NCBI GenBank assembly: GCA_040218735.1
Contig: JAVJQW010000055.1
Span: 96,001-160,000 of the forward strand
Length of the DNA stretch: 64,000 nucleotides
Source: Deltaproteobacteria bacterium
GTDB lineage: Bacteria > Myxococcota > Kuafuiibacteriia > Kuafuiibacteriales > Kuafuiibacteriaceae
Reading direction: 5' to 3'
The position numbers and the translations under genes were made by a program. Of the stretch, positions 1 to 64,000 are shown piece after piece. The notes beneath the pieces were generated by a model. That model did not search any database, was not told the DNA's origin, and saw only the letters and a list, made by a program, of their open reading frames with translations. How positions within the stretch are numbered: the stretch's first letter is position 1; each line of letters starts with the position of its first letter.

Positions 1-624
1 CGCACCGCGCACCGCGTGCGGCGGAACTACGGCGTGATCGTCGAGCGTGAGAAGGAAGAGGCGCGCGTCGCGAAGAAGGCGACGCAGGTCGAAGAGAAGA
101 CCGAGCGCATCTTCTCCGACGGCATCCGCGACGCGACGACCTCACTCGTGTCGAAGTCGTCGCTGTCCGAGGTGCTCGTGGTCGTCCTCCAGACGATGTA
201 CCGAGGCCTGAGCTTCGCCGGCGCCTCGCGCGCGGTGTTCATGATGCGCAACGCCGACACCGAAGAGCTGCGCTACCGCTCGGGCGTCGGCGCGGGGTTG
301 GAGGACGCCGGCAATTGGCTACGCGTTCCGGCCAAGCGCGGCGGCATCTTCCACGTCGCGCTCGAGCAGCAGAAGGATCTCTACATCGAGTCGCTCCCCG
401 CCGACGACGCAAAGAGCCTGTTGCCGCCGGCGCTCGAGCACCGGGTGCAGGGCGGCGCGTTCTTCGTGGTGCTCCCGATCGTGGTCGGGAACAGCCCGAT
501 CGGTGTCTTCAGCATCGACGGCCACGGCGACGCGACGCTGACCGAGAAACACATGAAACACCTGGCCGTCCTGCGGGACCAGGTCGTGCTCGCGATCCGA
601 CAGTCCTCCTCGAAGGCGGCCTGA
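1..624 (+). CDS. C-terminal GAF domain of a signalling protein (5' partial)
   Basis: Frame +1 is open from base 1. GAF-like pattern (RAVFMM...FFVVLPIVVGNSPIGVFSIDG...LAVLRDQVVLAI). Confidence 0.6.
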   Translation, partial: RTAHRVRRNYGVIVEREKEEARVAKKATQVEEKTERIFSDGIRDATTSLVSKSSLSEVLVVVLQTMYRGLSFAGASRAVFMMRNADTEELRYRSGVGAGLEDAGNWLRVPAKRGGIFHVALEQQKDLYIESLPADDAKSLLPPALEHRVQGGAFFVVLPIVVGNSPIGVFSIDGHGDATLTEKHMKHLAVLRDQVVLAIRQSSSKAA

Positions 625-682
625 GCGCGCCCGTCGGGCGAATGCCTTGCGCCCGGGCGCCGCTTCGGCGATGCGTCTCGCC

Positions 683-1231
683 ATGCGTGGCATCGCTCTG
701 TTCTCGCTCCTGTTGCTGACCGTCGCGTGTCAGTCGTCCAAGACGACGGCGCCCGCGTCCAAGCCCGCCACCGAACCCGCCGCCAGCGCTTCGCCGCCGC
801 CGCCGCCGGCGAAGGCGCCGCCCGTCGAGGTCGCGCCCCCCACCGGCGCGGAGCCCACGCCGGCGGGTCCGCGTCCGTGTGCGTCGTCGTCGGAGTGTGG
901 CAAGGGCGAGCGCTGCACGACGGAGTCGGGCGCTTGCGACAAGCCGCCGGGCTGCGGCGCGGGGGATATCTGTCCGCAGGTTTGTTACGGCGTGTGTGCG
1001 TCGGGCTCCGCTTCGACGAAGCCCCCGGCCACGCAGTGCAAGGCCGACGCGGACTGTCGGACCTACAGCGACTACTGCGAAGGCTGTAACTGCCGGGTCC
1101 TCGCCAAGGGGGAGGACGCACCCAAGTGTGCGACGAAGCCCGTCAACTGCATCGCGGATCCATGCATGAGGCAGCGCGCGTCCTGCGTGAAGGGCCGCTG
1201 CGCGCTGTTGTCGACCGCCGACGAGGAGTGA
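683..1231 (+). CDS. Cys-rich lipoprotein with Pro/Ala linker
   Basis: Signal peptide with lipobox LTVAC, Pro-rich linker, two Cys-rich modules (CASSSEC..., CKADADC...). Start could also be 671. Confidence 0.7.
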   Translation: MRGIALFSLLLLTVACQSSKTTAPASKPATEPAASASPPPPPAKAPPVEVAPPTGAEPTPAGPRPCASSSECGKGERCTTESGACDKPPGCGAGDICPQVCYGVCASGSASTKPPATQCKADADCRTYSDYCEGCNCRVLAKGEDAPKCATKPVNCIADPCMRQRASCVKGRCALLSTADEE

Positions 1232-1262
1232 CGCCGCTCGGACTTCGCGGTAGATCCGCCGC

Positions 1263-2279
1263 GTGCAGGTCTACGAAGTCCAAGAGGCGTTCGGTCTCGA
1301 CCACCTGAAGCTCACCGAGCGCCCCGATCCGAAGCCCGGCCGGCGGCAGGTCGTGGTCGCCGTGAAGGCGGCGTCGATCAACTACCGCGACCTGATGATG
1401 GTGCAGGGGTCGTACAACCCCAAGCTGAAGCTCCCGTTCGTCCCGCTCTCCGACGGCATGGGCGAGGTCGTCGCCGTAGGCGACGCCGTGACCCGCGCGG
1501 CGGTCGGTGACCGCGTCGCCGTGGCGTTCTTCGAAGACTGGATCGCGCGCCCCGTTCCGCCCGACCGGCGTCTTCACCGCGTCGCGCGCGGCGGACCCGT
1601 GGACGGGATGCTCACGAAGATGGCCGTGGTCTCGGAGGAAGCGGTGACGCCGGCCCCGAGCAACCTCACCAACGCGGAGGTCGCGACGCTCCCCTGCGCG
1701 GCGCTCACCGCGTGGAGCGCGCTGGTCTCGCAGGGCGAGGTGGGCCCGGGTCAGTGGGTCGTGGTGCAGGGTACCGGCGGCGTGTCACTCTTCGCGCTGC
1801 AGTTCGCCAAGAAGCTCGGGGCGCGCGTGATCGTGACGTCGTCGAGCGAGGAGAAGCTCGCGCGCGCGCGCTCGCTCGGCGCGGACCACGGCATCAACTA
1901 CAAGACGACGCCCGACTGGGGCAAAGCGGTCGCGAAACACACGACCCACGGCGCGGACCACGTGCTGGAGGTCGGCGGCGCGGGGACGCTCCAGCAGTCC
2001 CTCGTCGCGGTGCGTCCGGGCGGGCACATCAGCGTCATCGGCGTGCTGTCGGGCGTGAAGTCGGACCTGAACGTGGTGCCGATCCTGATGAACAACATCC
2101 GCCTGCAGGGCGTCCACGTCGGCTCGCGCACCGAGTTCGAAGCGATGAACCGGGCGATCGAACAGCAGAACCTCAAGCCGGTGGTAGACCGAATCTTCCC
2201 GTTCGAGGACGCGCCGCGCGCGTTCCGCTACGTCGAGGAGGCGAAGCACTTCGGGAAGGTTTGTATCTCGATGGAGTGA
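1263..2279 (+). CDS. NAD(P)-dependent MDR-family (zinc-binding ADH/quinone reductase-like) oxidoreductase
   Basis: ASINYRDL, VPLSDGMGEV, LPCAALTAW, QGTGGVS, HFGKVCI motifs. Confidence 0.9.
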   Translation: MQVYEVQEAFGLDHLKLTERPDPKPGRRQVVVAVKAASINYRDLMMVQGSYNPKLKLPFVPLSDGMGEVVAVGDAVTRAAVGDRVAVAFFEDWIARPVPPDRRLHRVARGGPVDGMLTKMAVVSEEAVTPAPSNLTNAEVATLPCAALTAWSALVSQGEVGPGQWVVVQGTGGVSLFALQFAKKLGARVIVTSSSEEKLARARSLGADHGINYKTTPDWGKAVAKHTTHGADHVLEVGGAGTLQQSLVAVRPGGHISVIGVLSGVKSDLNVVPILMNNIRLQGVHVGSRTEFEAMNRAIEQQNLKPVVDRIFPFEDAPRAFRYVEEAKHFGKVCISME

Positions 2280-3149
2280 TCAAACGTACCGCCCCACGAT
2301 CCCCATCGCCTGCCCGACATACCCTCCGCCGAACAGCAGCGCGTGATTCATCACGTGGTACAGCTGGTACAACGCGTTCCGCGCCCGCCACCCATCCAGG
2401 GGCCGGACCTCCGCGTAAGCGTCATAGGTACGCGCGGAGAACCCACCGAACAAAGTCATCATCCCCAGCTCCGCCTCCGGGTGTGCGTAGGCCACGGCCG
2501 GGTCGATCAGCGCCGGCCGCGCGCCGTCGGCGTGCAGGTTCCCGCTCCACAGATCCCCGTGAATCAGCGCCGGAGGGTGCTCGACCAACAACTCATCCAA
2601 TCGCGAAAGCAGCCGCTCGATCCGCTTCGCGTCGCCCCGCGAATAAATACCCGCCTGCACGCCTTCCCGAAGCTGATATCCGAGCCGGTGCTCTCGATAG
2701 AACTCCACCCACCCGGAAGTCGCCGCGTTCGGCTGCAGAGTCAGGCCGCAGTAGGTGTCGATCTCGAACCCATAGGTTCGGCGCGTCGCGCCGTGTAACT
2801 CGGCCAGCCCGCGCCCGAGCACCTCGTCGAAGTCCGCCGTCCGTCGCCCGGGCTCCAGATATGTCGTCACCAGGAACCCCGCGGCCCCCGCGACCGGATC
2901 CTCGAAGGCGATCACCTCCGGGATCACCAGCGAGGTCGCCGCGGCGCGCATCGCCTCCAGCCCTGCGGCCTCCGCGGAGAAGATCGCGCTGGGCGTCGCG
3001 TTCGACTTCAGGAAGAACGTCCCCGCGTCCGTGTCGATGCGCGCGGCCTCGTTGATACACCCGCCGCCGAGTTGTGACTGATCGCGAACGTGGACGCTGC
3101 GTCCGAGCGCTCGACTCAGCGCCGCCTCGACGCGCGCCTGCAGCGTCAC
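2280..3149 (-). CDS. Fructosamine kinase family protein
   Basis: GGGCIN, FFLK, LIHGDLWSGN, LIDPA, LYQLYHVMNH motifs. Confidence 0.92.
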   Translation of the reverse strand: MTLQARVEAALSRALGRSVHVRDQSQLGGGCINEAARIDTDAGTFFLKSNATPSAIFSAEAAGLEAMRAAATSLVIPEVIAFEDPVAGAAGFLVTTYLEPGRRTADFDEVLGRGLAELHGATRRTYGFEIDTYCGLTLQPNAATSGWVEFYREHRLGYQLREGVQAGIYSRGDAKRIERLLSRLDELLVEHPPALIHGDLWSGNLHADGARPALIDPAVAYAHPEAELGMMTLFGGFSARTYDAYAEVRPLDGWRARNALYQLYHVMNHALLFGGGYVGQAMGIVGRYV

Positions 3150-3607
3150 GCCTCGAGCTCGTCGGCGATGCGGTTGGCGCAGCGCTCCACGATGCGAACG
3201 ACCTCGTCGAACCCCTCCGGTCCCCCGTAGTACGGATCCGGCGTGTCGGGGTCGGCGCCTTCGTTGTCGTAGCTACGGAACAGCTTCACCCGCTCGGCGT
3301 ACTCGGGGGGGCACATCGCCATCAGGTCGGAGAGGTTGTCGCGGTCCATGGCGAGCACGAGGTCGAACGCTTCGAAGTCTTCGACGCGCACCTGCCGTGC
3401 CTGACCGCCGAGGGTGTAGCCGTGTTTCTTGGCGGCCTGCTTCATCCGGCGGTCTGGCGGGTTGCCGACGTGCCACGCGCCGGTCCCCGCGCTGTCGATC
3501 TCGACGCGGTCTTCGAGGCCCCGACGCTTCACGATCGCGCGGAACAGCCCCTCCGCGGTGGGGGAGCGACAGATGTTCCCGAGGCAGACGAACAGGATGC
3601 GTTTCAT
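3146..3607 (-). CDS. Low molecular weight protein-tyrosine phosphatase
   Basis: FVCLGNICRS P-loop, DSAGT, DPYYG. Confidence 0.95.
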   Translation of the reverse strand: MKRILFVCLGNICRSPTAEGLFRAIVKRRGLEDRVEIDSAGTGAWHVGNPPDRRMKQAAKKHGYTLGGQARQVRVEDFEAFDLVLAMDRDNLSDLMAMCPPEYAERVKLFRSYDNEGADPDTPDPYYGGPEGFDEVVRIVERCANRIADELEA

Positions 3608-3617
3608 CGCGTCGACT

Positions 3618-4466
3618 CTACTTCTTCTTCAGCTTCGCGTCGGCGCGCGCCCACTTCGCGTCGAATGCGACACCCTTCGCGTCGAGGTCCACGACCACCG
3701 GGGTGTGGTCGGAGGGGATCGGCTTGCCCTTGCGCGCCTCGCGGTCGATCTCGGTCCACACCGCGCGCTCGACGACGGCCGCGGAGGACATCAGCAGGTC
3801 GATGCGCATCCCCATGTTCTTGTGGAACGCGCCCTGCCGGTAGTCCCACCAGCTGTACCGGTTCCCCTCGGGGTGCTGCGCTCGGTACACGTCGACGAGC
3901 CCCGCCGCCTCCAGGTTCGCGATGCGCTCGCGCTCCGCGCCCGAGACGTGGGTGCCGCCGTGGCACTTCTCGGCGTCCCAGACGTCGATGTCCGCGGGCG
4001 CGACGTTGTAGTCACCGCCGACGATCAGCGCGTCGGCGCCCTCGTCCTCGACCCACTTCACCAGCCGGTCGAGCCACTCGAGTTTCTTCGCGTAGAACGG
4101 CGAGTCGACCTGGCGCCCGTTCGGCACGTACACACTCACCAGGCGGACGCCGTCGATCGTCGCGGCGATCATCCGCGCCTCGGTGAAGGGGTCCTCGGGA
4201 TCCACCTCGGTCGCGACCGGGTCACCGAAGTTCACGACGAGATCCGAAGCCTCGGACTTCGTCGCGATCGCCACTCCGTTCCATCGCCCCTGCCCGTGGT
4301 GATGGAACGTGTAACCCATCTTCTCGAAGGCCTCGTGCGGGCCGTCTTCGTCGGCGAGCTTCGTCTCTTGGATCAGCAGTACGTCCGGGGCTGCCCGTTC
4401 GATCCACCACTCGACTTTACCGAGCCGCGCGCCCAGGGAGTTCACGTTCCACGTCGCGATCCGCAT
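3618..4466 (-). CDS. xth: Exodeoxyribonuclease III
   Basis: Starts MRIATWNVNSL (ATG at 4466); IQETK, GDYNVA, YSWWDYR, RIDL, SDHTPV. Confidence 0.95.
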   Translation of the reverse strand: MRIATWNVNSLGARLGKVEWWIERAAPDVLLIQETKLADEDGPHEAFEKMGYTFHHHGQGRWNGVAIATKSEASDLVVNFGDPVATEVDPEDPFTEARMIAATIDGVRLVSVYVPNGRQVDSPFYAKKLEWLDRLVKWVEDEGADALIVGGDYNVAPADIDVWDAEKCHGGTHVSGAERERIANLEAAGLVDVYRAQHPEGNRYSWWDYRQGAFHKNMGMRIDLLMSSAAVVERAVWTEIDREARKGKPIPSDHTPVVVDLDAKGVAFDAKWARADAKLKKK

Positions 4467-4570
4467 CGGGCCGGGACCGTCGTCCAACCGACCCGCCCGA
4501 GTCCACCCCGCATCGAGCGCCGACGGTTCATGCCCTTGGATGTGCTGATGACCAGACGTAGTCTCCCCGC

Positions 4571-6079
4571 ATGTCACGCCATCCCTTCGTTCCCTTACTC
4601 GTCGTCGGGCTCACGGCGGCCTGCATCGTGGAAGACAGCGATGGTCCAGGTCCTCAGGGTGAGATGGGTGCGCCGGGCGCGATGGGCGCCATGGGCGCGA
4701 TGGGCGAAAACGGTATGCCGGGCGACGATGGCTTTTCGAGCCTCGTCATCACGCGCACCGAGGGAAACTGCGTCGTGATCGAGACCGGGCTCGACACAAA
4801 TCGCAATGGTCAGCTCGACGCCAGCGAGCTCACCGCGGGGACGTCTTCGACGCTGTGCGAGAGCGTGCCCGCGGAGGTGACCGCGCTCTCCCAGCGCATC
4901 GATTCACTCGAGGGCGCGGTCATTTCGACGCCCGCCGTGATCACGGTGCGCGGTGGGGTGAGTACGTCCACGAGCACGTTTCCCAACCTCGATGGTGTGC
5001 TCTCGTTCCTCTCGTCGCGCCGACTCGGCGGTCAGGGGCTGCTCACCATTCAGGTCGAGCGCGGTCGCTACATGTTCTCGGAGCCGCTCACCTTCGACCA
5101 TCCGGATGGCGGGCGAATTCTGATCATCGGCGACGAGGCCGACCCCGGCACGGTCGACCTGATCTTTCAGCAGTCGAACGGGCTCGAGGTGCAGGGCGGC
5201 GCCACCCTCGCGAGGTTCTCCGGATTCGAGCTCGGCTATCAGGGCGCCGCGAGTGAGGCGCGAGGAATCGTCGTGACCCAGCACAGCGAGCTCGGCCTGG
5301 GCGCCGTCATCGTCAGCGACTTTCCTGGGGTCGGGATCCTCGTCGAGCGCCAGTCGGCCGTCACCCCCGTCGACCGCCAAGTGAGCTCGGGCGAGCCGAC
5401 GCTACCGGCGGTCGTCGCTTGTCCGGGAGCCGCATGCGGCGGCGTCGGTGTCCGCGTCACGGAGCGATCACTCGCGGAGTTCGTGAACACGCGGACTCCG
5501 GACGTCGGTCTGAACGTCACGGGCTTCGGCTCCGACGGAGTCGAGGTCTCGCGACAGTCGACGATGGTCGCGGACTTCCTGCGAAGCGCGAACCACGGCG
5601 GGCGCGGGATCCTCGTCGACTCGATGTCCATGATCATCGCCGACGATGCGACGGTGGCCTCGAACGTCGGGGACGCGGTGTTCGTTCAGCACAACGGTAC
5701 CGCTCGCCTCCATCGCCTGGAGGTGACCGGCAGCGGCGTGGCCGTGGCCGTCGAGGTTCGCAACGCCGCCTACGCATACATCTCGGCCTGTTCGCTCGAC
5801 GCGACCGACATCGGGATTCGCGCCGGCGAGAACTCGACGGTGATCGCCGATGGCTGCGAAATCGACGCTGACGAGGACGGCGTGCTCGCCATCGACCGCG
5901 CCTACGTCGACATCCGCAGCGTCACGGTCGGCGCGACCTCGGCTCCGATGCGCGGGGTGACCGCCCGAACCGGGGCCTACATCAACGCGGACGGCTCGAC
6001 GGTGAACGGATCGAACGCGACGTTCACTCCGGACGTGAACACCCCCGGTTCCGCGCACCAGTTCATCCACTGGCTCTGA
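4571..6079 (+). CDS. Lipoprotein with collagen-like G-X-Y stretch and right-handed beta-helix domain
   Basis: Lipobox LTAAC; GPQGEMGAPGAMGAMGAMGENGMPG; DTNRNGQLDASE; repeated 'Gi.v...S' beta-helix rungs. Confidence 0.65.
   Translation: MSRHPFVPLLVVGLTAACIVEDSDGPGPQGEMGAPGAMGAMGAMGENGMPGDDGFSSLVITRTEGNCVVIETGLDTNRNGQLDASELTAGTSSTLCESVPAEVTALSQRIDSLEGAVISTPAVITVRGGVSTSTSTFPNLDGVLSFLSSRRLGGQGLLTIQVERGRYMFSEPLTFDHPDGGRILIIGDEADPGTVDLIFQQSNGLEVQGGATLARFSGFELGYQGAASEARGIVVTQHSELGLGAVIVSDFPGVGILVERQSAVTPVDRQVSSGEPTLPAVVACPGAACGGVGVRVTERSLAEFVNTRTPDVGLNVTGFGSDGVEVSRQSTMVADFLRSANHGGRGILVDSMSMIIADDATVASNVGDAVFVQHNGTARLHRLEVTGSGVAVAVEVRNAAYAYISACSLDATDIGIRAGENSTVIADGCEIDADEDGVLAIDRAYVDIRSVTVGATSAPMRGVTARTGAYINADGSTVNGSNATFTPDVNTPGSAHQFIHWL
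4647..4732 (+). repeat. 9-nt coding tandem repeat encoding G-X-Y triplets
   Basis: Imperfect (g/c)atgggcgc repeats at about 4663-4705. Confidence 0.6.
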
Positions 6080-6086
6080 ACGAGGT

Positions 6087-6896
6087 TCAGCGCATCGCGA
6101 GGGCGGGGGTGGACTCCGCGTTGTCGACCTGGAAGACCGCGTGGTCCTCGACGCGCACCGCGGTGAGCTGGTGGCCCCAGACGCACCCCGAGTCGAGCGC
6201 GATGACCTGCTGCCAGCAGTGGTGGCCGAGCGCGGCCCAGTGGCCGAACATCACGACCTCGTCGGCCGTCTTGCGGCCGGGGACTTCGAACCACGCGCGG
6301 TAGCCGGGTGGGGCGTCTTCGAGCGCGCGCTTGAACTCGAACGCGGGGCGATCGTCGGGGTCCACGATCCGGATCAGCGTGCAGACGCTGACCGTCTTGC
6401 CGGGCCGCTCGTACTCGGGCGCGCGTTTCTTCGTCCACATCGACGCGAGCAACTCGGTCCACGCGTCGCTCGTCAGGATCGCTTGCACCTCGGCCGAGCG
6501 CTCCAGCGCGATCGCCTTCGTCCAGCTCGGGAGCAGCCCTGCGTGCACGACCATGTGCCCGGCCCGCTCGAACACCAGCGGCTGTTCCCGCAGCCAACCG
6601 ACGAGCTCGTCGCGGTCGTCCGCCTTCATGAGCGCGTCGAGTGTGTCGCGTTTGCCGGCGCGGCGAACGCCGGCCACGCGCCCGAGGAAGTGCAGCTCGT
6701 GGTTGCCGAGGACCATCCGCACCGAGTCGCGGTGCTGGTACGCGAAGCGCAGCGCTTCCAGCGAGCCAGGCCCGCGGTTGATCAGATCCCCCGCGAACCA
6801 GAGCTCGTCCTGCTTCGGGTCGAACGCGATCGCCTGCAGCAGGATCTCGAGCGTCTCGAAGCAGCCCTGCACATCACCGATCGCGTACGTCGCCAT
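6087..6896 (-). CDS. apaH: Symmetrical bis(5'-nucleosyl)-tetraphosphatase
   Basis: YAIGDVQGC, GDLINRGP, LGNHE, VHAG, FGHWAAL, LDSGCVWG. Confidence 0.93.
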   Translation of the reverse strand: MATYAIGDVQGCFETLEILLQAIAFDPKQDELWFAGDLINRGPGSLEALRFAYQHRDSVRMVLGNHELHFLGRVAGVRRAGKRDTLDALMKADDRDELVGWLREQPLVFERAGHMVVHAGLLPSWTKAIALERSAEVQAILTSDAWTELLASMWTKKRAPEYERPGKTVSVCTLIRIVDPDDRPAFEFKRALEDAPPGYRAWFEVPGRKTADEVVMFGHWAALGHHCWQQVIALDSGCVWGHQLTAVRVEDHAVFQVDNAESTPALAMR

Positions 6897-6903
6897 GGCC
6901 CTC

Positions 6904-8820
6904 TCAGGTCGCGCGGGTCATCAGCTCCGTCACGAGCCGGGAGAACTCCGCGGGGTCCTCGAGCACGCCGCCCTCCGCGAGGATCGACTGCCCGTAGAGG
7001 AGCTTCGCATAGGTCTCGAGGTCTTGGCTCCCCTTGTCTTCGTCGTAGATGGACTGCAGGCGCGCGAGGACCCCGTGGTCCGGATTCAGCTCGAGGATGC
7101 GCTTCGTCTTCGGCACCTCCTGTCCGAGCTGCTTCATGAGTTTCTCCATCTGAGGCGTGAGATCACCCTCGTCACCCACGAGGCACGCCGCGGACGCGGT
7201 GAGGCGGCCGGAGAGGCGCACCTCCTTCACGTCGTCCTGCAGGTAGCTCCGGATCGCGGAGAGCAGATCCTTGTGCTCGCGCTCCTTCTCCTCGCGCGCC
7301 TTCTCGGCCTCCGCCTTCTCCTCCTCGGTGCCGAGGTCGACGTCGCCCTTGCCGGCGGAGACGAACTTCTTGTCCCCGTACTCGAGCCCGCGCGACATCC
7401 AGATCTCGTCGATCGGATCCACGAGGAACACGACCTCGTACCCCTTCGCCTTGAAACCCTCGAGGTGCGGCGAGTTCTTCACCGCGTCGAGCGACGGTCC
7501 GGCGAGGTAGTAGATCGCGTCCTGCCCTTCCTTCATGCGCTCGACGTACTCGGCGAGCGTCGTCCACTTCGAGACGTCGTGCGTCGAACGCACCTGCATC
7601 AGCTCCAGGATGCGCGCCTGCTCCTTGTCGCTACCGTTGACGAGGCCCTCCTTGAGCGCCCCGCCGAACTGCGACCAGAAGCCGTCGTACTTCTCGCGAT
7701 CCTCGCCGCGGATCTCTTCGAGCTTGTCGAAGGTCTTCTTGACGAGCTGCTTGCGGATCGCCGCGATCTGCCGGTCCTTCTGCAGGATCTCGCGCGACAC
7801 GTTGAGCGACAGATCCTGCGCGTCCACCACCCCCTTCACGAAGCGCAGGTACGCCGGCATCAGCTCCTTGCACTCGTCCATGATGAAGACGCGCTTCACG
7901 TACAGCTGCACGCCGCGCTTCATCTCGGGGTGGAAGAGATCGAACGGCGCGCGCTCGGGGAGGTACAGCAGCGCCTGCGCTTCGAACGTGCCCTCGATCT
8001 TCACCGGGATGTGGGCGAGCGGCTCGTTCCAGTCGCGCGAGATGTGTTTGTAGAACTCGTTGTACTCCTCGTCGGTGACCTCGGACTTGTTCTTCGCCCA
8101 GATCGCCTTGCCGGAGTTCAGCGTCTTCTCGTCGAGGACCTTCGCGCCCTCTTCCTTCTCGGTCCAGGTGAACACCTTCACCGGGTAGCTGACGAAGTCC
8201 GAGTAGCGCTTCACGATGTCACGAAGCACCCACTCCTCGGTGTAGTCGCGGACGTGGTTGTCCTCGTCGACGTCCTTCAGCTTCAGCGTGATCGTCGTGC
8301 CGGGCTCGTCGCGCTCGGCGTCTTCGAGGTCGTAGCCGCCGTCGCCCTGCGACGCCCACCGCGTGGCCTTCTCCTCACCGGCGCGCCGCGTGATGACTTC
8401 GACCTCCGCCGCGACCATGAAGCTCGAATAAAAACCCACCCCGAACTGACCGATCAGCTCGGGCGCCGCTTCGGAGTTCTCCTTCGCCTCCTTCAACTTC
8501 GACAGGAACTCTTTGGTCCCCGAGCGGGCGATGGTCCCGAGGTTCTCGACGACCTCGTCGCGGCTCATGCCGATCCCGTTGTCCGAGATCGTCAACGTGC
8601 GCGCTTCGGCGTCCGGCTTCAGGTGAATCTCGGCGGCGCGGTCGGAGCGCAGCGCTTCGTTCGTCAGCGACTCGAAGCGGAGGCGGTCCAGGGCGTCCGA
8701 GGCGTTCGAGATGAGCTCCCGAAGGAAGACGTCCTTGTTGGAGTAGAGGGAGTGAATCATCAGGTCCAGCAGCTGCTGGACCTCTGCGCGAAACTCGTGG
8801 CGGTTGCTGTCCGTACCCAT
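6904..8820 (-). CDS. htpG: Molecular chaperone HtpG (Hsp90)
   Basis: YSNKDVFLRELISNASDA, IGQFGVGFYS, LNVSREILQ, ILELNPDH. Start taken at MGTDSNRHEF. Confidence 0.97.
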   Translation of the reverse strand: MGTDSNRHEFRAEVQQLLDLMIHSLYSNKDVFLRELISNASDALDRLRFESLTNEALRSDRAAEIHLKPDAEARTLTISDNGIGMSRDEVVENLGTIARSGTKEFLSKLKEAKENSEAAPELIGQFGVGFYSSFMVAAEVEVITRRAGEEKATRWASQGDGGYDLEDAERDEPGTTITLKLKDVDEDNHVRDYTEEWVLRDIVKRYSDFVSYPVKVFTWTEKEEGAKVLDEKTLNSGKAIWAKNKSEVTDEEYNEFYKHISRDWNEPLAHIPVKIEGTFEAQALLYLPERAPFDLFHPEMKRGVQLYVKRVFIMDECKELMPAYLRFVKGVVDAQDLSLNVSREILQKDRQIAAIRKQLVKKTFDKLEEIRGEDREKYDGFWSQFGGALKEGLVNGSDKEQARILELMQVRSTHDVSKWTTLAEYVERMKEGQDAIYYLAGPSLDAVKNSPHLEGFKAKGYEVVFLVDPIDEIWMSRGLEYGDKKFVSAGKGDVDLGTEEEKAEAEKAREEKEREHKDLLSAIRSYLQDDVKEVRLSGRLTASAACLVGDEGDLTPQMEKLMKQLGQEVPKTKRILELNPDHGVLARLQSIYDEDKGSQDLETYAKLLYGQSILAEGGVLEDPAEFSRLVTELMTRAT

Positions 8821-8863
8821 GGCGGCGACAGGGATGAACACTCCCGCCGCGAGCGTCAAGCGC

Positions 8864-10099
8864 TTACCGCCGCCCCTCCGCGCGGGCCTTCATCGCGGCC
8901 AGGGCCACAGTCCCCGAGGCCATCACGATGCCGTGCTCGAACAGGGGCTCCTTCTCCACGAGCTTCTTCGTGACCCAGGAGGACTCCCTGACGTCGGAAT
9001 AGGCGTAGTGCACCGGGATCGTGCGCCCCTCGCCGAAGGGCGAGAACTCCCAGCGCCAGCGCCCCCGCTTGATGTCGCCGCCCGTGGCGACCACGTCGAC
9101 GCTCCCGTCCGGCTCGATCGTCATCAGCGAGGTCCCCTCCAGGTTGGTGATCGGAACCTCCAGCTCCCACTCCATGTGCAGCTGGTTGTCGCCCTTCGGC
9201 GTGACGTTCTGCTCCGCGAAGTTCGGGATGAACTCGGGGTACTTCGCCGGGTCCTGGACGATCGCGGCGATCTTCGCCTTGGGCGCGTTCACCACCCCGA
9301 GGATCGCGGTCTGCATCAGCGTCCCATCCGGGTACGACTCGACGAGCGCGAGCTGCCCGTGCCCGAGGAGCCCCTTCAGCTTCGACAGGTCGAGGCCGTC
9401 CGGGCCGAGGCCGAGGCGCTTGAACGGCGGCACCGCCCCGGTCTTCGGGATGAGCTTCTGCTGCGGTTGGTCCTCTAGGTGCGCGCGCAGGCCGCGGATG
9501 TGGACGAACGCGGTCGACAGGTTCGCCCCCTGTTCCATCGACGGCTCGAGCTTCACCATCGTCTCGATGAGGATCCCACCCGTGTCGACGTCGAGCGACC
9601 GGTAGAACGCCGCGAGCGTGTGACGCCCGCCGTCGATCGGGTACAGCTCCCACCGCTCGCGGCTGCCGCGCATGTGCCCGGTGTTGCCGCGGACCTCGAT
9701 CAGCTCCGGGCGACGCCCGCGCTGGTGACGGCTCCCCTCGAGGTTGAAGAACGGGACGTCGAGCTCCCACTCGAACGTGGTGATCCCGCCGCGGCGCTTC
9801 ACGATCTTCGTCGCGACCACCGTGCGCAGAAACTTCGGATACGACTCGACGTCGGTGAGGACGTCGTAGACCTTCTCGCGCGGCACCTCGAAGCGCGTGA
9901 ACACCACGACCTGCCGCGCGCTACCGTCCGGCGCGTTCTCGATCAGCGCGACCTCGCCGCGCTTGGCGAGCTCGGCGAGCGTCGGGATGTCCATGTCACT
10001 CGCGCGGCTCACGACCCGGCGGGTCTTGGCCTCGACGGCGCCCGGGAGCAGGGCCGGCAACAGGAGCGCGGCGACGAGGACGAAGGGGAGGGCGCGCAT
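8864..10099 (-). CDS. Secreted tandem SRPBCC/START-domain protein
   Basis: Signal peptide; two similar halves (VLTDVESYPKFL / IVQDPAKYPEFI; FEWELDVP / MEWELEVP). Confidence 0.7.
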   Translation of the reverse strand: MRALPFVLVAALLLPALLPGAVEAKTRRVVSRASDMDIPTLAELAKRGEVALIENAPDGSARQVVVFTRFEVPREKVYDVLTDVESYPKFLRTVVATKIVKRRGGITTFEWELDVPFFNLEGSRHQRGRRPELIEVRGNTGHMRGSRERWELYPIDGGRHTLAAFYRSLDVDTGGILIETMVKLEPSMEQGANLSTAFVHIRGLRAHLEDQPQQKLIPKTGAVPPFKRLGLGPDGLDLSKLKGLLGHGQLALVESYPDGTLMQTAILGVVNAPKAKIAAIVQDPAKYPEFIPNFAEQNVTPKGDNQLHMEWELEVPITNLEGTSLMTIEPDGSVDVVATGGDIKRGRWRWEFSPFGEGRTIPVHYAYSDVRESSWVTKKLVEKEPLFEHGIVMASGTVALAAMKARAEGRR

Positions 10100-10146
10100 G
10101 ACCGCGGCATCCTGCCGGCGGGCGCTGCGCTCGGTCCATCCGAAAG

Positions 10147-11601
10147 TCAGCGCACCGCGTCGAAGCGCGCTGACCTGCGGTTCGCGCCGTCGGCCTGCAC
10201 GCGGTAGCCGAGGCCCTGACCGAGCGTCTGGACCAGGACGTCGCCGTCCGCGACCACGAGGGCCGGGTGCGAGGCCTCCGTCGCGCCCCCCGCCGCGCTG
10301 GTGGTCACCCAGAAGCGGCCCTGGCCGAGGCGACTGGCGTCGGTCCAGTGTTCGACGACGTCGTCGTGCGGTGAGCCGAGGTGCGCCGCGTTGATGCCCG
10401 CGACCACGTTGCGGCTGAGCCCGTCGTTCGGTGCGGACGCGTCGATGAACGCGGCGTTGGAGCTGGTGCGTCGTGCGTGGTGGTGCGCGTGCACGATGTC
10501 GACGCCGAGCGCGCCCGCGAAGGCCGGGAGCGCGCGCGACGCGACCGCCGATTCGACGTCCGGCTCCCCGGCGTCCCCGGAGCCGGTGAGATCGCCGCCG
10601 AACCAGTAGCGGAACGCGCCGTACGCGACGAGGCCGCCGAGGCTGCGCGCGTTCTCCTCGTTACTGTCGTCGTGCCCGAAGGCGGGGACGGCTTGGATCG
10701 TCGCGCCGTCGCTGGTGTGGCCGTCGACCACGGCGAAGGTGATGCGCGCGCCATCGAGGTCAATGAACGCGGGGAGGCCGTCGCCGTCGTCGTCCGTCGT
10801 GGCGAGATCTCCGGCGAACAGGCCTGGGCAGCCGACGGCGGGGTGCGGTCCGGAGGCGGCGTCGTAGGGGCAGGGCGCGGGCGTGGCGGCGACGCACAGC
10901 GGGCGGTCGAGCGGCGCGAGGTCGGTCGTGAGTCGATCGCAGAGGTCGTCGTAGTCGTTGGTGTTCATCGCGTCGCCGACGTCGACGAAGCCGCGGTGCA
11001 CGATCCCGTTGCGCACCTCGAGCGCGTCGGCGCCGGACATGAGATCCGCGAACGCGCCGACGTGGTCGCCGTGGACGTGGGTGAGGATCATCCACTCGAT
11101 CTGCAGTGCGTCGCGCGCCGCGAAGCCACGCGCCGGCGTGAGGAGCCGTGTGTTGAGATCGCGGACGACCGCGCGGACGTCGTCGTCGTGGTTCGAGTTG
11201 CCGACGTCGAGGAGCGCGATCGATCCCGCCGGCCCGACCAACACCGCGGCCTCGCCGAGGCGGACGGTGACGCCGGCGGGGAGATCGAGCTGCACGATCG
11301 TGAGCTCGCCGGGCACGGGGTCGAGGCGCTCGGTGGGCTCGGGGCCCGCGTCCGGTGCGCCGCCGTCCCGCGCCCCGGCGTCGCGCGCCCCGGCGTCGCG
11401 GTCGTTTTGTGCGCCGGCGTCGCGGTCGCCAGCGTCGCGCGACGCGCCGTCCGGCACGCCGGCGTCGCGCGGGCCGGCGTCCGCCGTCGCCCCGGTGTCT
11501 CGCATCCCGCCGTCCTCGCCGTCGCCGTTCGGAGGGTTCGGATCGTTCGAAGCACAGGCGAGAACACAGAGGAGCAGCGGGGCGGTGCGACGCACCCGCA
11601 T
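10147..11601 (-). CDS. MBL-fold (ComEC-like) metallo-hydrolase lipoprotein with DAG-repeat linker
   Basis: Lipobox VLAC; THVHGDH (HxHxDH), ENARS, FGGDLTG, HHH motifs; RDAG repeats. Confidence 0.75.
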   Translation of the reverse strand: MRVRRTAPLLLCVLACASNDPNPPNGDGEDGGMRDTGATADAGPRDAGVPDGASRDAGDRDAGAQNDRDAGARDAGARDGGAPDAGPEPTERLDPVPGELTIVQLDLPAGVTVRLGEAAVLVGPAGSIALLDVGNSNHDDDVRAVVRDLNTRLLTPARGFAARDALQIEWMILTHVHGDHVGAFADLMSGADALEVRNGIVHRGFVDVGDAMNTNDYDDLCDRLTTDLAPLDRPLCVAATPAPCPYDAASGPHPAVGCPGLFAGDLATTDDDGDGLPAFIDLDGARITFAVVDGHTSDGATIQAVPAFGHDDSNEENARSLGGLVAYGAFRYWFGGDLTGSGDAGEPDVESAVASRALPAFAGALGVDIVHAHHHARRTSSNAAFIDASAPNDGLSRNVVAGINAAHLGSPHDDVVEHWTDASRLGQGRFWVTTSAAGGATEASHPALVVADGDVLVQTLGQGLGYRVQADGANRRSARFDAVR

Positions 11602-11705
11602 ACGTTGGCAGGGCGCGCTGGCCACGTCGATCCGCCATCGACGTTCGGACCGCCCGAGCTCGAACCGCTTGATCGCCCGCGGTCGCACCCGTACACCTCG
11701 TCGAG

Positions 11706-12419
11706 ATGTTCTCGTTCCCGTCCTTCGCCGAGCGCTCCACCGCGCTGGAGCTGATGGACGACCCCGCGTTCCAGGGGCCCGAGCTCGAACAGACCCTCGC
11801 GGAGATCGAGCGCATCAACGACAACCTCGGCGGCTACCCGCCGAGCCTGCACGGCATCGAAGCGCTCCTCCCTCCGGGTACGAAGAAGTTCTCCGTGCTC
11901 GACGTCGGCTGCGGCGGCGCCGACTTCCCGATGAAGATCGCCGACTGGGCGTCCTCGCGCGGGCTCGAAGCCGAGATCGTCGGCATCGATCTCCAACCCA
12001 CCACGGTCGACTTCGCGTCGCGCCGCACCCGGGCCTACGACGGCATCCGCATCGAGCTCGCCAACCTCTTCGACCTCGAGCCGACCGCCCCCTACGACAT
12101 CGTGCACGCCGCGCAGGTGCTCCATCACTTCGTCGGCGACGAAGCCGAGCGCGCCCTCGCTCAGATGGCCCGGCTCGCGCGTTGGGGCGTCGTCGTCAAC
12201 GACCTCCACCGCCACCCCCTCGCGTGGGGCGGCATCACGGTGATCACCCGGGCGCTCGCCAAGAGTCGGCTCGTGAAGTACGACGCCCCCCTGTCGGTGC
12301 TCCGTGGTTTCTCGCGCGATGACTTCGTCGGGATGTGCGCGCGCGCCGGGCTGGCCACGCCGAAGGTGACGTGGCGGCCGCTGTTCCGGTGGCAGGTGGT
12401 GATCCCCACGCGGGGGTGA
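11706..12419 (+). CDS. Class I SAM-dependent methyltransferase
   Basis: ELMDD, VLDVGCGG, VLHHF, VVNDLHR, DAPLSVLRGF. Confidence 0.85.
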   Translation: MFSFPSFAERSTALELMDDPAFQGPELEQTLAEIERINDNLGGYPPSLHGIEALLPPGTKKFSVLDVGCGGADFPMKIADWASSRGLEAEIVGIDLQPTTVDFASRRTRAYDGIRIELANLFDLEPTAPYDIVHAAQVLHHFVGDEAERALAQMARLARWGVVVNDLHRHPLAWGGITVITRALAKSRLVKYDAPLSVLRGFSRDDFVGMCARAGLATPKVTWRPLFRWQVVIPTRG

Positions 12420-12455
12420 AGATCGGCCGCGGTGCCGGGAAGGAAGACCGAGAAC

Positions 12456-14735
12456 ATGCGCCTCACGCTCACGACCGCGCTCCTCCTGCTCACGTCCAAC
12501 GCGTGGGCCCAGACGACCATCCCCGTCGACTTCACGGTCAGCGGGCTGACGGGGCCCTCCGGCAGTGTGTCCTACTACGCCACGCCCACCGTGAGCTTCA
12601 CCGTGAACGACGCCAACGGCACGTTCACCGGCAACGTCGACTACCGCATCGAGCTGCAGGCGCCGTTCGGCGGCGGCGTCTGGGACGCCGGGACCGTGTT
12701 CCTCCAGAACGGCAGCGGCTTCTTCAACGCGATGCTGCCGTTCCCGGCCTTCGTCACGCCGGGCTCGTACAGCGTGCTCGTCACGGTCGACCCGAACAAC
12801 CTCTACATGGAGGTCCTGGAGAACAACAACGTCGCGTCCACCATGCCGTTCACCGTGCTCGGCTCGGACCTCGTCACCTCGAACCTCAACGCACCCTCGA
12901 CGCTGGTCATCGGAACGCCCACGACGATCGCGTGGCGTGTCGCGAACATCACCCCCGTCGAAGCGAACGACTTCGTGGTGCGCCTCGCGCTCACCGACGC
13001 GGCCGGCATGTTCACGGCGCTGTACGACTCCCCGCCGATAACGCTCGGGCCGAACCAGACGATGGACTTCTCGGAGTCGGTCACGGTGCCCGCCGGATTC
13101 ACGCCCGGGATTGCGACGGTCAGCGCCAACGCCGACATCACCTCCGTGGTCGTGGAGAACTCCGAGACCAACAACTCCGCGATCGCAAATGCGATGATCC
13201 GCGCGCGGCAACCGGACTTCACCATCGCGGTCGGCGACGTCCCGATGGCCGCGGAGCAGGGCCAGACGCTGGATCTCACGGTGTCCGTCGCGAACGAGGG
13301 TGAGATCGCCGGCACCAGCGACTACACCGTGTTCCTCTCGACGGACACGGTGATCACCCTCGCCGACCGCGCGCTCGGCGGCGGGACCGAGGCCGTGATG
13401 CCCGGGACGATCGTCGGCGCGCGCGCGGTCGTAACCGTCCCTTCCGACGTCACGCCGGGCACGTACTTCGTCGGCGCGATCGCGGACCCTGCCAACGCGG
13501 TCTTCGAGTCGAACGAGAGCAACAACGCGTTCTGGATCGGACCGATGGAGGTGTTTGCGTCGCCGCTGCAGATCCGAACGATGGGGCTGCCGCAGGGCGT
13601 GGTCGGTGTGGCCTATGCGGCGATGCTCGTCGCGGAGGGGAACGAAGGCCCGATGATGTGGAGCCTCGTCGAAGGGACGATGCCTCCCGGGCTGACGCTC
13701 CTTCCCAGCGGAGAGATCACCGGACGCCCGACGACGGCGGGTGGGTACGAGATTCGGGTGGAGGTCGCGGACGGCACGCGCTCCGCGAACGCCACGCTCG
13801 CGCTCCTCGTGACGGAGCGAAACCAGCCGTTGGCGATCCTCACGGGGACGATTCCGCCGGCCGTGGTCGGCGAGGCGTACGAAGCGCAGCTCGCCGCGGT
13901 CGGGGGCTCGCCGCCGTACTTCTGGCGGGTCGGCCTGTTGCCCGCGGGGCTCACGGCGGACACCGACGGGTTCATCGTGGGGACACCCAGCGAGGCGGGC
14001 AACTTCGACGTCCCGGTGAGCGTGGTCGACAACAACGGCATCGGCGTCGACGCGATCCTGCCGTTCTTCGTCGACTCCGCCGCGACCGGACCGCGACTGA
14101 TCCCCGCGGCGCTCCCCAACGGACTGCTCGGCGTCGACTACTGCGCGGGCGGGCCGGTGTTCATCCAGGCGCGCGAAGGTCGCCCGCCGTACGCGTTCAT
14201 GGCGGTCGGGGAGGGCGTCCCGGGGCTCGCGGTCGACGCGAGCGGCGCGATCTGCGGGATCCCGTCGGAGGCCGGCACCCACGGCGTCGTCGTGCAGGTC
14301 GTCGACGGCGCGGGCGGCGTCGACACCGAGCGCTACACGGTCGACGTCGACACGTCGCTCGTCATCGTCTCGAAGATCCTCCCCGACGCGCGCCGCGGTG
14401 CGCCCTACAGCCAGCCACTCCAGGCCATGGGGGGCGTCGAGCCGTATCGCTGGTTCATCGAGCAAGGCACCTTGCCGGACGGCCTCGCGCTCTCGGAGGG
14501 CGGCATCGTCAGCGGCACCCCGACGAAGGAGGGCCTCGCCTCGCTCACGCTCCGCCTCGAAGACGACGCGGGCGGGAGCACGATCGGCCCGCTCACCGTG
14601 CGCGTGGGGATGTCCGAAGGGCTGCTGGAGTCGGCGGACGAGGCGGGGTGCGGTTGCGCCGCGACGGGCGCGCCGAGAGGTGCGGGGCTCGGGTTCTTCG
14701 TGTTCGCTCTGCTGGCGTTGCGTCGGCGCCCCTGA
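12456..14735 (+). CDS. Surface protein with CARDB and putative Ig (He_PIG) domains and MYXO-CTERM tail
   Basis: Signal peptide; CARDB-like E.nE.NN repeats; repeated LP.G.VG..Y / G.I.GTP; C-terminal GCGC...LLALRRRP. Confidence 0.82.
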   Translation: MRLTLTTALLLLTSNAWAQTTIPVDFTVSGLTGPSGSVSYYATPTVSFTVNDANGTFTGNVDYRIELQAPFGGGVWDAGTVFLQNGSGFFNAMLPFPAFVTPGSYSVLVTVDPNNLYMEVLENNNVASTMPFTVLGSDLVTSNLNAPSTLVIGTPTTIAWRVANITPVEANDFVVRLALTDAAGMFTALYDSPPITLGPNQTMDFSESVTVPAGFTPGIATVSANADITSVVVENSETNNSAIANAMIRARQPDFTIAVGDVPMAAEQGQTLDLTVSVANEGEIAGTSDYTVFLSTDTVITLADRALGGGTEAVMPGTIVGARAVVTVPSDVTPGTYFVGAIADPANAVFESNESNNAFWIGPMEVFASPLQIRTMGLPQGVVGVAYAAMLVAEGNEGPMMWSLVEGTMPPGLTLLPSGEITGRPTTAGGYEIRVEVADGTRSANATLALLVTERNQPLAILTGTIPPAVVGEAYEAQLAAVGGSPPYFWRVGLLPAGLTADTDGFIVGTPSEAGNFDVPVSVVDNNGIGVDAILPFFVDSAATGPRLIPAALPNGLLGVDYCAGGPVFIQAREGRPPYAFMAVGEGVPGLAVDASGAICGIPSEAGTHGVVVQVVDGAGGVDTERYTVDVDTSLVIVSKILPDARRGAPYSQPLQAMGGVEPYRWFIEQGTLPDGLALSEGGIVSGTPTKEGLASLTLRLEDDAGGSTIGPLTVRVGMSEGLLESADEAGCGCAATGAPRGAGLGFFVFALLALRRRP

Positions 14736-14759
14736 CCGAGCCCGCCTACCTCTCGAACC

Positions 14760-17700
14760 TCACTCCACGACCACCCGGTCCGTGCCGGAGCGCCCGAACG
14801 TCTCGGGGAAGTACATCTCCTCCGCCTTCGTCGGCGGCACGACGAAGCGCCCCGGCGTCGTCGCGCGCGCGACGTAGCTGTACGCGTGCTCCCCGGGCCA
14901 CAGCGTGGTGGAGAACGCCTCGGCCCGCTCGTCGCGGAGGTTGTCGTGCACATACCAGGTGCGGCGCCACCAGAACCACGGGCTCTCGTACTCGGGGCTG
15001 TCCGGCGGGACGGACCCGGAGCCGGCGAGCGCAGCGTTGATGGGTTCGAGGCCCGCGGGGAGAGGATCGACGAGCGCGACGTGGTAGCGGCGCCCCGTGT
15101 TGATCATCGTGAGTTTGACCCGAACGCGAGCGCCGGCGACGAAGCGCCAGGTGCCGTCCTCGTCCCGCTTCACGTCGTTGGGATCGTCCACACCCTCGTA
15201 AGTACGCTTCACCTCGAACCCATAACTCGCCGGTTCGAGCATGAGATCGTTCGGCGCGTACTTCAGACCGATGCGGTAGTAGAGCCGCCCCTGACCGTCC
15301 TTCTGCAGGAGCAGATCCTGCTTCGGCTGGTCGACGAGGTAGGCCATCGGAATGTCGATGAGGTGCTGGTCCGTGGTGCGCCCCTCGAACGTGCGGTCCC
15401 CCGCGTACTGATCGCCGAGCCACACCCGCGCCACGAAGTTCGGCGTGAGTTTTTCGTACTGGCGGAAGTAACGGTCGAGCGCGACGAGCACCCACGAGCT
15501 CTCCTGAGTGTTCGCCCAGCGCCCCCTCGTGCGGTGCGCGAGGAGCCCACGCACGAGCTTCGGGATAAGGGTGTTCTTGGGTTGGTCGCGCATGAGCCCC
15601 TCGAGGATCAGCGCGTCCACGCGGCGTGCGGAGTGGAGCAGCACGTGACCGCCGTCCTCGTAGGAGGTCGCGAAGTGCGCGGTGGCCGCGGTCTCGGTCG
15701 CGCGGTTGTCGAAGAGGCGACGCAGTTGCGCGAGCTCGGCGCGCAACTCACCCGCTTCGACGGCCACCGGGTAGAGCCAGCCCGCCGCTTCGAGGGGGAG
15801 CTTCGAGACCCCGCCCGCGGAGCGGATGAGTTTCTTCGCGCGTGCGCCGTCGATCTCACCCATCATCGCGCGCACGTAGAGCGCGAAGGCGACGAGTGTG
15901 GTGCGCACGCCCGGCCCGTAGGTTCGGTCGATGTGTTTGTCGATGTCCCGTAGGTATTGGCGCCCACGGTTCATGACCGTCTTCGGTACTTCGAAGTTCT
16001 TGGCCTGGGCGCGGACGAGCGCGTGCATCACGTGAATCGTCAGGAACGGCCGGCTCGGTCGGCCGCGGCGCCACCAGCCCCACCCGCCGTCCGAGTTCTG
16101 AAGTTGCGCGAGTTTCTTGATGTCACGGCCGACGGCGGCGACGAGCTGGTCCTTCGGCGGCATGCCCTCCGCCTTGAACGCCTCCAGCACGTCCTTCAGC
16201 GCGGCGGTGGTGATCACCCGCGACGAAACCTGCTCGGCGCACCCGTACGGGTAGTCGAGGATGTAGATGTACGCGTCGGTCAGCGCCTGAAGCTGCGTCG
16301 ACGCGGTGGTGATCTCCAACCCACCGAACGACTTCGCGACGTCGGCCGGCGGGACCACCGGCTGCACGATCGCGCCCTTGTCGATCTCACCGTAGGTCGC
16401 GAACGCCTCGGTCGTCGCCGGCGTCCACACCGGTAGGTCGACCTCGGCCGCGTCCGCGTATTGATTCGCCGCCGCCGCGAACTGGAAGCGCGCGCGCCCG
16501 GGGGCGTCGGTCGAGCTCGGGAAGCGGACCTCCACGCGATCCTCCTTCGGGATCTCGACCGCGTAGCCGACGGCGTCGACGTTGGCGTTCGTCGCGCGCA
16601 CCACGACCTGCGCGGAGAGCGGCGCGCCGGTGCGGTTCTCGAGGACGACCGGGAGCTCGAACGTGTCTCCGTAGTTGAGGAACCGCGGCGCCGAAGGCCG
16701 CACCATCAGCGCACGTCGCGCCGTGATGTTCGCCTCCGCGACGCCGAAGTGGTTGTCGCCGTGCGCCGCCACCGCGATCACGCGGTACCGCGTGAGGTTG
16801 TCGGGGAAATCGAACTCGACCTCGGCGCGCCCGCGCGCGTCCGTCGTCACGCTGGGCCGGAACACCGCGAGCGCCGAGAAGTCCTTGCGCACCGCGATCG
16901 GCGGCGCCGCACCGCCGCCGCCGACGCCGCCGCCGGGGGCCATCTCCGCCGCTGCCTTCATCGCGGGCGCCGGTGCGCGTTTGCGACGCGCGCTCCGGTT
17001 CATCAGGGCGCCCGAGGACTCCATGTCGCCGAGGCCGGCTTCGTCCTCCTCGGGCGCGAACGCGGTCTGCGCCACCTCCTCCGGATCCGCGAGGTAGACG
17101 AACTGTCGCGACCGCATCACGCGCACGCCGTTGCTCCGGTGCGGGTAGATCGACAGCGGGTCGGGCGTCGCGTAGCTCGTCAGCGCGAGCACCGCTTCGT
17201 CGACCACGTAGAATGCGATCTCCGCCCCGGCCGCCGCCGCACCGTCCGCGGTCTTCACGGTCATCGCCACGCGACTCTTCGCGCCCGGCTCCACCTCGTA
17301 GGCGTCGGGCTCCAGATCGATCGCGAGGGTGCGGGTCGCCGGCGGGACCTCGATGTTCATGGTGCCGGCGGCGTACGCGGGTCGCGGCGGGAGGGTGTCG
17401 TCGACCTTGCCTTCCCCGTTCCGCCGCTTCTGCCGACCGACGAGGATGACCCGCAGATGCACGTTGGGCGTGAAGCGATCCTCGACTTCGATCTCGAGCA
17501 CCTGCGACGTCCCCTTCATCGTGAAGCGCCCGGTCTTCACCACCCCCTCGCGTTCGAGCGACCACAGCCCCTCGGCGTCCGCGAAGGGCGCCTGCACCAG
17601 CACCTCGGCGACGTCCCCCGTCGCGTAGGTCTTCTTGTTCGGGATGAGCTGCACCGTCTCTTCGCTGATGTTTCGGCTCGTCGGGACGTTGTCACCGCCC

Positions 17701-20700
17701 GACACCCACAGCGTCATCGACGACTCGTTCGGCCGCCCGCGGTCGTCCTTGGTGCGGGCGAGGACCGCGTACGGCCCGCCCTTCTTCGTCGTGAACGTGC
17801 AGGTCTGCTCGGCCTTGGTGACCGCGCACTTCTGCGGCTCGGCGTCGGCTTCGTTACTGAACGTGAACGTGAGCTCGGCGTCCGTCGGTGTCGCGAGGGC
17901 GCCGTCGAGCCCGACGTGGACGACGTCGATCTCGACGTCCTGACCCGCCTCCACGAAGTATCGCTCCGTCTTCAGCCCGATGTAGCGCTCCGACGGGTGA
18001 ACGAGGAACGACCCGGAGGCCGACCAGGTCTGACGGTTCACGTCCGAGACGGACGCCTCCGCCGAGACCACCGTCGGCCGCGGCGGCTCCACACCCTGAA
18101 GGTCGATGCGGAGGTGGTGCTCGCCGGATCCGTCGGTGGTCGCGGCGAAGCTCTTCGTGCTGGCCGGCCGGTGGCCGCGCCCGTGCCGTCCCCACCACCA
18201 CCAAGGTGACCACGTCCCAAAGACGAAGTCGGAGCGGTTGGGCGGGGTGTAGCTGCCCTCGTGCGAGCGAACTACCCATCGCACGTCCGCCGCCGCGAGC
18301 GGCCCCCCGGTGTAATAGGTCGCCTTGGACGAGAAGACGCCGTACTGACCGACGAGGTGCGGCCCCTCCGTGGTCGTCACGCCGACTTCGAACTCAGGCT
18401 TCCGGAACTCTTGAATCGAGAACGAGTGCGAGCCGCTGTACCCGGACTTCGAGCTCACGCCCGGCGCCGAGAATTGCGCGTAGGCGCGCCCGAGGTTCAC
18501 GTCGTCCGGCACCTTGAAGTCGAAGGCGAACCCACCGAGCTTCGACAGCTTCGTCTCACCCTTCGCGAACTCATTTCCGCGCGCGTCGCGCACCTTGTAG
18601 ACGAGGCGCCCTTCGTGCGCACCGAGCGATGCGACGTCGCCGTCCGGGCCTCGCGTCGTGCGGCGGAGGAAGCCCTTGATGTGCACGTCCTCCTTCGGCT
18701 TGTAGAGGCCGCGGTCGTCGAAGACGAAGTAACGGTAGCCGTCCGACTGCTCGTGCTGGATCCAGCTGCTGCCGCTCGAGCTCCAGTGGTTCTCGGGGAG
18801 GAGCGCGACGTCGTCGCCGCGCTTCGCAATCAAGAGCGCCGAGCGGTCGGGGCTCTTCGGCGGGAGGGCGAGCGTCGCGTAACCCTGTGCGTCAGCGGTG
18901 GCGGTCATCGGCGTGTTGGGCAGGACGGAGAGCTCCGCGGCGACGCCCGCGCCGTCGCTCAGCCGGGTGGCGAAGGTGTGCAGATCGGCGTGGTCGATCA
19001 GCGCGTCGAGGCCGATGTTCGTGACCTGCACCCAGCGGATCGCGCCGGGCCAGTACCACGAACGCTTCGGGTCGGGCTTGAAGCCGGCCGGTTGCACCCG
19101 GATGACGAGCTGTCCGTAGAAGTCGGTGAGCGCCGACGTGATATCGACCTTCGTCTCGACGAGTGTGTCTTGTCCGTCGGGTGCGTCGACGACGCCCGAG
19201 AAGACCTTCTTACCCGGCATGCGCGGAGCGTTCTTCTCGCGGTGGCGACGTTTGTAGTCGAGCCAGGCGTACCAGTCCTTCGGCTCGACCTTGTGGATGA
19301 GTACGTCGAGTTTGTCGTAATTGATCGTGTAGACCGACAAACTCGGTTTCTTCGTGCGCTCGAGCACCATGAAGTCACCGCCCGGAATGGTGAGCTGTGG
19401 CGCGGCGGGTCCGACGGCGATCTTGGTGTCGATCGCCTTGACCAGCTTCTGCCCGTAGACGTCCTCGAGCTCGGTACCGACGCGGAGGCGGTACGTCGTG
19501 CGCCCGACCGTCTTGCCCTGGATGTGAATCGAGCCGCCGCCGCTCGTGACCTTCACGTCCTCGATCGGCGGGTCGATTTTCACCATCTTCGCGTCGAAGT
19601 TCCCCATCGAGTTCGTCAGCTCGAGGGTGAAGGGCGCGCCGGGGTAACACGTCCCGCCCCACGCGCAGCGCGCGCGTCGGAACTCGAACGGACCGTACGT
19701 CTTGAACCGGTAGGTCTGGGTCTTGGTGGTCTTACGCGGGCCCTCCGCGGAAGGGAGTCCCTTCTCGAACACGACTTCGACGCTGGTCGCCTTCGGGAGC
19801 GGGCGCTGCACGACGAAAGCGATCGCGCGCTCCTCCTCCTGCGCGAGGCGCGCGGTGTAGCCGGCCGCCTCGATCTCCGCGGCCGTCGCGATGCGCGTCG
19901 CGACCCGCTTGCGGCCGGCCTTCACGGTGACCCGCGCGAGGACCGCCTTGGCGTCGACGCGCTGGTCGAACGTCGCGTACATCAGCGGCGTCAGGTTCGT
20001 GGTTCCGCCCGGCGAGAACGACTTCACCTGCGGGGGTGGCGTTCGGAACGTGTACTTCTCGGGCTCCTGCAGCGGTCCGCCGGTCTGGGACTTCAGCCCG
20101 GCGGGGATCGCGACCGTGAACGCGGTCGCCATCGGGAAGCGTGGCTTCGGCTCGAACAGCAGCGTGCGCGTGCCCGCCCAGCGCCACTGCCCCTCGACCT
20201 TCGGAGACAGGTTGGCCGGGAGGGCCTCCGCGAGCACCTGGTCGACGCTCGAAACCGGGACCATCGGCTGGGAGAACGTGATCGACAGGTGCGGCGCGAG
20301 CGGCACGTCGCCCTGCGGTTGCATCCGCTCGATCTTCAGCGGCTCGACCTGCGGCGCGGGTGGCTTCGGCCGGCTCACCTCGGGAGGGAACTTACCGAGC
20401 GTCGTCGCTCCGGCGAGCGGGAGCTTGCGCGTCGATGCGCGCATCGCGAAGTCGGCGCGGTCGGACGCCTTCGCGTCGATCGGCGGGAGGCGTGCGAGGA
20501 GGGGTTCAACCTCCGCCTTCGACAGCGCCCGAACCTCGGTCTTCTTCGCCGGCGGCGCGGCGGACTCCACGGGCGGCGGTTGCCCGTCGGTGAGCTCGAA
20601 GAGGAGCCCGCTCCCGCTCGGCTTGTCGGCGCCGGTCTTCAGCGTGATGTCACGGCTCGCGTGAATCTCGGTGGGCGGCGGCGCGCTCTTGGGCGGCGCC

Positions 20701-20792
20701 TTCGCCGGGGGCGGCGCCGGACTCTTGCCGGAGCGATCCGCAGAGCAGGCGAGCGCGAACAGAGCGAGCACGATCGAGGTACGCCGAAGCAT
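14760..20792 (-). CDS. Alpha-2-macroglobulin family lipoprotein
   Basis: Lipobox ALAC; DRGLYKP, QEFRKPEFEV, PDNLTRYR, thioester YPYGCAEQ, DPLPAGLE, AEEMYFPE. Confidence 0.93.
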   Translation of the reverse strand: MLRRTSIVLALFALACSADRSGKSPAPPPAKAPPKSAPPPTEIHASRDITLKTGADKPSGSGLLFELTDGQPPPVESAAPPAKKTEVRALSKAEVEPLLARLPPIDAKASDRADFAMRASTRKLPLAGATTLGKFPPEVSRPKPPAPQVEPLKIERMQPQGDVPLAPHLSITFSQPMVPVSSVDQVLAEALPANLSPKVEGQWRWAGTRTLLFEPKPRFPMATAFTVAIPAGLKSQTGGPLQEPEKYTFRTPPPQVKSFSPGGTTNLTPLMYATFDQRVDAKAVLARVTVKAGRKRVATRIATAAEIEAAGYTARLAQEEERAIAFVVQRPLPKATSVEVVFEKGLPSAEGPRKTTKTQTYRFKTYGPFEFRRARCAWGGTCYPGAPFTLELTNSMGNFDAKMVKIDPPIEDVKVTSGGGSIHIQGKTVGRTTYRLRVGTELEDVYGQKLVKAIDTKIAVGPAAPQLTIPGGDFMVLERTKKPSLSVYTINYDKLDVLIHKVEPKDWYAWLDYKRRHREKNAPRMPGKKVFSGVVDAPDGQDTLVETKVDITSALTDFYGQLVIRVQPAGFKPDPKRSWYWPGAIRWVQVTNIGLDALIDHADLHTFATRLSDGAGVAAELSVLPNTPMTATADAQGYATLALPPKSPDRSALLIAKRGDDVALLPENHWSSSGSSWIQHEQSDGYRYFVFDDRGLYKPKEDVHIKGFLRRTTRGPDGDVASLGAHEGRLVYKVRDARGNEFAKGETKLSKLGGFAFDFKVPDDVNLGRAYAQFSAPGVSSKSGYSGSHSFSIQEFRKPEFEVGVTTTEGPHLVGQYGVFSSKATYYTGGPLAAADVRWVVRSHEGSYTPPNRSDFVFGTWSPWWWWGRHGRGHRPASTKSFAATTDGSGEHHLRIDLQGVEPPRPTVVSAEASVSDVNRQTWSASGSFLVHPSERYIGLKTERYFVEAGQDVEIDVVHVGLDGALATPTDAELTFTFSNEADAEPQKCAVTKAEQTCTFTTKKGGPYAVLARTKDDRGRPNESSMTLWVSGGDNVPTSRNISEETVQLIPNKKTYATGDVAEVLVQAPFADAEGLWSLEREGVVKTGRFTMKGTSQVLEIEVEDRFTPNVHLRVILVGRQKRRNGEGKVDDTLPPRPAYAAGTMNIEVPPATRTLAIDLEPDAYEVEPGAKSRVAMTVKTADGAAAAGAEIAFYVVDEAVLALTSYATPDPLSIYPHRSNGVRVMRSRQFVYLADPEEVAQTAFAPEEDEAGLGDMESSGALMNRSARRKRAPAPAMKAAAEMAPGGGVGGGGAAPPIAVRKDFSALAVFRPSVTTDARGRAEVEFDFPDNLTRYRVIAVAAHGDNHFGVAEANITARRALMVRPSAPRFLNYGDTFELPVVLENRTGAPLSAQVVVRATNANVDAVGYAVEIPKEDRVEVRFPSSTDAPGRARFQFAAAANQYADAAEVDLPVWTPATTEAFATYGEIDKGAIVQPVVPPADVAKSFGGLEITTASTQLQALTDAYIYILDYPYGCAEQVSSRVITTAALKDVLEAFKAEGMPPKDQLVAAVGRDIKKLAQLQNSDGGWGWWRRGRPSRPFLTIHVMHALVRAQAKNFEVPKTVMNRGRQYLRDIDKHIDRTYGPGVRTTLVAFALYVRAMMGEIDGARAKKLIRSAGGVSKLPLEAAGWLYPVAVEAGELRAELAQLRRLFDNRATETAATAHFATSYEDGGHVLLHSARRVDALILEGLMRDQPKNTLIPKLVRGLLAHRTRGRWANTQESSWVLVALDRYFRQYEKLTPNFVARVWLGDQYAGDRTFEGRTTDQHLIDIPMAYLVDQPKQDLLLQKDGQGRLYYRIGLKYAPNDLMLEPASYGFEVKRTYEGVDDPNDVKRDEDGTWRFVAGARVRVKLTMINTGRRYHVALVDPLPAGLEPINAALAGSGSVPPDSPEYESPWFWWRRTWYVHDNLRDERAEAFSTTLWPGEHAYSYVARATTPGRFVVPPTKAEEMYFPETFGRSGTDRVVVE

Positions 20793-20875
20793 GACGGCTG
20801 CTTAACACGGGCTCGGGTCGGGGGCGCGCCGCGCCGAGTGATCTCTCGGCGGTTCTGTGTCAGGAAGGGCGGACG

Positions 20876-21598
20876 ATGAGCAGCAACCCGTTTGCCACGC
20901 CGCGCGCGAGCGCGGACCTCGAAGACGACAGCGGGCCCATTCCGCACCGGGGGCCGGTCAAGGCGGACTTGCGTCCGATCGAGCTGCTCAAGCGCGGTAA
21001 GGATCTCATCAGCGATCAATATTGGACGTTCTTTGGCGTGACGGGCCTCGGCATCCTGGTCGGTTCGGCGGCGCCCTTCGGCATCATCCTCGGACCGATG
21101 ATGTGCGGCATGTACCTGTGCCTGGTTCGGAAGGCGCGCGGCGACGACTCCGTGACCGTGAACGACCTGTTCAAGGGCTTCGACTTCTTCAAGCAGGGCT
21201 TCATCGCGATGATGATCGGGACGGTCGCGATCCTCTTGGCCATCGTCCCGTTCATGATCGCGCTGGTGGTGACGATCCGGAGCGACCCGGACTCGTTCAT
21301 CGCGGTGCTCTTGTCCATGTACGCGGCCATCTTCGCTCTGAGCATGCTCGTCAACGTGTTCATGATGTTCGCGTTCCCGCTCATCGTGGATCGCGGCTAC
21401 ACCGCGATCGATGCGCTGAAGACGAGCTTTCGCGCGGCGAAGATGAACCTGGGCGGGCTCCTCCTCCTCTCGCTCACGAGCGCGGTGGCCGGCCTCGTCC
21501 TCGCGCTCATGTGTTACGTCCCGGCGTTCCTGTTCATGCCGGTGAGCTTCGCGGCGTTCACGCTCGCGTACCTCGAGATCTTCCCCGACGCGGAGTGA
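20876..21598 (+). CDS. Integral membrane protein
   Basis: NPF.TP N-terminus, about five hydrophobic helices, DLFKGF, FAFPLIVDRG. Confidence 0.7.
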   Translation: MSSNPFATPRASADLEDDSGPIPHRGPVKADLRPIELLKRGKDLISDQYWTFFGVTGLGILVGSAAPFGIILGPMMCGMYLCLVRKARGDDSVTVNDLFKGFDFFKQGFIAMMIGTVAILLAIVPFMIALVVTIRSDPDSFIAVLLSMYAAIFALSMLVNVFMMFAFPLIVDRGYTAIDALKTSFRAAKMNLGGLLLLSLTSAVAGLVLALMCYVPAFLFMPVSFAAFTLAYLEIFPDAE

Positions 21599-21623
21599 GC
21601 CGGCGGCCGAGCTGCGAAACCGA

Positions 21624-23273
21624 TCAGGCGAGGCGATCCGAGAGGGCTTCGGTTCCGTCACCGCGGATGAGTTGGTCCGCCATGCGCTCGGCCACCGCCG
21701 CGATCGTGAGTGATGGGTTCACGCCGAGCGCGGAGGGGATGACGGCGCCATCCATCACGAAGAGGTTTCGATTGGTGAACGACTCGCCGTTGGCGTTGAC
21801 GATCCCCTCGGTGGGTTCGTCGGCCATGCGGCACCCGCCCAAGGGGTGGGACGTGTTGACGGTGCCGTCCTTGCGGTAGTTGTCGAGGAACAACTCACCG
21901 CCGAGGGCTTCGTAGATCCGGCGCATGGCGTCCACGGCTGCGCTCCAGCGCTCCTCGGTGCGGGCGGAGGTCTCGCGCCACCGGACCTGAACGCGGTCGC
22001 CGCTGAGGCCGATCTCACCTTCACACGCGTCGAGCGCGAGGCACCCCATCGTCAGGGAGCGCGCGCCGAACTCGGTGAGTTGTCGTTTGAAGTCGAAGCC
22101 CCAGTGACGGTGGCGTCTGCCGTCGTCACGCTCCGCGACGGTCGTGGAGCCGCGGCCGGTCGCGTCGGGGTGTTTCGGCGGGGACAGCGTCGAGATCTGT
22201 TCGAGCGCGGTGTAGAGCGGCGCCGCGTAGAACGGGATGAGGATGAATTGATGCTCGGGCCAGAAGCTCGGGCAGAAGCTCGACATCGGCTTGCCCTTGA
22301 AGCTCTCCACCCGCATCTCGAAGTCCGCGCCGACGCGCCCGGTGACACCGTAGTCACCGTTGGAGGAGAGGTTCTGGCCGAGCACGGCGCGGCCGTTTTC
22401 TTCGTCGCCGCGGTCGAGCGCGCGTTCGCCGACGAAGTGGTCGCGCGAGCGCATCAGCAGCGCCGACGACGCGACGCACCCGGCGGCGACGATCAGTACG
22501 CGGCACTCGATCTCGAACTCGACCTTCCTGCCGCCGCGGGTGTCGACGCCCTTCACGACGTAGCCGTCGTTGGTCGGTGCGATCGTGTCGACGTCGTGGC
22601 CGGTGCGGAACTCGACGCCGGACGCGAGGGCGTCGGCGAGGTAGTTCTTCGTGAGGTCTTGCCGCCCCGAGAAGCGCTGGCCCTGGTTCCACCAGCCCTC
22701 GTTGGCGTCCTGGTAGTCGGCGAGCTTGAGCGGCGCCGCGGTGGCGCCGATTCGGCGGCAGCCCTCCGCGAACACGAAGTCGCGCTTCGTCGCGAGCTGC
22801 CAGTGCGGGACGGTGGCGTCCGTCCACTCCAGCTTGTGCACGCGGAGTTTGTCCTCGACGACGCGGTACCAGGGGTCGAGCGCGGCGCGGTCGAATCCGG
22901 ACGGCCAGAGGCGTCGACCGCGGCGGGTCTGATCGAAGACGAGCTGCGGTGCCCGTAGGCTCACGCCGTCGTAGAGGAGCGAGCCGCCGCCGAGCCCTTT
23001 GCCGGTGACGACGTTCATACTCGCGACGCCGTCGCGGTAGGCGCCTTCGGTGTCGGTGAACAGCTCGCCGATCTCCGTGAGGTAGGTCGGCGACAACGAG
23101 TGCGCGAAGCGGTTGCCCTGTTCGTTGACTGGGGGGCCGTCCGAGGCGGGGTCGAAGCGCCCCGTGGGGTCGATGCCCTTGTCGAGAACGAGGACGCGGT
23201 TCGCGGCGGCGCCGAGGCGCGCGGCGGCGACCGCGCCGCCGAAGCCGGAGCCGATGATCACCACGTCGTGCAT
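21624..23273 (-). CDS. GMC oxidoreductase (cholesterol oxidase-like)
   Basis: MHDVVIIGSGFGG (ATG at 23273), GLGGGSL, KNYL, SHPLGGCRM, GVNPSLTIAAVAER. No signal peptide. Confidence 0.88.
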   Translation of the reverse strand: MHDVVIIGSGFGGAVAAARLGAAANRVLVLDKGIDPTGRFDPASDGPPVNEQGNRFAHSLSPTYLTEIGELFTDTEGAYRDGVASMNVVTGKGLGGGSLLYDGVSLRAPQLVFDQTRRGRRLWPSGFDRAALDPWYRVVEDKLRVHKLEWTDATVPHWQLATKRDFVFAEGCRRIGATAAPLKLADYQDANEGWWNQGQRFSGRQDLTKNYLADALASGVEFRTGHDVDTIAPTNDGYVVKGVDTRGGRKVEFEIECRVLIVAAGCVASSALLMRSRDHFVGERALDRGDEENGRAVLGQNLSSNGDYGVTGRVGADFEMRVESFKGKPMSSFCPSFWPEHQFILIPFYAAPLYTALEQISTLSPPKHPDATGRGSTTVAERDDGRRHRHWGFDFKRQLTEFGARSLTMGCLALDACEGEIGLSGDRVQVRWRETSARTEERWSAAVDAMRRIYEALGGELFLDNYRKDGTVNTSHPLGGCRMADEPTEGIVNANGESFTNRNLFVMDGAVIPSALGVNPSLTIAAVAERMADQLIRGDGTEALSDRLA

Positions 23274-24061
23274 CAGAGCAGGTCTCCGTTGGCGTCGAGC
23301 AGGGTCGCGAGGTCCTCGCCGGGGGTCGGGGCGGGCGTGCGGTTGAAGGTGTAGTCGTCGAGCACGCCCGCGGCGGCGAGGGCGCCGAGGTCTTCCGTCT
23401 CGGCGTCGACGAGGCGTCCGTCCGTCGTGCGCGGGTAGCCGCGAATCGCGATGTTCGCCGCGGGATCCTCGAACGGGGGGAAGCCGATCGCGACGAGGCC
23501 GGCCTTGGACTCGCCGCCGCCGAGCCACGCGAGGAAACACGCCGCGCGGAGGAAGGTCAGGCCGACGGCGCGCTCCGGATCTTCGAAGCCTTCGTCGATC
23601 GCGGCTTCCTGGAGGTCGCGGGGGAGCCGGCGGAACGCGGTGAACGGGCGTTGGTCGAAGGCGAGCGCGTCGAGGTCGGCGGCGAGCACCAAGCGCACGG
23701 CGTCGTCGAACGCCTCGGGGGTTCGGTCGAGGACGGCGGGGAGGACGGGGAGCAGGTTGAGCTCCCGAGCGGCCGGAACGAAATTCGCGAGCGCCAACAT
23801 CGCGAGGGTGTCGACGTCGTTCGCGCCGGGTGAGACGACTGACCCACTGGCGTCCCGCTCCGAGGGCAGGAGCACGTCGAACGCGACCCGCAGCGTGGCC
23901 TCCGCCTGGGTCAGCTCCTCGACCTCGCGGTACGTGTAGTTCTCGGGATCCAGGGCGTCGAACTTGCCTGGAGGGGGTTCTTCGGTGCGCACGCCGCAGG
24001 CCGCGCCCAGGCCGAGGAGGCCGAGCACCTGCATCACTTCGCGTCGGGAGAACCGCGTCAC
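23273..24061 (-). CDS. Tat-exported lipoprotein partner (gluconate-2-DH subunit 3-like)
   Basis: SRREVM twin-Arg, lipobox GAAC, PGA, F..L....Q and IGFP motifs; its stop overlaps the GMC start. Confidence 0.6.
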   Translation of the reverse strand: MTRFSRREVMQVLGLLGLGAACGVRTEEPPPGKFDALDPENYTYREVEELTQAEATLRVAFDVLLPSERDASGSVVSPGANDVDTLAMLALANFVPAARELNLLPVLPAVLDRTPEAFDDAVRLVLAADLDALAFDQRPFTAFRRLPRDLQEAAIDEGFEDPERAVGLTFLRAACFLAWLGGGESKAGLVAIGFPPFEDPAANIAIRGYPRTTDGRLVDAETEDLGALAAAGVLDDYTFNRTPAPTPGEDLATLLDANGDLL

Positions 24062-24174
24062 CGTATCGTGCGTGTAGCAGCGGTCGAGTCGGGGGCTCTA
24101 TGACAATTTCCTGGAGTACGACTCTCGGATCCTGAAATGGAAGAAATCCACTCGCCTACGTAACGCAGTAGGTC

Positions 24175-26073
24175 GTGGGTCGCTTCGTGGGTCATCGCGT
24201 GCTCGGCATCGCTCTCGCGGTGTTCGGTCCCCCCGCGTGTTCCGCGGACCTGACCGTCGAGGCGCCGCTAGCCCCCCACGCGTGCGGCGCCTCGACGGGC
24301 CCACACGCCCACGACTACATCGTCGTCGGTTCGGGCGCGGGCGGCGGTCCGCTCGCCGCGCGCCTCGCACGCGCGGGGTGCCGTGTGCTCCTCCTCGAAG
24401 CCGGTGCCGACGTCGGCGGGCGCCTCGAGTACCAGGTGCCGGCGATGCACGCGCTCAGCACGGAGCACGAAGCGACGGCGTGGTCGTTCTTCGTCGGTCA
24501 CCACGCCGATTCGTCGATCGACCGAGAGGACTCCAAGTACACGGACGCCGGAATCCTCTACCCACGCGGGAGTGCGCTCGGCGGCTCGACGGCGGTCAAC
24601 GCGCTCGTCACCATCCGCCCCTCGCCGAGCGACTGGAATCGCCTCGCCCAGATCACCGGCGAGGCCGGCTTCCGCGCTGCGAACATGGACGGGTACTACG
24701 GCCGCGTCCGCGAGTGGCTCGACGTCGAGCTGCCGTCCCCCGAGCTCGCGGCCTCCGACGCGAAGATTGCGGACTACCTCATGGCCGCCGCCACCGCGTT
24801 TGCGAAGGACGAGGGGGCGCCGACGATCGACGGTCTGCCGGAGAACACCCGCGGCGCGGGCGCGCTGCACTCGCTCCTCGCGCACGACGTCAACGACGCC
24901 CTCGCCGACGGGGAGACCGCCGGCCTGTTCCGCCTGCCGCTCGCGACGAGCGCGGGCAAGCGCAACGGCACCCGTGAGTTCCTCGTCGACACCGCGGCGG
25001 AGGGCTACCCGCTCGAGATTCGCACCGGCGCGTTCGTGACCCGCGTCCTGTTCGAGCGGTTGTCGGCGCCGACGGCGGTCGGTGTGGAGTACCACCGCGG
25101 CGCGAAGCTCTACGGCGCGTCGATCGGCGCGCGCGGCGCGAGCGAGGGCGTCGAGGTCGCGTACGCGAACAACGAGGTCATCCTCGCGGCCGGCGCGTTC
25201 AACTCGCCGCAGCTGTTGATGCTGTCGGGCGTCGGCGATCCGGACCACCTCGCGGCGCACGGCATCGACGTCGTCGCGGCGCGCCCCGGCGTCGGTCGCA
25301 ACCTGCAGGACCGCAACGAGGTTGCCGTCGTGACCGAGTTCGACGAGGCGATCGACACCGTCGCGCCGTGCTCGCTGGGTGACGCGGAGGAGGATGACCC
25401 GTGCCTCGAAGCGTGGACGGAGGGGCAGGGCGTGTACCGGACCACCGGCTTCCTCGGCACGGTGCTGAAGCGTTCAACCCCCGACGTCGCGCTCGCCGAC
25501 CTGCAGGTGTTCGGCTCCCCCGGTGACGCGCGCGGCTACTACCCGGGTTACTCGAACGACGCGCTCGCGCAGGACGACCGCTTCTCGTGGCTCGTGCTCA
25601 AGGCGCACACCGAGAACCGCGACGGCCGCGTTTCCCTCGTGAGCCGCGACCCGTTCACGCGCCCCGACATTCGATTCAACTACTTCGACGAGGCGAACCC
25701 ACTCGCGGATCCGGATCTGAAGGCGGTCGTCGAGGGTGTGAAGTTCGTCCGCGAGATCATCGGAGAGATGCGCGACGACTACGACGAGGACGACCTCGTC
25801 GAGATCTGGCCCGGGCCGGAGGTGTCGACGGACGAAGCGATCGGCGAGTGGGTGCGGCGCGAGACGTGGGGCCACCACGCGTCGTGCTCCAACAAGATGG
25901 GCCTCGTCGACGACCCGATGGCGGTGGTGGACCCGACCTTCCGAGTCATCGGCGTCGACCGCCTCCGCGTGGTGGATGCGTCGGTCTTCCCGGAGATCCC
26001 GGGGACGTTCATCGCGGTGCCGACCTTCATGCTCTCCGAGCGTGCGGCCGACGTGATCCTGGAGGGCCTGTGA
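24175..26073 (+). CDS. Exported GMC oxidoreductase (choline dehydrogenase family)
   Basis: Signal/lipoprotein N-terminus; DYIVVGSGAGG, GSALGGSTAVN, NSPQLLMLSG, VGRNLQD, HHASCS, LRVVDASVFP. Confidence 0.9.
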   Translation: MGRFVGHRVLGIALAVFGPPACSADLTVEAPLAPHACGASTGPHAHDYIVVGSGAGGGPLAARLARAGCRVLLLEAGADVGGRLEYQVPAMHALSTEHEATAWSFFVGHHADSSIDREDSKYTDAGILYPRGSALGGSTAVNALVTIRPSPSDWNRLAQITGEAGFRAANMDGYYGRVREWLDVELPSPELAASDAKIADYLMAAATAFAKDEGAPTIDGLPENTRGAGALHSLLAHDVNDALADGETAGLFRLPLATSAGKRNGTREFLVDTAAEGYPLEIRTGAFVTRVLFERLSAPTAVGVEYHRGAKLYGASIGARGASEGVEVAYANNEVILAAGAFNSPQLLMLSGVGDPDHLAAHGIDVVAARPGVGRNLQDRNEVAVVTEFDEAIDTVAPCSLGDAEEDDPCLEAWTEGQGVYRTTGFLGTVLKRSTPDVALADLQVFGSPGDARGYYPGYSNDALAQDDRFSWLVLKAHTENRDGRVSLVSRDPFTRPDIRFNYFDEANPLADPDLKAVVEGVKFVREIIGEMRDDYDEDDLVEIWPGPEVSTDEAIGEWVRRETWGHHASCSNKMGLVDDPMAVVDPTFRVIGVDRLRVVDASVFPEIPGTFIAVPTFMLSERAADVILEGL

Positions 26074-27266
26074 GAGCGCTCGCCGCGTTGCCGCTGCTGC
26101 TCGTCGGGTGCGGCGGCGAGCTCGTGTACTGCACCGACCTCGCGGCCGAGCTCGCGGAGTGTGACGTCGCGGCGACCGAGCTGTCGTGTGAGCTCATCAC
26201 GCTCGGCGACCGCGTCGCGCTGAAGAACGACTTCGACGCGCGCGGCTGCGACGCGGTGTGGAACGAAGACGGCGAGGTCGACGATCGCCTGTGTCGAGCC
26301 TTCAACTGGGACTGCCCGGAGCCGCTGCAACCCGCGCCGCACGAAGTGCCGCTCGCGAACCCCGTCGTGTTCGTGGGGGGCGTCGACAACGGCCCCGAGT
26401 TCGACTGGAACCCGGACGTCCTCGACCGCGTCGCGCGCGAGACCGGCGTCGATGTCTACCAGATCGCGCTGTCGGGCTGGGCACCGCGCGAGGTTCGCGC
26501 GCTCGAGCTGTGGCAAAAGATCCGTGTCGTCGCGACCGAGTCGCGGACGGGGCGCGTCAACCTGATCTGCTACGCGGTCGGCGGCCTCGACTGCCGGTTC
26601 CTCGTGAGCCCCGGCGGTCTGTTCGCGAACGACGCCGTGGGCGTCGAGGCGACCTCGAACGTCATCGCTTCGATCACCACGATCGCAACGCCGCACCGCG
26701 GAACCGACGTCGCGTCCGCGGCGCTCTACGCTTCGGACGAGGTCCTCGGCGCGGTGCTCGGACAGCGCGCCTCCTCCGGCCGGACGGACGCCGACGTCGT
26801 GCGCTCCCTCGAAGAGCTGACACCCGAAGCGATGGTCGAATTCAACGAGGTCGTGGTCGACGCACCGGACGTCGCCTACTACTCGTGGGCCGGCGTCACC
26901 CACTTCCTCGGTTCGTCGTTGTTCGTGAGCGAGGCGTCGATCCTCGAGCACTGCGTGGACGACTGGGACCGCCCGTCGATGCTGCGCCACCCCGACACGC
27001 AGGATCTGATGAGTGACCTCCTCGCGCCGGCCGCGCCGTTCGCGGGCCGGACGATCGATGCGTCCGGCGCCACCGCGACGAGTCCGCACGACGGGATGGT
27101 CTCCGTCGTCAGCGCGAAGTGGGGCGCGTTCATCGGCTGCATCCCGGCCGACCACTACGACGTGATCGGGCAGCACCACGACGGTGGCGCCGATCCGTAC
27201 ACCGGGTTCGATACCACGCGCTTCTACGCGAGCTGGATTCAGCAGCTCTTCGAGCGGGGGTTCTGA
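26070..27266 (+). CDS. Lipase-like lipoprotein lacking the catalytic Ser (pseudo-lipase)
   Basis: GTG overlaps the upstream TGA; lipobox LVGC; NLICYAVGGLDCR at the nucleophile elbow; TPHRG, HDGMV, DHYDVIG retained. Confidence 0.8.
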   Translation: MRALAALPLLLVGCGGELVYCTDLAAELAECDVAATELSCELITLGDRVALKNDFDARGCDAVWNEDGEVDDRLCRAFNWDCPEPLQPAPHEVPLANPVVFVGGVDNGPEFDWNPDVLDRVARETGVDVYQIALSGWAPREVRALELWQKIRVVATESRTGRVNLICYAVGGLDCRFLVSPGGLFANDAVGVEATSNVIASITTIATPHRGTDVASAALYASDEVLGAVLGQRASSGRTDADVVRSLEELTPEAMVEFNEVVVDAPDVAYYSWAGVTHFLGSSLFVSEASILEHCVDDWDRPSMLRHPDTQDLMSDLLAPAAPFAGRTIDASGATATSPHDGMVSVVSAKWGAFIGCIPADHYDVIGQHHDGGADPYTGFDTTRFYASWIQQLFERGF

Positions 27267-28516
27267 TGCGCCGCCCGTGGGTCATCGGTTGCCTCGCGCT
27301 CTTCGCCTGCGATGGGTTCGCGGTCGATCAGGATGAGCGCTGCGAGGCGCTGAACCAGTCGATGCACGACTGCCTCGGCGAAGGGTTCCCGGAGATCTCC
27401 TGCGCGGGGATGAGCGACGCCGACATCGAGACGTTCGTCGACGGCGTCGAAGACTCCGAGTGTGAGTACTGGCGCGATGCGCTCCCCCAGGACGGTGATC
27501 TGCGGGCGTCTTACTGCCGCCTGTACGACGACGGCTGCGCGGCGGCGCGCAACCCGGCGCCCGCGAAGGCACCGACGCGTTACCCGGTGTTGATGGTGAA
27601 CGGCATCGATGTGTCGTTTGCATTCCGCTACAGCGACCGGATCTTCTACGTGATGCGCGAGGTCGCGGGGCACGACGTGCGCTTCGCGATCGTCCCGCCG
27701 TACGACGCGACGACGCGCCGCGCCGCGCGACTCTGGCAACACGTCCAGGACGTCAAAGCCGAGACCGGCGCCGAGAAGGTGAATCTGATCTGCCACTCGC
27801 TGGGGGGCCTCGACTGCCGCTACCTGGTGAGCCCCGGCGGGCTCCACTGGGAGGTCGAAGCGACGCACGAAGAGATCGTCGGTTCCGTCGCGTCGGTGTC
27901 GATGGTCTCGACCGCGCACCGCGGAACACGCGTCGCGGACGCTGCGCTCGGCGCGCTCCCCCACGCCGATCGTCGCGAGGCGCTCGACAGCATCGCGACG
28001 TTCGTCGGCGAGTGGTTCACGGAGGAGGCGCTCGAGCAGGACGTCGACCTGCGCGCGTCGGTCGCCGCGTTGAGCACGACGCAGGCGCGTGCGTTCAACG
28101 CGCAGATCGTCGACGCCGCCGGCGTCTACTACCAGTCCTGGGGTGGCTTCTCGCGCCCCTTCGGCTCCGACTCCGCGTCGCACGACGAACGCCTCGCGGA
28201 GGTCTGCACGCTCGACGACGGCACCGTCGCGGTGAGCACGTTCGCGGGTGAGCACGACTACCTCGCGACGTCGTTGTTGCCGAGCTACGAGATGGTCGGC
28301 CGCGAAGACGACGCGCGCCCCGACGACATCGAGCCGAACGATGGCCTGTGCACGATCGCGTCCGCCAAGTGGGGGCGCTTCCGAGGCTGCATTCCGATCG
28401 ACCACATGGAGCAGCTCGGGCAACTCAACCTGCCCGACGCCAACGTTCGGACCGGATTCGACGTCGCGTTCTTCTACGCGAACATCGCGACTGAGCTCGC
28501 GGGGATGGGGTACTGA
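27266..28516 (+). CDS. Triacylglycerol lipase/esterase (family I-like) lipoprotein
   Basis: Lipobox LFAC; RYPVLMVNG, NLICHSLGGLDCR, NDGL, DHMEQLG. Confidence 0.88.
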   Translation: MRRPWVIGCLALFACDGFAVDQDERCEALNQSMHDCLGEGFPEISCAGMSDADIETFVDGVEDSECEYWRDALPQDGDLRASYCRLYDDGCAAARNPAPAKAPTRYPVLMVNGIDVSFAFRYSDRIFYVMREVAGHDVRFAIVPPYDATTRRAARLWQHVQDVKAETGAEKVNLICHSLGGLDCRYLVSPGGLHWEVEATHEEIVGSVASVSMVSTAHRGTRVADAALGALPHADRREALDSIATFVGEWFTEEALEQDVDLRASVAALSTTQARAFNAQIVDAAGVYYQSWGGFSRPFGSDSASHDERLAEVCTLDDGTVAVSTFAGEHDYLATSLLPSYEMVGREDDARPDDIEPNDGLCTIASAKWGRFRGCIPIDHMEQLGQLNLPDANVRTGFDVAFFYANIATELAGMGY

Positions 28517-28517
28517 C

Positions 28518-28853
28518 ATGCGCCGGTTTGCGTTGGTGCTGTTGCTCGCGGCGTGTGACCCGGGGGTGGACCTCGCGGCGCCGGGGACGGTCTGCGCCGA
28601 TGCGCAGGACCACTTCCTGGAGTGCGGTGTTGCGCTCGGCATCCTGTCGGGCTCGACGTGCTCCGGCCCGGGGCGACTCGTCGCGGAGTGTGTGGTGGAG
28701 CGCGCCGGGTCGTGTGAGCGGCTCGCGTCGATCACCTACGACCAGTGCATCGCGGAGGCGGCGGAGCGCGCCGCGGAAGCCGCGGACGGACCGGGCTTCG
28801 ACCCGGTCAACCTGTTCAACCGGGCGCGGGACCAAGAGGAGGATGATTCATGA
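28518..28853 (+). CDS. Small 6-Cys lipoprotein
   Basis: MRRFALVLLLAAC lipobox; sits 1 bp after the lipase and overlaps the MMPL start (ATGA). Confidence 0.7.
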   Translation: MRRFALVLLLAACDPGVDLAAPGTVCADAQDHFLECGVALGILSGSTCSGPGRLVAECVVERAGSCERLASITYDQCIAEAAERAAEAADGPGFDPVNLFNRARDQEEDDS

Positions 28854-31225
28854 GGCACCTGACGGGATTCGAAGCGAAGGGGCGACGCATCGCCGAGCTG
28901 GTCCTCGCGCACCCGAAGAAGACCGTCGCGGCGTCGCTCGTGACGTTTGTCGCGTTCGCCGCCGGGCTCGTGTTCTCCGCGTTCTCGACCGACTACCGCA
29001 TCTTCTTCTCGGCGGAGGACCCGCAGCTGCTGGCGTTCGAGCAGCTCGAGCGCGTGTTCACCAAGACGGACAACGTGTTGTTCGTCGTGCACGACACCCG
29101 CGGTGACGTGTTCGATCGCGACACCCTCGCGTCGGTTCAGGCCATCACCGAGGCGGCGTGGAAGCTCCCCTACGCGAGCCGCGTCGACTCCCTCACGAAC
29201 TTCCGCAGCACACGCGCCGAAGACGAAGATCTGATCGTCGAGTCGCTGCTGAAGACGCCGGCCGCGAAGGCTTCGGACGCCGAGCTCCTCCGCGTGCGCG
29301 AGGCCGCAACGAGTGAGCCGCTGCTGGTCGGCGCGCTGCTGTCGCGTGACTACGCGACGACCGCCGTCAACGTGACGCTCCGCCTCCCCCGGAAGAGCCC
29401 GACGGAGGTCACCGATACCGCCGCCGCCGCGCGTGCGTTGGCGGCCGAGATCCAGGCTGCGCACCCCGGGCTCGAGGTTCGTGCGTGCGGGATGGCGCTG
29501 ATGAACGACGCGTTCATGGAGGCGTCCATCGAGGACATGTCGACGATCGTCCCGATCATGTACGCGGTGATGCTGCTCGTCATGATGCTGCTGCTGCGGA
29601 GCGGGCGGGCGACGGCGGCGATCGTCGCGATCGTTGCGCTCGCGTCGGGGGCGACCATGGGGCTCGGCGGGTGGCTCGGCTATCCGCTCACGCCGGTGAC
29701 GGCTTCGGCGCCGACGATCGTACTCACCCTCGCGGTCGCCGACGGCGTGCATATCTTTTCGTCGGTTCGCGAATATCTCGCGGCGGGCTACGACCGCCGA
29801 AACGCGGTCATCGAGTCACTCACGATCAATTTCCGTCCGGTGGTGCTCACCAGCGTGACGACGATGATCGGGTTCCTCTGTCTCAACTTCGCGGAAGCGC
29901 CTCCGTACTGGCACCTCGCAAACATGACCTCGGTGGGGATCCTGTTTGCGTTGGTCTTCTCGGTGACGCTCCTGCCCGTGATGCTCGTGTGGCTCGACAT
30001 CACGGAGCGCGCGGATGCTCCGAAGCGGTACGCGTGGCTGGATCGCTTCGCGGTCTTCGCGATCTCCGCCCCGAAGCTTTCGCTCGCGGTGGCGGCGGTG
30101 GCGACCGCAGTGCTCGGTCTCGCGGCCGCGCGCCTGCAATCCAACGATCACTTCCTGCAGTACTTCGACCACTCGATCGAGTTCCGCGGCGACGCGGAGT
30201 TCACGATGGAGCACCTCTCGGGGATCTACACGCTGGAGTACGCGATCGAGAGCGGCGAGGAGGGTGGGATCTCCGAGCCCGCGTATCTGGAGCGCCTCGA
30301 AGCGTTCACCGGGTGGCTCCGTGCACAGCCCGAGGTCGACCACGTCTACAGCTACACGGACATCGTGAAGCGGCTGAACCGCGACCTGAACGGGGGCGAC
30401 ACCGCATTCATGAAGCTCCCAGAGAGCCGCGAGCTCGCGAGTCAGTACCTTGTGCTCTACGAGATGTCGCTACCGTTCGGCCTCGACCTCACCGACCGCG
30501 TCGACATCAAGAAGTCCGCGACGCGTGTGTCGGTGATCGCCAAGGACCTCTCCAGCAGTCAGATGAAGGCGTTCAAGGAGCGCTCGGAGCACTGGCTGAA
30601 ACGCAACACCCCCCAACCCATGCACGCCCTCGCGACGAGCCCGGTGGTGATCTTCTCGCACCTCGCGGACCGGAACACGAAGAGCATGATGCGCGGGAAC
30701 GTCGCGTCGCTGGTGATGATCTCGCTGTGCCTCATCCTCGCGCTCGCGAGCCTGAGGCTTGGGCTGCTGTCGATCATCCCGAACGTCCTCCCGATCGTCT
30801 TCGGCTACGGGTTGTGGTCGTTGATGTTCTCGGAGATCAACATCGTCGCGTCGATCGTGGGGACGATCTGCCTCGGCATCATCGTCGACGACACGATTCA
30901 CTTTCTGTCGAAGTTCCAGTTCAAGCGGCGCGTCGAGGGGCTCGATGCTCGGAGCGCCGTCATCGAGACGATCAAGAACGTCGGTCCTGCGCTGATCGTC
31001 ACCACGCTCATCCTGGGGTGTGGGTTCGGCGTCCTCACGCAGTCCGGCTTCCAGATGAACCAGTACCTGGGATTGATGACCGTGATGGTCGTCGGCTTCG
31101 CGCTCGTCGCGGACCTGCTGATCCTCCCGCCGCTACTCGTGGCGCTCGAAGGGCGCCGACGTCCCGCAGAGACGTACACCAATGAATTCTCCCCGTCCGC
31201 GCACGGGGCCCGAGGAGTGCTCTGA
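28850..31225 (+). CDS. MMPL/RND family lipid transporter
   Basis: Two TM bundles with AVADGVH and GIIVDDTIHFL; LTSVTT.IGF. Confidence 0.92.
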   Translation: MRHLTGFEAKGRRIAELVLAHPKKTVAASLVTFVAFAAGLVFSAFSTDYRIFFSAEDPQLLAFEQLERVFTKTDNVLFVVHDTRGDVFDRDTLASVQAITEAAWKLPYASRVDSLTNFRSTRAEDEDLIVESLLKTPAAKASDAELLRVREAATSEPLLVGALLSRDYATTAVNVTLRLPRKSPTEVTDTAAAARALAAEIQAAHPGLEVRACGMALMNDAFMEASIEDMSTIVPIMYAVMLLVMMLLLRSGRATAAIVAIVALASGATMGLGGWLGYPLTPVTASAPTIVLTLAVADGVHIFSSVREYLAAGYDRRNAVIESLTINFRPVVLTSVTTMIGFLCLNFAEAPPYWHLANMTSVGILFALVFSVTLLPVMLVWLDITERADAPKRYAWLDRFAVFAISAPKLSLAVAAVATAVLGLAAARLQSNDHFLQYFDHSIEFRGDAEFTMEHLSGIYTLEYAIESGEEGGISEPAYLERLEAFTGWLRAQPEVDHVYSYTDIVKRLNRDLNGGDTAFMKLPESRELASQYLVLYEMSLPFGLDLTDRVDIKKSATRVSVIAKDLSSSQMKAFKERSEHWLKRNTPQPMHALATSPVVIFSHLADRNTKSMMRGNVASLVMISLCLILALASLRLGLLSIIPNVLPIVFGYGLWSLMFSEINIVASIVGTICLGIIVDDTIHFLSKFQFKRRVEGLDARSAVIETIKNVGPALIVTTLILGCGFGVLTQSGFQMNQYLGLMTVMVVGFALVADLLILPPLLVALEGRRRPAETYTNEFSPSAHGARGVL

Positions 31226-31226
31226 G

Positions 31227-32018
31227 ATGAAGAAATCCACTACGATCACCGCCGTCGCGAGCGTTCTGCTCGCCGCCCCCGTCGCCTTCGCAGCGCTCGA
31301 CCGCGGCGAAGAGATCGCAAAGAAAGTCGCCGCCGCCAACCTGGGGTACGGGGACATGACCGCGCACCTCGAGATGATCCTCGAGGACGCCGAGGGGCAG
31401 TCGAGCCGCCGCGTCATGCGCGTGAAGTCGCTCGAGCGCCGCGCCGCCGACCAGGGTGACCTCTCCCTCGTGGTCTTCGAGAGCCCGCGCGACGTGAAGG
31501 GCATGGCGCTCCTCTCCCACGCGGGGGTCCTCGACGGTGACGAGCAGTGGCTCTACCTTCCCGCCGCCAAGCGGGTCCGGCGCATCGCCGGCGGAAACAC
31601 GTCGGGGCCGTTCGTCGGGAGTGAGTTCGCCTACGAGGACATCACGGGCACCGAAGTCGGAAAGTACGCCTGGCACTACGTCGCCGAGGGCCAGTGCCCC
31701 GGCGCCGCAGGGAAGTGCTTCCAACTCGAGTCGCGCCCGAAGTACGACGACTCCGGCTACAGCCGCCGGGTGGTGTGGGTCGACGAGTCGGCCTACCGGG
31801 TACACAAGATCGACTTCTACGATCGACGCGACGCGCTCCTGAAGACGCTCACGTACAAGAACTACAAGCAGCACGGTAAGTTCTGGCGGGCCGGTGAGTG
31901 GGAGATGAAGAACCACCAGAGCGGCAAGAAGACCCGGCTGGTGTTCACCGACTTCTCGTTCGGCAACGGCTTCGAAGAGAGTGACTTCCACCGCTCCGTG
32001 CTGAAGCGCATCCGCTGA
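31227..32018 (+). CDS. Outer-membrane lipoprotein-sorting (LolA-like) protein
   Basis: Signal peptide; P.DVKG, QWLYLPAAKRVRRI, FVGSEFAYED. Confidence 0.88.
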   Translation: MKKSTTITAVASVLLAAPVAFAALDRGEEIAKKVAAANLGYGDMTAHLEMILEDAEGQSSRRVMRVKSLERRAADQGDLSLVVFESPRDVKGMALLSHAGVLDGDEQWLYLPAAKRVRRIAGGNTSGPFVGSEFAYEDITGTEVGKYAWHYVAEGQCPGAAGKCFQLESRPKYDDSGYSRRVVWVDESAYRVHKIDFYDRRDALLKTLTYKNYKQHGKFWRAGEWEMKNHQSGKKTRLVFTDFSFGNGFEESDFHRSVLKRIR

Positions 32019-32029
32019 GGAGCGACCCA

Positions 32030-33217
32030 GTGGTGCGTACGTCTCTCGTTCTGCTCGCGCTGTTCGTGTCCTCCAACGCGTACGCGCTGGAGATCGCGGG
32101 AGACGTACGTGCGGACGGTCGGGTGTTCCTGGCCGCGCCGCGGCACCTCGGACAACGGCTCGGGACGGCGCCGTCGGTCGCGATCTCACCCATCGCTTCG
32201 GTGCAGACCGACGACCTGACCCACACGCTGACGGTGCAACCCTTCTTGCGCGTGGACGCCGCCGACGCCGCGCGCACGCATTGGGATCTTCGGCAGGCGG
32301 ACTATCAGTTCGCGACGGGTGGGTTCTCGTTCGGCGCGGGCATCGGGACGTTCACGTCCGGCGTCCTCGATACACACCGCGTCGTCGACGTCGTGAATCA
32401 GCGGGATCTCGTCGAGGACCTCGACGGCAGCGTGAAGCTGGGGCAGCCGTACGTGGGTATCGGCTACGCGACGGGGCCGTGGGCGTTTACGTTCCAGTAC
32501 CTGCCGTATCACCGCAAACGGACGTTCCCGGGCGAGCGCGGTCGACTCCGGTTCCCGCTCCTGGTCGACGACGACGAGGTCCTCTACGAGTCCAAGCTGG
32601 GCCCCTGGCACCCGTCCTTCGCGGCGCGCGCTTCGGTCGCCACGGGGCCCTTCGACATCGGAGTTTCTGGGTTCTCGGGCTTGTCGCGCGAGCCGCGGTT
32701 CTTCGGTCAGATCTTCGATGCCTCGGCGGTGGTTCCGCAGTACGACTTCTTGCAGCAGGCGGCGGTCGACGCGCAGTGGACGCTCGACGCGTTGATCATC
32801 AAGGGGGAGGCCGCGGCGCGGTGGTGGTCGAAGGACCTCCGCTTCTTCGTCGCCGCGGGCGGCGGCGCCGAGTACCACTTCTACGATCTGTGGGGCACGG
32901 GCGCGGACCTCGCGTTCCTCGCCGAGTACCACTTCGACGGACGCGCGCCGGACGCGCCGGTCGCGTTCTTCGACAACGACGTCGTCACCGGCCTGCGCCT
33001 CGCGATCAACGACACCGGCGACACCCAATTCATCGCCGGCGTCGTCCGCGACCTCGCGAACACCGCGACGTACGCCCGCGCGCAGATCTTCCGCCGCTTC
33101 GGCGACCGCTGGCGCGCGGCGCTCGAGGCGCGGATGTTCCTCGGTCAGGAAGGCCAGCTCGAGAGCGGCCTCCTCGACGACGACTACCTGCAGGGGAGCG
33201 TGGTCTACTTCTTCTGA
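32030..33217 (+). CDS. Outer-membrane beta-barrel protein
   Basis: Signal peptide, amphipathic strands, terminal Phe (VVYFF); follows the MMPL/LolA-like pair. Confidence 0.75.
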   Translation: MVRTSLVLLALFVSSNAYALEIAGDVRADGRVFLAAPRHLGQRLGTAPSVAISPIASVQTDDLTHTLTVQPFLRVDAADAARTHWDLRQADYQFATGGFSFGAGIGTFTSGVLDTHRVVDVVNQRDLVEDLDGSVKLGQPYVGIGYATGPWAFTFQYLPYHRKRTFPGERGRLRFPLLVDDDEVLYESKLGPWHPSFAARASVATGPFDIGVSGFSGLSREPRFFGQIFDASAVVPQYDFLQQAAVDAQWTLDALIIKGEAAARWWSKDLRFFVAAGGGAEYHFYDLWGTGADLAFLAEYHFDGRAPDAPVAFFDNDVVTGLRLAINDTGDTQFIAGVVRDLANTATYARAQIFRRFGDRWRAALEARMFLGQEGQLESGLLDDDYLQGSVVYFF

Positions 33218-33220
33218 GCG

Positions 33221-33556
33221 CTAGGTCTTCAGCGCTTCGAATCCATCCTTCGGGAATCCCACGAAGAGCTTCTTCCCCGAGCGAATCAGCGGCGCGCGCA
33301 GGTTGCCCGTGGGGCCCAGCATCGCGGCGACGATCGTGTCGCGGTCGTCCTTCTTCGGGTCGAAGCGAGTCAGCTTCGTGCCCTTGGCGACGTGGACTTC
33401 GGTCGCGCCGTCGAGCAGCTGCTCCGCGTAGTCCCGTCCGAGTTTCTTGCTCGCCGACACCGTCTCTTTCGGCTCGGCGGACGCTTGCGCGAGAAACTCC
33501 CGCGCTCGTTTGCAAGACGTTCAACCGTTGCGGTGGTAGTACCAGTCGATCTTCAT
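33221..33556 (-). CDS. ArsC/Spx-family selenoprotein (UxxC), 111 aa
   Basis: ATG at 33556 reads MKIDWYYHRNG-TGA-TSCKRAREFL... in frame with the track ORF 33221..33460 (...NLRAPLIRSGKKLFVGF). TGA at 33523-33521 occupies the first Cys position of CxxC. Confidence 0.85.
33481..33520 (-). promoter_or_regulatory. Putative bacterial SECIS element
   Basis: Immediately 3' of UGA: lower stem ACG(U)CUU/AAGCGU, upper stem GCGCGGG/CUCGCGC, loop AGUUU starting 23 nt after UGA. Confidence 0.65.
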
Positions 33557-34980
33557 CGCGCCGCCTCGTTAGCGGGTCGTGCTGAGATACGCAACCGATC
33601 ACGTCGAAGCGCCGATCGCACGACCTTTCCGCGCTCGGAGCGAGGCAACACCTCCACGAGCTCGACGGAGGCCGGGACCATGTACACCGGCAGCGCGCGC
33701 CGGCACGCGGCCTGGATGTCCGCAGCTGAGAGCCGGGCGTTCGGCTCGAGGACCACGTGCGCCACGACGCGTTCCCCCGTCCGCCGATCCGGCACGCCGA
33801 CCACCGCGCAGGCATGAACGCCGGGTAGGGCGTCGATCGCCGCTTCGATCTCCCGTGGGCCGACGCGGTGGCCTGCGACCGAGATCATGTCGTCGCGGCG
33901 CCCGACGATGAAGAGGTAGCCGTCTTCGTCCAGGTAACCCATGTCGCGGGTTCGGAGCCACCCGTCCCGAACGACTTCGGCCGTCGCGGCCGGGTCACCC
34001 AGGTAACCGGACATGACGTTGTCGCCGCGCGCGAAGATCTCACCGAGCACATGGGCCGGCGCCGGCGCGCCGTCGTCGACGCGCACCGAAATCTCGACGC
34101 CCGGGATCGCGATACCCACCGAGCCGGGTTTTCGGTCGAGGTCTTCGGGCGGGAGATAACTCAGGCGCGCCGAAGCCTCGGTCTGCCCGTACATGCAGAA
34201 GAGCCGGGCGTTCGAGAACGCGCGGCGCACGCGGGTTGCGAGAGGCGTGGGCATCGGTGCACCGGCCTGGGTCACGTAGCGAAGGCTCGTGAGGTCGTAG
34301 GTTGCGATGCCGGGGGTGTCCAAAATCCGCAGAAACGTCGAAGGCACCGCCGAAAGACCGGTGCAGCGGTAGGTCTGAATCGTGTCGAGGAGCGGTCCGA
34401 CGAACGCGGCGGATCCGGCCTCGACGATCGTACCGCCCGCGTGGAGTTGAGTATTCAGGACCGAGAACCCATACGCGTGGTGGTTCGGGAGGCACGCCGC
34501 GACTCGATCCTGATCGGACAGCCCGAGGTATTCCACGATGGCGCGGGTGTTGGCTTCGATGTTGGCGTGCGTGAGCATGACGCCCTTGGGCTCCGCCGTG
34601 GTCCCCGAGGTGTGAAAGATCATCGCGACGTCCGCGCCGACGTCACGACGCTGCGGTGTCCTTGGCTCGATCTGGTCCCGCGACCGCACGACGAGGCACG
34701 CCCCGGCGCGCTCGGCGATCTCCGCGTAGCGTTTATCGCCTTCCCCCAGCGGAATCGAGACGGCGCCCGCCATCGAGGCGCCGTAGGTCGCGACGAGGAA
34801 GTCCAGACCCCGCGTCATGACGACGACACGATCGCCCGGACCGACGCCGAGCCGTGCGGCGAAGTCGCGGACCAGAGTGAGCAGCCGGCCGTAGGTCGTG
34901 ACCTCGTCCGCGTCGACATGTGCGATGCGCTCGGGATCTTCGAGCGCGTGCCGAATGAGTGCGTCGTGAATCGCGGTCAT
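33553..34980 (-). CDS. Class I adenylate-forming enzyme (acyl-CoA/ACP ligase-like)
   Basis: FHTSGTTAEPKG, MYGQTE, RTRDMG, GRRDD, LPRSERGK. ATG at 34980. Confidence 0.9.
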   Translation of the reverse strand: MTAIHDALIRHALEDPERIAHVDADEVTTYGRLLTLVRDFAARLGVGPGDRVVVMTRGLDFLVATYGASMAGAVSIPLGEGDKRYAEIAERAGACLVVRSRDQIEPRTPQRRDVGADVAMIFHTSGTTAEPKGVMLTHANIEANTRAIVEYLGLSDQDRVAACLPNHHAYGFSVLNTQLHAGGTIVEAGSAAFVGPLLDTIQTYRCTGLSAVPSTFLRILDTPGIATYDLTSLRYVTQAGAPMPTPLATRVRRAFSNARLFCMYGQTEASARLSYLPPEDLDRKPGSVGIAIPGVEISVRVDDGAPAPAHVLGEIFARGDNVMSGYLGDPAATAEVVRDGWLRTRDMGYLDEDGYLFIVGRRDDMISVAGHRVGPREIEAAIDALPGVHACAVVGVPDRRTGERVVAHVVLEPNARLSAADIQAACRRALPVYMVPASVELVEVLPRSERGKVVRSALRRDRLRISARPANEAAR

Positions 34981-35801
34981 GGGTAGCTCCCTCCGGCCGG
35001 CACCACGGTCCCGATGTCGAGCGTGGCGCCGGCGGCGATTTTCGCGCGCGCGCCGACGATGACTCCGCGGTCGATGGTCACGCCGTGGCCGATGCGCGCG
35101 GCGTCGCCGATCTGGACGTCGCTGTGGAGCCAACACCCCGGACCGAGGCGAGCCGCGCCGCCGACTGTGCAGCCCGGACCAATGAGGCACTCCGCACCCA
35201 CGATGCTGCCGTCCCCCACGTAGACGCCGGGGCCGACCTTCACACTCTCCAGGAGCTGCGCGCCCCGGCCGATTCGCACCGGCGCGAGGGTCAGCGTCCG
35301 GCCCATGGCCGCGTGACACGCGATGACGACGCCGGCGGAGATCTGCGCGTCGCGTTCGACGGCGATCAGGGAGGGGTCGAGCATCACCGGATCCGAGGAG
35401 CTCTGAAAGCCGAACGCGACGCGCGCGCCGAGCGCTCGGAGCATGAGCGTGCGCAGCGTGGTCGTCGAGAACATCAACGGTCGCCACACCGGGAGATACA
35501 TGACGCGCATGAGCGCGAAGTGCAGGAGCCACACGATGACGCCACGGTCCTTCGGGACCGCGTAGATTCCTGCTTCGAGCTTCGGGAGGAGGTTTCGGAC
35601 GAGCCACGCCATGGCGCAGAGGCCGACGAGGTAGAGGAGCACACCGATGGGGAGGAGCAGCGCTTGGACGATCGGCGCCAGCGCCAGTCGTTGGTGTACG
35701 GCGACGAGCGCAGCGGCAGGGGGCCCCGCGATCGTCAAGAACATCGCGACGAAAAGTGCGTCGAACGCCACGTACATCGAGGTGGGGACATCGGCTTTCA
35801 T
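34977..35801 (-). CDS. Membrane-anchored left-handed beta-helix (hexapeptide) acyltransferase
   Basis: N-terminal TM helices, LRALGARV, then [VI]G..... hexapeptide repeats. Confidence 0.78.
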   Translation of the reverse strand: MKADVPTSMYVAFDALFVAMFLTIAGPPAAALVAVHQRLALAPIVQALLLPIGVLLYLVGLCAMAWLVRNLLPKLEAGIYAVPKDRGVIVWLLHFALMRVMYLPVWRPLMFSTTTLRTLMLRALGARVAFGFQSSSDPVMLDPSLIAVERDAQISAGVVIACHAAMGRTLTLAPVRIGRGAQLLESVKVGPGVYVGDGSIVGAECLIGPGCTVGGAARLGPGCWLHSDVQIGDAARIGHGVTIDRGVIVGARAKIAAGATLDIGTVVPAGGSYP

Positions 35802-37297
35802 GACAGAGGCTCCTGCACCAGCAGACGGGGTTTGGTCTGGGCGTGTCCGCGTTTGAAGGCGAACGACGGGTGATCGGGCGCGACGCGGCGCGCGGTGAGC
35901 GGGTCGAGCGTCCCGTTTGCGACGTACCGTCGGTAGATCGGGTTGAGCTCTGCGAGTGCGAGCTCCACCGCCGAGACCTCTCCGGGCGCGATGGGTTCGT
36001 CCACGCACAACTCGAGCCCGCGGCCCGACGCCGCAGGAGCGACGAGGCACGATCGATCGCGGGTGAGTTGCTTCAGCACCTCCACCAGCTCTGCTTCGCT
36101 GACGGAGGCGGGGCCGAGGCTGATCTGGTTGGCGCTCTTGTGCGAGAAATGAACGATGGGAGATCGGTGAAAATAGCCCGTGCACGTCACGACGTCCTGA
36201 AGCCGATAGCGCACCAAACCCATCGCCGTGGTGAGTACGAGCTCGTAGGATTGCCCGGGTTCCAGCGCCCACATGGGGACGAGGTTCCGCGCGTGAGGCT
36301 CCATCCCCAGCGGGAGGAGCTCGAACACGTGGGCTCCGGGGTGGAGGGGGCCCCCGGGTGCGCCGTCGGCGCGCGGGACGTTCATCCACCCCTCGGTCGC
36401 GGAGTAGGTCGCGTCGACGAACGGGACGCCGCCGACCACGCGCCGGAGCGCGGGGAGCTGCAGACCGCACGTGGATGACTTCCAGCAGATGACCGCCTGG
36501 AGGGTGGGCCAGAGCGCTCCGAGGTCATCACCGCCGTCGAGGACCGAACGGATGAGATCGCGTCGAGCGTCGTCGAGTCGGGCCGGTGGGAGCGGCGCCG
36601 GCGGCTGCGCGCGGCCGGCGAGGATCGGCTCGTACAGGGCGCGGTTCGCGCCGAGGTTTTCGAAGAAACGAGAGATCGCCGCCGGGGTGATGCCGACCAT
36701 CGCGCTCAGGTCGGTGGCGACGGCGTAGAGCGGCCCCCATCGCGAGAACGATTCTTCGCTCGCGAGGACCTCGATCGGGAACCCATACAACCTACGCAGG
36801 AACGCGGGGATCGTGCGGTAGTTGAAGTGACTGATGAGTCCGACTTCGACGCCGGAGGGCGAGAACTCAACGGGTTTCGTGGCCGCGAAGTACAGCACCG
36901 GACGTGACAAGAGCTTCGGAAATCTGGAGGTGAGTCCTCGGAGGAAGGCCGGCGTCGTAGTCTGGAACTGGCGACGGTAGGTCGGTGTGATGGGGAAGAG
37001 TTTTCGGGGGCCTGTTGTTCCGGTGCTCTCGGACCAGTAGAGGATGGGTTCCGCCGACAGCTCGGAGCGCTCCTTCGCGAAGCTCCGCGTCAGCGCGTCG
37101 CGGTAGTCGTCGTACGTGGTGAGCGCGAAGTCGGACAGCGAGGCCGCCCCGCCGCGCCAGAAGGGCGAACGCCGAAGGACGCGCCACGTCTCGGCCCACA
37201 CCCGCGCCTGTGCGCGTTCGGGGTTCTGACAGTCGCGCACGAAGGCGCGGTGCGGAAGGAGCGTGCTCGCGCGGAGCAGCGGGCGTGCGATGTTCAT
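35798..37297 (-). CDS. GH3-family acyl-acid amido synthetase-like protein
   Basis: ESTGTTGPRKLFPIT, YSATEG, GLVRYRLQDVV match GH3 motifs 1-3; GAGGAGG RBS upstream of ATG at 37297. Confidence 0.85.
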   Translation of the reverse strand: MNIARPLLRASTLLPHRAFVRDCQNPERAQARVWAETWRVLRRSPFWRGGAASLSDFALTTYDDYRDALTRSFAKERSELSAEPILYWSESTGTTGPRKLFPITPTYRRQFQTTTPAFLRGLTSRFPKLLSRPVLYFAATKPVEFSPSGVEVGLISHFNYRTIPAFLRRLYGFPIEVLASEESFSRWGPLYAVATDLSAMVGITPAAISRFFENLGANRALYEPILAGRAQPPAPLPPARLDDARRDLIRSVLDGGDDLGALWPTLQAVICWKSSTCGLQLPALRRVVGGVPFVDATYSATEGWMNVPRADGAPGGPLHPGAHVFELLPLGMEPHARNLVPMWALEPGQSYELVLTTAMGLVRYRLQDVVTCTGYFHRSPIVHFSHKSANQISLGPASVSEAELVEVLKQLTRDRSCLVAPAASGRGLELCVDEPIAPGEVSAVELALAELNPIYRRYVANGTLDPLTARRVAPDHPSFAFKRGHAQTKPRLLVQEPLS

Positions 37298-37310
37298 GGT
37301 GTCGTCCTCC

Positions 37311-38666
37311 TCACAGCGGCCCGTTGCCGGGCGCGGCATCGGTGATGTGCGGTGCGCCGAGCACCGCGAACGCGCGCGCGAGCTCGGGTCGGGTAGCGTC
37401 GGGGTGGATCGTCTTGTCCAAGACCCCGGCTGCGGCTGCGCCGCCCGCGGCTTCGTACAGCGGGTGGACTTCGCCGCGGACCGCGCGGGCAGCCGCACCG
37501 CCCATCGCTTCGAACCGCGTCGAAGGGTAGGCGAGCCGAAGCTGTCCGGGCAGCGCGAGGACGCTCCCGCCGCCGTACACCTTGCGGATCACGAGGGACA
37601 CGAGCGGGGTTCGGCAGCGGGCGTACGCGTAGATGAGCTTCGCGCCGTGGAGGAGGAGCCCGCCCTGTTCCTGGTCCACGCCGGGGAGGAAGCCGGGGAC
37701 GTCGACGAGCGTCAGGATCGGCAATCCGAACGCGCTGCAGAGCTGAACGAGGCGCGCGCCCTTACGCGAGGCTTCGCAGTCGAGCACGCCAGCGCGGTGC
37801 AGCGGTTGACTCGCGAGGATGCCGATCGAACGTCCGCCGAGGCGGGCGAGCCCGACGACGAGGTTCTTCGCGTACGCACCCTGGAGCTCCAGGAACGAGC
37901 CGCGGTCGACGATCTCCTCCACGATGGGGTGCACGTCGTACGGCTTTCGCTCCGAAGTGGGGAGAGCGGCTGCGATGCCTCGCGTCACGCGGTCGAGCGG
38001 GTCGTCGTTTGCGACCGCGTTGGCGGGGAGGTACGCGAGCAGGGCGCGCGCGGCGTCGATGGAGCTGGCTTCGTCGTCGGCGGTGACGTGCACGAGGCCG
38101 GTCGTGGTCGCGTGCATCGGGACGCCGCCGAGCGCATCGATCGCGACTTCACGCCCCGTCACGATCTGCGTGACGCGCGGCCCAGTGACGAAGCAGTAGC
38201 CGCCGTCCTCGTGACCGACGACCACGTCCTGCAGCGCCGAACCGTACGCGGCGCCGCCGACGCACAGGCCGAGCACCACGCCGACCTGCGGCACGAGCCC
38301 CGACAGGCGCGCGGTCGCGGCCAGCACCTGCGCGAACGCCTCCATCGCGGCCGGGCCTTCTTCGATACGGACGCCGTCCGAGTCGAACAGCGTGACGACG
38401 GGGGTACGTCGCCGCTCGGCGAGCTCGAGGAGCCGAAGGATCTTCTGGCCGCCGCTCACGCCGAGCGCTCCGCGCTGCACCATCGGGTCGTGCGCGTAGG
38501 CGGCGACGGTGCGGCCGTCGATGCGGCCGAACCCGGCGATGACGCCGTCTTCACCGTCCCGTCGCGCGCCCACTTCGACGAAGCTCTCCGCGTCGAAGAG
38601 GCGCTCGATGCGTTCGCGGACGAGGAGCCGTCCGAGGCGCTTGTGGCGGCGCTCTGCGGCGCTCAT
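37311..38666 (-). CDS. Acyl-CoA carboxylase carboxyltransferase subunit
   Basis: RERIERLFD, DGVIAGFGRIDGR, GGAAY, FVTGP, DVPGFLPG, RKVYGG. Confidence 0.9.
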   Translation of the reverse strand: MSAAERRHKRLGRLLVRERIERLFDAESFVEVGARRDGEDGVIAGFGRIDGRTVAAYAHDPMVQRGALGVSGGQKILRLLELAERRRTPVVTLFDSDGVRIEEGPAAMEAFAQVLAATARLSGLVPQVGVVLGLCVGGAAYGSALQDVVVGHEDGGYCFVTGPRVTQIVTGREVAIDALGGVPMHATTTGLVHVTADDEASSIDAARALLAYLPANAVANDDPLDRVTRGIAAALPTSERKPYDVHPIVEEIVDRGSFLELQGAYAKNLVVGLARLGGRSIGILASQPLHRAGVLDCEASRKGARLVQLCSAFGLPILTLVDVPGFLPGVDQEQGGLLLHGAKLIYAYARCRTPLVSLVIRKVYGGGSVLALPGQLRLAYPSTRFEAMGGAAARAVRGEVHPLYEAAGGAAAAGVLDKTIHPDATRPELARAFAVLGAPHITDAAPGNGPL

Positions 38667-38914
38667 GCCGTCGCTCCCACGCGCTCTTCGAGGAACAGCA
38701 CGAGCTTCTCGACGGTGTCGACGCCGTGGTACGCGCTGGGTTCGGCTTTGTACCCGAAGTCCTTCTGTAGCAGCAGGATGAAGTCGACAACGTCGAGGCT
38801 GTCGAGCCCCAACGTCGCGGTGAAGTTTGCGTCGTCTTCGATGACTTCTCGGTCGACGGAGAAGTCATCGGTGAGGATTCGAATCACGTGGGATCGGATG
38901 TCGTTTCGAGTCAT
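38663..38914 (-). CDS. Acyl carrier protein
   Basis: LGLDSLDVVD phosphopantetheine site; acidic, 83 aa. Confidence 0.9.
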   Translation of the reverse strand: MTRNDIRSHVIRILTDDFSVDREVIEDDANFTATLGLDSLDVVDFILLLQKDFGYKAEPSAYHGVDTVEKLVLFLEERVGATA

Positions 38915-39927
38915 TTCGATTCTCCTGGGATGCGAATGAGTGCAGCGCCCGCGCAGAAGCCGGCGCCGCCGCCGACCAGCAACACGTTCGCGCCCGGCCG
39001 CAGGCGAGACGAGGTCAGCGCCTCGTCGGTCGCCACGGCCAAAGAAGCGGCGGACATGTTCCCGGTGCGGTGGACGTTGACGAACACCTTGGCGCTGGGG
39101 ATTCGCAGGTAGCGCGCGAGGCGATCGAGGATCAGGCGGTTGGGTTGGTGCGGGACGACGAGGTCGATGTCGTCGAAGGTCAGGCGCATCGCGTCGAGGA
39201 GGGTGTTGGCCGCCTGACTCATGCCCTCCAGTGCGGTGAGGAACACCCGCGGACCATCGACCATCTTCAGGAAGTGTTCGCGGCGCGCGGCGGTGTCGGC
39301 CGTGGTCGGTCGACGACTGCCGCCCGCGGGGACGTGGATTGCCTCGGCGCCTTCGCCGTCGGTCATCAGGTGCACGGCGAGGAGCCCTTCACCGACGGGG
39401 CCGCGCTCGAGGAGCAGGCCTCCGGCGCCGTCGCCGAAGAGCGCGAAGGTCCCTCGGTCCGTGGGGTCGATGAGTCGCGAGCGAATGTCCGCCGCGAGGA
39501 CGAGGACGCGCTCGTCACCGGTGAGGATGGAGCGCGCAGCGAGGTCGAGGCCGAAGAGGAACCCACCGCACGCCGCGGCGACGTCGAAGGCCGGCGCGGG
39601 CGCGAGCCCGAGACCGCGTTGGACGAAACACGCGCAGGCGGGGATCGGGTGGTCGGGCGAGGAGGTGCCGACGACGAGGCGATCGACATTTGCGACACCG
39701 GCGCGGTCCAGCACCGTGCGGCCGGCCTCGATGGCGAGGTCGCTCGTGGCCTGGTCGGGCGCGGCCCACCGCCGCTCGCGGATGCCCGTGAGCTTTTCGA
39801 TCTGCGCCGCCGTGAGCGGCGCGTCGGCTCGGGCCGCGAGCTCGTCGGTCGTGACGACGCGACCCGGGAGGTAGGAGCCGGTCGAGCGGATACGCAGGCC
39901 GGCGTGCTCGGCGATCAGGAGGCTCAT
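38911..39927 (-). CDS. Beta-ketoacyl-ACP synthase III-like condensing enzyme (C-H-N intact)
   Basis: TGIRERR, AACGGF, LFGDGAG, VPHQPN, GNMSAAS. Confidence 0.9.
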   Translation of the reverse strand: MSLLIAEHAGLRIRSTGSYLPGRVVTTDELAARADAPLTAAQIEKLTGIRERRWAAPDQATSDLAIEAGRTVLDRAGVANVDRLVVGTSSPDHPIPACACFVQRGLGLAPAPAFDVAAACGGFLFGLDLAARSILTGDERVLVLAADIRSRLIDPTDRGTFALFGDGAGGLLLERGPVGEGLLAVHLMTDGEGAEAIHVPAGGSRRPTTADTAARREHFLKMVDGPRVFLTALEGMSQAANTLLDAMRLTFDDIDLVVPHQPNRLILDRLARYLRIPSAKVFVNVHRTGNMSAASLAVATDEALTSSRLRPGANVLLVGGGAGFCAGAALIRIPGESK

Positions 39928-40163
39928 CGACTCGTCTCCTGCGTCCGTTGGACGAGTCGAACGAGCGCACCGATCGATTCGAACGCCGCGGGTGTCACGT
40001 CGCGCGCGCTCAATCGGACGCCGAAGTCGTCCTCGATCGCGCCGTGCACGAGGACGATGCCGAGGGAGTCGAGCCCGATGGGTTGGTCGTCGCCGAGCGC
40101 GGTGACGTCGAGCGTCGCGTGACGCGAGACGATTCGCGCGAGCCGGTCGCGGATGTCAGACAT
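39924..40163 (-). CDS. Second acyl carrier protein
   Basis: MSDIRDRL (ATG at 40163); IGLDSLGIV...IEDDFGV...FESIGAL. Confidence 0.82.
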   Translation of the reverse strand: MSDIRDRLARIVSRHATLDVTALGDDQPIGLDSLGIVLVHGAIEDDFGVRLSARDVTPAAFESIGALVRLVQRTQETSR

Positions 40164-41205
40164 GGATGCCTCCCACGGAGTAGATCGCGGCGCCCCACGT
40201 GAGGCCGCCGCCGACGGCGCCGAGGAGCAGGTGCTCGTCGGCCCTGAACAACGGACGCCGATGGTGCAGCGCGAGGAAGAGGCCCGCCGCGCCGCAGTTG
40301 CCGTGGTCGGCGACGCCGTCGAATGTGCAGTCGTGGGCCACACCGAGCGCCGCAGACATCCGTTCGATCGCGGGGCGGCTGCTCTGCTGCGGGATGAAAC
40401 AGGCGATGTCTTCCACGCCGATCGTCGCCGATTCCATCGCGGTCGATGCGGCGTCGGCGCAGCGCAAGGTTCCTTGCTCGAGGAACGCCTCGGGTGCGGC
40501 GCGCAGCCAGTAAGCGCCGGCGTCGATGCGGTCGTGGGTGCAGGGGAAGGGGGCGCCCCCGCCCATCGCGTCGATCGAGCCGTCCGCGTCGAACGTCGAT
40601 GCCCTCAGGCCGCCACGGTCGTGAGGGACGATGACCACGGCACCTGCGCCGTCGCCGAGCGCCAGCGCCGCGAGCGGTGCGTCCGGGGGGATCATCAGGG
40701 AGAAGGCGTCGGCGCCGACGACCGCGACGGGCTGGCGCGTCGACGTCGCGAACAGGCAGCCCTGTACGAAGGCGAGGAGGCCCCCCGTGCAGCCGGCCCG
40801 AACGTCGAAGGCCGCGCACCGCGCGCCGACGCGGCCTGCGATCGCGGGCGCGTTGGCGCCCGTGATGCGCGCGGGCGTGCTGGTCGACGTGATGATCGCA
40901 CCCAGCGCGCCCGACGACAGGGCGGCGTCGTTCAGCGCCTGCTCGAGCGCGCGGGCGCCGAGGTCGACAGTGCTCGGGGCGTCGTCACGGAATGGCTCGC
41001 CGACGGCGTGCACCCAGTGCCGGTTCGCGACGCCGAGGCGCTCGAAGATCAACGCGTCCATCGCGTCGGCGTCGCGTGCGCCGCGCGGGCCGGTCGCGCC
41101 AAGGCGCTCGACGACCTCGCGGTTGGAGATCGGCGGCCCCGGGAGGTACGCACCGGTCCCGGCGATGCGGCAGCGCGCCGGCGTGTCGATCGTCAGCGCG
41201 GTCAT
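40156..41205 (-). CDS. KAS III-like condensing enzyme with His->Gln substitution
   Basis: AGCTGG (Cys kept), LGDGAGA, FIPQQSS in place of PHQ, HGNCGAA. ATG at 41205. Confidence 0.82.
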   Translation of the reverse strand: MTALTIDTPARCRIAGTGAYLPGPPISNREVVERLGATGPRGARDADAMDALIFERLGVANRHWVHAVGEPFRDDAPSTVDLGARALEQALNDAALSSGALGAIITSTSTPARITGANAPAIAGRVGARCAAFDVRAGCTGGLLAFVQGCLFATSTRQPVAVVGADAFSLMIPPDAPLAALALGDGAGAVVIVPHDRGGLRASTFDADGSIDAMGGGAPFPCTHDRIDAGAYWLRAAPEAFLEQGTLRCADAASTAMESATIGVEDIACFIPQQSSRPAIERMSAALGVAHDCTFDGVADHGNCGAAGLFLALHHRRPLFRADEHLLLGAVGGGLTWGAAIYSVGGIHV

Positions 41206-42851
41206 GACGAGGTCTCCGCGACGAGCGCGCGACACTGCGCGCGCTGCTTCTTGCCGCTCGACGTCTTCGGGAGCGTGTGCGGCGCGGCGAGCACCACGCG
41301 TTGCACCGCGACGCCGACGTGCCGGAGCACGGTCTGCGTGATGCCGCGTTCGAGCGCCCGACGTTCGTTCGGATCCGAGAGTCGCGTCTCGACGGCGATC
41401 ATCAGCGCGTCGGCGCCGCGTCGGTCGTCGAAGGCGCTCAGGGCATAGGCGTTGCCCTTGCGGACGCCGGGGAGTGACTCCACGGTTGCTTCGATGTCCT
41501 CGGCGTAGAAGTTACGGCCGCGAACGATGAGTACGTGTTTGGAGCGGCCGATGACGAAGAGCTCACCTCGCTCGTCGAAGTAGCCCAGATCGCCGGTTCG
41601 CAACTCACCGTCGCGAATGACTTCGTGCGTGGCGGATGGGTCACCGAGGTAACCGGCCATCACCGAGGGGCTGCGGACCGTGATCTCACCGACGCTCCGC
41701 GGCTCGAGCTCGACGCCGTTCGGGTCGCGCACGGCGACGAGGTTTCCGGTCAGCGGCGCGCCGACGGAGACGACCTCCACCGCGTCCGCGGATTCGGTCG
41801 CCTGGACGGCACGCGGGTGGCTCGCGTCCTGGAGCGCCTCACGCAGAATCCGCTGAACGCGGAGGCCGTCGCCCGGGCGTCCGAGCGAGACGCCGACGCA
41901 GCACTCCGCGAGGCCGTAGGCGCTGCAGAAGCTGGCAGGGTCGAGACCGGCGCGAGCAAAACGATCGTAGAACGCGCGGATGACTTCGGGCTGAATGGGT
42001 TCACCGCCCGAGACGACGAGCCGGAGCGCTCCAAGGTCGAGGCCGCTGAGGACGTCGTCGTCGACGCGCCGGGTGCTGAGTCCGAACGCAAAGCTCGGCG
42101 CGGTGGTGACGGTCGCACGGTGACGCGAGACCGCACGCCACCACGCCGCGGGCTCTTGAATGAAACGCGCCGGCGACATGAGTACGTGCTCGGCCGGTCC
42201 GAAGAGCGCCTGGAACAGCGCGCCGATCAGACCGAAGTCGTGATAGAGCGGCAGCCACGTGACGGCGGTGTCCGTGGGCCCGACCTGCGTGCGCTCGGCG
42301 AGAGCGCGGCAGTTGGCCATGAGGTTTCTCTGCAGCAGGACCGCAGGCTTCGGGAGCGACGTGCTGCCGGAGGTGCACTGGATCAGGCCGATGTCGTCCG
42401 GGCTCGGGTCCTGGTCGACGCCCGGCTCCGCGGTGAGCGTCGCGACGTCACAAATTCCGCGCTCCCCGAAGTTGGCCTCGATCGCCGCGCCGATCGTCGC
42501 GTCGGTCACGACGAAGCGGGCGCCCGTGGCGCGGGTGATGTGGTCGAGGAGCCGCCGGTAGTCGTCGAGTCGCGCCATCGCAACCGGGGGATACGCAGGC
42601 GCGACGGCGCCGCCCGCGAGCATCACGCCGAAGAGCATCTCGACGAGCTCGAAGCTCGTATCGAGCACCACGATCACCGCGTCGCCGCGCTCCAGGCCTC
42701 GACGCCGGAGCGCCTCGGCACGGCGGCGCGCGCCCTCGTAGATCTCGCCGTACGTTCGGCGCTCCTCGTGGCCGTCGGTGCCGGCGATCACGATGCCCTG
42801 GTCACTTCGTGCGGCGCGTCGCAGCGCGGCGCAGAGGTTGTTCGGCTCCAT
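41202..42851 (-). CDS. Fatty acyl-AMP ligase (FAAL)
   Basis: QCTSGSTSLPK, WLPLYHDFGL, YGLAE followed by a FAAL-type insertion, RTGDLG, GRNFYAEDIE, PKTSSGK. Confidence 0.9.
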   Translation of the reverse strand: MEPNNLCAALRRAARSDQGIVIAGTDGHEERRTYGEIYEGARRRAEALRRRGLERGDAVIVVLDTSFELVEMLFGVMLAGGAVAPAYPPVAMARLDDYRRLLDHITRATGARFVVTDATIGAAIEANFGERGICDVATLTAEPGVDQDPSPDDIGLIQCTSGSTSLPKPAVLLQRNLMANCRALAERTQVGPTDTAVTWLPLYHDFGLIGALFQALFGPAEHVLMSPARFIQEPAAWWRAVSRHRATVTTAPSFAFGLSTRRVDDDVLSGLDLGALRLVVSGGEPIQPEVIRAFYDRFARAGLDPASFCSAYGLAECCVGVSLGRPGDGLRVQRILREALQDASHPRAVQATESADAVEVVSVGAPLTGNLVAVRDPNGVELEPRSVGEITVRSPSVMAGYLGDPSATHEVIRDGELRTGDLGYFDERGELFVIGRSKHVLIVRGRNFYAEDIEATVESLPGVRKGNAYALSAFDDRRGADALMIAVETRLSDPNERRALERGITQTVLRHVGVAVQRVVLAAPHTLPKTSSGKKQRAQCRALVAETSS

Positions 42852-42866
42852 GCTGCCGAGGACGAG

Positions 42867-42882
42867 TGCAACGGAGGTGCCA
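42867..42882 (-). promoter_or_regulatory. Sigma54 (-24/-12) promoter of the FAAL operon
   Basis: Minus strand reads TGGCAC-CTCCG-TTGCA, an exact consensus match, 15 nt upstream of the FAAL ATG. Confidence 0.8.
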
Positions 42883-42952
42883 CCGGTAGCTCGTGGCGAG
42901 CGGCGCCGTCGTGTGCAGAACGCTTTACACCTTGTGTACGCGCCTGCGCGGC

Positions 42953-43723
42953 TTACAGGAGGTTCGTGAGGTGCAGCCCCCCGTCGATCGGGAGCACCGC
43001 GCCCGTGATCTGACCGGCGACGGGGGAGCACAGGAAGGTGACGAGCCGCGCTACGTCTTCGTTCTTCGACAGGGCGCGCGTCGCGGCCGCGCGTTTCATC
43101 TTCCGGCGCGCGGCGGGGTCGTCGTTGAGCTCCGCGAGGCGTTCGTTGTCGACGAAGCCCGGCGCGACGATGTTCGCGGTGACGCCGTAACGTCCGAAAT
43201 CGAGCGCGATGTTGCGCACGAGCCCTTCGAGCGCCGCCTTGACCGTCGAGTTGATCGGCGTCTTCGGCGCGCCCATGCGCCCGAGGTGCGAACCGACCAC
43301 CACCACCCGTCCGTCGCGCGCCGCCATCATCTCCTCCAACGCCGGCCCCAGGAGCGCGAAGGGCGCGCGGAGGTCGGTGTTCAGCGAGACGTCGAGGTCC
43401 TGCCGGAACACGCTGTGCACCTTCGCGTAGCGGTGCATGTGGCCGTGGCTCAGCACGACGATCGTCGGTGCTTCGCCGAGCGCCTCCGTGGCGCGCGCAA
43501 CGACACCGGACGCTGCGTCCCAGTCGCTCAAGTCGGCAGGGATGACGTGGGCTTCGCCGCCGCGTTCACGGATCTCGGCGGCGGTCCGGTCGAGGTTTGC
43601 CTCGCTCCGCGCGACGAGCGCGACGCGCACCCCTTCGTCGGCGAGCGCGAGCGCGATCGCCCGGCCGATGCCGCGGCTCGCGCCGGTGATGACGGCGGTT
43701 CGTCGTTCGAGATCGAGGAACAT
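42953..43723 (-). CDS. SDR/FabG-like oxidoreductase (atypical NxxxK)
   Basis: TGASRGIG, VAPGFV, ITGAVLPIDGG; catalytic motif reads NSTVK instead of YxxxK. Confidence 0.85.
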   Translation of the reverse strand: MFLDLERRTAVITGASRGIGRAIALALADEGVRVALVARSEANLDRTAAEIRERGGEAHVIPADLSDWDAASGVVARATEALGEAPTIVVLSHGHMHRYAKVHSVFRQDLDVSLNTDLRAPFALLGPALEEMMAARDGRVVVVGSHLGRMGAPKTPINSTVKAALEGLVRNIALDFGRYGVTANIVAPGFVDNERLAELNDDPAARRKMKRAAATRALSKNEDVARLVTFLCSPVAGQITGAVLPIDGGLHLTNLL

Positions 43724-43751
43724 GCGCCGGTGCGAATGCACGAAGCACGCC

Positions 43752-43767
43752 GGGCACGGTTCCTGCT
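43752..43767 (+). promoter_or_regulatory. Putative sigma54 promoter of the second MMPL gene
   Basis: GGGCACG-GTTC-CTGCT: GG-N10-GC spacing, 15 nt before ATG at 43783. Confidence 0.55.
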
Positions 43768-43782
43768 CTTGGTGGGCGGACG

Positions 43783-46134
43783 ATGGAGCGCGCTGCGCAT
43801 GCGATCGCCACGACGATCGTCGATCACCCGAAGCTGTGTCTGAGCGCCGCGCTCGTCGTCACGGTGGTGGCGGGGGTGGCGGGGGTGGCCGCGCCCGGGC
43901 TTCGGTTCGACTCGTCCTATCGCTCGATGCTCCCGCCGGACGAGCCGCGGATCCTCGAGGCGGACGCCGTGCGCGCCCGCACGGGGGGGCAGCGGCAGCT
44001 GGTGATCGCCGTGTCCGGGCCCGACGCCGAGCGGCGTGCGGCGTTCGGGCGGGCGCTCGCGGACGACATCGAGGCCCTACCTCAGATTCGCTGGGTCGAC
44101 GCCGAGCTCCCGGTCGCGTGGTTCGAGGCGCGTGCGCTGTGGCTGCTCGAGGAAGACGAGCTCGAGGCGATCGTGGAGGCGGTGGGCGACGCTCTGGATC
44201 GCGAGGCCGCGGCCCGTCACCCCTTGAGCATCGCGCTCGACGCGGACTCGACGGCGGAGGACGCGTGGGCTCGCGTTCGACAACGCATCGACGCGAACCG
44301 CAGCGAGCTCCATCGTATGCACCTCGAGAGCCGCGACGGGCGCTACACCTTCGTCGTCGTCACCCCGACCGTGACGGTCATGGACTTCGAGGGGTCGAAC
44401 GCTCTCTTCAGTGGAATCGAACGTGCGGTGCGTTCCCTCCGCGAAGTGTACCCCGACGTCGAGGTTCGGTACGCGGGGAAGTTCCAGCTCGCGCGCGACC
44501 AACACGCCGTCCTCACGGCGGACATGCGGCGCGCGTCCCTGCTCGCGTTCGCGTTGTGCCTCATCGTCATCGCGCTCGTCACGCGCCGCCTCGCGGCTCC
44601 GTTGATCGTCGTGGGCGGTGTGGTGCTCGGACTCGTCTGGACCCTCGCCGCCGCGCGGCTCCTCGTCGGTTCTCTCAACCTCATCAGCGCGTTCCTCGTG
44701 CCGGTGCTGATCGGCCTCGGCGCGGACTTCGGCATTCACCTCGTGGTCCGCTACGGGCAGGAGCGGGCGGAGCGCCCGGCGCGCGCCGCACGGATCGCGA
44801 CCGTCGCCGGTCTGCTCCCGCCTTCGTTCGTCAGCGCACTCACCACGGCCGGCACGTTCGCGGTGCTCACGCTCTCCGACTTTCGCGGCTTCTCGGAGCT
44901 GGGGCTCGTCGCGGCCGTCGGCGTGTTGCTCACCTTCGTCGTGAGCTTCCTCGCGGTGCCTTCCATGCTCGGGCGCTTCGGCGGCGCTACGACGCCGGTG
45001 TCCGGAGGCGCACGTGTCTTCCCGCGTCGCGCGGCCGTGCTCGTCGTGATCGCCCTATCCGTCGGCGCGCTCTTCGGCGCCGTCCGCGCGACCGACATCC
45101 GCTTCGACAACGACTACCGCCGCCTGAGGACCGACTCCGACGAGGTCGAGTTCTTCCGCTACGTCGACGAGAACCTCGGCCTTCGATTCGATCCGACGGT
45201 GGTGGTGGTCGACGATCTGGACGCGGCGCGCGCCGTCCACCGGGCCATCGCCGCCGAGGGGGTGGGGCGCGTGTTCTCGATCGTCGATCTCCTCCCGCGA
45301 ACGTCACCGCGGCGCCGCGAGCTCTTGGACGAGCTGCAGGCGTTGCTGTCCCGGCGTGCCTACGACGGGCTCCGAGGCGACGACGCCGAGCTGCTCGCAC
45401 GCGCGCGCGCGCAGGTCGCGCAGGCGCCGTGGTCGGTCGACGAGATCCCGGCCACGGTGCGTCGCCGCCTCATGACGTTGGACGGGGAGGGGTGCACGGT
45501 CCTGTTTTGGCCCGACACACCGATCACCTCCGACGCCGCCGCGTGGGCCTGGGCGGAGCGCCTCGATCGAATCGGCGCGCAGCTCGACGCGGAGGGCGTC
45601 ACGCACCTGATGGCGACGGAGACGTTGACGCCGTCGTGGGTGCACCAGCGCATCGTCGCCGACGCGCCGAAGACGATCACGCTCGCGGCGCTCGTCGTTC
45701 TGATGATCACCGCGGCCTCGATGCGGACGGTGCGGAGGACGCTGCTCGTCTGCGTCCCGCTGGTCGTCGCCGTGACGGGGACGCTCGGGGTGATGGTCGC
45801 GACCGGCCTCGACCTCGACATGTTCAACCTCATCGTCCTGCCCACCGTGTTGGGCATCGGCATCGACAACCTCGTGCACCTCGTCCACCGCTACGAGCGC
45901 TGCGGACCGGGCTCGATGCCGTTCGTGTGGAAGAGGACGGGGCAGTCGGTGCTCCTCACGTCCGTCACCACCGCGATCGGCTTCGGCGCGATGCTCGTGG
46001 CGCACCACGCCGGGCTCAGGAGCCTCGGCACGTTGGCGTTGATCGCGATCGGCGCCACGCTGCTCGCGGCGGCCGTGTATCTCCCGGCGCTGTTGGTGAT
46101 GATCGATCGCGCAGCGCCGGATCGAGTACGCTGA
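43783..46134 (+). CDS. MMPL/RND family transporter (HpnN-like)
   Basis: IGLGADFGIHL, SDFRGFSELG, GIGIDNLVHL, LTSVTTAIGF. Confidence 0.9.
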   Translation: MERAAHAIATTIVDHPKLCLSAALVVTVVAGVAGVAAPGLRFDSSYRSMLPPDEPRILEADAVRARTGGQRQLVIAVSGPDAERRAAFGRALADDIEALPQIRWVDAELPVAWFEARALWLLEEDELEAIVEAVGDALDREAAARHPLSIALDADSTAEDAWARVRQRIDANRSELHRMHLESRDGRYTFVVVTPTVTVMDFEGSNALFSGIERAVRSLREVYPDVEVRYAGKFQLARDQHAVLTADMRRASLLAFALCLIVIALVTRRLAAPLIVVGGVVLGLVWTLAAARLLVGSLNLISAFLVPVLIGLGADFGIHLVVRYGQERAERPARAARIATVAGLLPPSFVSALTTAGTFAVLTLSDFRGFSELGLVAAVGVLLTFVVSFLAVPSMLGRFGGATTPVSGGARVFPRRAAVLVVIALSVGALFGAVRATDIRFDNDYRRLRTDSDEVEFFRYVDENLGLRFDPTVVVVDDLDAARAVHRAIAAEGVGRVFSIVDLLPRTSPRRRELLDELQALLSRRAYDGLRGDDAELLARARAQVAQAPWSVDEIPATVRRRLMTLDGEGCTVLFWPDTPITSDAAAWAWAERLDRIGAQLDAEGVTHLMATETLTPSWVHQRIVADAPKTITLAALVVLMITAASMRTVRRTLLVCVPLVVAVTGTLGVMVATGLDLDMFNLIVLPTVLGIGIDNLVHLVHRYERCGPGSMPFVWKRTGQSVLLTSVTTAIGFGAMLVAHHAGLRSLGTLALIAIGATLLAAAVYLPALLVMIDRAAPDRVR

Positions 46135-46241
46135 TTCGGACGTCGCCAGCACACCGCCCAAGCGCTTACGCTGGATGCGAAGCTCGAAGCGGCGCGCGAG
46201 GCCCTCGCCCACGGGGTGCTCGACGTGGGATACGACGGCGC

Positions 46242-47057
46242 ATGAACGCACGCTCCCTGCTCGCCCGCCGGATCGAGCTCGACGACGCCTGGACCCCGAG
46301 CAGCCACAGCCCGGTCTGTTGTCTGATCTACGCGACGCAGAACGGATGGAAGCTGCCGATCCTCTTCGAAGAGATGGGCGTGCCGTACGACTGGGCGCTC
46401 GTCGACTTCGAGAAACAAGAGCAGCGCAGTGAGCGGTTCCTCGCGATCAACCCGAATGGCCGCATCCCCGCACTCATCGATCGTGAGCGCGAGGTCACGG
46501 TCGCGGAGTCGGGCGCGATCCTCGAGTACGCAGCGATCCGGTTCGACAGTTCTCTACTTCCGTCGCCGCAAGACGACTTGCAGCTCCACCTCGCGGTGAA
46601 GCAGTGGCTCTATTGGCAGGTGAGCGGGCTCGGTCCGGCGATGGGGCAGGCGATGTACTTTCAGCGCCTCGCGAAGGTGCAGGGCCACGACGATCCGTTT
46701 GCGATCGGACGCTTCGTCGCGGAGGCGGAGCGGTGCCTCGCGATGTTGGACGACCAGCTGAAGACGTCCGGCGGTCCGTTTGTGCTCGGGGAGCGATGCA
46801 CGCTGGTCGACGTCGCGTGTTTTCCGTACTGCGCGAGCGCGTACTGGGCGAACACGGACATCACGGGGCTCGAACACCTGCGCGCGTGGATCGATCGACT
46901 CCACGCGCGGCCCTCGTTCCAGACCGGACTCGGGATTCCGTTTGCGCGCCCTGCGTTCTTCGGGCCGCCCCACGCCACGCCCGCGGAGATCGACGCGGAG
47001 ATCCAGCGCAACGCGGGGCAGTTCGCGATCGTGACCAAGGCGCCTTCGGGGCGTTGA
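46242..47057 (+). CDS. Glutathione S-transferase (YfcG/YghU-like)
   Basis: TQNGWK, INPNGRIPAL, ESGAILEY, QWLYWQVSGLGP. Confidence 0.9.
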   Translation: MNARSLLARRIELDDAWTPSSHSPVCCLIYATQNGWKLPILFEEMGVPYDWALVDFEKQEQRSERFLAINPNGRIPALIDREREVTVAESGAILEYAAIRFDSSLLPSPQDDLQLHLAVKQWLYWQVSGLGPAMGQAMYFQRLAKVQGHDDPFAIGRFVAEAERCLAMLDDQLKTSGGPFVLGERCTLVDVACFPYCASAYWANTDITGLEHLRAWIDRLHARPSFQTGLGIPFARPAFFGPPHATPAEIDAEIQRNAGQFAIVTKAPSGR

Positions 47058-47083
47058 CATACACATAAGCATAGACTTATTAG
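47054..47083 (+). promoter_or_regulatory. Sigma70-type promoter with overlapping ArsR operator
   Basis: TTGACA at 47054; inverted repeat ATAAG-N6-CTTAT at 47065-47080; AT-rich -10 just before the GTG at 47090. Confidence 0.65.
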
Positions 47084-47089
47084 TCGGGC

Positions 47090-47416
47090 GTGCGGTCGAG
47101 CGCAGCCGAAGACCGGGTGTTCCGCGCGCTCGCGGACCCGAGCCGTCGTGCGATCTTCGAGTCGCTGACGCGCGGCGAGAGCGACGTGCAGACGTTGACG
47201 TCGCGCTTCGACATCTCGCAGCCGGCGGTGTCGCAGCACCTCGCCGCGCTCAAGAGCGCGGGTCTGGTGAACGGGCGGCGCGACGGACGGCGTGTCTACT
47301 ACCGCGTGGAGCCGCGCGGGATGAAGCCGCTCATCGATTGGATCACGTACTACCGCGCGTTCTGGACAGAGCACGTCGGTCGGCTCGAGAAGCTGCTGGA
47401 GAAGATGGACGAATGA
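47090..47416 (+). CDS. ArsR/SmtB family transcriptional regulator
   Basis: FRALADPSRR, SQPAVSQHL, GRRVYY. Confidence 0.93.
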   Translation: MRSSAAEDRVFRALADPSRRAIFESLTRGESDVQTLTSRFDISQPAVSQHLAALKSAGLVNGRRDGRRVYYRVEPRGMKPLIDWITYYRAFWTEHVGRLEKLLEKMDE

Positions 47417-47853
47417 GTATCGTCGACAAGACCCCGTCGTCGCAGACGGAGCGCATCGAGATGGAGGTCGAGCTCGCGCACGCACCCGCCAAGGTGTGGC
47501 GCGCGCTCACGGAGCCCGAGCTGCTCACGGAGTGGTTGCTGCCGGTGTTCGGCCTCTCGCTGGAGCCCGGCGTGGCGTTCACGTTTCAGGCGCCGCCGCA
47601 GCCCGAGTGGGATGGCAAGGTACGTTGCAAGCTCTTGAGCGTGGCGCCGATGGAGCGCATCAGCTGGTCGTGGGTCGTAGGGGACATGGACACCGTCGTC
47701 ACCTTCACGCTCGAAGCGATCGACACGGGGACGCGGCTGTCGCTCCTGCACACGGGCTTCGCGGAGCACCAGAAGAAGAACTTCGGTGGCGCGCGCTACG
47801 GCTGGAAGATGATGGGCGGCCAACTCGTCGAGCTGCTCGGGAGGACCTCGTGA
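47413..47853 (+). CDS. SRPBCC (AHSA1-like) domain protein
   Basis: KVWRALTEPELLTEW, GTRLSLLHTGF, GW; ATGA-coupled to ArsR. Confidence 0.88.
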   Translation: MSIVDKTPSSQTERIEMEVELAHAPAKVWRALTEPELLTEWLLPVFGLSLEPGVAFTFQAPPQPEWDGKVRCKLLSVAPMERISWSWVVGDMDTVVTFTLEAIDTGTRLSLLHTGFAEHQKKNFGGARYGWKMMGGQLVELLGRTS

Positions 47854-48440
47854 CCGGACGCAACAAGAAGCTCGACAGCCTCTTCGCGAAGGCGAAGACG
47901 TGGCGCGAGGTGAAGCAGGCGTTGCGCGCGATCCTCCTGGAGTTCCCGTTCGAGGAGGAGCTCAAGTGGCGGCAGCCCTGTTACCGCTACGAGGGGAGCA
48001 ACGTCGTCCTGATCTCCGGGTTCAAGGACTACTGCGCGCTCGCGTTCCTCCGGGGGGCGCTGCTGAAGGATCCGAAGGGCCGCCTGCAGGCGCCGGGGGA
48101 TCACTCGCAGGCGATGCGTCAGCTCCGCTTCACGAGCGCGGAGGAGGTGCAGAAGAACGCCAAGACGATCCGTAGCTACGTGAAGAACGCGATCGACGTG
48201 CAGAAGAAGGGTCTGAAGGTCGACTTCAAGGCGCGCAAGGCGCTCGAGCTCCCGGACGAGCTCGTCGCGAAGTTCGACGACGACCCGGATCTGCGCGCCG
48301 CCTTCGAAGCGCTCACACCCGGCCGCCAACGCGGATGGCTCCTCCACTTCACGGGCGCCAAACAGTCGAAGACGCGCACCGCGCGCATCGAGAAGGCCGC
48401 CGACCGCATCTTCGCGGGGCAGGGCATCCACGACCGCTGA
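47850..48440 (+). CDS. YdeI/OmpD-associated family protein
   Basis: EELKWRQPCY, GALLKDP, AFEALTPGRQR, AKQSKTR; GTG overlaps the upstream TGA. Confidence 0.88.
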   Translation: MTGRNKKLDSLFAKAKTWREVKQALRAILLEFPFEEELKWRQPCYRYEGSNVVLISGFKDYCALAFLRGALLKDPKGRLQAPGDHSQAMRQLRFTSAEEVQKNAKTIRSYVKNAIDVQKKGLKVDFKARKALELPDELVAKFDDDPDLRAAFEALTPGRQRGWLLHFTGAKQSKTRTARIEKAADRIFAGQGIHDR

Positions 48441-48532
48441 ACGCGACGTGACGCGCGGCGTCACAGAGAATCCCGGATTGAACGCAACGAATGTCAGACT
48501 GTGTGCGATAACATCTGACGTTTGGAGGCCAA

Positions 48533-50404
48533 ATGTCCGTGACTCCGGTTCAAACCCGCCGACTTCTCGGGCTGCAGCCCCTCCCGAATCGATTTCAGAC
48601 GGCCCCCGTCCTCGCCGCCCCTGAATTTCAGAACGCCCAGCTCGGGCCCCGCTTCCTGCCCACCGCACCCGTCGCCTCCAAGCGTAGCGCTGCTCAGCTG
48701 CGGGCCTGGAGCGCCTCCGAGGATCTCGCGCTCTCCTCGCGCCTGAGGAAACGCCTCAACAAGAAGCGCGGCGACGACATCTCGACGGAAGACGCGCAGT
48801 ACCTCGTCAACGCGCTCCGCCGCGCGCCCGCGATCGGCGAGACCACCGTGCGCCTCCTGCTGTCGATGCTCGAGCACGCCAACCTCGAGGACCCGTCGCT
48901 GTGGTCCGACATGTTCGTTGCGGTCGCGAAGAAGGCGCCCGACCTCGACACGCTGCTCCCGCCGGAGCGCATCGTCACCGTCATTCACGAGCTCGCGGAG
49001 AAGCTCGGCAAACACAAGAAGCTGAACGACGAAGCCGTCGAGAAGCTCCTCGCGTTCGGCACGCTGCGCGGCGTCCCGAACATCCGCACGCGCCGCGCCC
49101 TCGAAGCCGTGCGCCGCCTGCACCCGATGACGCAGAGCGCGGCGAAGACGATGAAGACGCGCCTCGACGCCATCCCGTTCGCGCCGCCGAAGCCGTGGAC
49201 GTTCTTCATCTACATGGCGAGCGAGAACAACCTCGAGCCGTACGCGGTCGACGACCTCGTCGACATGCAGCAGACGTTCGAGAAGATCGCGCCGTTCGCC
49301 AACGTCGTGGTGCTCGCCGACGGCGGCGTCGTGAACGACGAGGACAAGACCCTCGGCCCGCAGCCCGCGAACAACTGGTCGCAGAAGACACGATTGCTCC
49401 TCATCGAGCCGTCCGAGATGGAAGGCCACGTGATGTCGCGCGCGATCCCCGTGCCGGTCGACACGCCGCTCGGCGAGCTGATGCAGCAGAACAAGGGCGA
49501 CCTCAACCTCGGCAGCCCCGACACGCTGCGGAAGTCGATCGACTTCGTGCAGAAGGGCATCCCGTCCGATCACATGTTCTTCTCGGTGTGGAGCCACGGG
49601 CTCGCGTGGAAGGGCATCGCGGAGGACGAAAACGCCGGACGTGGATCCGACATGCTCCGCCCGCACGAGCTGATCGACGCGCTCGGCGACCTCGAGCACC
49701 CGCCCGCGGTCATGGGCTTCGACGCGTGCCTCATGGCGAACAGCGGCGTGAGCGCGCTGCTCGAAGAGCTCGGGTCCGAGTACATGATCGGGAGCCAAGA
49801 GCTCCTCGACGCCGAGGGCTGGGGCTACCACCGCGTCTTCGAAGGGCTCGCGAAGGCGGAGAAGAAGGCCGGCAAGCTCACGCCCGAGGCGCTCGCGCAC
49901 ACGATCGTCGACGTCGCGCACGGCACGACGCTCTCGGCGATGAAACTCTCCGAGTCCACGAAGGTCTGGGCCGGGCTCGACAAACTCGGCGAGGCGCTCA
50001 ACGCGATCGGTGGGCGCAGCAACCCCGAGGTGCAACAGATCCTCGAGTCACTGCCGCGCTACGGGAGCTACGGCGTCGACGCGAGTGAAGAGGACAAGGC
50101 GCAGGGCGACGAGGACGTCGTCGACGTCATCCACATGTGCAAACAGCTCGAGGCGGCGTTCCCGCGTTCGGACATCGCCAAGGCAGCGAAGAAGCTCCGC
50201 GAGACGACGGCCGACGCGACGCACTTCAAGAACATGCCCTCGAAGTCGTACCCCGGCATCGAGAACTACAGCCATGGGCTCACGACGTACCTCCCGCGCA
50301 CCGGCGACGTCTTCAAGTCGCACTACCTGGGCAAAGGCGCAGTTTGGAAACACCGCGCGCCGTCTTGGATTGCCTTGCTGAAGCAGAAGCCCGAAAAATC
50401 CTGA
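48533..50404 (+). CDS. Clostripain-related (C11) cysteine peptidase with N-terminal extension
   Basis: WTFFIYMASENNLE, WSHG (His), FDACLM (Cys), GW.Y; GGAGG RBS. Confidence 0.85.
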   Translation: MSVTPVQTRRLLGLQPLPNRFQTAPVLAAPEFQNAQLGPRFLPTAPVASKRSAAQLRAWSASEDLALSSRLRKRLNKKRGDDISTEDAQYLVNALRRAPAIGETTVRLLLSMLEHANLEDPSLWSDMFVAVAKKAPDLDTLLPPERIVTVIHELAEKLGKHKKLNDEAVEKLLAFGTLRGVPNIRTRRALEAVRRLHPMTQSAAKTMKTRLDAIPFAPPKPWTFFIYMASENNLEPYAVDDLVDMQQTFEKIAPFANVVVLADGGVVNDEDKTLGPQPANNWSQKTRLLLIEPSEMEGHVMSRAIPVPVDTPLGELMQQNKGDLNLGSPDTLRKSIDFVQKGIPSDHMFFSVWSHGLAWKGIAEDENAGRGSDMLRPHELIDALGDLEHPPAVMGFDACLMANSGVSALLEELGSEYMIGSQELLDAEGWGYHRVFEGLAKAEKKAGKLTPEALAHTIVDVAHGTTLSAMKLSESTKVWAGLDKLGEALNAIGGRSNPEVQQILESLPRYGSYGVDASEEDKAQGDEDVVDVIHMCKQLEAAFPRSDIAKAAKKLRETTADATHFKNMPSKSYPGIENYSHGLTTYLPRTGDVFKSHYLGKGAVWKHRAPSWIALLKQKPEKS

Positions 50405-50408
50405 CCTC

Positions 50409-51296
50409 ATGGACCGCGTCCGCCGACTCGCCGCCTTCTGGAACTGGCTTCCGGCGTTTCGGGCGGTCGCGGAGGCCGAGCACCTCCCCTCTGCGTCCGG
50501 GGAGATGCACGTCAGCGCGTCGGCGCTGTCCCGATCGATCCGGCTGTTGGAGGACGCGCTCGGCGTCGAGCTCTTCGAACGTCGCGGCCGTAACCTGATC
50601 CTCACCGACGCGGGCCGCACGCTGCTCGTCTCGGTGCGCCGCGCGATGCGCGTGCTCGACGACGGCGTCGAGCAACTCTCGGCGCAGGGCGGGAGCGGGC
50701 CGGTGCGCATCGCGTGCCCCGGACCGTTTGCCTCGCTGTTCGTCTTGCCCGCGTTGGAGGCGCTGCGCGAAGAACACCCGGCGCTCGTGCCCGTGCTGCA
50801 GTCGGCGGACGGCGACCGGGCGAACGCGCTCCTGCTCACCGGCGACCTCGACCTCGCGCTCGTGGACGACCCCGTGCAGCGGCCGCACCTCGTCGTCGAG
50901 CGCCTCACGGGAATCGCGTACGGCGTCTACTGCGGGCGACCGCATCCGCTCTACGCGGTGGAGGCCCCCACGCTCGAAGACGTCCAGGCGCACCGGTTCG
51001 CGGCGCCCCCGTCCGGCGACGATCACTGGCCCTCCGACGTCGCGCGGATCGTCGGCGCGGAGCTCACGCAGCTGCAGCTCGGCGTCGACTTCTGTTTGGA
51101 GGGGGGCTACCTCGCGGTGCTCCCGGACCCGGTCGCGAAGCGCTACGTGGACGACGGGCGGCTGCGTCGGATCCCGCTGGAGATCTTCGAGTCGACGGCG
51201 CTCTACGCGGTCTATCGCGAGCCGCTCGGCACGCCGACGAAGGTCGACATCGTGCTCCCCGCACTACGCAGCGTCGTGCAGCGAACGACCGGGTGA
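50409..51296 (+). CDS. LysR family transcriptional regulator
   Basis: WNWLPAFRAVAE...SALSRSIRLLEDALGVELFERRGRNLILTDAG. Confidence 0.93.
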   Translation: MDRVRRLAAFWNWLPAFRAVAEAEHLPSASGEMHVSASALSRSIRLLEDALGVELFERRGRNLILTDAGRTLLVSVRRAMRVLDDGVEQLSAQGGSGPVRIACPGPFASLFVLPALEALREEHPALVPVLQSADGDRANALLLTGDLDLALVDDPVQRPHLVVERLTGIAYGVYCGRPHPLYAVEAPTLEDVQAHRFAAPPSGDDHWPSDVARIVGAELTQLQLGVDFCLEGGYLAVLPDPVAKRYVDDGRLRRIPLEIFESTALYAVYREPLGTPTKVDIVLPALRSVVQRTTG

Positions 51297-52088
51297 GCGG
51301 TGCAGGACGGCGGGGGGCAGGATGCCCTCGCGCTGGAACGCTTCGTAGATGCGCTGCGAGACGTCGGACTCGAAGGCCTTCTCGTACTGCAGCTCGAGCA
51401 CGTACGCCTTCGCGCGGAGGCGCACCGCGATCATCATGTCGAGGCGCACTTCGTTGACGAGGACCGTCCAGGGTTTGGCGGCGAAGAAGTACGGGCTCGA
51501 GATCAGGCACTCCTCCACGATCTTCTTCGCGCGCGGGATGTTCTGGTCGGTGCCGATGTGGAAGTCCTGCTGCACGAGCATCGTCAGCGCGCCGGAGTTG
51601 CCGGACGACACCGGGCTGCCGAGGAAGGAGCTGTTGGGGATGGTGACTTCGTTGTCGTCGAGCGTGACGAGGCGGACGGAGCGCAGGCCGACGTTCGTGA
51701 TCGTCCCGTAGAAGCCGCCGAAGCTCACACGGTCGCCGACCTGGAACGGCTTCTCGAAGAGGATCATCACGCCCGCGAGGACGGACGACGCCTGGTCCTT
51801 CAGCACGAGGCCGACGGTGACGACGATCGTGCCGCCGAGGACGGTGAGGACCTCCTTCGAAACGGAGAACATCGACTGGAACGCAAACAGCGCACCCAGC
51901 ACGTAGATGGCGAAGCGGATGAACGCGGAGATCTGGCTGACGAGGAGCCGGTTCTTCGCAAACGCCGCGGTGATGCGCTCCGTGACCTCGCGCAGGACCC
52001 GCGCGATGAACCATGTCACCGCGATGACGAAGATGGCGCTGACGAGTCCGGAGAACCGGATGAGCTCGAGGATTTGGCCTGCTTCCAC
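51264..52088 (-). CDS. Mechanosensitive ion channel (MscS family)
   Basis: KPFQVGDRV, GTITNVGLRS, TIPNS; GTG at 52088 with AAGGGA RBS. Confidence 0.88.
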   Translation of the reverse strand: MEAGQILELIRFSGLVSAIFVIAVTWFIARVLREVTERITAAFAKNRLLVSQISAFIRFAIYVLGALFAFQSMFSVSKEVLTVLGGTIVVTVGLVLKDQASSVLAGVMILFEKPFQVGDRVSFGGFYGTITNVGLRSVRLVTLDDNEVTIPNSSFLGSPVSSGNSGALTMLVQQDFHIGTDQNIPRAKKIVEECLISSPYFFAAKPWTVLVNEVRLDMMIAVRLRAKAYVLELQYEKAFESDVSQRIYEAFQREGILPPAVLHRSPGRSLHDAA

Positions 52089-52102
52089 GTGCGCGTCCCT
52101 TT

Positions 52103-55100
52103 CTAGATCATGTTGTGCTGCGACAGGTGCCGCATGACCGAGCGGTACCAGTGCACGCCGATCTCGAACTGGTCGGAGTCGGCGACGGGCTCGAGGATGC
52201 CTTCCTCGACGCCGCGGGTGAGGGTGGCCGCCGCGAGCTGCGGATCCATACGCAACACGCGCGCAAGCTGGGTTGCGCTGAGACGGTCGTGCGTCGCGAG
52301 CGCCGCGTAGGCAAAACGGACCTCCGGCGGCGCGCGGTCGAGGCGTTCGCCGCGCGGGCTGGAGAAGAGGCGGACGCGTACGCGATCGTCCGCGACGTAG
52401 GCGAGCGAGCGCAGCCAGAAGTGACACGCGACGGCGGGGCAGCCGTCCGCGTAGTCCCAGATGAGTCGCGTGTACGCCTCGCTGCTGCGGGCGAGGGCGG
52501 TGGTGTTGTCGGACTCGTTGGAGTCGGCGAGGAGGTCGTCGAACTGGTGCACGACGCCGGAGGCGGCGGCGCGCGCCATCAACAGCATGCGGATGTCTTG
52601 TTCGGACCACTCGCGGATGAACTGCTCGGACCGGAAGCGAACGCGACGCGGGCGCGCGGCGGAGATGTAGCGCCACGCGGTGTCGTCGGCGGCCGCGATC
52701 CAGAAGACACGATCGGCGGTGCGCTCCATGACGTCGAGGAGGAGATCGAAGCCGTCGTAGCCGCCGAGGTCACGGACGACGAGGCGGTGAATGTCGTCGA
52801 GGAGGATGATGCGACGCGCGTCGCGGAGCTTCTCGATGATGTCGTCCGGTTCGTCGGCGCCGGTGATCCTCCCGAGGTGGTGGAGGAGGCAGTCGCGTCC
52901 GTCGTCGCGGCGGGAGAGGGCGACGTGCTCCACGGGGACGTCGTACGAACGCGCGGCCTCCGCGGCGCGCCACAGCCACGTCGTCTTGCCGTAGCCGCGC
53001 GGAGCACGGACGAGGAAGCTGCCGCGCATCCGCCCCTCGTTCCACGCGTCGAGGTCGGCCTGGAGTTTGTCGAGGCCGGGGCAGAAGTCGACGCGCACGT
53101 CGGAGTCCGTGAGGGGCTGCGTCGAGAACGCGTCCTTCAGCGCGAGGGGGAGCCGCTCGACGTCGCCCTTGAACTGGCCCAGCTCTTCGCCGCGGCGCTC
53201 GAGGCGCTTGCGGAAGAGGAACGAGAGCGCCTTGCGGATCTGGTCGAACTGGAGCGCGGTCTCCTTGGCGACCGCGACGATGCCGCGCACCGCGACGAGG
53301 AAGAACGCCGCGAGGACGACGACGAAGCTGTAGTACTTGTCCTTCGACTGGTCGACGAGGCGCGCGAGGGTCCCCTCGGGGCGGAAGCGCAGGTACGTCG
53401 CGGCGATCTCCGTGCGCCAGCTACGGACGAGCAGGAAGCCGACGACGACGACACCGAGCGTGAGGAAACGTTCGCCGTGGTGCGCGAGCACGCCGCGCCC
53501 GAGGATGTTGTGGGCGAGGGACAGGAACATCCCGAAGACAAACGCGGCGCGGCCGGCGTGGAGCGTGGTGCGTTCGATCTTCGCGCGCAGGTCGGGGCGC
53601 ACCGCGATTTGGCGGCGCCGCGCGAGCGCGAGGATCGCGGAGTTCGCAGCGACGCGAATCAGCCAGTAATACGAGAACCAGACGACGACCGTGAACGCGA
53701 GCTCCAGCTCGAGGAAGTCACCGAACCCGCCGAGCCACCAACGCCCCGCGTGTAGCGCGAAGATGAAGATCACCGGCGATGCGAACCGCTCGACCGCGCG
53801 CTGCAGGACGGTCACGCGTCTGAGCGACACCATCGACTGCACGCGGTCCGGACGATGGACCGCGAGCCACTTGCGCAGGCGGGGGACGCTCTTCCGTCGC
53901 AGCCAGTACGCCGCGAAGAAGATGACGAGCAGCTTGAGGATCGTGGTGGCCCATCGCCCGAGGTTCGAGAAGTCGGTGAAGTCGAGGCGCGCGATCGACT
54001 GCGCTCGCGCGACGATTCGCGCTTGTGTCGTGAGGCGAAGCGCCGAGATTTCACGTCGCGCCTCGGTCAGCCCCACCTTGGAGTAGGCGAAGCGCTCGGA
54101 GCGATCGTCGGGAGACATCGCGAGGAGGACGCGCTCGCGCGAGGCCATCAGCGCCTCGACCTCGGCGAGCCACTGCACGATGTCGTCGGCGCGCGAAGTG
54201 CGTTCGGTGGTGCGGATCTCTTCGCGGTAGCGCTCGAACTCGACGATCGACTCCCGCACTTCGAAGGCCGCTTGTCGCTCCTCGGGGCTCGCGTCCGTGT
54301 CGGTGTCGGGCGGCTCGACGTCGAGCTCGCCGAGCTTCAGCGACTCGGTCGCGAGGGACATCGAGACCTCGAGCTCCTCGAGCGCGCGGTCGACGAGGAT
54401 GATCGACGTCTCGTACATCGAGTCCGCCGCGGTGGCGGAGATCGTCCCCTGCGATGCCGCGATGTGTTTCGTCGCCTTCGCGACGACCTCGGCTTCGAGC
54501 GCGTTGCGGACCTGGCGGTCCTTGGAGAGTTTCTCGGCGCGATCGGCGAGCGCGCTCATCGACTGCGCGACGCGGGCACGGAGGCCCTTCAGCGCCTTGA
54601 GCTTCTGCGTGCGTGCGCGCTCGGCGTCCGCGAGGGCGGCGCGTCGTTGGCCTTCGGCGCGCTGCGCCGCGGCGGCGGCCCGCTCCGCCTCCGCGCGTGA
54701 CTCCGCGGCCGCGAGGCGGGCTTCGTACTTGGCTTCCGCGCCGCGGACACGCTCCGCGAGGACGTCGGGCGGGAGGCTCAGCAGCTCGAGCTCCAACACC
54801 GCTGCGCGGAAGTCGAGGATGGGGCGGCGCAGGCCGACCTCGACGGCCGACGTGCTCGTGGAGGAGGTCGCGACGAGCGGGAGTGACGATGAGGCCTCGA
54901 CGATCTGGTCGTTGAGGCGCTCCACGCGGGCCTTGATCGCTTTGGGGTCGTCGAGGTCGACGCCGAAGAGGGTTCGGATCGGGACGTCCAGGCTGGTCTG
55001 GCCCTTCAGGACGCGCGCGAGGCGACGCACGCGCCGCTCGAGGTGGTCGTAGGTCTCCGGCGTCTCGTCCGCGCGAGCGACGTTCCCGGCCAGGATCAGG

Positions 55101-55132
55101 GGCAGGGCGATGAAGATCGGGTGCAGACGCAT
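52103..55132 (-). CDS. Large membrane protein: periplasmic coiled coil, TM bundle, C-terminal P-loop NTPase
   Basis: Signal peptide MRLHPIFIAL; helical Ala/Glu/Arg region; several TMs; APRGYGKT Walker A; IILLDD Walker B. Confidence 0.72.
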   Translation of the reverse strand: MRLHPIFIALPLILAGNVARADETPETYDHLERRVRRLARVLKGQTSLDVPIRTLFGVDLDDPKAIKARVERLNDQIVEASSSLPLVATSSTSTSAVEVGLRRPILDFRAAVLELELLSLPPDVLAERVRGAEAKYEARLAAAESRAEAERAAAAAQRAEGQRRAALADAERARTQKLKALKGLRARVAQSMSALADRAEKLSKDRQVRNALEAEVVAKATKHIAASQGTISATAADSMYETSIILVDRALEELEVSMSLATESLKLGELDVEPPDTDTDASPEERQAAFEVRESIVEFERYREEIRTTERTSRADDIVQWLAEVEALMASRERVLLAMSPDDRSERFAYSKVGLTEARREISALRLTTQARIVARAQSIARLDFTDFSNLGRWATTILKLLVIFFAAYWLRRKSVPRLRKWLAVHRPDRVQSMVSLRRVTVLQRAVERFASPVIFIFALHAGRWWLGGFGDFLELELAFTVVVWFSYYWLIRVAANSAILALARRRQIAVRPDLRAKIERTTLHAGRAAFVFGMFLSLAHNILGRGVLAHHGERFLTLGVVVVGFLLVRSWRTEIAATYLRFRPEGTLARLVDQSKDKYYSFVVVLAAFFLVAVRGIVAVAKETALQFDQIRKALSFLFRKRLERRGEELGQFKGDVERLPLALKDAFSTQPLTDSDVRVDFCPGLDKLQADLDAWNEGRMRGSFLVRAPRGYGKTTWLWRAAEAARSYDVPVEHVALSRRDDGRDCLLHHLGRITGADEPDDIIEKLRDARRIILLDDIHRLVVRDLGGYDGFDLLLDVMERTADRVFWIAAADDTAWRYISAARPRRVRFRSEQFIREWSEQDIRMLLMARAAASGVVHQFDDLLADSNESDNTTALARSSEAYTRLIWDYADGCPAVACHFWLRSLAYVADDRVRVRLFSSPRGERLDRAPPEVRFAYAALATHDRLSATQLARVLRMDPQLAAATLTRGVEEGILEPVADSDQFEIGVHWYRSVMRHLSQHNMI

Positions 55133-55301
55133 CGAGCCATCCCGACTGTCCGGAGTTCGCGGCGAGTGCGCAATTTTTCGGCCGCTGCGCGGAATCGGCC
55201 CCCCATCGGCTGGCCCGGGGGAGGCACATTGTCGCAGGTCGCACCTTTTTTCCCCCGACGCCGGTACAACCTCGTAACTTCGGTGGCGCAGAGCCTTACT
55301 C

Positions 55302-55781
55302 ATGAAAGTCCAATCGATGATGAAGCCGTCCCTCACCGCCGCCGCCCTGGCGCTCGTCTTTGCCGCGGGCTGCGGCCAGGCCGACCCGATGCTGCACGCC
55401 GTCACGGTCAGCCCCGCGACGGTCGCCGCGGGTGAGGACCTGACCCTCACCGTCGACCTCGAGAACTTCGACCTCGTGAACCCGGATGGCCACGCCCACG
55501 GGCTCCGTGCGGCTGACGAAAGCCACGAGCACGGCGAGGCCGACGGGGACTACCCCTCGGAGGGCCACTTCCACGTCTACATGGACTCGGTGGAGCAGAA
55601 CCCCCTCATGATCAACTGCCCGGACCACTGCATGCACTCCGCGTTTGCGAAGGAGGTCCGCGCGCGCATCCCGGACGGGACCGCGGCCGGAATGCACACG
55701 ATCATCGTTCGGTTGAACGACAACAGCCACATGACCCTGACCCCGCACATCAAGGCCGAAGCGACCTTCACGGTGCAGTGA
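55302..55781 (+). CDS. His-rich lipoprotein, putative metal-binding
   Basis: Lipobox AAGC; HAHG, HEHG, GHFHVY, CPDHCMH, G.HT..V.L....H. Confidence 0.65.
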   Translation: MKVQSMMKPSLTAAALALVFAAGCGQADPMLHAVTVSPATVAAGEDLTLTVDLENFDLVNPDGHAHGLRAADESHEHGEADGDYPSEGHFHVYMDSVEQNPLMINCPDHCMHSAFAKEVRARIPDGTAAGMHTIIVRLNDNSHMTLTPHIKAEATFTVQ

Positions 55782-55802
55782 CCGCCGAAAGCGAGTGACC
55801 GA

Positions 55803-56279
55803 ATGAAGCTTGGCCCCGTCCTCCTCACGCTCCCCCTCGTCCTCGCCGCCGCCTGTTCGGGCGGTGACGACATCGGGACGAATCCCAACGCGCTGTGCGG
55901 GGACGAGTCGCGAGCGACGGACTATGTCTCGGGGCTGGAGCTCGATACGACGGACGCCGCGTTCACCGTGCGCCTCACGGACGTGATGGTCGCCGACACG
56001 CCGCAGCCGCCAGATCGCGGGAACAATCTGTGGACGTTCGAGGTACTGGACTCCGCCGGATCGCCGGTCACGGACGCGACGGTCGAGATGAAGGCTTGGA
56101 TGCCCGACCACGGCCATGGCACGAACCCGCTGTGGAACGACGCGCGTCCGATGAACGGCGGCGGCTACGAGGTCGGCGCGTTCGACCTGTTCATGGGTGG
56201 GTTTTGGCAGTTCACGTTCAGGGTCGACCAAGCCGGGAACACCGACGAGGGCGTCGTCGGCTTCTGCATCGAGGGTTGA
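55803..56279 (+). CDS. FixH/YtkA-like lipoprotein
   Basis: Lipobox AAAC; WMPDHGHG, FMGGFWQF. Confidence 0.75.
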   Translation: MKLGPVLLTLPLVLAAACSGGDDIGTNPNALCGDESRATDYVSGLELDTTDAAFTVRLTDVMVADTPQPPDRGNNLWTFEVLDSAGSPVTDATVEMKAWMPDHGHGTNPLWNDARPMNGGGYEVGAFDLFMGGFWQFTFRVDQAGNTDEGVVGFCIEG

Positions 56280-56656
56280 TCGCGCTCGCCTGGCTCGCCG
56301 CCGCGTGTAACGGCGGCGGGGACTGCGTCTCGGACCTGGACCCGGACTGCACCCCTGCCTTCACGCCCACGTTCGAAGAGATCCACCGCCGCACACTCAC
56401 CCAGTCGTGTGCGATCGCCGGAGCATCCTGCCACGCGACGGCCGGGTCGCAGGGGGGCCTTGCGTTGGAGGACATCGACGTCGCCTACCGCGCGCTCGTC
56501 GACGACGGGCGCGTGATCGCGAACGACGCCGCTTGTAGCTTGATGGTCATGCGCATCGAGGCCGACGATGGAACGGTGATGCCGCCGGCGAACCCGCTGC
56601 GTGCCGCCGAGCGCTGCGCGATCGCCACGTGGATCCGGGAGGGGGCCCAACGATGA
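56276..56656 (+). CDS. Small lipoprotein, putative c-type cytochrome with CX6CH
   Basis: TTG overlaps the upstream TGA; lipobox AAAC; PTF..I, CAIAGASCH, distal MPP, WIREGA ending. Confidence 0.6.
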   Translation: MIALAWLAAACNGGGDCVSDLDPDCTPAFTPTFEEIHRRTLTQSCAIAGASCHATAGSQGGLALEDIDVAYRALVDDGRVIANDAACSLMVMRIEADDGTVMPPANPLRAAERCAIATWIREGAQR

Positions 56657-57990
56657 AACGCGCGCTGTGGGCCATGACGTTCGTCGTCGCCGGGTGCGGC
56701 GACGGTGTGGAACAGCTCACCTACGAGCAGGCGCTCGAACCCGAGCAGTGCCAGACCTGCCACCCCGAGCACTACAAGCAGTGGTCCGGCAGCATGCACG
56801 CATTCGCGGGCGACGATCCGCTCTTCCGCGCGATGAACGCGCGCGGCCAACGCGAGACGAACGGCGAGCTCGGTGACTTCTGCGTGCAGTGCCACGCGCC
56901 GCTCGCGCTGCAGAACGGCCTGACCACCGACGGCACGAACCTCGACGAGGTCCCGAAGCACCTGCGCGGCGTGACGTGTGCGTACTGCCACCTCACCGAG
57001 GCCGTGGAGGGGACGCACAACAACCCGCTCCGCCTCGCCACGGAGGTGATCATGCGCGGCGCGTTCGAGGCGGCCGACGGCGCGGCGCACGCGTCGGCGG
57101 TGTCGCCGCTGCACGATCGCAGCGACCCGGAGTCGTCGAACCTGTGCGGCTCCTGTCACGACATCGTCCTGCCGAACGGCGTCCACCTCGAGCAGACCTT
57201 CTCGGAGTGGAAGGATTCGCTGTTCGCGCACGACACACCCGCCGAGCTTCAGACGTGCGGGCGGTGCCACATGCCGGGGTACGACGGCGTCGCGGCGGAC
57301 GTGCCGGGCGTGCCGCTGCGGCGGATCACCGACCACAAGATGGTCGGCGTGGACGTCGCCACGATCGACTGGCCCGAAAAGGACGCGCAGCGCGCTGCGA
57401 TTCAGCAGATGCTCGACACGACCGTCGTCGCGCAGATGTGCATCGCGCGAGTGCCGGGCGGAACGCAGGTGACGATCGACCTGGAGAACCTCGCGGCGGG
57501 GCACAGCTTCCCGTCGGGGGCGACGATCGATCGCCGTGTCTGGGTCGAGCTACGCGCGACGCTCGGCGCGACGGAGATCTACGCGGTGGGCAACATCCCC
57601 GAGGGGACCGCGGTGGCGACCTCGACGGCCGCCGACCTGTGGACGTTCTTCGACCGCGCGTACAAGGACGACGACGAAGTGGCGCACATGTTCTGGGACG
57701 TCGCGCGCGTGGACAAGAACCTGATGCCCGCGCCGACTGCGATCTCCCCCGCGGACCCGGACTGGCGTGACCCCCACGTCGTGCGTGACTTCCGGTTCGA
57801 CGGCGTCGCGGATCGCATCGAGATGAACGTACACATCCGTCCGGTGGGGCTCGACGTGATCGACGACCTCATCGCGAGCGGCGACCTCGACGCGAGCTAC
57901 CGCGACCTGCAGCCGACGTTCACGCTGAGCGCCGCGAACGTGGTGTGGACGGTGGACGACGGCGAGGGCTGCGTCCCGGATCTGCGGTGA
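56653..57990 (+). CDS. Multiheme (5 x CxxCH) c-type cytochrome lipoprotein
   Basis: Lipobox VAGC; CQTCH, CVQCH, CAYCH, CGSCH, CGRCH; WSGSMHA; AGHSFPSG. Confidence 0.9.
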   Translation: MKRALWAMTFVVAGCGDGVEQLTYEQALEPEQCQTCHPEHYKQWSGSMHAFAGDDPLFRAMNARGQRETNGELGDFCVQCHAPLALQNGLTTDGTNLDEVPKHLRGVTCAYCHLTEAVEGTHNNPLRLATEVIMRGAFEAADGAAHASAVSPLHDRSDPESSNLCGSCHDIVLPNGVHLEQTFSEWKDSLFAHDTPAELQTCGRCHMPGYDGVAADVPGVPLRRITDHKMVGVDVATIDWPEKDAQRAAIQQMLDTTVVAQMCIARVPGGTQVTIDLENLAAGHSFPSGATIDRRVWVELRATLGATEIYAVGNIPEGTAVATSTAADLWTFFDRAYKDDDEVAHMFWDVARVDKNLMPAPTAISPADPDWRDPHVVRDFRFDGVADRIEMNVHIRPVGLDVIDDLIASGDLDASYRDLQPTFTLSAANVVWTVDDGEGCVPDLR

Positions 57991-58072
57991 CGTCGGCGAA
58001 CGTTGCCGGCAGCTTCTTCCGAAATCCGAACGCCGGCCGGACGTCCGGGGCGCTTCTCGGGCTCTGACGGGT

Positions 58073-58088
58073 TGGCCGGGGTCTTGCT
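58073..58088 (+). promoter_or_regulatory. Putative sigma54 promoter
   Basis: TGGCCG-GGGTC-TTGCT (GG-N10-GC), 12 nt before ATG at 58101. Confidence 0.6.
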
Positions 58089-58100
58089 TTACGAGCGGGT

Positions 58101-59036
58101 ATGACCGACGTCCGCCGAACCCGCGCCCCCGCGGCGCCCCCGTCCCTTCCTCCCCAGTCGAAGGAGGTGCCCACGAAGCCGCCGCCGCTCGACCGGTCCG
58201 AGGTCGCCGCGCCGAACCGGATCGCCGAGGCGATGAAGGTCGAGCCGGCGGCGCTGTCGTTGGCGCCGACGCCCGAGCTGAAGGCGCTGTCGAAGGCGTT
58301 CAAGTCGGCGGTGAAGGACGGGCTCGACCCCGAGGAGCTCACGTCGCTGCGGGCGCGGGCCGACACGATCGACGACGTCGTCCAGCGCGACCTCGCGCAC
58401 TCTGCGCTCGACAAGATCGAGGCGCAGTCGAAGGGCGGCCTCACGGACGCGCACCGCGCGATGCTCGGCGACGATCTGATCGACGGCTACACGGAGCGCG
58501 CCGTCGCGATCCTCGGGCACCCGGCGCTCGAGCAGCTCGCGAAGGACCCAAAGTGGAAGCGACCACACGACGAGCTCGCGATGTTCCTCGTGCGGTACGC
58601 AAACGACCCGGTGTACCTCGCGACGATCGAACGACACGTCACGGCATCGGGCGGCATCACGAACGCCCATCAGATGGCGGTCGGTGAGGACCACGCGCTG
58701 CATCGCGTGGACGCGTACTTCGGCCAATGCAACGAGACGCAAGCGCGCACGCGCGAGATCTTCGAGGGCCTCGACGAGCGCCTCGGCGGCACGACGCTGA
58801 AGGGCTTCGACGTCACGGAACGCTCCACCGTGCTCCTCGCCTACGGGCTGATGGGCGACGGTCCGGGTGACCATCACTTCCTCTACGGGCTCGAGGTCCC
58901 CGGCGCGGGGCCGCTCTACGTGGACCCGTGGGTGGACCAGCGCGCCGACGCAGCGAGCATCAAGACGCCGGAGGCGTACAAGAAGTCACGCGACAAGTGG
59001 GACGCGTTCCACGTCTACACCGAAGGGCGGAGGTGA
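58101..59036 (+). CDS. Hypothetical protein with possible papain/transglutaminase-like Cys-His-Asp domain
   Basis: Pro-rich N-terminus; GQCNE, DHHFL, YVDPW in the C-terminal third. Confidence 0.55.
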   Translation: MTDVRRTRAPAAPPSLPPQSKEVPTKPPPLDRSEVAAPNRIAEAMKVEPAALSLAPTPELKALSKAFKSAVKDGLDPEELTSLRARADTIDDVVQRDLAHSALDKIEAQSKGGLTDAHRAMLGDDLIDGYTERAVAILGHPALEQLAKDPKWKRPHDELAMFLVRYANDPVYLATIERHVTASGGITNAHQMAVGEDHALHRVDAYFGQCNETQARTREIFEGLDERLGGTTLKGFDVTERSTVLLAYGLMGDGPGDHHFLYGLEVPGAGPLYVDPWVDQRADAASIKTPEAYKKSRDKWDAFHVYTEGRR

Positions 59037-59039
59037 GTC

Positions 59040-60389
59040 CTACTGGTGCTCGCCCATCGTGATCGCGTGGGTGACACGCGCCGGATCGGAGTCGCCGTTG
59101 GCGTCGATCGCGAAGCTCAGCTGGTAGAGCGTCTCGCTCGCCTCGTGCAGGTACCAACCGTGGTGGGTGTCGCCCGACTCGCCGTGCTCGACCCAGGTCA
59201 TGCGCGGCGAGAGTTTGTACCCGGCGTCGTCGACGACGCGCCCGCGGCTGACGTCGAACGTCGGGCCGTTCTGCAAGAAGGCTTGCACGGGGAAGCTCGT
59301 GGTGAACTCTTCGGAGCCCGCAGCACGCCCGACGGAGCCGAGGTGCGCGACCCCCTGCTCGGCGTCGACCACGACCACGTGGCGTCGTCCGTCGCGGCTC
59401 GACAGATCGATCGCCGGGAGCGGCGTGTTGCCTTCGCCGGCGGCGAGGAACTGCGTGCCGTCGAACGTCGGCGGCGAGATCTGAGAGCCCGCGTAGGCTT
59501 CGGAGTTCAAGGACTCGATCGACGTGAGCCGAAGTCCCTCCGGGCCCCGGTCGAGGCGGCCTTCGATCACCGCGTGGTCCCCGGGTCGAAGCCCGGGCAG
59601 GTCCGACATCGCGCCGAGGTGGATCGAAACGGGCTCTTCGTTCTCGTCCAGGAGGTGCCGCGCGCCGTTGAGCCAAACGGCCGTGTCGATGAGGAGGTAG
59701 AGGTCCGTCGCTTCGGCCCCCCCTTCGGCGCCCGGGGCGACACCCCGGACGACCTGACCCTGCACCTCTCGCGGGAGCCCCGCGACGACGTTGTCGATGC
59801 CGTCGACGACGGGAACGAACGCGCCGTCTTGGAGTTTGGCGCTGACGTGGCCGGTGACGTCGCCGAGGCCGCCCGGGCTGAGGCCGGCGGTGGCTTCGCT
59901 CCCGGCGACGCCGAGGTAGATGCGGTCGAAGGGGACGCCGTCGATGACGAAGTGGTCTTGGTTCCTCAGCGGCACGAGCCACAGGCCGTCGGCCCCGCCG
60001 CCGGGCACGGCGCCCTGCTGCACCTCACCGCGGAGCGTGACGGGCTCGGCGGTCTGGATGGCCTCGCGCACCTCGGTGACCGGTGAGGCGTCGTGGGAGT
60101 CGGCGAGGCCGCAGCCCGCCATGAAGGGGAGGGTGGTCGCCGCGATCATCGCGATGGCGCCGGCCTTGAGGAGCTGCCCGCCAAACGGGCTCCAAGCGCG
60201 GCGTTGTTGCCCGGGGAGGCCGCCGGAGCGCGGCGCGTCGGGCTCGACCAGCGCGGGGGTGGTGCTGGAGGGCGGCGCGTCGTCGTGAATCTGGACCGCG
60301 GCGACGGTTGCGCTGCGGTCGGCGCCCTGCACGTTGTTCATGCCCCCGGGTATCGGCGGGGCCGGACCGATCGTTGTGTTCCCCGGCAC
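59040..60389 (-). CDS. Hypothetical protein with internal lipoprotein-like signal
   Basis: GC3-biased ORF; hydrophobic stretch plus FMAGC at about residue 93; duplicated segment (GEVQQGAVPGG / GQVVRGVAPGA). Start uncertain (60389 or 60342). Confidence 0.55.
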   Translation of the reverse strand: MPGNTTIGPAPPIPGGMNNVQGADRSATVAAVQIHDDAPPSSTTPALVEPDAPRSGGLPGQQRRAWSPFGGQLLKAGAIAMIAATTLPFMAGCGLADSHDASPVTEVREAIQTAEPVTLRGEVQQGAVPGGGADGLWLVPLRNQDHFVIDGVPFDRIYLGVAGSEATAGLSPGGLGDVTGHVSAKLQDGAFVPVVDGIDNVVAGLPREVQGQVVRGVAPGAEGGAEATDLYLLIDTAVWLNGARHLLDENEEPVSIHLGAMSDLPGLRPGDHAVIEGRLDRGPEGLRLTSIESLNSEAYAGSQISPPTFDGTQFLAAGEGNTPLPAIDLSSRDGRRHVVVVDAEQGVAHLGSVGRAAGSEEFTTSFPVQAFLQNGPTFDVSRGRVVDDAGYKLSPRMTWVEHGESGDTHHGWYLHEASETLYQLSFAIDANGDSDPARVTHAITMGEHQ

Positions 60390-60481
60390 AGAAAACTTCA
60401 GCGGAGGCGACGAACGGGTCAGATGTCCCTCGACCTTCGGTCGGGTTTCGCGCGCACACGCCGAATTGGTATGGAGCGCGG

Positions 60482-61756
60482 GTGCGGCGCATCGAACCTT
60501 CGCTGAATCTCAACGTCCGCGGCATGACGCCGTCGGCCACGGTCGCGATCAACGAGCGCTCCAACGCGATGCTCGCGGCGGGGCGGACCGTCTACAAGCT
60601 GGGCCTGGGGCAGTCCCCCTTCCCGGTGCCCAACGTCGTGGTCCAGACCCTGAGGGACGCCGCGCACGAGAAGGACTACCTCCCCGTCGTGGGGCTGCCG
60701 GCGCTTCGCGCCGCGGTCGCGGCGTACCACGGACGGCAGGGCGTGACGTTCGCGCCCGAGGACGTGTTGATCGGCCCGGGTTCGAAGGAGCTGATGTTCA
60801 TCCTGCAGCTCGTCTTCTACGGCGAGCTCGTGATCCCCACGCCGTCGTGGGTGAGCTACGCGCCGCAGGCGAAGATCATCGGGCGTAGCGTTCGGTGGGT
60901 CGACACCTGGCGCGACAACCGCCACAAGCTCACCGCCGACGCGCTCCGTTCTTGTTTCGCGGAGGATCCGGATCGTCCGCGCCTCGTCATCCTCAACTAC
61001 CCGAACAACCCGACCGGCTATTCGTACGACGCCGACGAGCTCGCGGCGATCGCCGAGGTCGCACGCGAGTACGGAGCGCTGCTGTTGTCCGACGAGATCT
61101 ACGGCGAGCTCCACCACGAGGGCGAGCACGTCTCGATCGCGACGATGTACCCCGAAGGCACGATCATCAGCGCGGGCCTGTCGAAGTGGTGCGGCGCGGG
61201 CGGGTGGCGCCTCGGGACGTTCAGCTTCCCGCCGCAGCTCGCGTGGCTTCGCGACGCGATGGCGACCGTCGCGAGTGAGACGTTCACTTCGACGTCGGCG
61301 CCGATTCAGTACGCGGCGGTCACGGCGTTCGACGGTGATGCCTCGATCGAGAAGTACCTCGTCGATTCGCGGCGGGTGTTGCGCGGCCTCGGGCGGTGGT
61401 GCGCAGCGCGTCTTCGCGCCGCCGGTGCCTCGGTCGACGATCCCGACGGCGGCTTCTACCTCATGCCCGACTTCTCGCCGCTCGACGCTCGCCTGCGCGC
61501 GCGGGGGATCGACACGAGCCGTGCGCTCGCCGAGCGTGCGCTCGAGGCGACCGGGACCGCGTTCCTGCCAGGGGAGGACTTCGGCCGCGACCCGCGCGAG
61601 CTCACCGCGCGCTTGGCCTACGTCGACTTCGACGGCGCGGCGGCGCTCGAGGCGGTGGCGGCGGTCGACGGGGAGCCCGACGACGCGTTCTACGCCCGAA
61701 CCTGCCCGCGTGTGGTGGCTGGGATCGAGGCGCTGGCGGGCTGGGTCGACGGCTGA
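60482..61756 (+). CDS. Class I/II PLP-dependent aminotransferase
   Basis: GLGQSPFP, GPGSKE, NYPNNPTG, SDEIY, LSKWCGAGGWRLG. Start uncertain. Confidence 0.92.
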   Translation: MRRIEPSLNLNVRGMTPSATVAINERSNAMLAAGRTVYKLGLGQSPFPVPNVVVQTLRDAAHEKDYLPVVGLPALRAAVAAYHGRQGVTFAPEDVLIGPGSKELMFILQLVFYGELVIPTPSWVSYAPQAKIIGRSVRWVDTWRDNRHKLTADALRSCFAEDPDRPRLVILNYPNNPTGYSYDADELAAIAEVAREYGALLLSDEIYGELHHEGEHVSIATMYPEGTIISAGLSKWCGAGGWRLGTFSFPPQLAWLRDAMATVASETFTSTSAPIQYAAVTAFDGDASIEKYLVDSRRVLRGLGRWCAARLRAAGASVDDPDGGFYLMPDFSPLDARLRARGIDTSRALAERALEATGTAFLPGEDFGRDPRELTARLAYVDFDGAAALEAVAAVDGEPDDAFYARTCPRVVAGIEALAGWVDG

Positions 61757-61801
61757 GGGAAAGTGGCCACGGGGCCGACAATGGGCTACTTGGCACGTTG
61801 G

Positions 61802-63355
61802 ATGCGCCCGTCCTGGATCGTCCTCGCGCTCGCGGTTCTCGCGGCGCGTCCGGCCTTCGCCGACGCCAACGCGGCGCTGGAGAAGGATCACGGTTGGCCC
61901 GCGGGGAGCATCCAGGAGCAGCTCGATCGGGATCCGACGCTCGTGCCGTTCGGCAAGGGCTCGATCTTCGTCCCGTCGATCACCAACCCCCTCGACGAAC
62001 CGCCGGTGACGGTCTCGCGCGGCTCGCAGCGCGTCGCTGAGGGGACGACCGGCGTGCGGATCGTCGTCGCGCCCGGGACGTACGAGGTGCGGCTGGGCTC
62101 CGGCCCGGTCGAGCAGCGGATGCGTTTTCAGGCCACCGTCCGCGAGCGGATGACGACGGTGCTCCCGGTGTCGTGGGCCGCGCTGTCCGTGCACGTCGTG
62201 GACGAGCAGTTCGGCAGTCTTCGCGGCGCCTACGAGATGATCCGCGTCGACGATCGCGAGTACATCGGTATCGGCTTCGGCACCGACGAGCAGGCCGGTG
62301 AGCCGCTGTCCACCTGGATCCTCCCGGCCGGCCTCTACAAGATCGTTCGGCTCGGCGAGACGTACCGCGCACGTCGTGACTTCTCGACCGTTCGCCTCGA
62401 GAGCGCCGCGCACACACACTTCATCCTCGTGCAGGATCAGAACGGTGAGTTCCGCGGCGCGGGTGAAGTGCCGGTCGAGGAGATCTTCCGCGCGTCGGAG
62501 GGGGTGAGCGGCTCGCTGATCGTCGGCGCCGACGCGTCCCTCAACTCTCGACGCAACGCGCTCGGGCTCGACGACGGCGAAGCGTTCTCGGGGCGCCTCT
62601 TCGTCGACGCACGCCTCACGGTCCAGATCCTCGACAATCCGCTCGTGCTCCGGCTGCAGGTCGCGGAGGGGCAGACCAAAGCGCTGGACGCGCCGTGGCA
62701 AAAGACCGACGACATCGTCGACCTCGACGCGCTGTACCTCTATCGCTGGACGCCGGTCCTGGGCCCCTACTTCCGGGTCGGCGCGGACACGCGGCTCCTG
62801 CCGGGCTTTGCGTTCTTCGAGCCCGCGACCGTCGAACGGAACTACGGCGACGGACGCGTCGAGCGCACCGGCGCCCGGCACACCTCGGCGAAGCTCTCGC
62901 GCGCGTTCGGCCTGTCGACGTTCCGCGAGGGCGGCGGCCTCAACATGCGCGTCATCAAGACGCTGCTGGCGGAGATGAACGTGCGCCTCGGGTTGGGCGG
63001 ACGTCACCGCTTCGCGCGCAACCTCTTCGAGGTGACCGAGGACCGGGACAGCGGGACCGAGGGGCTCGTACGGCTCAACGAGATCGAGTCGAGCCAGCTC
63101 GTGGGTGCCGAGGGCACGGTGCTGCTCCTCGCGCGCCTGACGCGCTGGGTGTTCATCACGGCGGAGGCGGAGGTCTTCCTCCCGACCGTCGGCTTCTCCG
63201 AGACGATCTTGGAGCTCGAGGCGGGCGTCGCGATCAAGCTCACGAGTTACCTCGCGCTCAACTACCTCGCCCGCTTCAGGCGTGACCCCGGGCTTCAGGA
63301 GCGAGATTCCATTCAACAGAACGTCGTGCTGCGTTTCTCCTGGGAGCTGCTGTGA
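61802..63355 (+). CDS. Secreted protein, probable C-terminal outer-membrane beta-barrel
   Basis: Signal peptide ending AFA; beta-rich N-terminal domains (VAPGTYEV, LPAGLYKI); amphipathic C-terminal strands. Confidence 0.55.
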   Translation: MRPSWIVLALAVLAARPAFADANAALEKDHGWPAGSIQEQLDRDPTLVPFGKGSIFVPSITNPLDEPPVTVSRGSQRVAEGTTGVRIVVAPGTYEVRLGSGPVEQRMRFQATVRERMTTVLPVSWAALSVHVVDEQFGSLRGAYEMIRVDDREYIGIGFGTDEQAGEPLSTWILPAGLYKIVRLGETYRARRDFSTVRLESAAHTHFILVQDQNGEFRGAGEVPVEEIFRASEGVSGSLIVGADASLNSRRNALGLDDGEAFSGRLFVDARLTVQILDNPLVLRLQVAEGQTKALDAPWQKTDDIVDLDALYLYRWTPVLGPYFRVGADTRLLPGFAFFEPATVERNYGDGRVERTGARHTSAKLSRAFGLSTFREGGGLNMRVIKTLLAEMNVRLGLGGRHRFARNLFEVTEDRDSGTEGLVRLNEIESSQLVGAEGTVLLLARLTRWVFITAEAEVFLPTVGFSETILELEAGVAIKLTSYLALNYLARFRRDPGLQERDSIQQNVVLRFSWELL

Positions 63356-64000
63356 TGGTCGAGCTCGAGGGGGCCATGGTCGTCGACGCGGTGCCCGCGC
63401 TCTCGAAGCGCCTCGCGGCGATCTCCGGACCGGGCGAGAAGGTCGAGCTGGATCTGTCGGCGGTGACGGACATCGACAGCTCGGGCGTCGCGCTGCTGTC
63501 GCTGTTCCTGCGCCGGATGGAGGCGTCGGGCCGCGACGTCGCGCTGGTCCGGGTGCCCGAGCGCGTGAAGCGAACGCTCGAGCTCTTCCCGTTCGTCGAC
63601 GCGCGGGTGCAGGAGGCGGAGGACCGCGGGTCGATCTTCGATCGGGTCGGCAGGTGGGCCGAGGGGATCGTCAACCTCGTGCTGCACTTCCTGGTCGTCG
63701 TCGCCGACACGACCTGGTTCGTCGCGACGGGGGTCTTCAAGAAGCGGGGCGTGCGGTGGCACGTCGTGATCTACGAGATGGCGCAGATGGGCTCGAAGGC
63801 CCTCGCCGTCGTGGCGCTGATCGCGTTCCTGGTCGGCGCGACGATGGCGCTGCAGAGCGCGGCGCAGCTGCGGCAGTTCGGCGCCGACATCTTCGTCGTG
63901 GATCTCATCGGCATCTCCATGACCCGCGAGCTCGGTCCGCTGATGGCCGCCATCGTCGTCGCGGGCCGCTCCGGATCCGCGGTCGCGGCGGAGATCGGCA
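63355..64000 (+). CDS. mlaE: STAS-MlaE lipid ABC transporter permease (3' partial; absent from ORF track)
   Basis: MVELEG...LDLSAVTDIDSSGVALL (STAS), then QLRQFGA, RELGPLMAAIVVAGRSGSAVAAEIG. Confidence 0.9.
   Translation, partial: MVELEGAMVVDAVPALSKRLAAISGPGEKVELDLSAVTDIDSSGVALLSLFLRRMEASGRDVALVRVPERVKRTLELFPFVDARVQEAEDRGSIFDRVGRWAEGIVNLVLHFLVVVADTTWFVATGVFKKRGVRWHVVIYEMAQMGSKALAVVALIAFLVGATMALQSAAQLRQFGADIFVVDLIGISMTRELGPLMAAIVVAGRSGSAVAAEIG

Follow-up and report, generated by a model that had tools for sequence, protein, structure and literature searches.

An eleven-gene lipid biosynthetic operon in a Deltaproteobacteria bacterium with the core gene content of the Legionella lol cluster

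The window, a stretch of 64,000 nt from a Deltaproteobacteria bacterium, contains a dedicated lipid or polyketide-like operon with translational coupling, eleven genes in all: an SDR gene and ten further genes on the minus strand, with export genes alongside. The best explanation, to which we give a probability of about 0.55, is a divergent single-operon version of a lol-type cluster, i.e. a discrete-enzyme FabH-based assembly line which makes an exported amphiphilic lipid. Its product is probably other than legionellol itself. In the initial annotation this gene set was taken to match no characterised cluster, but the Legionella pneumophila lol cluster (lpg2225-2234) carries the same set; it has been tied to the surfactant legionellol and to sliding motility by ketosynthase knockout (PMC5640695). 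Both are lost upon inactivation of lpg2228 (lol4), and legionellol is unchanged when the GH3 gene is inactivated (PMC5640695). The authors of that work themselves describe legionellol biosynthesis as unclear (PMC5640695).

The ten minus-strand genes, the SDR and a divergent MMPL gene had been called correctly and at the right coordinates: Pfam recovers the domains assigned to all 12 submitted open reading frames, weakly in the case of the selenoprotein. A recount also gives the same number of ATGA junctions. These 4-nt overlaps are found at seven of the nine junctions among the ten genes (FAAL/KAS-B, ACP-B/KAS-A, KAS-A/ACP-A, ACP-A/CT, GH3/LbH, LbH/ANL and ANL/ArsC), the last of them counted only with readthrough of an in-frame TGA at codon 12. 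The KAS-B and ACP-B genes overlap by 8 nt; between the carboxyltransferase (CT) and GH3 genes there is a gap of 13 nt, and a GGAGG-type motif precedes the GH3 ATG at 37297. The first gene of the operon is probably the FabG-like SDR (42953..43723, minus strand; Pfam adh_short_C2, 9e-46), 101 nt upstream of the FAAL start. It is a ketoreductase candidate, with a FabG-type model as its top NCBIfam match (159.8 bits, under the cut-off of 222).

The lol cluster and the window correspond one-for-one in a GH3 protein, two FabH-like KAS III enzymes, a FAAL, a second ANL ligase, a PccB-like CT, a FabG-like SDR and two ACPs, at a low identity of 24–36%. The second ACP, absent from the published gene list, was found in the L. 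pneumophila cluster. The GH3 protein of the window and lol1 are reciprocal best matches (35% identity, 6.9e-96). In the genome of L. longbeachae the top matches of CT and KAS-B are located where lol3 and lol4 would be expected, and in the window's own genome the top match of lol8 is KAS-A and that of lol6 is the second ANL ligase, the latter by a narrow margin (110 vs 109 bits). By sequence, KAS-B appears to be the counterpart of lol4/lpg2228, KAS-A that of lol8/lpg2232 and the second ligase that of lol6. Orthology is weakened by the ranks of other matches: in its own genome the window gene is the runner-up as a match of lol3, of lol4 and of lol7, and for lol5 it ranks third, and the lol5-place match of the window's FAAL ranks third in L. 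longbeachae (204 bits vs 331 and 205.5). The likeness to the lol cluster is also limited by the lack, in the window, of its acyl-CoA dehydrogenase (lol2) and MFS pump.

Co-occurrence of these genes is conserved: five or more of seven partner families are present in 48 of 65 loci of other genomes that are anchored on GH3 and come from four phyla. These 48 loci are distributed as 30/33 in Legionellales, 11/12 in Bdellovibrionota, 4/4 in Acidobacteriota and 3/6 in the Myxococcota-type group. Beside the distant GH3 proteins of Sericytochromatia/Cyanobacteriota there are none (0/9 loci). The gene association is not due to chance. In the four cluster-bearing groups the SDR is present in 45 of 55 loci. 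The closest named relative, locus L004, is collinear with the window from SDR to GH3 (46–71% identity) and adds a fatty-acid hydroxylase.

Transport genes stand beside the cluster in every version that we examined: MlaEFD and MFS genes in L004, an MFS pump in Legionella, and MMPL, LolA-like and barrel genes in the window, which take the place of the lol MFS. The divergent MMPL/HpnN-like RND transporter (43783..46134, plus strand) matches Pfam MMPL with 3.1e-26 and reaches 258 bits with the NCBIfam HpnN-like model, whose cut-off is 752. A second transporter of the MMPL/HAE3 type (28850..31225, plus strand; Pfam MMPL 4.3e-32; NCBIfam HAE3 143 bits, under cut-off) opens a three-gene export unit convergent on the operon; its homologues adjoin the same GH3 subfamily in loci L016 and L050. 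It is followed by a LolA-like periplasmic lipid carrier (31182..32018, plus strand; Pfam LolA_like 4.1e-57, DUF1329 2.1e-12), a type of gene present in six of the 65 GH3-anchored loci. The third gene (32030..33217, plus strand) codes for a probable outer-membrane barrel protein, whose N-terminus resembles a signal peptide and which has an aromatic residue at the C-terminus. It has no Pfam or NCBIfam match; the nearest named protein-atlas clusters, DUF1302 at a score of 0.97, give no more than a lead. A homologue adjoins GH3 and MMPL in L050. The stop of the barrel gene lies 3 nt from that of the selenoprotein gene.

The acid-activating enzymes come next. The FAAL-like ANL gene (41202..42851, minus strand) has Pfam AMP-binding (1.1e-62) and an AMP-dom_DIP2-like C-terminal domain. 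Its top PDB matches are FAALs (3pbk 3.6e-76, 3kxw 2.3e-62, FadD32 3.7e-42), with CoA ligases at 1e-32 or weaker, and it reaches 386 bits with the NCBIfam fatty acyl-AMP ligase model, under the cut-off of 600. The FAAL of the lol cluster, lol5, is the crystallised LpFAAL (3kxw/3lnv, 1301 bits), for which a table in a review lists C12:0 as substrate. The second ANL ligase (33553..34980, minus strand; Pfam AMP-binding and AMP-binding_C) is of the acyl-CoA or acyl-ACP ligase type; its PDB relatives are feruloyl-CoA synthetase, 4CL, FadD13 and malonyl-CoA synthetase (1e-61 to 1e-52). The carboxyltransferase (37311..38666, minus strand; Pfam Carboxyl_trans 1.7e-108) is an acyl-CoA carboxylase beta-type protein, PccB/AccD-like, of 451 aa; its PDB relatives are longer (473–570 aa). 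They include an ACC beta chain (1.5e-97), PccB (about 1e-92), AccD5 (about 1e-84) and an AccD4-type chain (3.4e-70). No gene for a biotin carboxylase or carrier was found among the 42 window ORFs scanned.

These enzymes bear on the suggestion that the operon follows the logic of mycolate assembly, which we consider unlikely, if the best placed of the alternatives. The CT would carboxylate a long acyl-CoA at C2, a KAS would join it to the FAAL-loaded chain to form a 2-alkyl-3-ketoacyl product, and the SDR would turn this into a branched 3-hydroxy acid for export by MMPL. This part of the initial annotation may serve as an account of how the genes work. The window has a linked set of FAAL, CT, condensing enzyme, reductase and MMPL, and FadD32 is among the PDB relatives of the FAAL. 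The cluster does not belong to the mycolate type: it lacks a Pks13-type PKS and has a CT nearer to the short-chain PccB/AccD5/AccD6 (1e-92 to 1e-82) than to AccD4-type or long-chain acyl-CoA carboxylases (1.6e-36 for the latter). Also the MMPLs are HpnN- or HAE3-like, below every cut-off, and MMPL genes occur in only one of the 55 loci of the cluster-bearing groups.

The two condensing enzymes bear on the type of condensation. KAS-A (38911..39927, minus strand) is a FabH-type KAS III with a Cys-His-Asn triad; its 292.8 bits in NCBIfam NF006829 (beta-ketoacyl-ACP synthase 3) exceed the cut-off (249). In the PDB it matches FabH with 1.5e-55 and OleA with about 1e-15. KAS-B (40156..41205, minus strand; Pfam ACP_syn_III and ACP_syn_III_C) is KAS III-like, with FabH as its top PDB match (6.9e-31, vs 2e-4 for OleA). 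Its triad is Cys-Gln-Asn, with the Gln codon at 40387–40389. The norm in its family is Cys-His-Asn (45 of 47 sequences), and Gln is common to the four closest of 12 subfamily members; the change is fixed in the lineage and particular to the window's variant. With Gln in place of the triad His, KAS-B may not condense in the manner of FabH. In a quick tree search, with SH-aLRT support only, KAS-B groups with the lol4 clade (99) and KAS-A with the lol8 clade (96), both separate from four FabH paralogues encoded in the same genome; the KAS-B groups are both on long branches, so that their union could be due to long-branch attraction. Two ACPs accompany these enzymes, ACP-A (38663..38914, minus strand; Pfam PP-binding 7.1e-10), with a D-S-L motif, and ACP-B (39924..40163, minus strand; PP-binding 2e-05), with a Ser-containing D-S-L motif. 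ACP-B is closest in likeness to the ACP found between ligase and SDR in other loci.

It had been proposed that the KAS pair, like OleA/LstAB, joins two acyl chains head-to-head without decarboxylation and that an OleC/LstC-like ANL takes part; the product would be either an acid (2-alkyl-3-keto or 3-hydroxy) or a beta-lactone. The operon does combine a pair of KAS III-like genes with genes for an ANL ligase and a reductase, and KAS-B lacks the triad His in the window's lineage; from the biochemistry of FabH, this loss could disable decarboxylation. However both KAS are far nearer to FabH than to OleA, which favours a decarboxylative condensation, and Cys-His-Asn is usual in both families. The CT, conserved in 46 of the 55 loci, points to a carboxylated extender, and the ANL ligase is most closely related to CoA ligases. 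We regard the proposal as improbable.

The GH3 gene (35798..37297, minus strand) codes for a 499-aa adenylating amido synthetase that belongs to the lol1 subfamily, with Pfam GH3 and GH3_M matches of about 62 bits each (cut-off 23.6). It matches the plant GH3.8 with 5.8e-15; the three nucleotide-binding motifs align and are invariant in 33 subfamily members, so that amidation by GH3 is plausible. The subfamily is sharply bounded, with 38 proteins at E values up to 1.7e-88 and the next at 2.9e-13. In 33 of the 65 loci an LbH protein gene lies no further than 2 kb from GH3. The LbH protein of the window (34977..35801, minus strand; Pfam Hexapep 9.6e-16) is a membrane protein with N-terminal helices and a left-handed beta-helix acyltransferase domain. 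Residues His163 and Asp142 do not vary among 30 sequences. Residues 18–211 match the Pls/PosA terminal-domain model NCBIfam TIGR02353 (7.6e-15; 54 bits, far under the cut-off of 423), as do all nine orthologues. The LbH protein is similar to one repeat of the C-terminal amide-forming domain of Pls/PosA. That domain is modelled in three repeats, each a helix pair and a left-handed beta-helix, and without it amides are not polymerised from a carrier-bound thioester (PMC10522769). A homotrimer model of the LbH protein scored 0.84, vs 0.00 for the best of three controls; of 30 proteins with structures solved as one-chain pairs 20 attain the mark, and of 23 solved single-chain proteins one does. 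Between runs at least 92% of contacts agree, with partner pLDDT of at least 88. LbH proteins are typically trimers, and the pass may reflect likeness to solved structures. The LbH protein is a candidate for chain transfer or for the missing chain-release step. The role of GH3 and LbH in legionellol is unproven, since the Legionella GH3 knockout had no effect on it.

Family membership suggests each of the six steps of the following route for the lol-type assembly line. A medium or long fatty acid would be adenylated by FAAL and loaded on one ACP, while the second ANL would activate a second acid. A carboxylated extender would come from the PccB-like CT together with the cell's own biotin carboxylase and carrier. 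On the two ACPs, KAS-A and KAS-B would catalyse decarboxylative Claisen condensations, and the FabG-like SDR would reduce the beta-keto group. The membrane LbH, as a stand-alone homotrimeric counterpart of the Pls/PosA domain, would then move the chain from the ACP to an amine or hydroxyl acceptor, and the adjacent GH3 could make a further ATP-dependent amide. Finally the lipid would reach the cell surface through the MMPL transporters, the LolA-like and the barrel proteins.

The core gene set is that of the lol cluster, so the product might be legionellol or a trivially different congener. We find this quite improbable: the acyl-CoA dehydrogenase (lol2) of the lol cluster is absent from the window, as is its MFS pump, the low identity and different transporters have been given above, a KAS residue is changed, and the collinear L004 has an extra hydroxylase. 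The argument compares gene content with a published structure, and the link between these is itself unclear. That the genes are spare housekeeping copies for fatty-acid synthesis and activation, with no dedicated product, is very improbable: KAS-A, SDR and the ACPs do resemble FabH, FabG and ACP, but a separate FabH and FabG pair is found on contig C70, the operon is translationally coupled and it is tied across four phyla to a rare GH3 subfamily, with no comparable score in the 60 relatives searched (best 276 bits, vs 728 for the window's own).

The last gene of the operon (33221..33556, minus strand) has 111 codons and matches NCBIfam NF041106, 'ArsC family (seleno)protein', with 117 bits (cut-off 85); the Pfam ArsC match is weak and under cut-off (E 0.0066). 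We found no counterpart in the 65 related GH3-anchored loci, and this appended ArsC-family selenoprotein is a feature particular to the window's variant. Its codon 12 is the in-frame TGA at 33521–33523, read as Sec, which gives a U-x-x-C motif. In alignments this U falls on the first Cys of CxxC in Spx and on a Cys of full-length homologues, and the same genome encodes tRNA-Sec and SelA.

The minus-strand operon at 33221-43723 is a version of the cluster which in Legionella pneumophila comprises lol1-lol10 and is linked to the surfactant legionellol. It is not without precedent: the initial annotation knew of no characterised cluster with this gene set, which corresponds one for one to the lol cluster except for the dehydrogenase and the pump. 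At the level of single genes that annotation was right, and Pfam recovers every gene it listed. In order of transcription the operon codes for a FabG-like SDR (42953-43723), a FAAL-like ligase (41202-42851), KAS-B (40156-41205), ACP-B (39924-40163), KAS-A (38911-39927), ACP-A (38663-38914), a carboxyltransferase (CT, 37311-38666), a GH3 protein (35798-37297), a membrane protein with a left-handed beta-helix (LbH, 34977-35801), an ANL ligase (33553-34980) and, as its last gene, an ArsC-like ORF (33221-33556). From the FAAL gene to the last gene there are ten genes with nine junctions. Seven of these are 4-nt ATGA overlaps, the same count as originally given; the seventh, between the ANL ligase and the ArsC-like gene, holds only with readthrough of an in-frame TGA at codon 12. 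The KAS-B/ACP-B junction is an 8-nt overlap, while CT and GH3 are separated by a 13-nt gap with a GGAGG-type motif ahead of the GH3 start. A scan of 32800-46500 found no sigma-70 promoter-like site and 10 terminator-like sites, against 4.8 ± 2.4 in shuffled sequences; none of the latter is placed between genes so as to divide the operon, and the scan is uninformative on its limits.

Genes related to transport are found on both sides. A gene for an MMPL protein (43783-46134, also identified with Pfam) is divergent from the operon, and a plus-strand unit of three genes converges on it: an MMPL/HAE3-type transporter (MMPL1, 28850-31225), a LolA_like/DUF1329-type protein (31182-32018) and a 395-residue barrel candidate (32030-33217) whose N-terminus resembles a signal peptide and whose C-terminus is aromatic. 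The nearest named protein-atlas clusters of the last protein are DUF1302, which is only a lead. DUF1302 and DUF1329 are both linked with RND transporters. The genome to which the window belongs has 11.6 Mb in 70 contigs; the GC content of the window is 69%. Elsewhere in this genome there is a second set of barrel, MMPL and LolA-like genes (contig C4, 107590-114054), and an MMPL gene which adjoins a paralogue of the membrane LbH (contig C39, 98920-101999).

The products of the Legionella cluster (lpg2225-2234) are given in Table 1 of Johnston et al. 2016 (PMC5640695): GH3 (lol1, 509 aa), an isovaleryl-CoA-dehydrogenase-like protein (lol2, 563 aa), a propionyl-CoA carboxylase (lol3, 479 aa), KAS III (lol4, 353 aa), an acyl-CoA synthetase (lol5, 581 aa), an acyl-CoA ligase (lol6, 464 aa), a 3-oxoacyl reductase (lol7, 250 aa), another KAS III (lol8, 336 aa), an ACP (lol9, 75 aa) and an MFS pump (lol10). 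The ORFs of the locus L026, from L. pneumophila subsp. fraseri, match these sizes. This locus also has a second PP-binding ORF, an ACP, on the minus strand between ligase and SDR (2222-2521), which is absent from that Table 1; most related loci have an ACP there as well. The window and the Legionella locus share GH3 proteins of one subfamily, a pair of FabH-like KAS III enzymes, a FAAL-type enzyme, a further ANL ligase, a PccB-like CT, a FabG-like SDR and two ACPs. In both an export gene adjoins the cluster, and a membrane LbH gene is nearby in 30 of the 33 Legionellales loci.

The differences are also clear. The proteins have identities of only 24-36%. The host of the window has a very large genome of high GC content, whose nearest named relatives are labelled Deltaproteobacteria or Myxococcota. 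A single operon holds the genes, whereas lol is organised in two divergent operons. MMPL, LolA-like and barrel export genes take the place of the MFS pump. Pfam detects no acyl-CoA dehydrogenase (lol2) in the operon, neither between CT and GH3 nor elsewhere; the nearest matches of lol2 in the same genome are outside the operon, and the one on the contig of the window (C33) lies beyond the window. We find this dehydrogenase in 32 of the 33 Legionellales loci but in none of 22 loci of Bdellovibrionota, Acidobacteriota and Myxococcota type, so that it is a feature of the Legionella lineage and not of the whole family. The compact form as a single operon in a non-pathogen, with envelope export genes and without the dehydrogenase, is new.

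We compared the two sets of proteins in both directions. In the forward test the L026 proteins were searched against the genome of the window. The best match falls in the window for lol1, lol8, the LbH protein and, by a narrow 110 to 109 bits, lol6. For lol3, lol4 and lol7 the window gene ranks second, for lol5 third: the best match of lol3 is a CT on contig C58 (264 bits, against 239 for the window CT), that of lol4 is a FabH on contig C70. In the reverse test the window proteins were searched against the L. longbeachae genome alone. Here CT finds the lol3 place best (231.5 bits, the next one 153), as KAS-B does for lol4 (79.6 against 72.4 bits), while for FAAL the lol5 place comes third (204 bits, against 331 and 205.5). 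The GH3 proteins are mutual best matches, with 35% identity over 512 columns (E 6.9e-96). Simple reciprocal best hits do not hold for FAAL and SDR, and for CT and KAS-B the two directions disagree; we have therefore relied on a tree and on the conservation of the gene set.

The KAS tree, of 99 sequences, comes from a quick IQ-TREE run and has only SH-aLRT values as support. In it KAS-A lies inside the lol8 clade (support 96). KAS-B groups with its counterparts in three loci from other genomes (L004, L065 and L067) on the lol4 side of a split with support 99, although the KAS-B groups have long branches, which weaken this join. Both enzymes are apart from the four FabH paralogues of their own genome. 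With the caveats of long branches and of a quick tree, the two FabH-like KAS III are placed as orthologues of lol4 and lol8. We read the whole as one family of homologous clusters, in which orthology to lol is firm for GH3, KAS-A and LbH and probable for KAS-B and CT, while FAAL, ANL and SDR are candidate orthologues. The second ANL ligase, the FabG-like SDR and the ACPs are present in the operon, and L026 contains the same classes.

The GH3 subfamily is sharply bounded: among 8000 candidates scored, 38 proteins have E ≤ 1.7e-88 and the next one has 2.9e-13. Its nearest named member, from a Deltaproteobacteria MAG, has 90% identity. With a profile built from 33 members of the subfamily we obtained 65 loci in contigs from one genome per species. 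In each of them, within the DNA fetched, we scored seven partner families (KAS-A type, KAS-B type, SDR, ANL, ACP, CT and LbH), using profiles built from the window's own proteins and their matches. At least five of the seven partners are found in 48 of the 65 loci; three of the partners (SDR, ANL and ACP) belong to widespread families, ORFs are only roughly called in high-GC loci, and the counts are floors because 13 of the loci are shorter than 15 kb. With the loci grouped by the taxa in their record titles, the proportion is 30/33 in Legionellales/Gammaproteobacteria, 11/12 in Bdellovibrionota, 4/4 in Acidobacteriota, 3/6 in Myxococcota/'delta' and 0/1 in an unknown taxon. Sericytochromatia/Cyanobacteriota have the most distant GH3 and serve as a negative control: none of their nine loci reaches five partners. 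The pathway of the initial annotation presupposed a conserved co-occurrence of these genes, which is indeed present; in the locus L004, from a 'delta proteobacterium' MAG, the genes from SDR to GH3 are collinear with those of the window, at identities of 46-71%. The breadth of the family is new: the lol-type gene set is conserved across four phyla, and many of its members are predatory or intracellular bacteria. In the literature searched, where bacterial GH3 is swamped by glycoside hydrolase family 3, we found no paper which extends the lol cluster beyond Legionella and no later paper which adds to legionellol biosynthesis.

Some of these loci have peculiarities of their own. In L004 a lipid transport set of MlaE/MlaF/MlaD type lies directly upstream of the cluster (89-3016), while a fatty-acid hydroxylase and an MFS gene are found downstream (11373-14425). 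These genes indicate that the type of transporter varies between versions of the cluster and that the theme of lipid export is constant. A locus of unknown taxon (L050) combines two GH3 genes with homologues of the barrel protein, MMPL1, the LolA-like protein and the ANL ligase, but has no KAS; this is a hint that GH3 and the export genes may function even where condensing enzymes are lacking.

The GH3 profile gives 728 bits for the window protein; in 60 relatives searched with it we did not find a lol1-type GH3 with a comparable score (the best one has 276 bits), and a paralogue in the window's own genome has 185 bits. The mean GC3 of ten operon genes is 0.849, against 0.898 ± 0.025 in 23 other genes of the window. 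We considered a foreign origin, but this difference is too weak to claim transfer; the low GC3, together with the absence of such a GH3 from the relatives, suggests a patchy inheritance. The genome also has two more GH3 genes (contig C24, 143886-148303, and contig C18, 281320-282792), which fit the Pfam GH3 family better than the window GH3 does; the one on C24 adjoins an ANL ligase.

The cluster was also compared with other systems. One of them is mycolate assembly, whose condensation genes are FadD32/AccD4/Pks13/CmrA/MmpL3. The resemblance drawn in the initial annotation stands for the logic, which is the same: a FAAL, a carboxyltransferase, a condensing enzyme, a ketoreductase and an MMPL exporter. 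It does not stand for membership. The mycolate condensase is a type I PKS, whereas the window has discrete FabH-like proteins and the operon has no PKS domain. The window CT is nearest to ACC/PccB beta subunits (1.5e-97), at a greater distance from an AccD4-type chain (3.4e-70) and from the long-chain carboxylase (1.6e-36): it is nearer to PccB, AccD5 and AccD6 than to AccD4. The MMPL proteins of the window are HpnN- or HAE3-like. No biotin carboxylase or biotin carrier domain was found in the 42 window ORFs scanned. The nearest structural relatives of the FAAL, its top PDB matches, are proven FAALs, while the NCBIfam FAAL models stay below their cut-offs. The second ligase is nearest to CoA ligases for aromatic, fatty and malonic acids; its match to an exosortase-associated ligase is below the cut-off (306 bits, cut-off 592). 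Both ACP-A and ACP-B carry the serine motif, and the cispentacin AmcB-like match of ACP-B is likewise below the cut-off (40 bits, cut-off 80). The lol5 counterpart in L026 (3829-5574) is essentially the crystallised LpFAAL (PDB 3kxw/3lnv), with 1301 bits over 581 residues, a link which is not made in the available passages of either Legionella paper. A table in a 2025 review (PMC11837247) gives C12:0 as the substrate of LpFAAL.

A second comparison is with OleA and LstAB. These are head-to-head thiolases with paired genes and an ANL partner; they share with KAS-A and KAS-B the thiolase fold of the KAS III superfamily, the pairing and the ligase. A greater closeness to OleA than to FabH is not borne out by structural matches: KAS-A has 1.5e-55 with FabH and about 1e-15 with OleA, KAS-B has 6.9e-31 and 2e-4. 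KAS-A also passes the NCBIfam FabH-type model (292.8 bits, cut-off 249). Finally, a cluster of aryl-polyene/flexirubin or dialkylresorcinol type can be discarded, as the DarB model gives only 45 and 23 bits with a cut-off of 550.

In the related loci 44 of 46 proteins of KAS-A type and 45 of 47 of KAS-B type have the Cys-His-Asn triad. The KAS-B of the window differs from the lol type: its triad is Cys-Gln-Asn, with the glutamine at residue 273 (codon CAG, 40387-40389). Twelve members of its subfamily were compared. The four nearest (100, 89, 82 and 65% identity) have this Gln and the other eight keep His. Being common to the four closest members, it is a fixed change of the lineage and not an assembly error. 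In FabH, according to the residue roles of the E. coli enzyme, the triad His helps decarboxylation. With this His-to-Gln change KAS-B may work differently in the lineage of the window. The fixed substitution is new.

We turn now to GH3 and LbH. The window GH3 matches Pfam PF03321/PF23571 with 61.6 and 61.7 bits (cut-off 23.6). It has the GH3 and GH3_M domains of the plant enzymes (GH3.8, JAR1 and others) and their three nucleotide-binding motifs, which align with rice GH3.8 and are invariant in 33 members of the subfamily. It differs from them in length, 499 aa against 575-620 aa; the match has an E value of only 5.8e-15, and the bacterial subfamily to which it belongs has no NCBIfam model. 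The LbH protein has N-terminal membrane helices followed by a C-terminal left-handed beta-helix. Its gene is found within 2 kb of GH3 in 33 of the 65 loci, often directly adjacent; in Table 1 of PMC5640695 it is not discussed.

The arrangement of helix pairs followed by a left-handed beta-helix is also that of the terminal domain of poly-lysine and poly-ornithine synthetases (Pls/PosA). The window LbH and 9/9 orthologues match the model of this domain, TIGR02353, on one of its three repeats (32-62 bits), and for 7/9 orthologues it is the top match. Pls/PosA has three fused repeats behind A and T domains, whereas the window LbH is a stand-alone single repeat with 54 bits against a cut-off of 423: on the evidence of the profile, the relation appears as resemblance and not as membership. 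In the published description the PosA domain consists of three units, in each of which a beta-helix comes after a pair of helices, and the units pack with three-fold symmetry (PMC10522769). It is required for amide polymerisation and acts on a carrier-protein thioester and an amine (PMC10522769). For the window LbH the corresponding arrangement has been modelled as a trimer. LbH trimers are well known, so that the score of the three-copy model, 0.84 against 0.00 for the best of three controls, shows likeness and not binding. Among 30 proteins whose solved structure is a pair of one chain, 20 reach the mark used; among 23 solved as single chains, 1 does. The trimer runs agree in at least 92% of contacts, which are found in the helices and in the beta-helix, with a partner pLDDT of at least 88. 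His163 and Asp142 are invariant in 30 members of the LbH family.

In Legionella, inactivation of lpg2228 leads to the loss of sliding motility and of a series of metabolites with legionellol A as the main scaffold; acylated legionellol forms restored motility (PMC5640695). Inactivation of the GH3 gene left legionellol unaltered, and the authors leave unexplained the chain release, the origin of the amine part and the role of GH3. Our analysis points to the overlooked membrane LbH: this GH3-adjacent, Pls-like protein is a new candidate for the missing chain-transfer or chain-release enzyme. A wider reading is that the lol1-type GH3 and the stand-alone trimeric Pls/PosA-like LbH would be an unrecognised module for chain release and amide formation, in a family of clusters which would make surface acyl-amide lipids. 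This reading is tentative: we give it about one chance in four.

The present analysis shows which genes are present, that they are coupled and conserved, and to which families they belong; others have shown that a lol4-type KAS is needed for the surfactant series of Legionella (PMC5640695) and that lol5 is a FAAL. The pathway could be as follows. FAAL and ANL would load two acids onto the two ACPs, and CT would supply a carboxylated extender with the help of housekeeping biotin components. The two FabH-like enzymes would then carry out decarboxylative condensation, SDR would reduce the beta-keto group, and LbH and GH3 would join the chain to an amine. Export of the product would fall to the MMPL, LolA-like and barrel proteins.

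If the reading of GH3 and LbH as a release module is true, the two proteins link an assembly line of discrete, FabH-based enzymes straight to the membrane. The published structure of legionellol would then tell only part of the story, or reflect an indirect effect of the knockout. A class of acyl-amide lipids would span Legionellales, Bdellovibrionota, Acidobacteriota and Myxococcota-type genomes, with structures and roles yet unsolved. The lol cluster is among the very few natural-product loci of Legionella with a phenotype, surfactant and sliding motility, and a single-operon version in a non-pathogen, with its own envelope export genes, offers a safer and simpler system for solving its chemistry.

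The last gene of the operon has no equivalent in lol. It fits the NCBIfam model NF041106 'ArsC family (seleno)protein' with 117 bits (cut-off 85) and has a U-x-x-C motif. In alignments its TGA falls on the leading Cys of the Spx CxxC motif and, in the full-length homologues examined, on a Cys; the genome has tRNA-Sec and SelA. The hairpin after the UGA is no more stable than shuffled sequences (SECIS fold, z 0.26), so that the call rests on the other evidence: the gene is predicted to encode an ArsC-family selenoprotein. The NF041106 family is common (182 matches, in most of which the start is called downstream of the UGA). What sets the window member apart is its translational coupling to a lipid operon: none of the 65 related loci has a counterpart, and the coupling is thus a local feature. 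The appended selenoprotein is new, and we give it no step in the pathway.

The window also holds other genes. Just upstream of MMPL1 there is a plus-strand ORF of 499 codons (27017-28516) without any Pfam match; its nearest atlas clusters, which are a lead only, are Myxococcota alpha/beta-hydrolase or lipase-like proteins (scores 0.94 to 0.90). On the minus strand, at 14760-20801, a gene of 2013 codons codes for a bacterial alpha-2-macroglobulin with domains MG2, A2M_BRD, A2M and bMG10. HtpG, a multihaem cytochrome and a clostripain-family peptidase are also encoded; with the alpha-2-macroglobulin they are an ordinary Gram-negative context, unrelated to the cluster.
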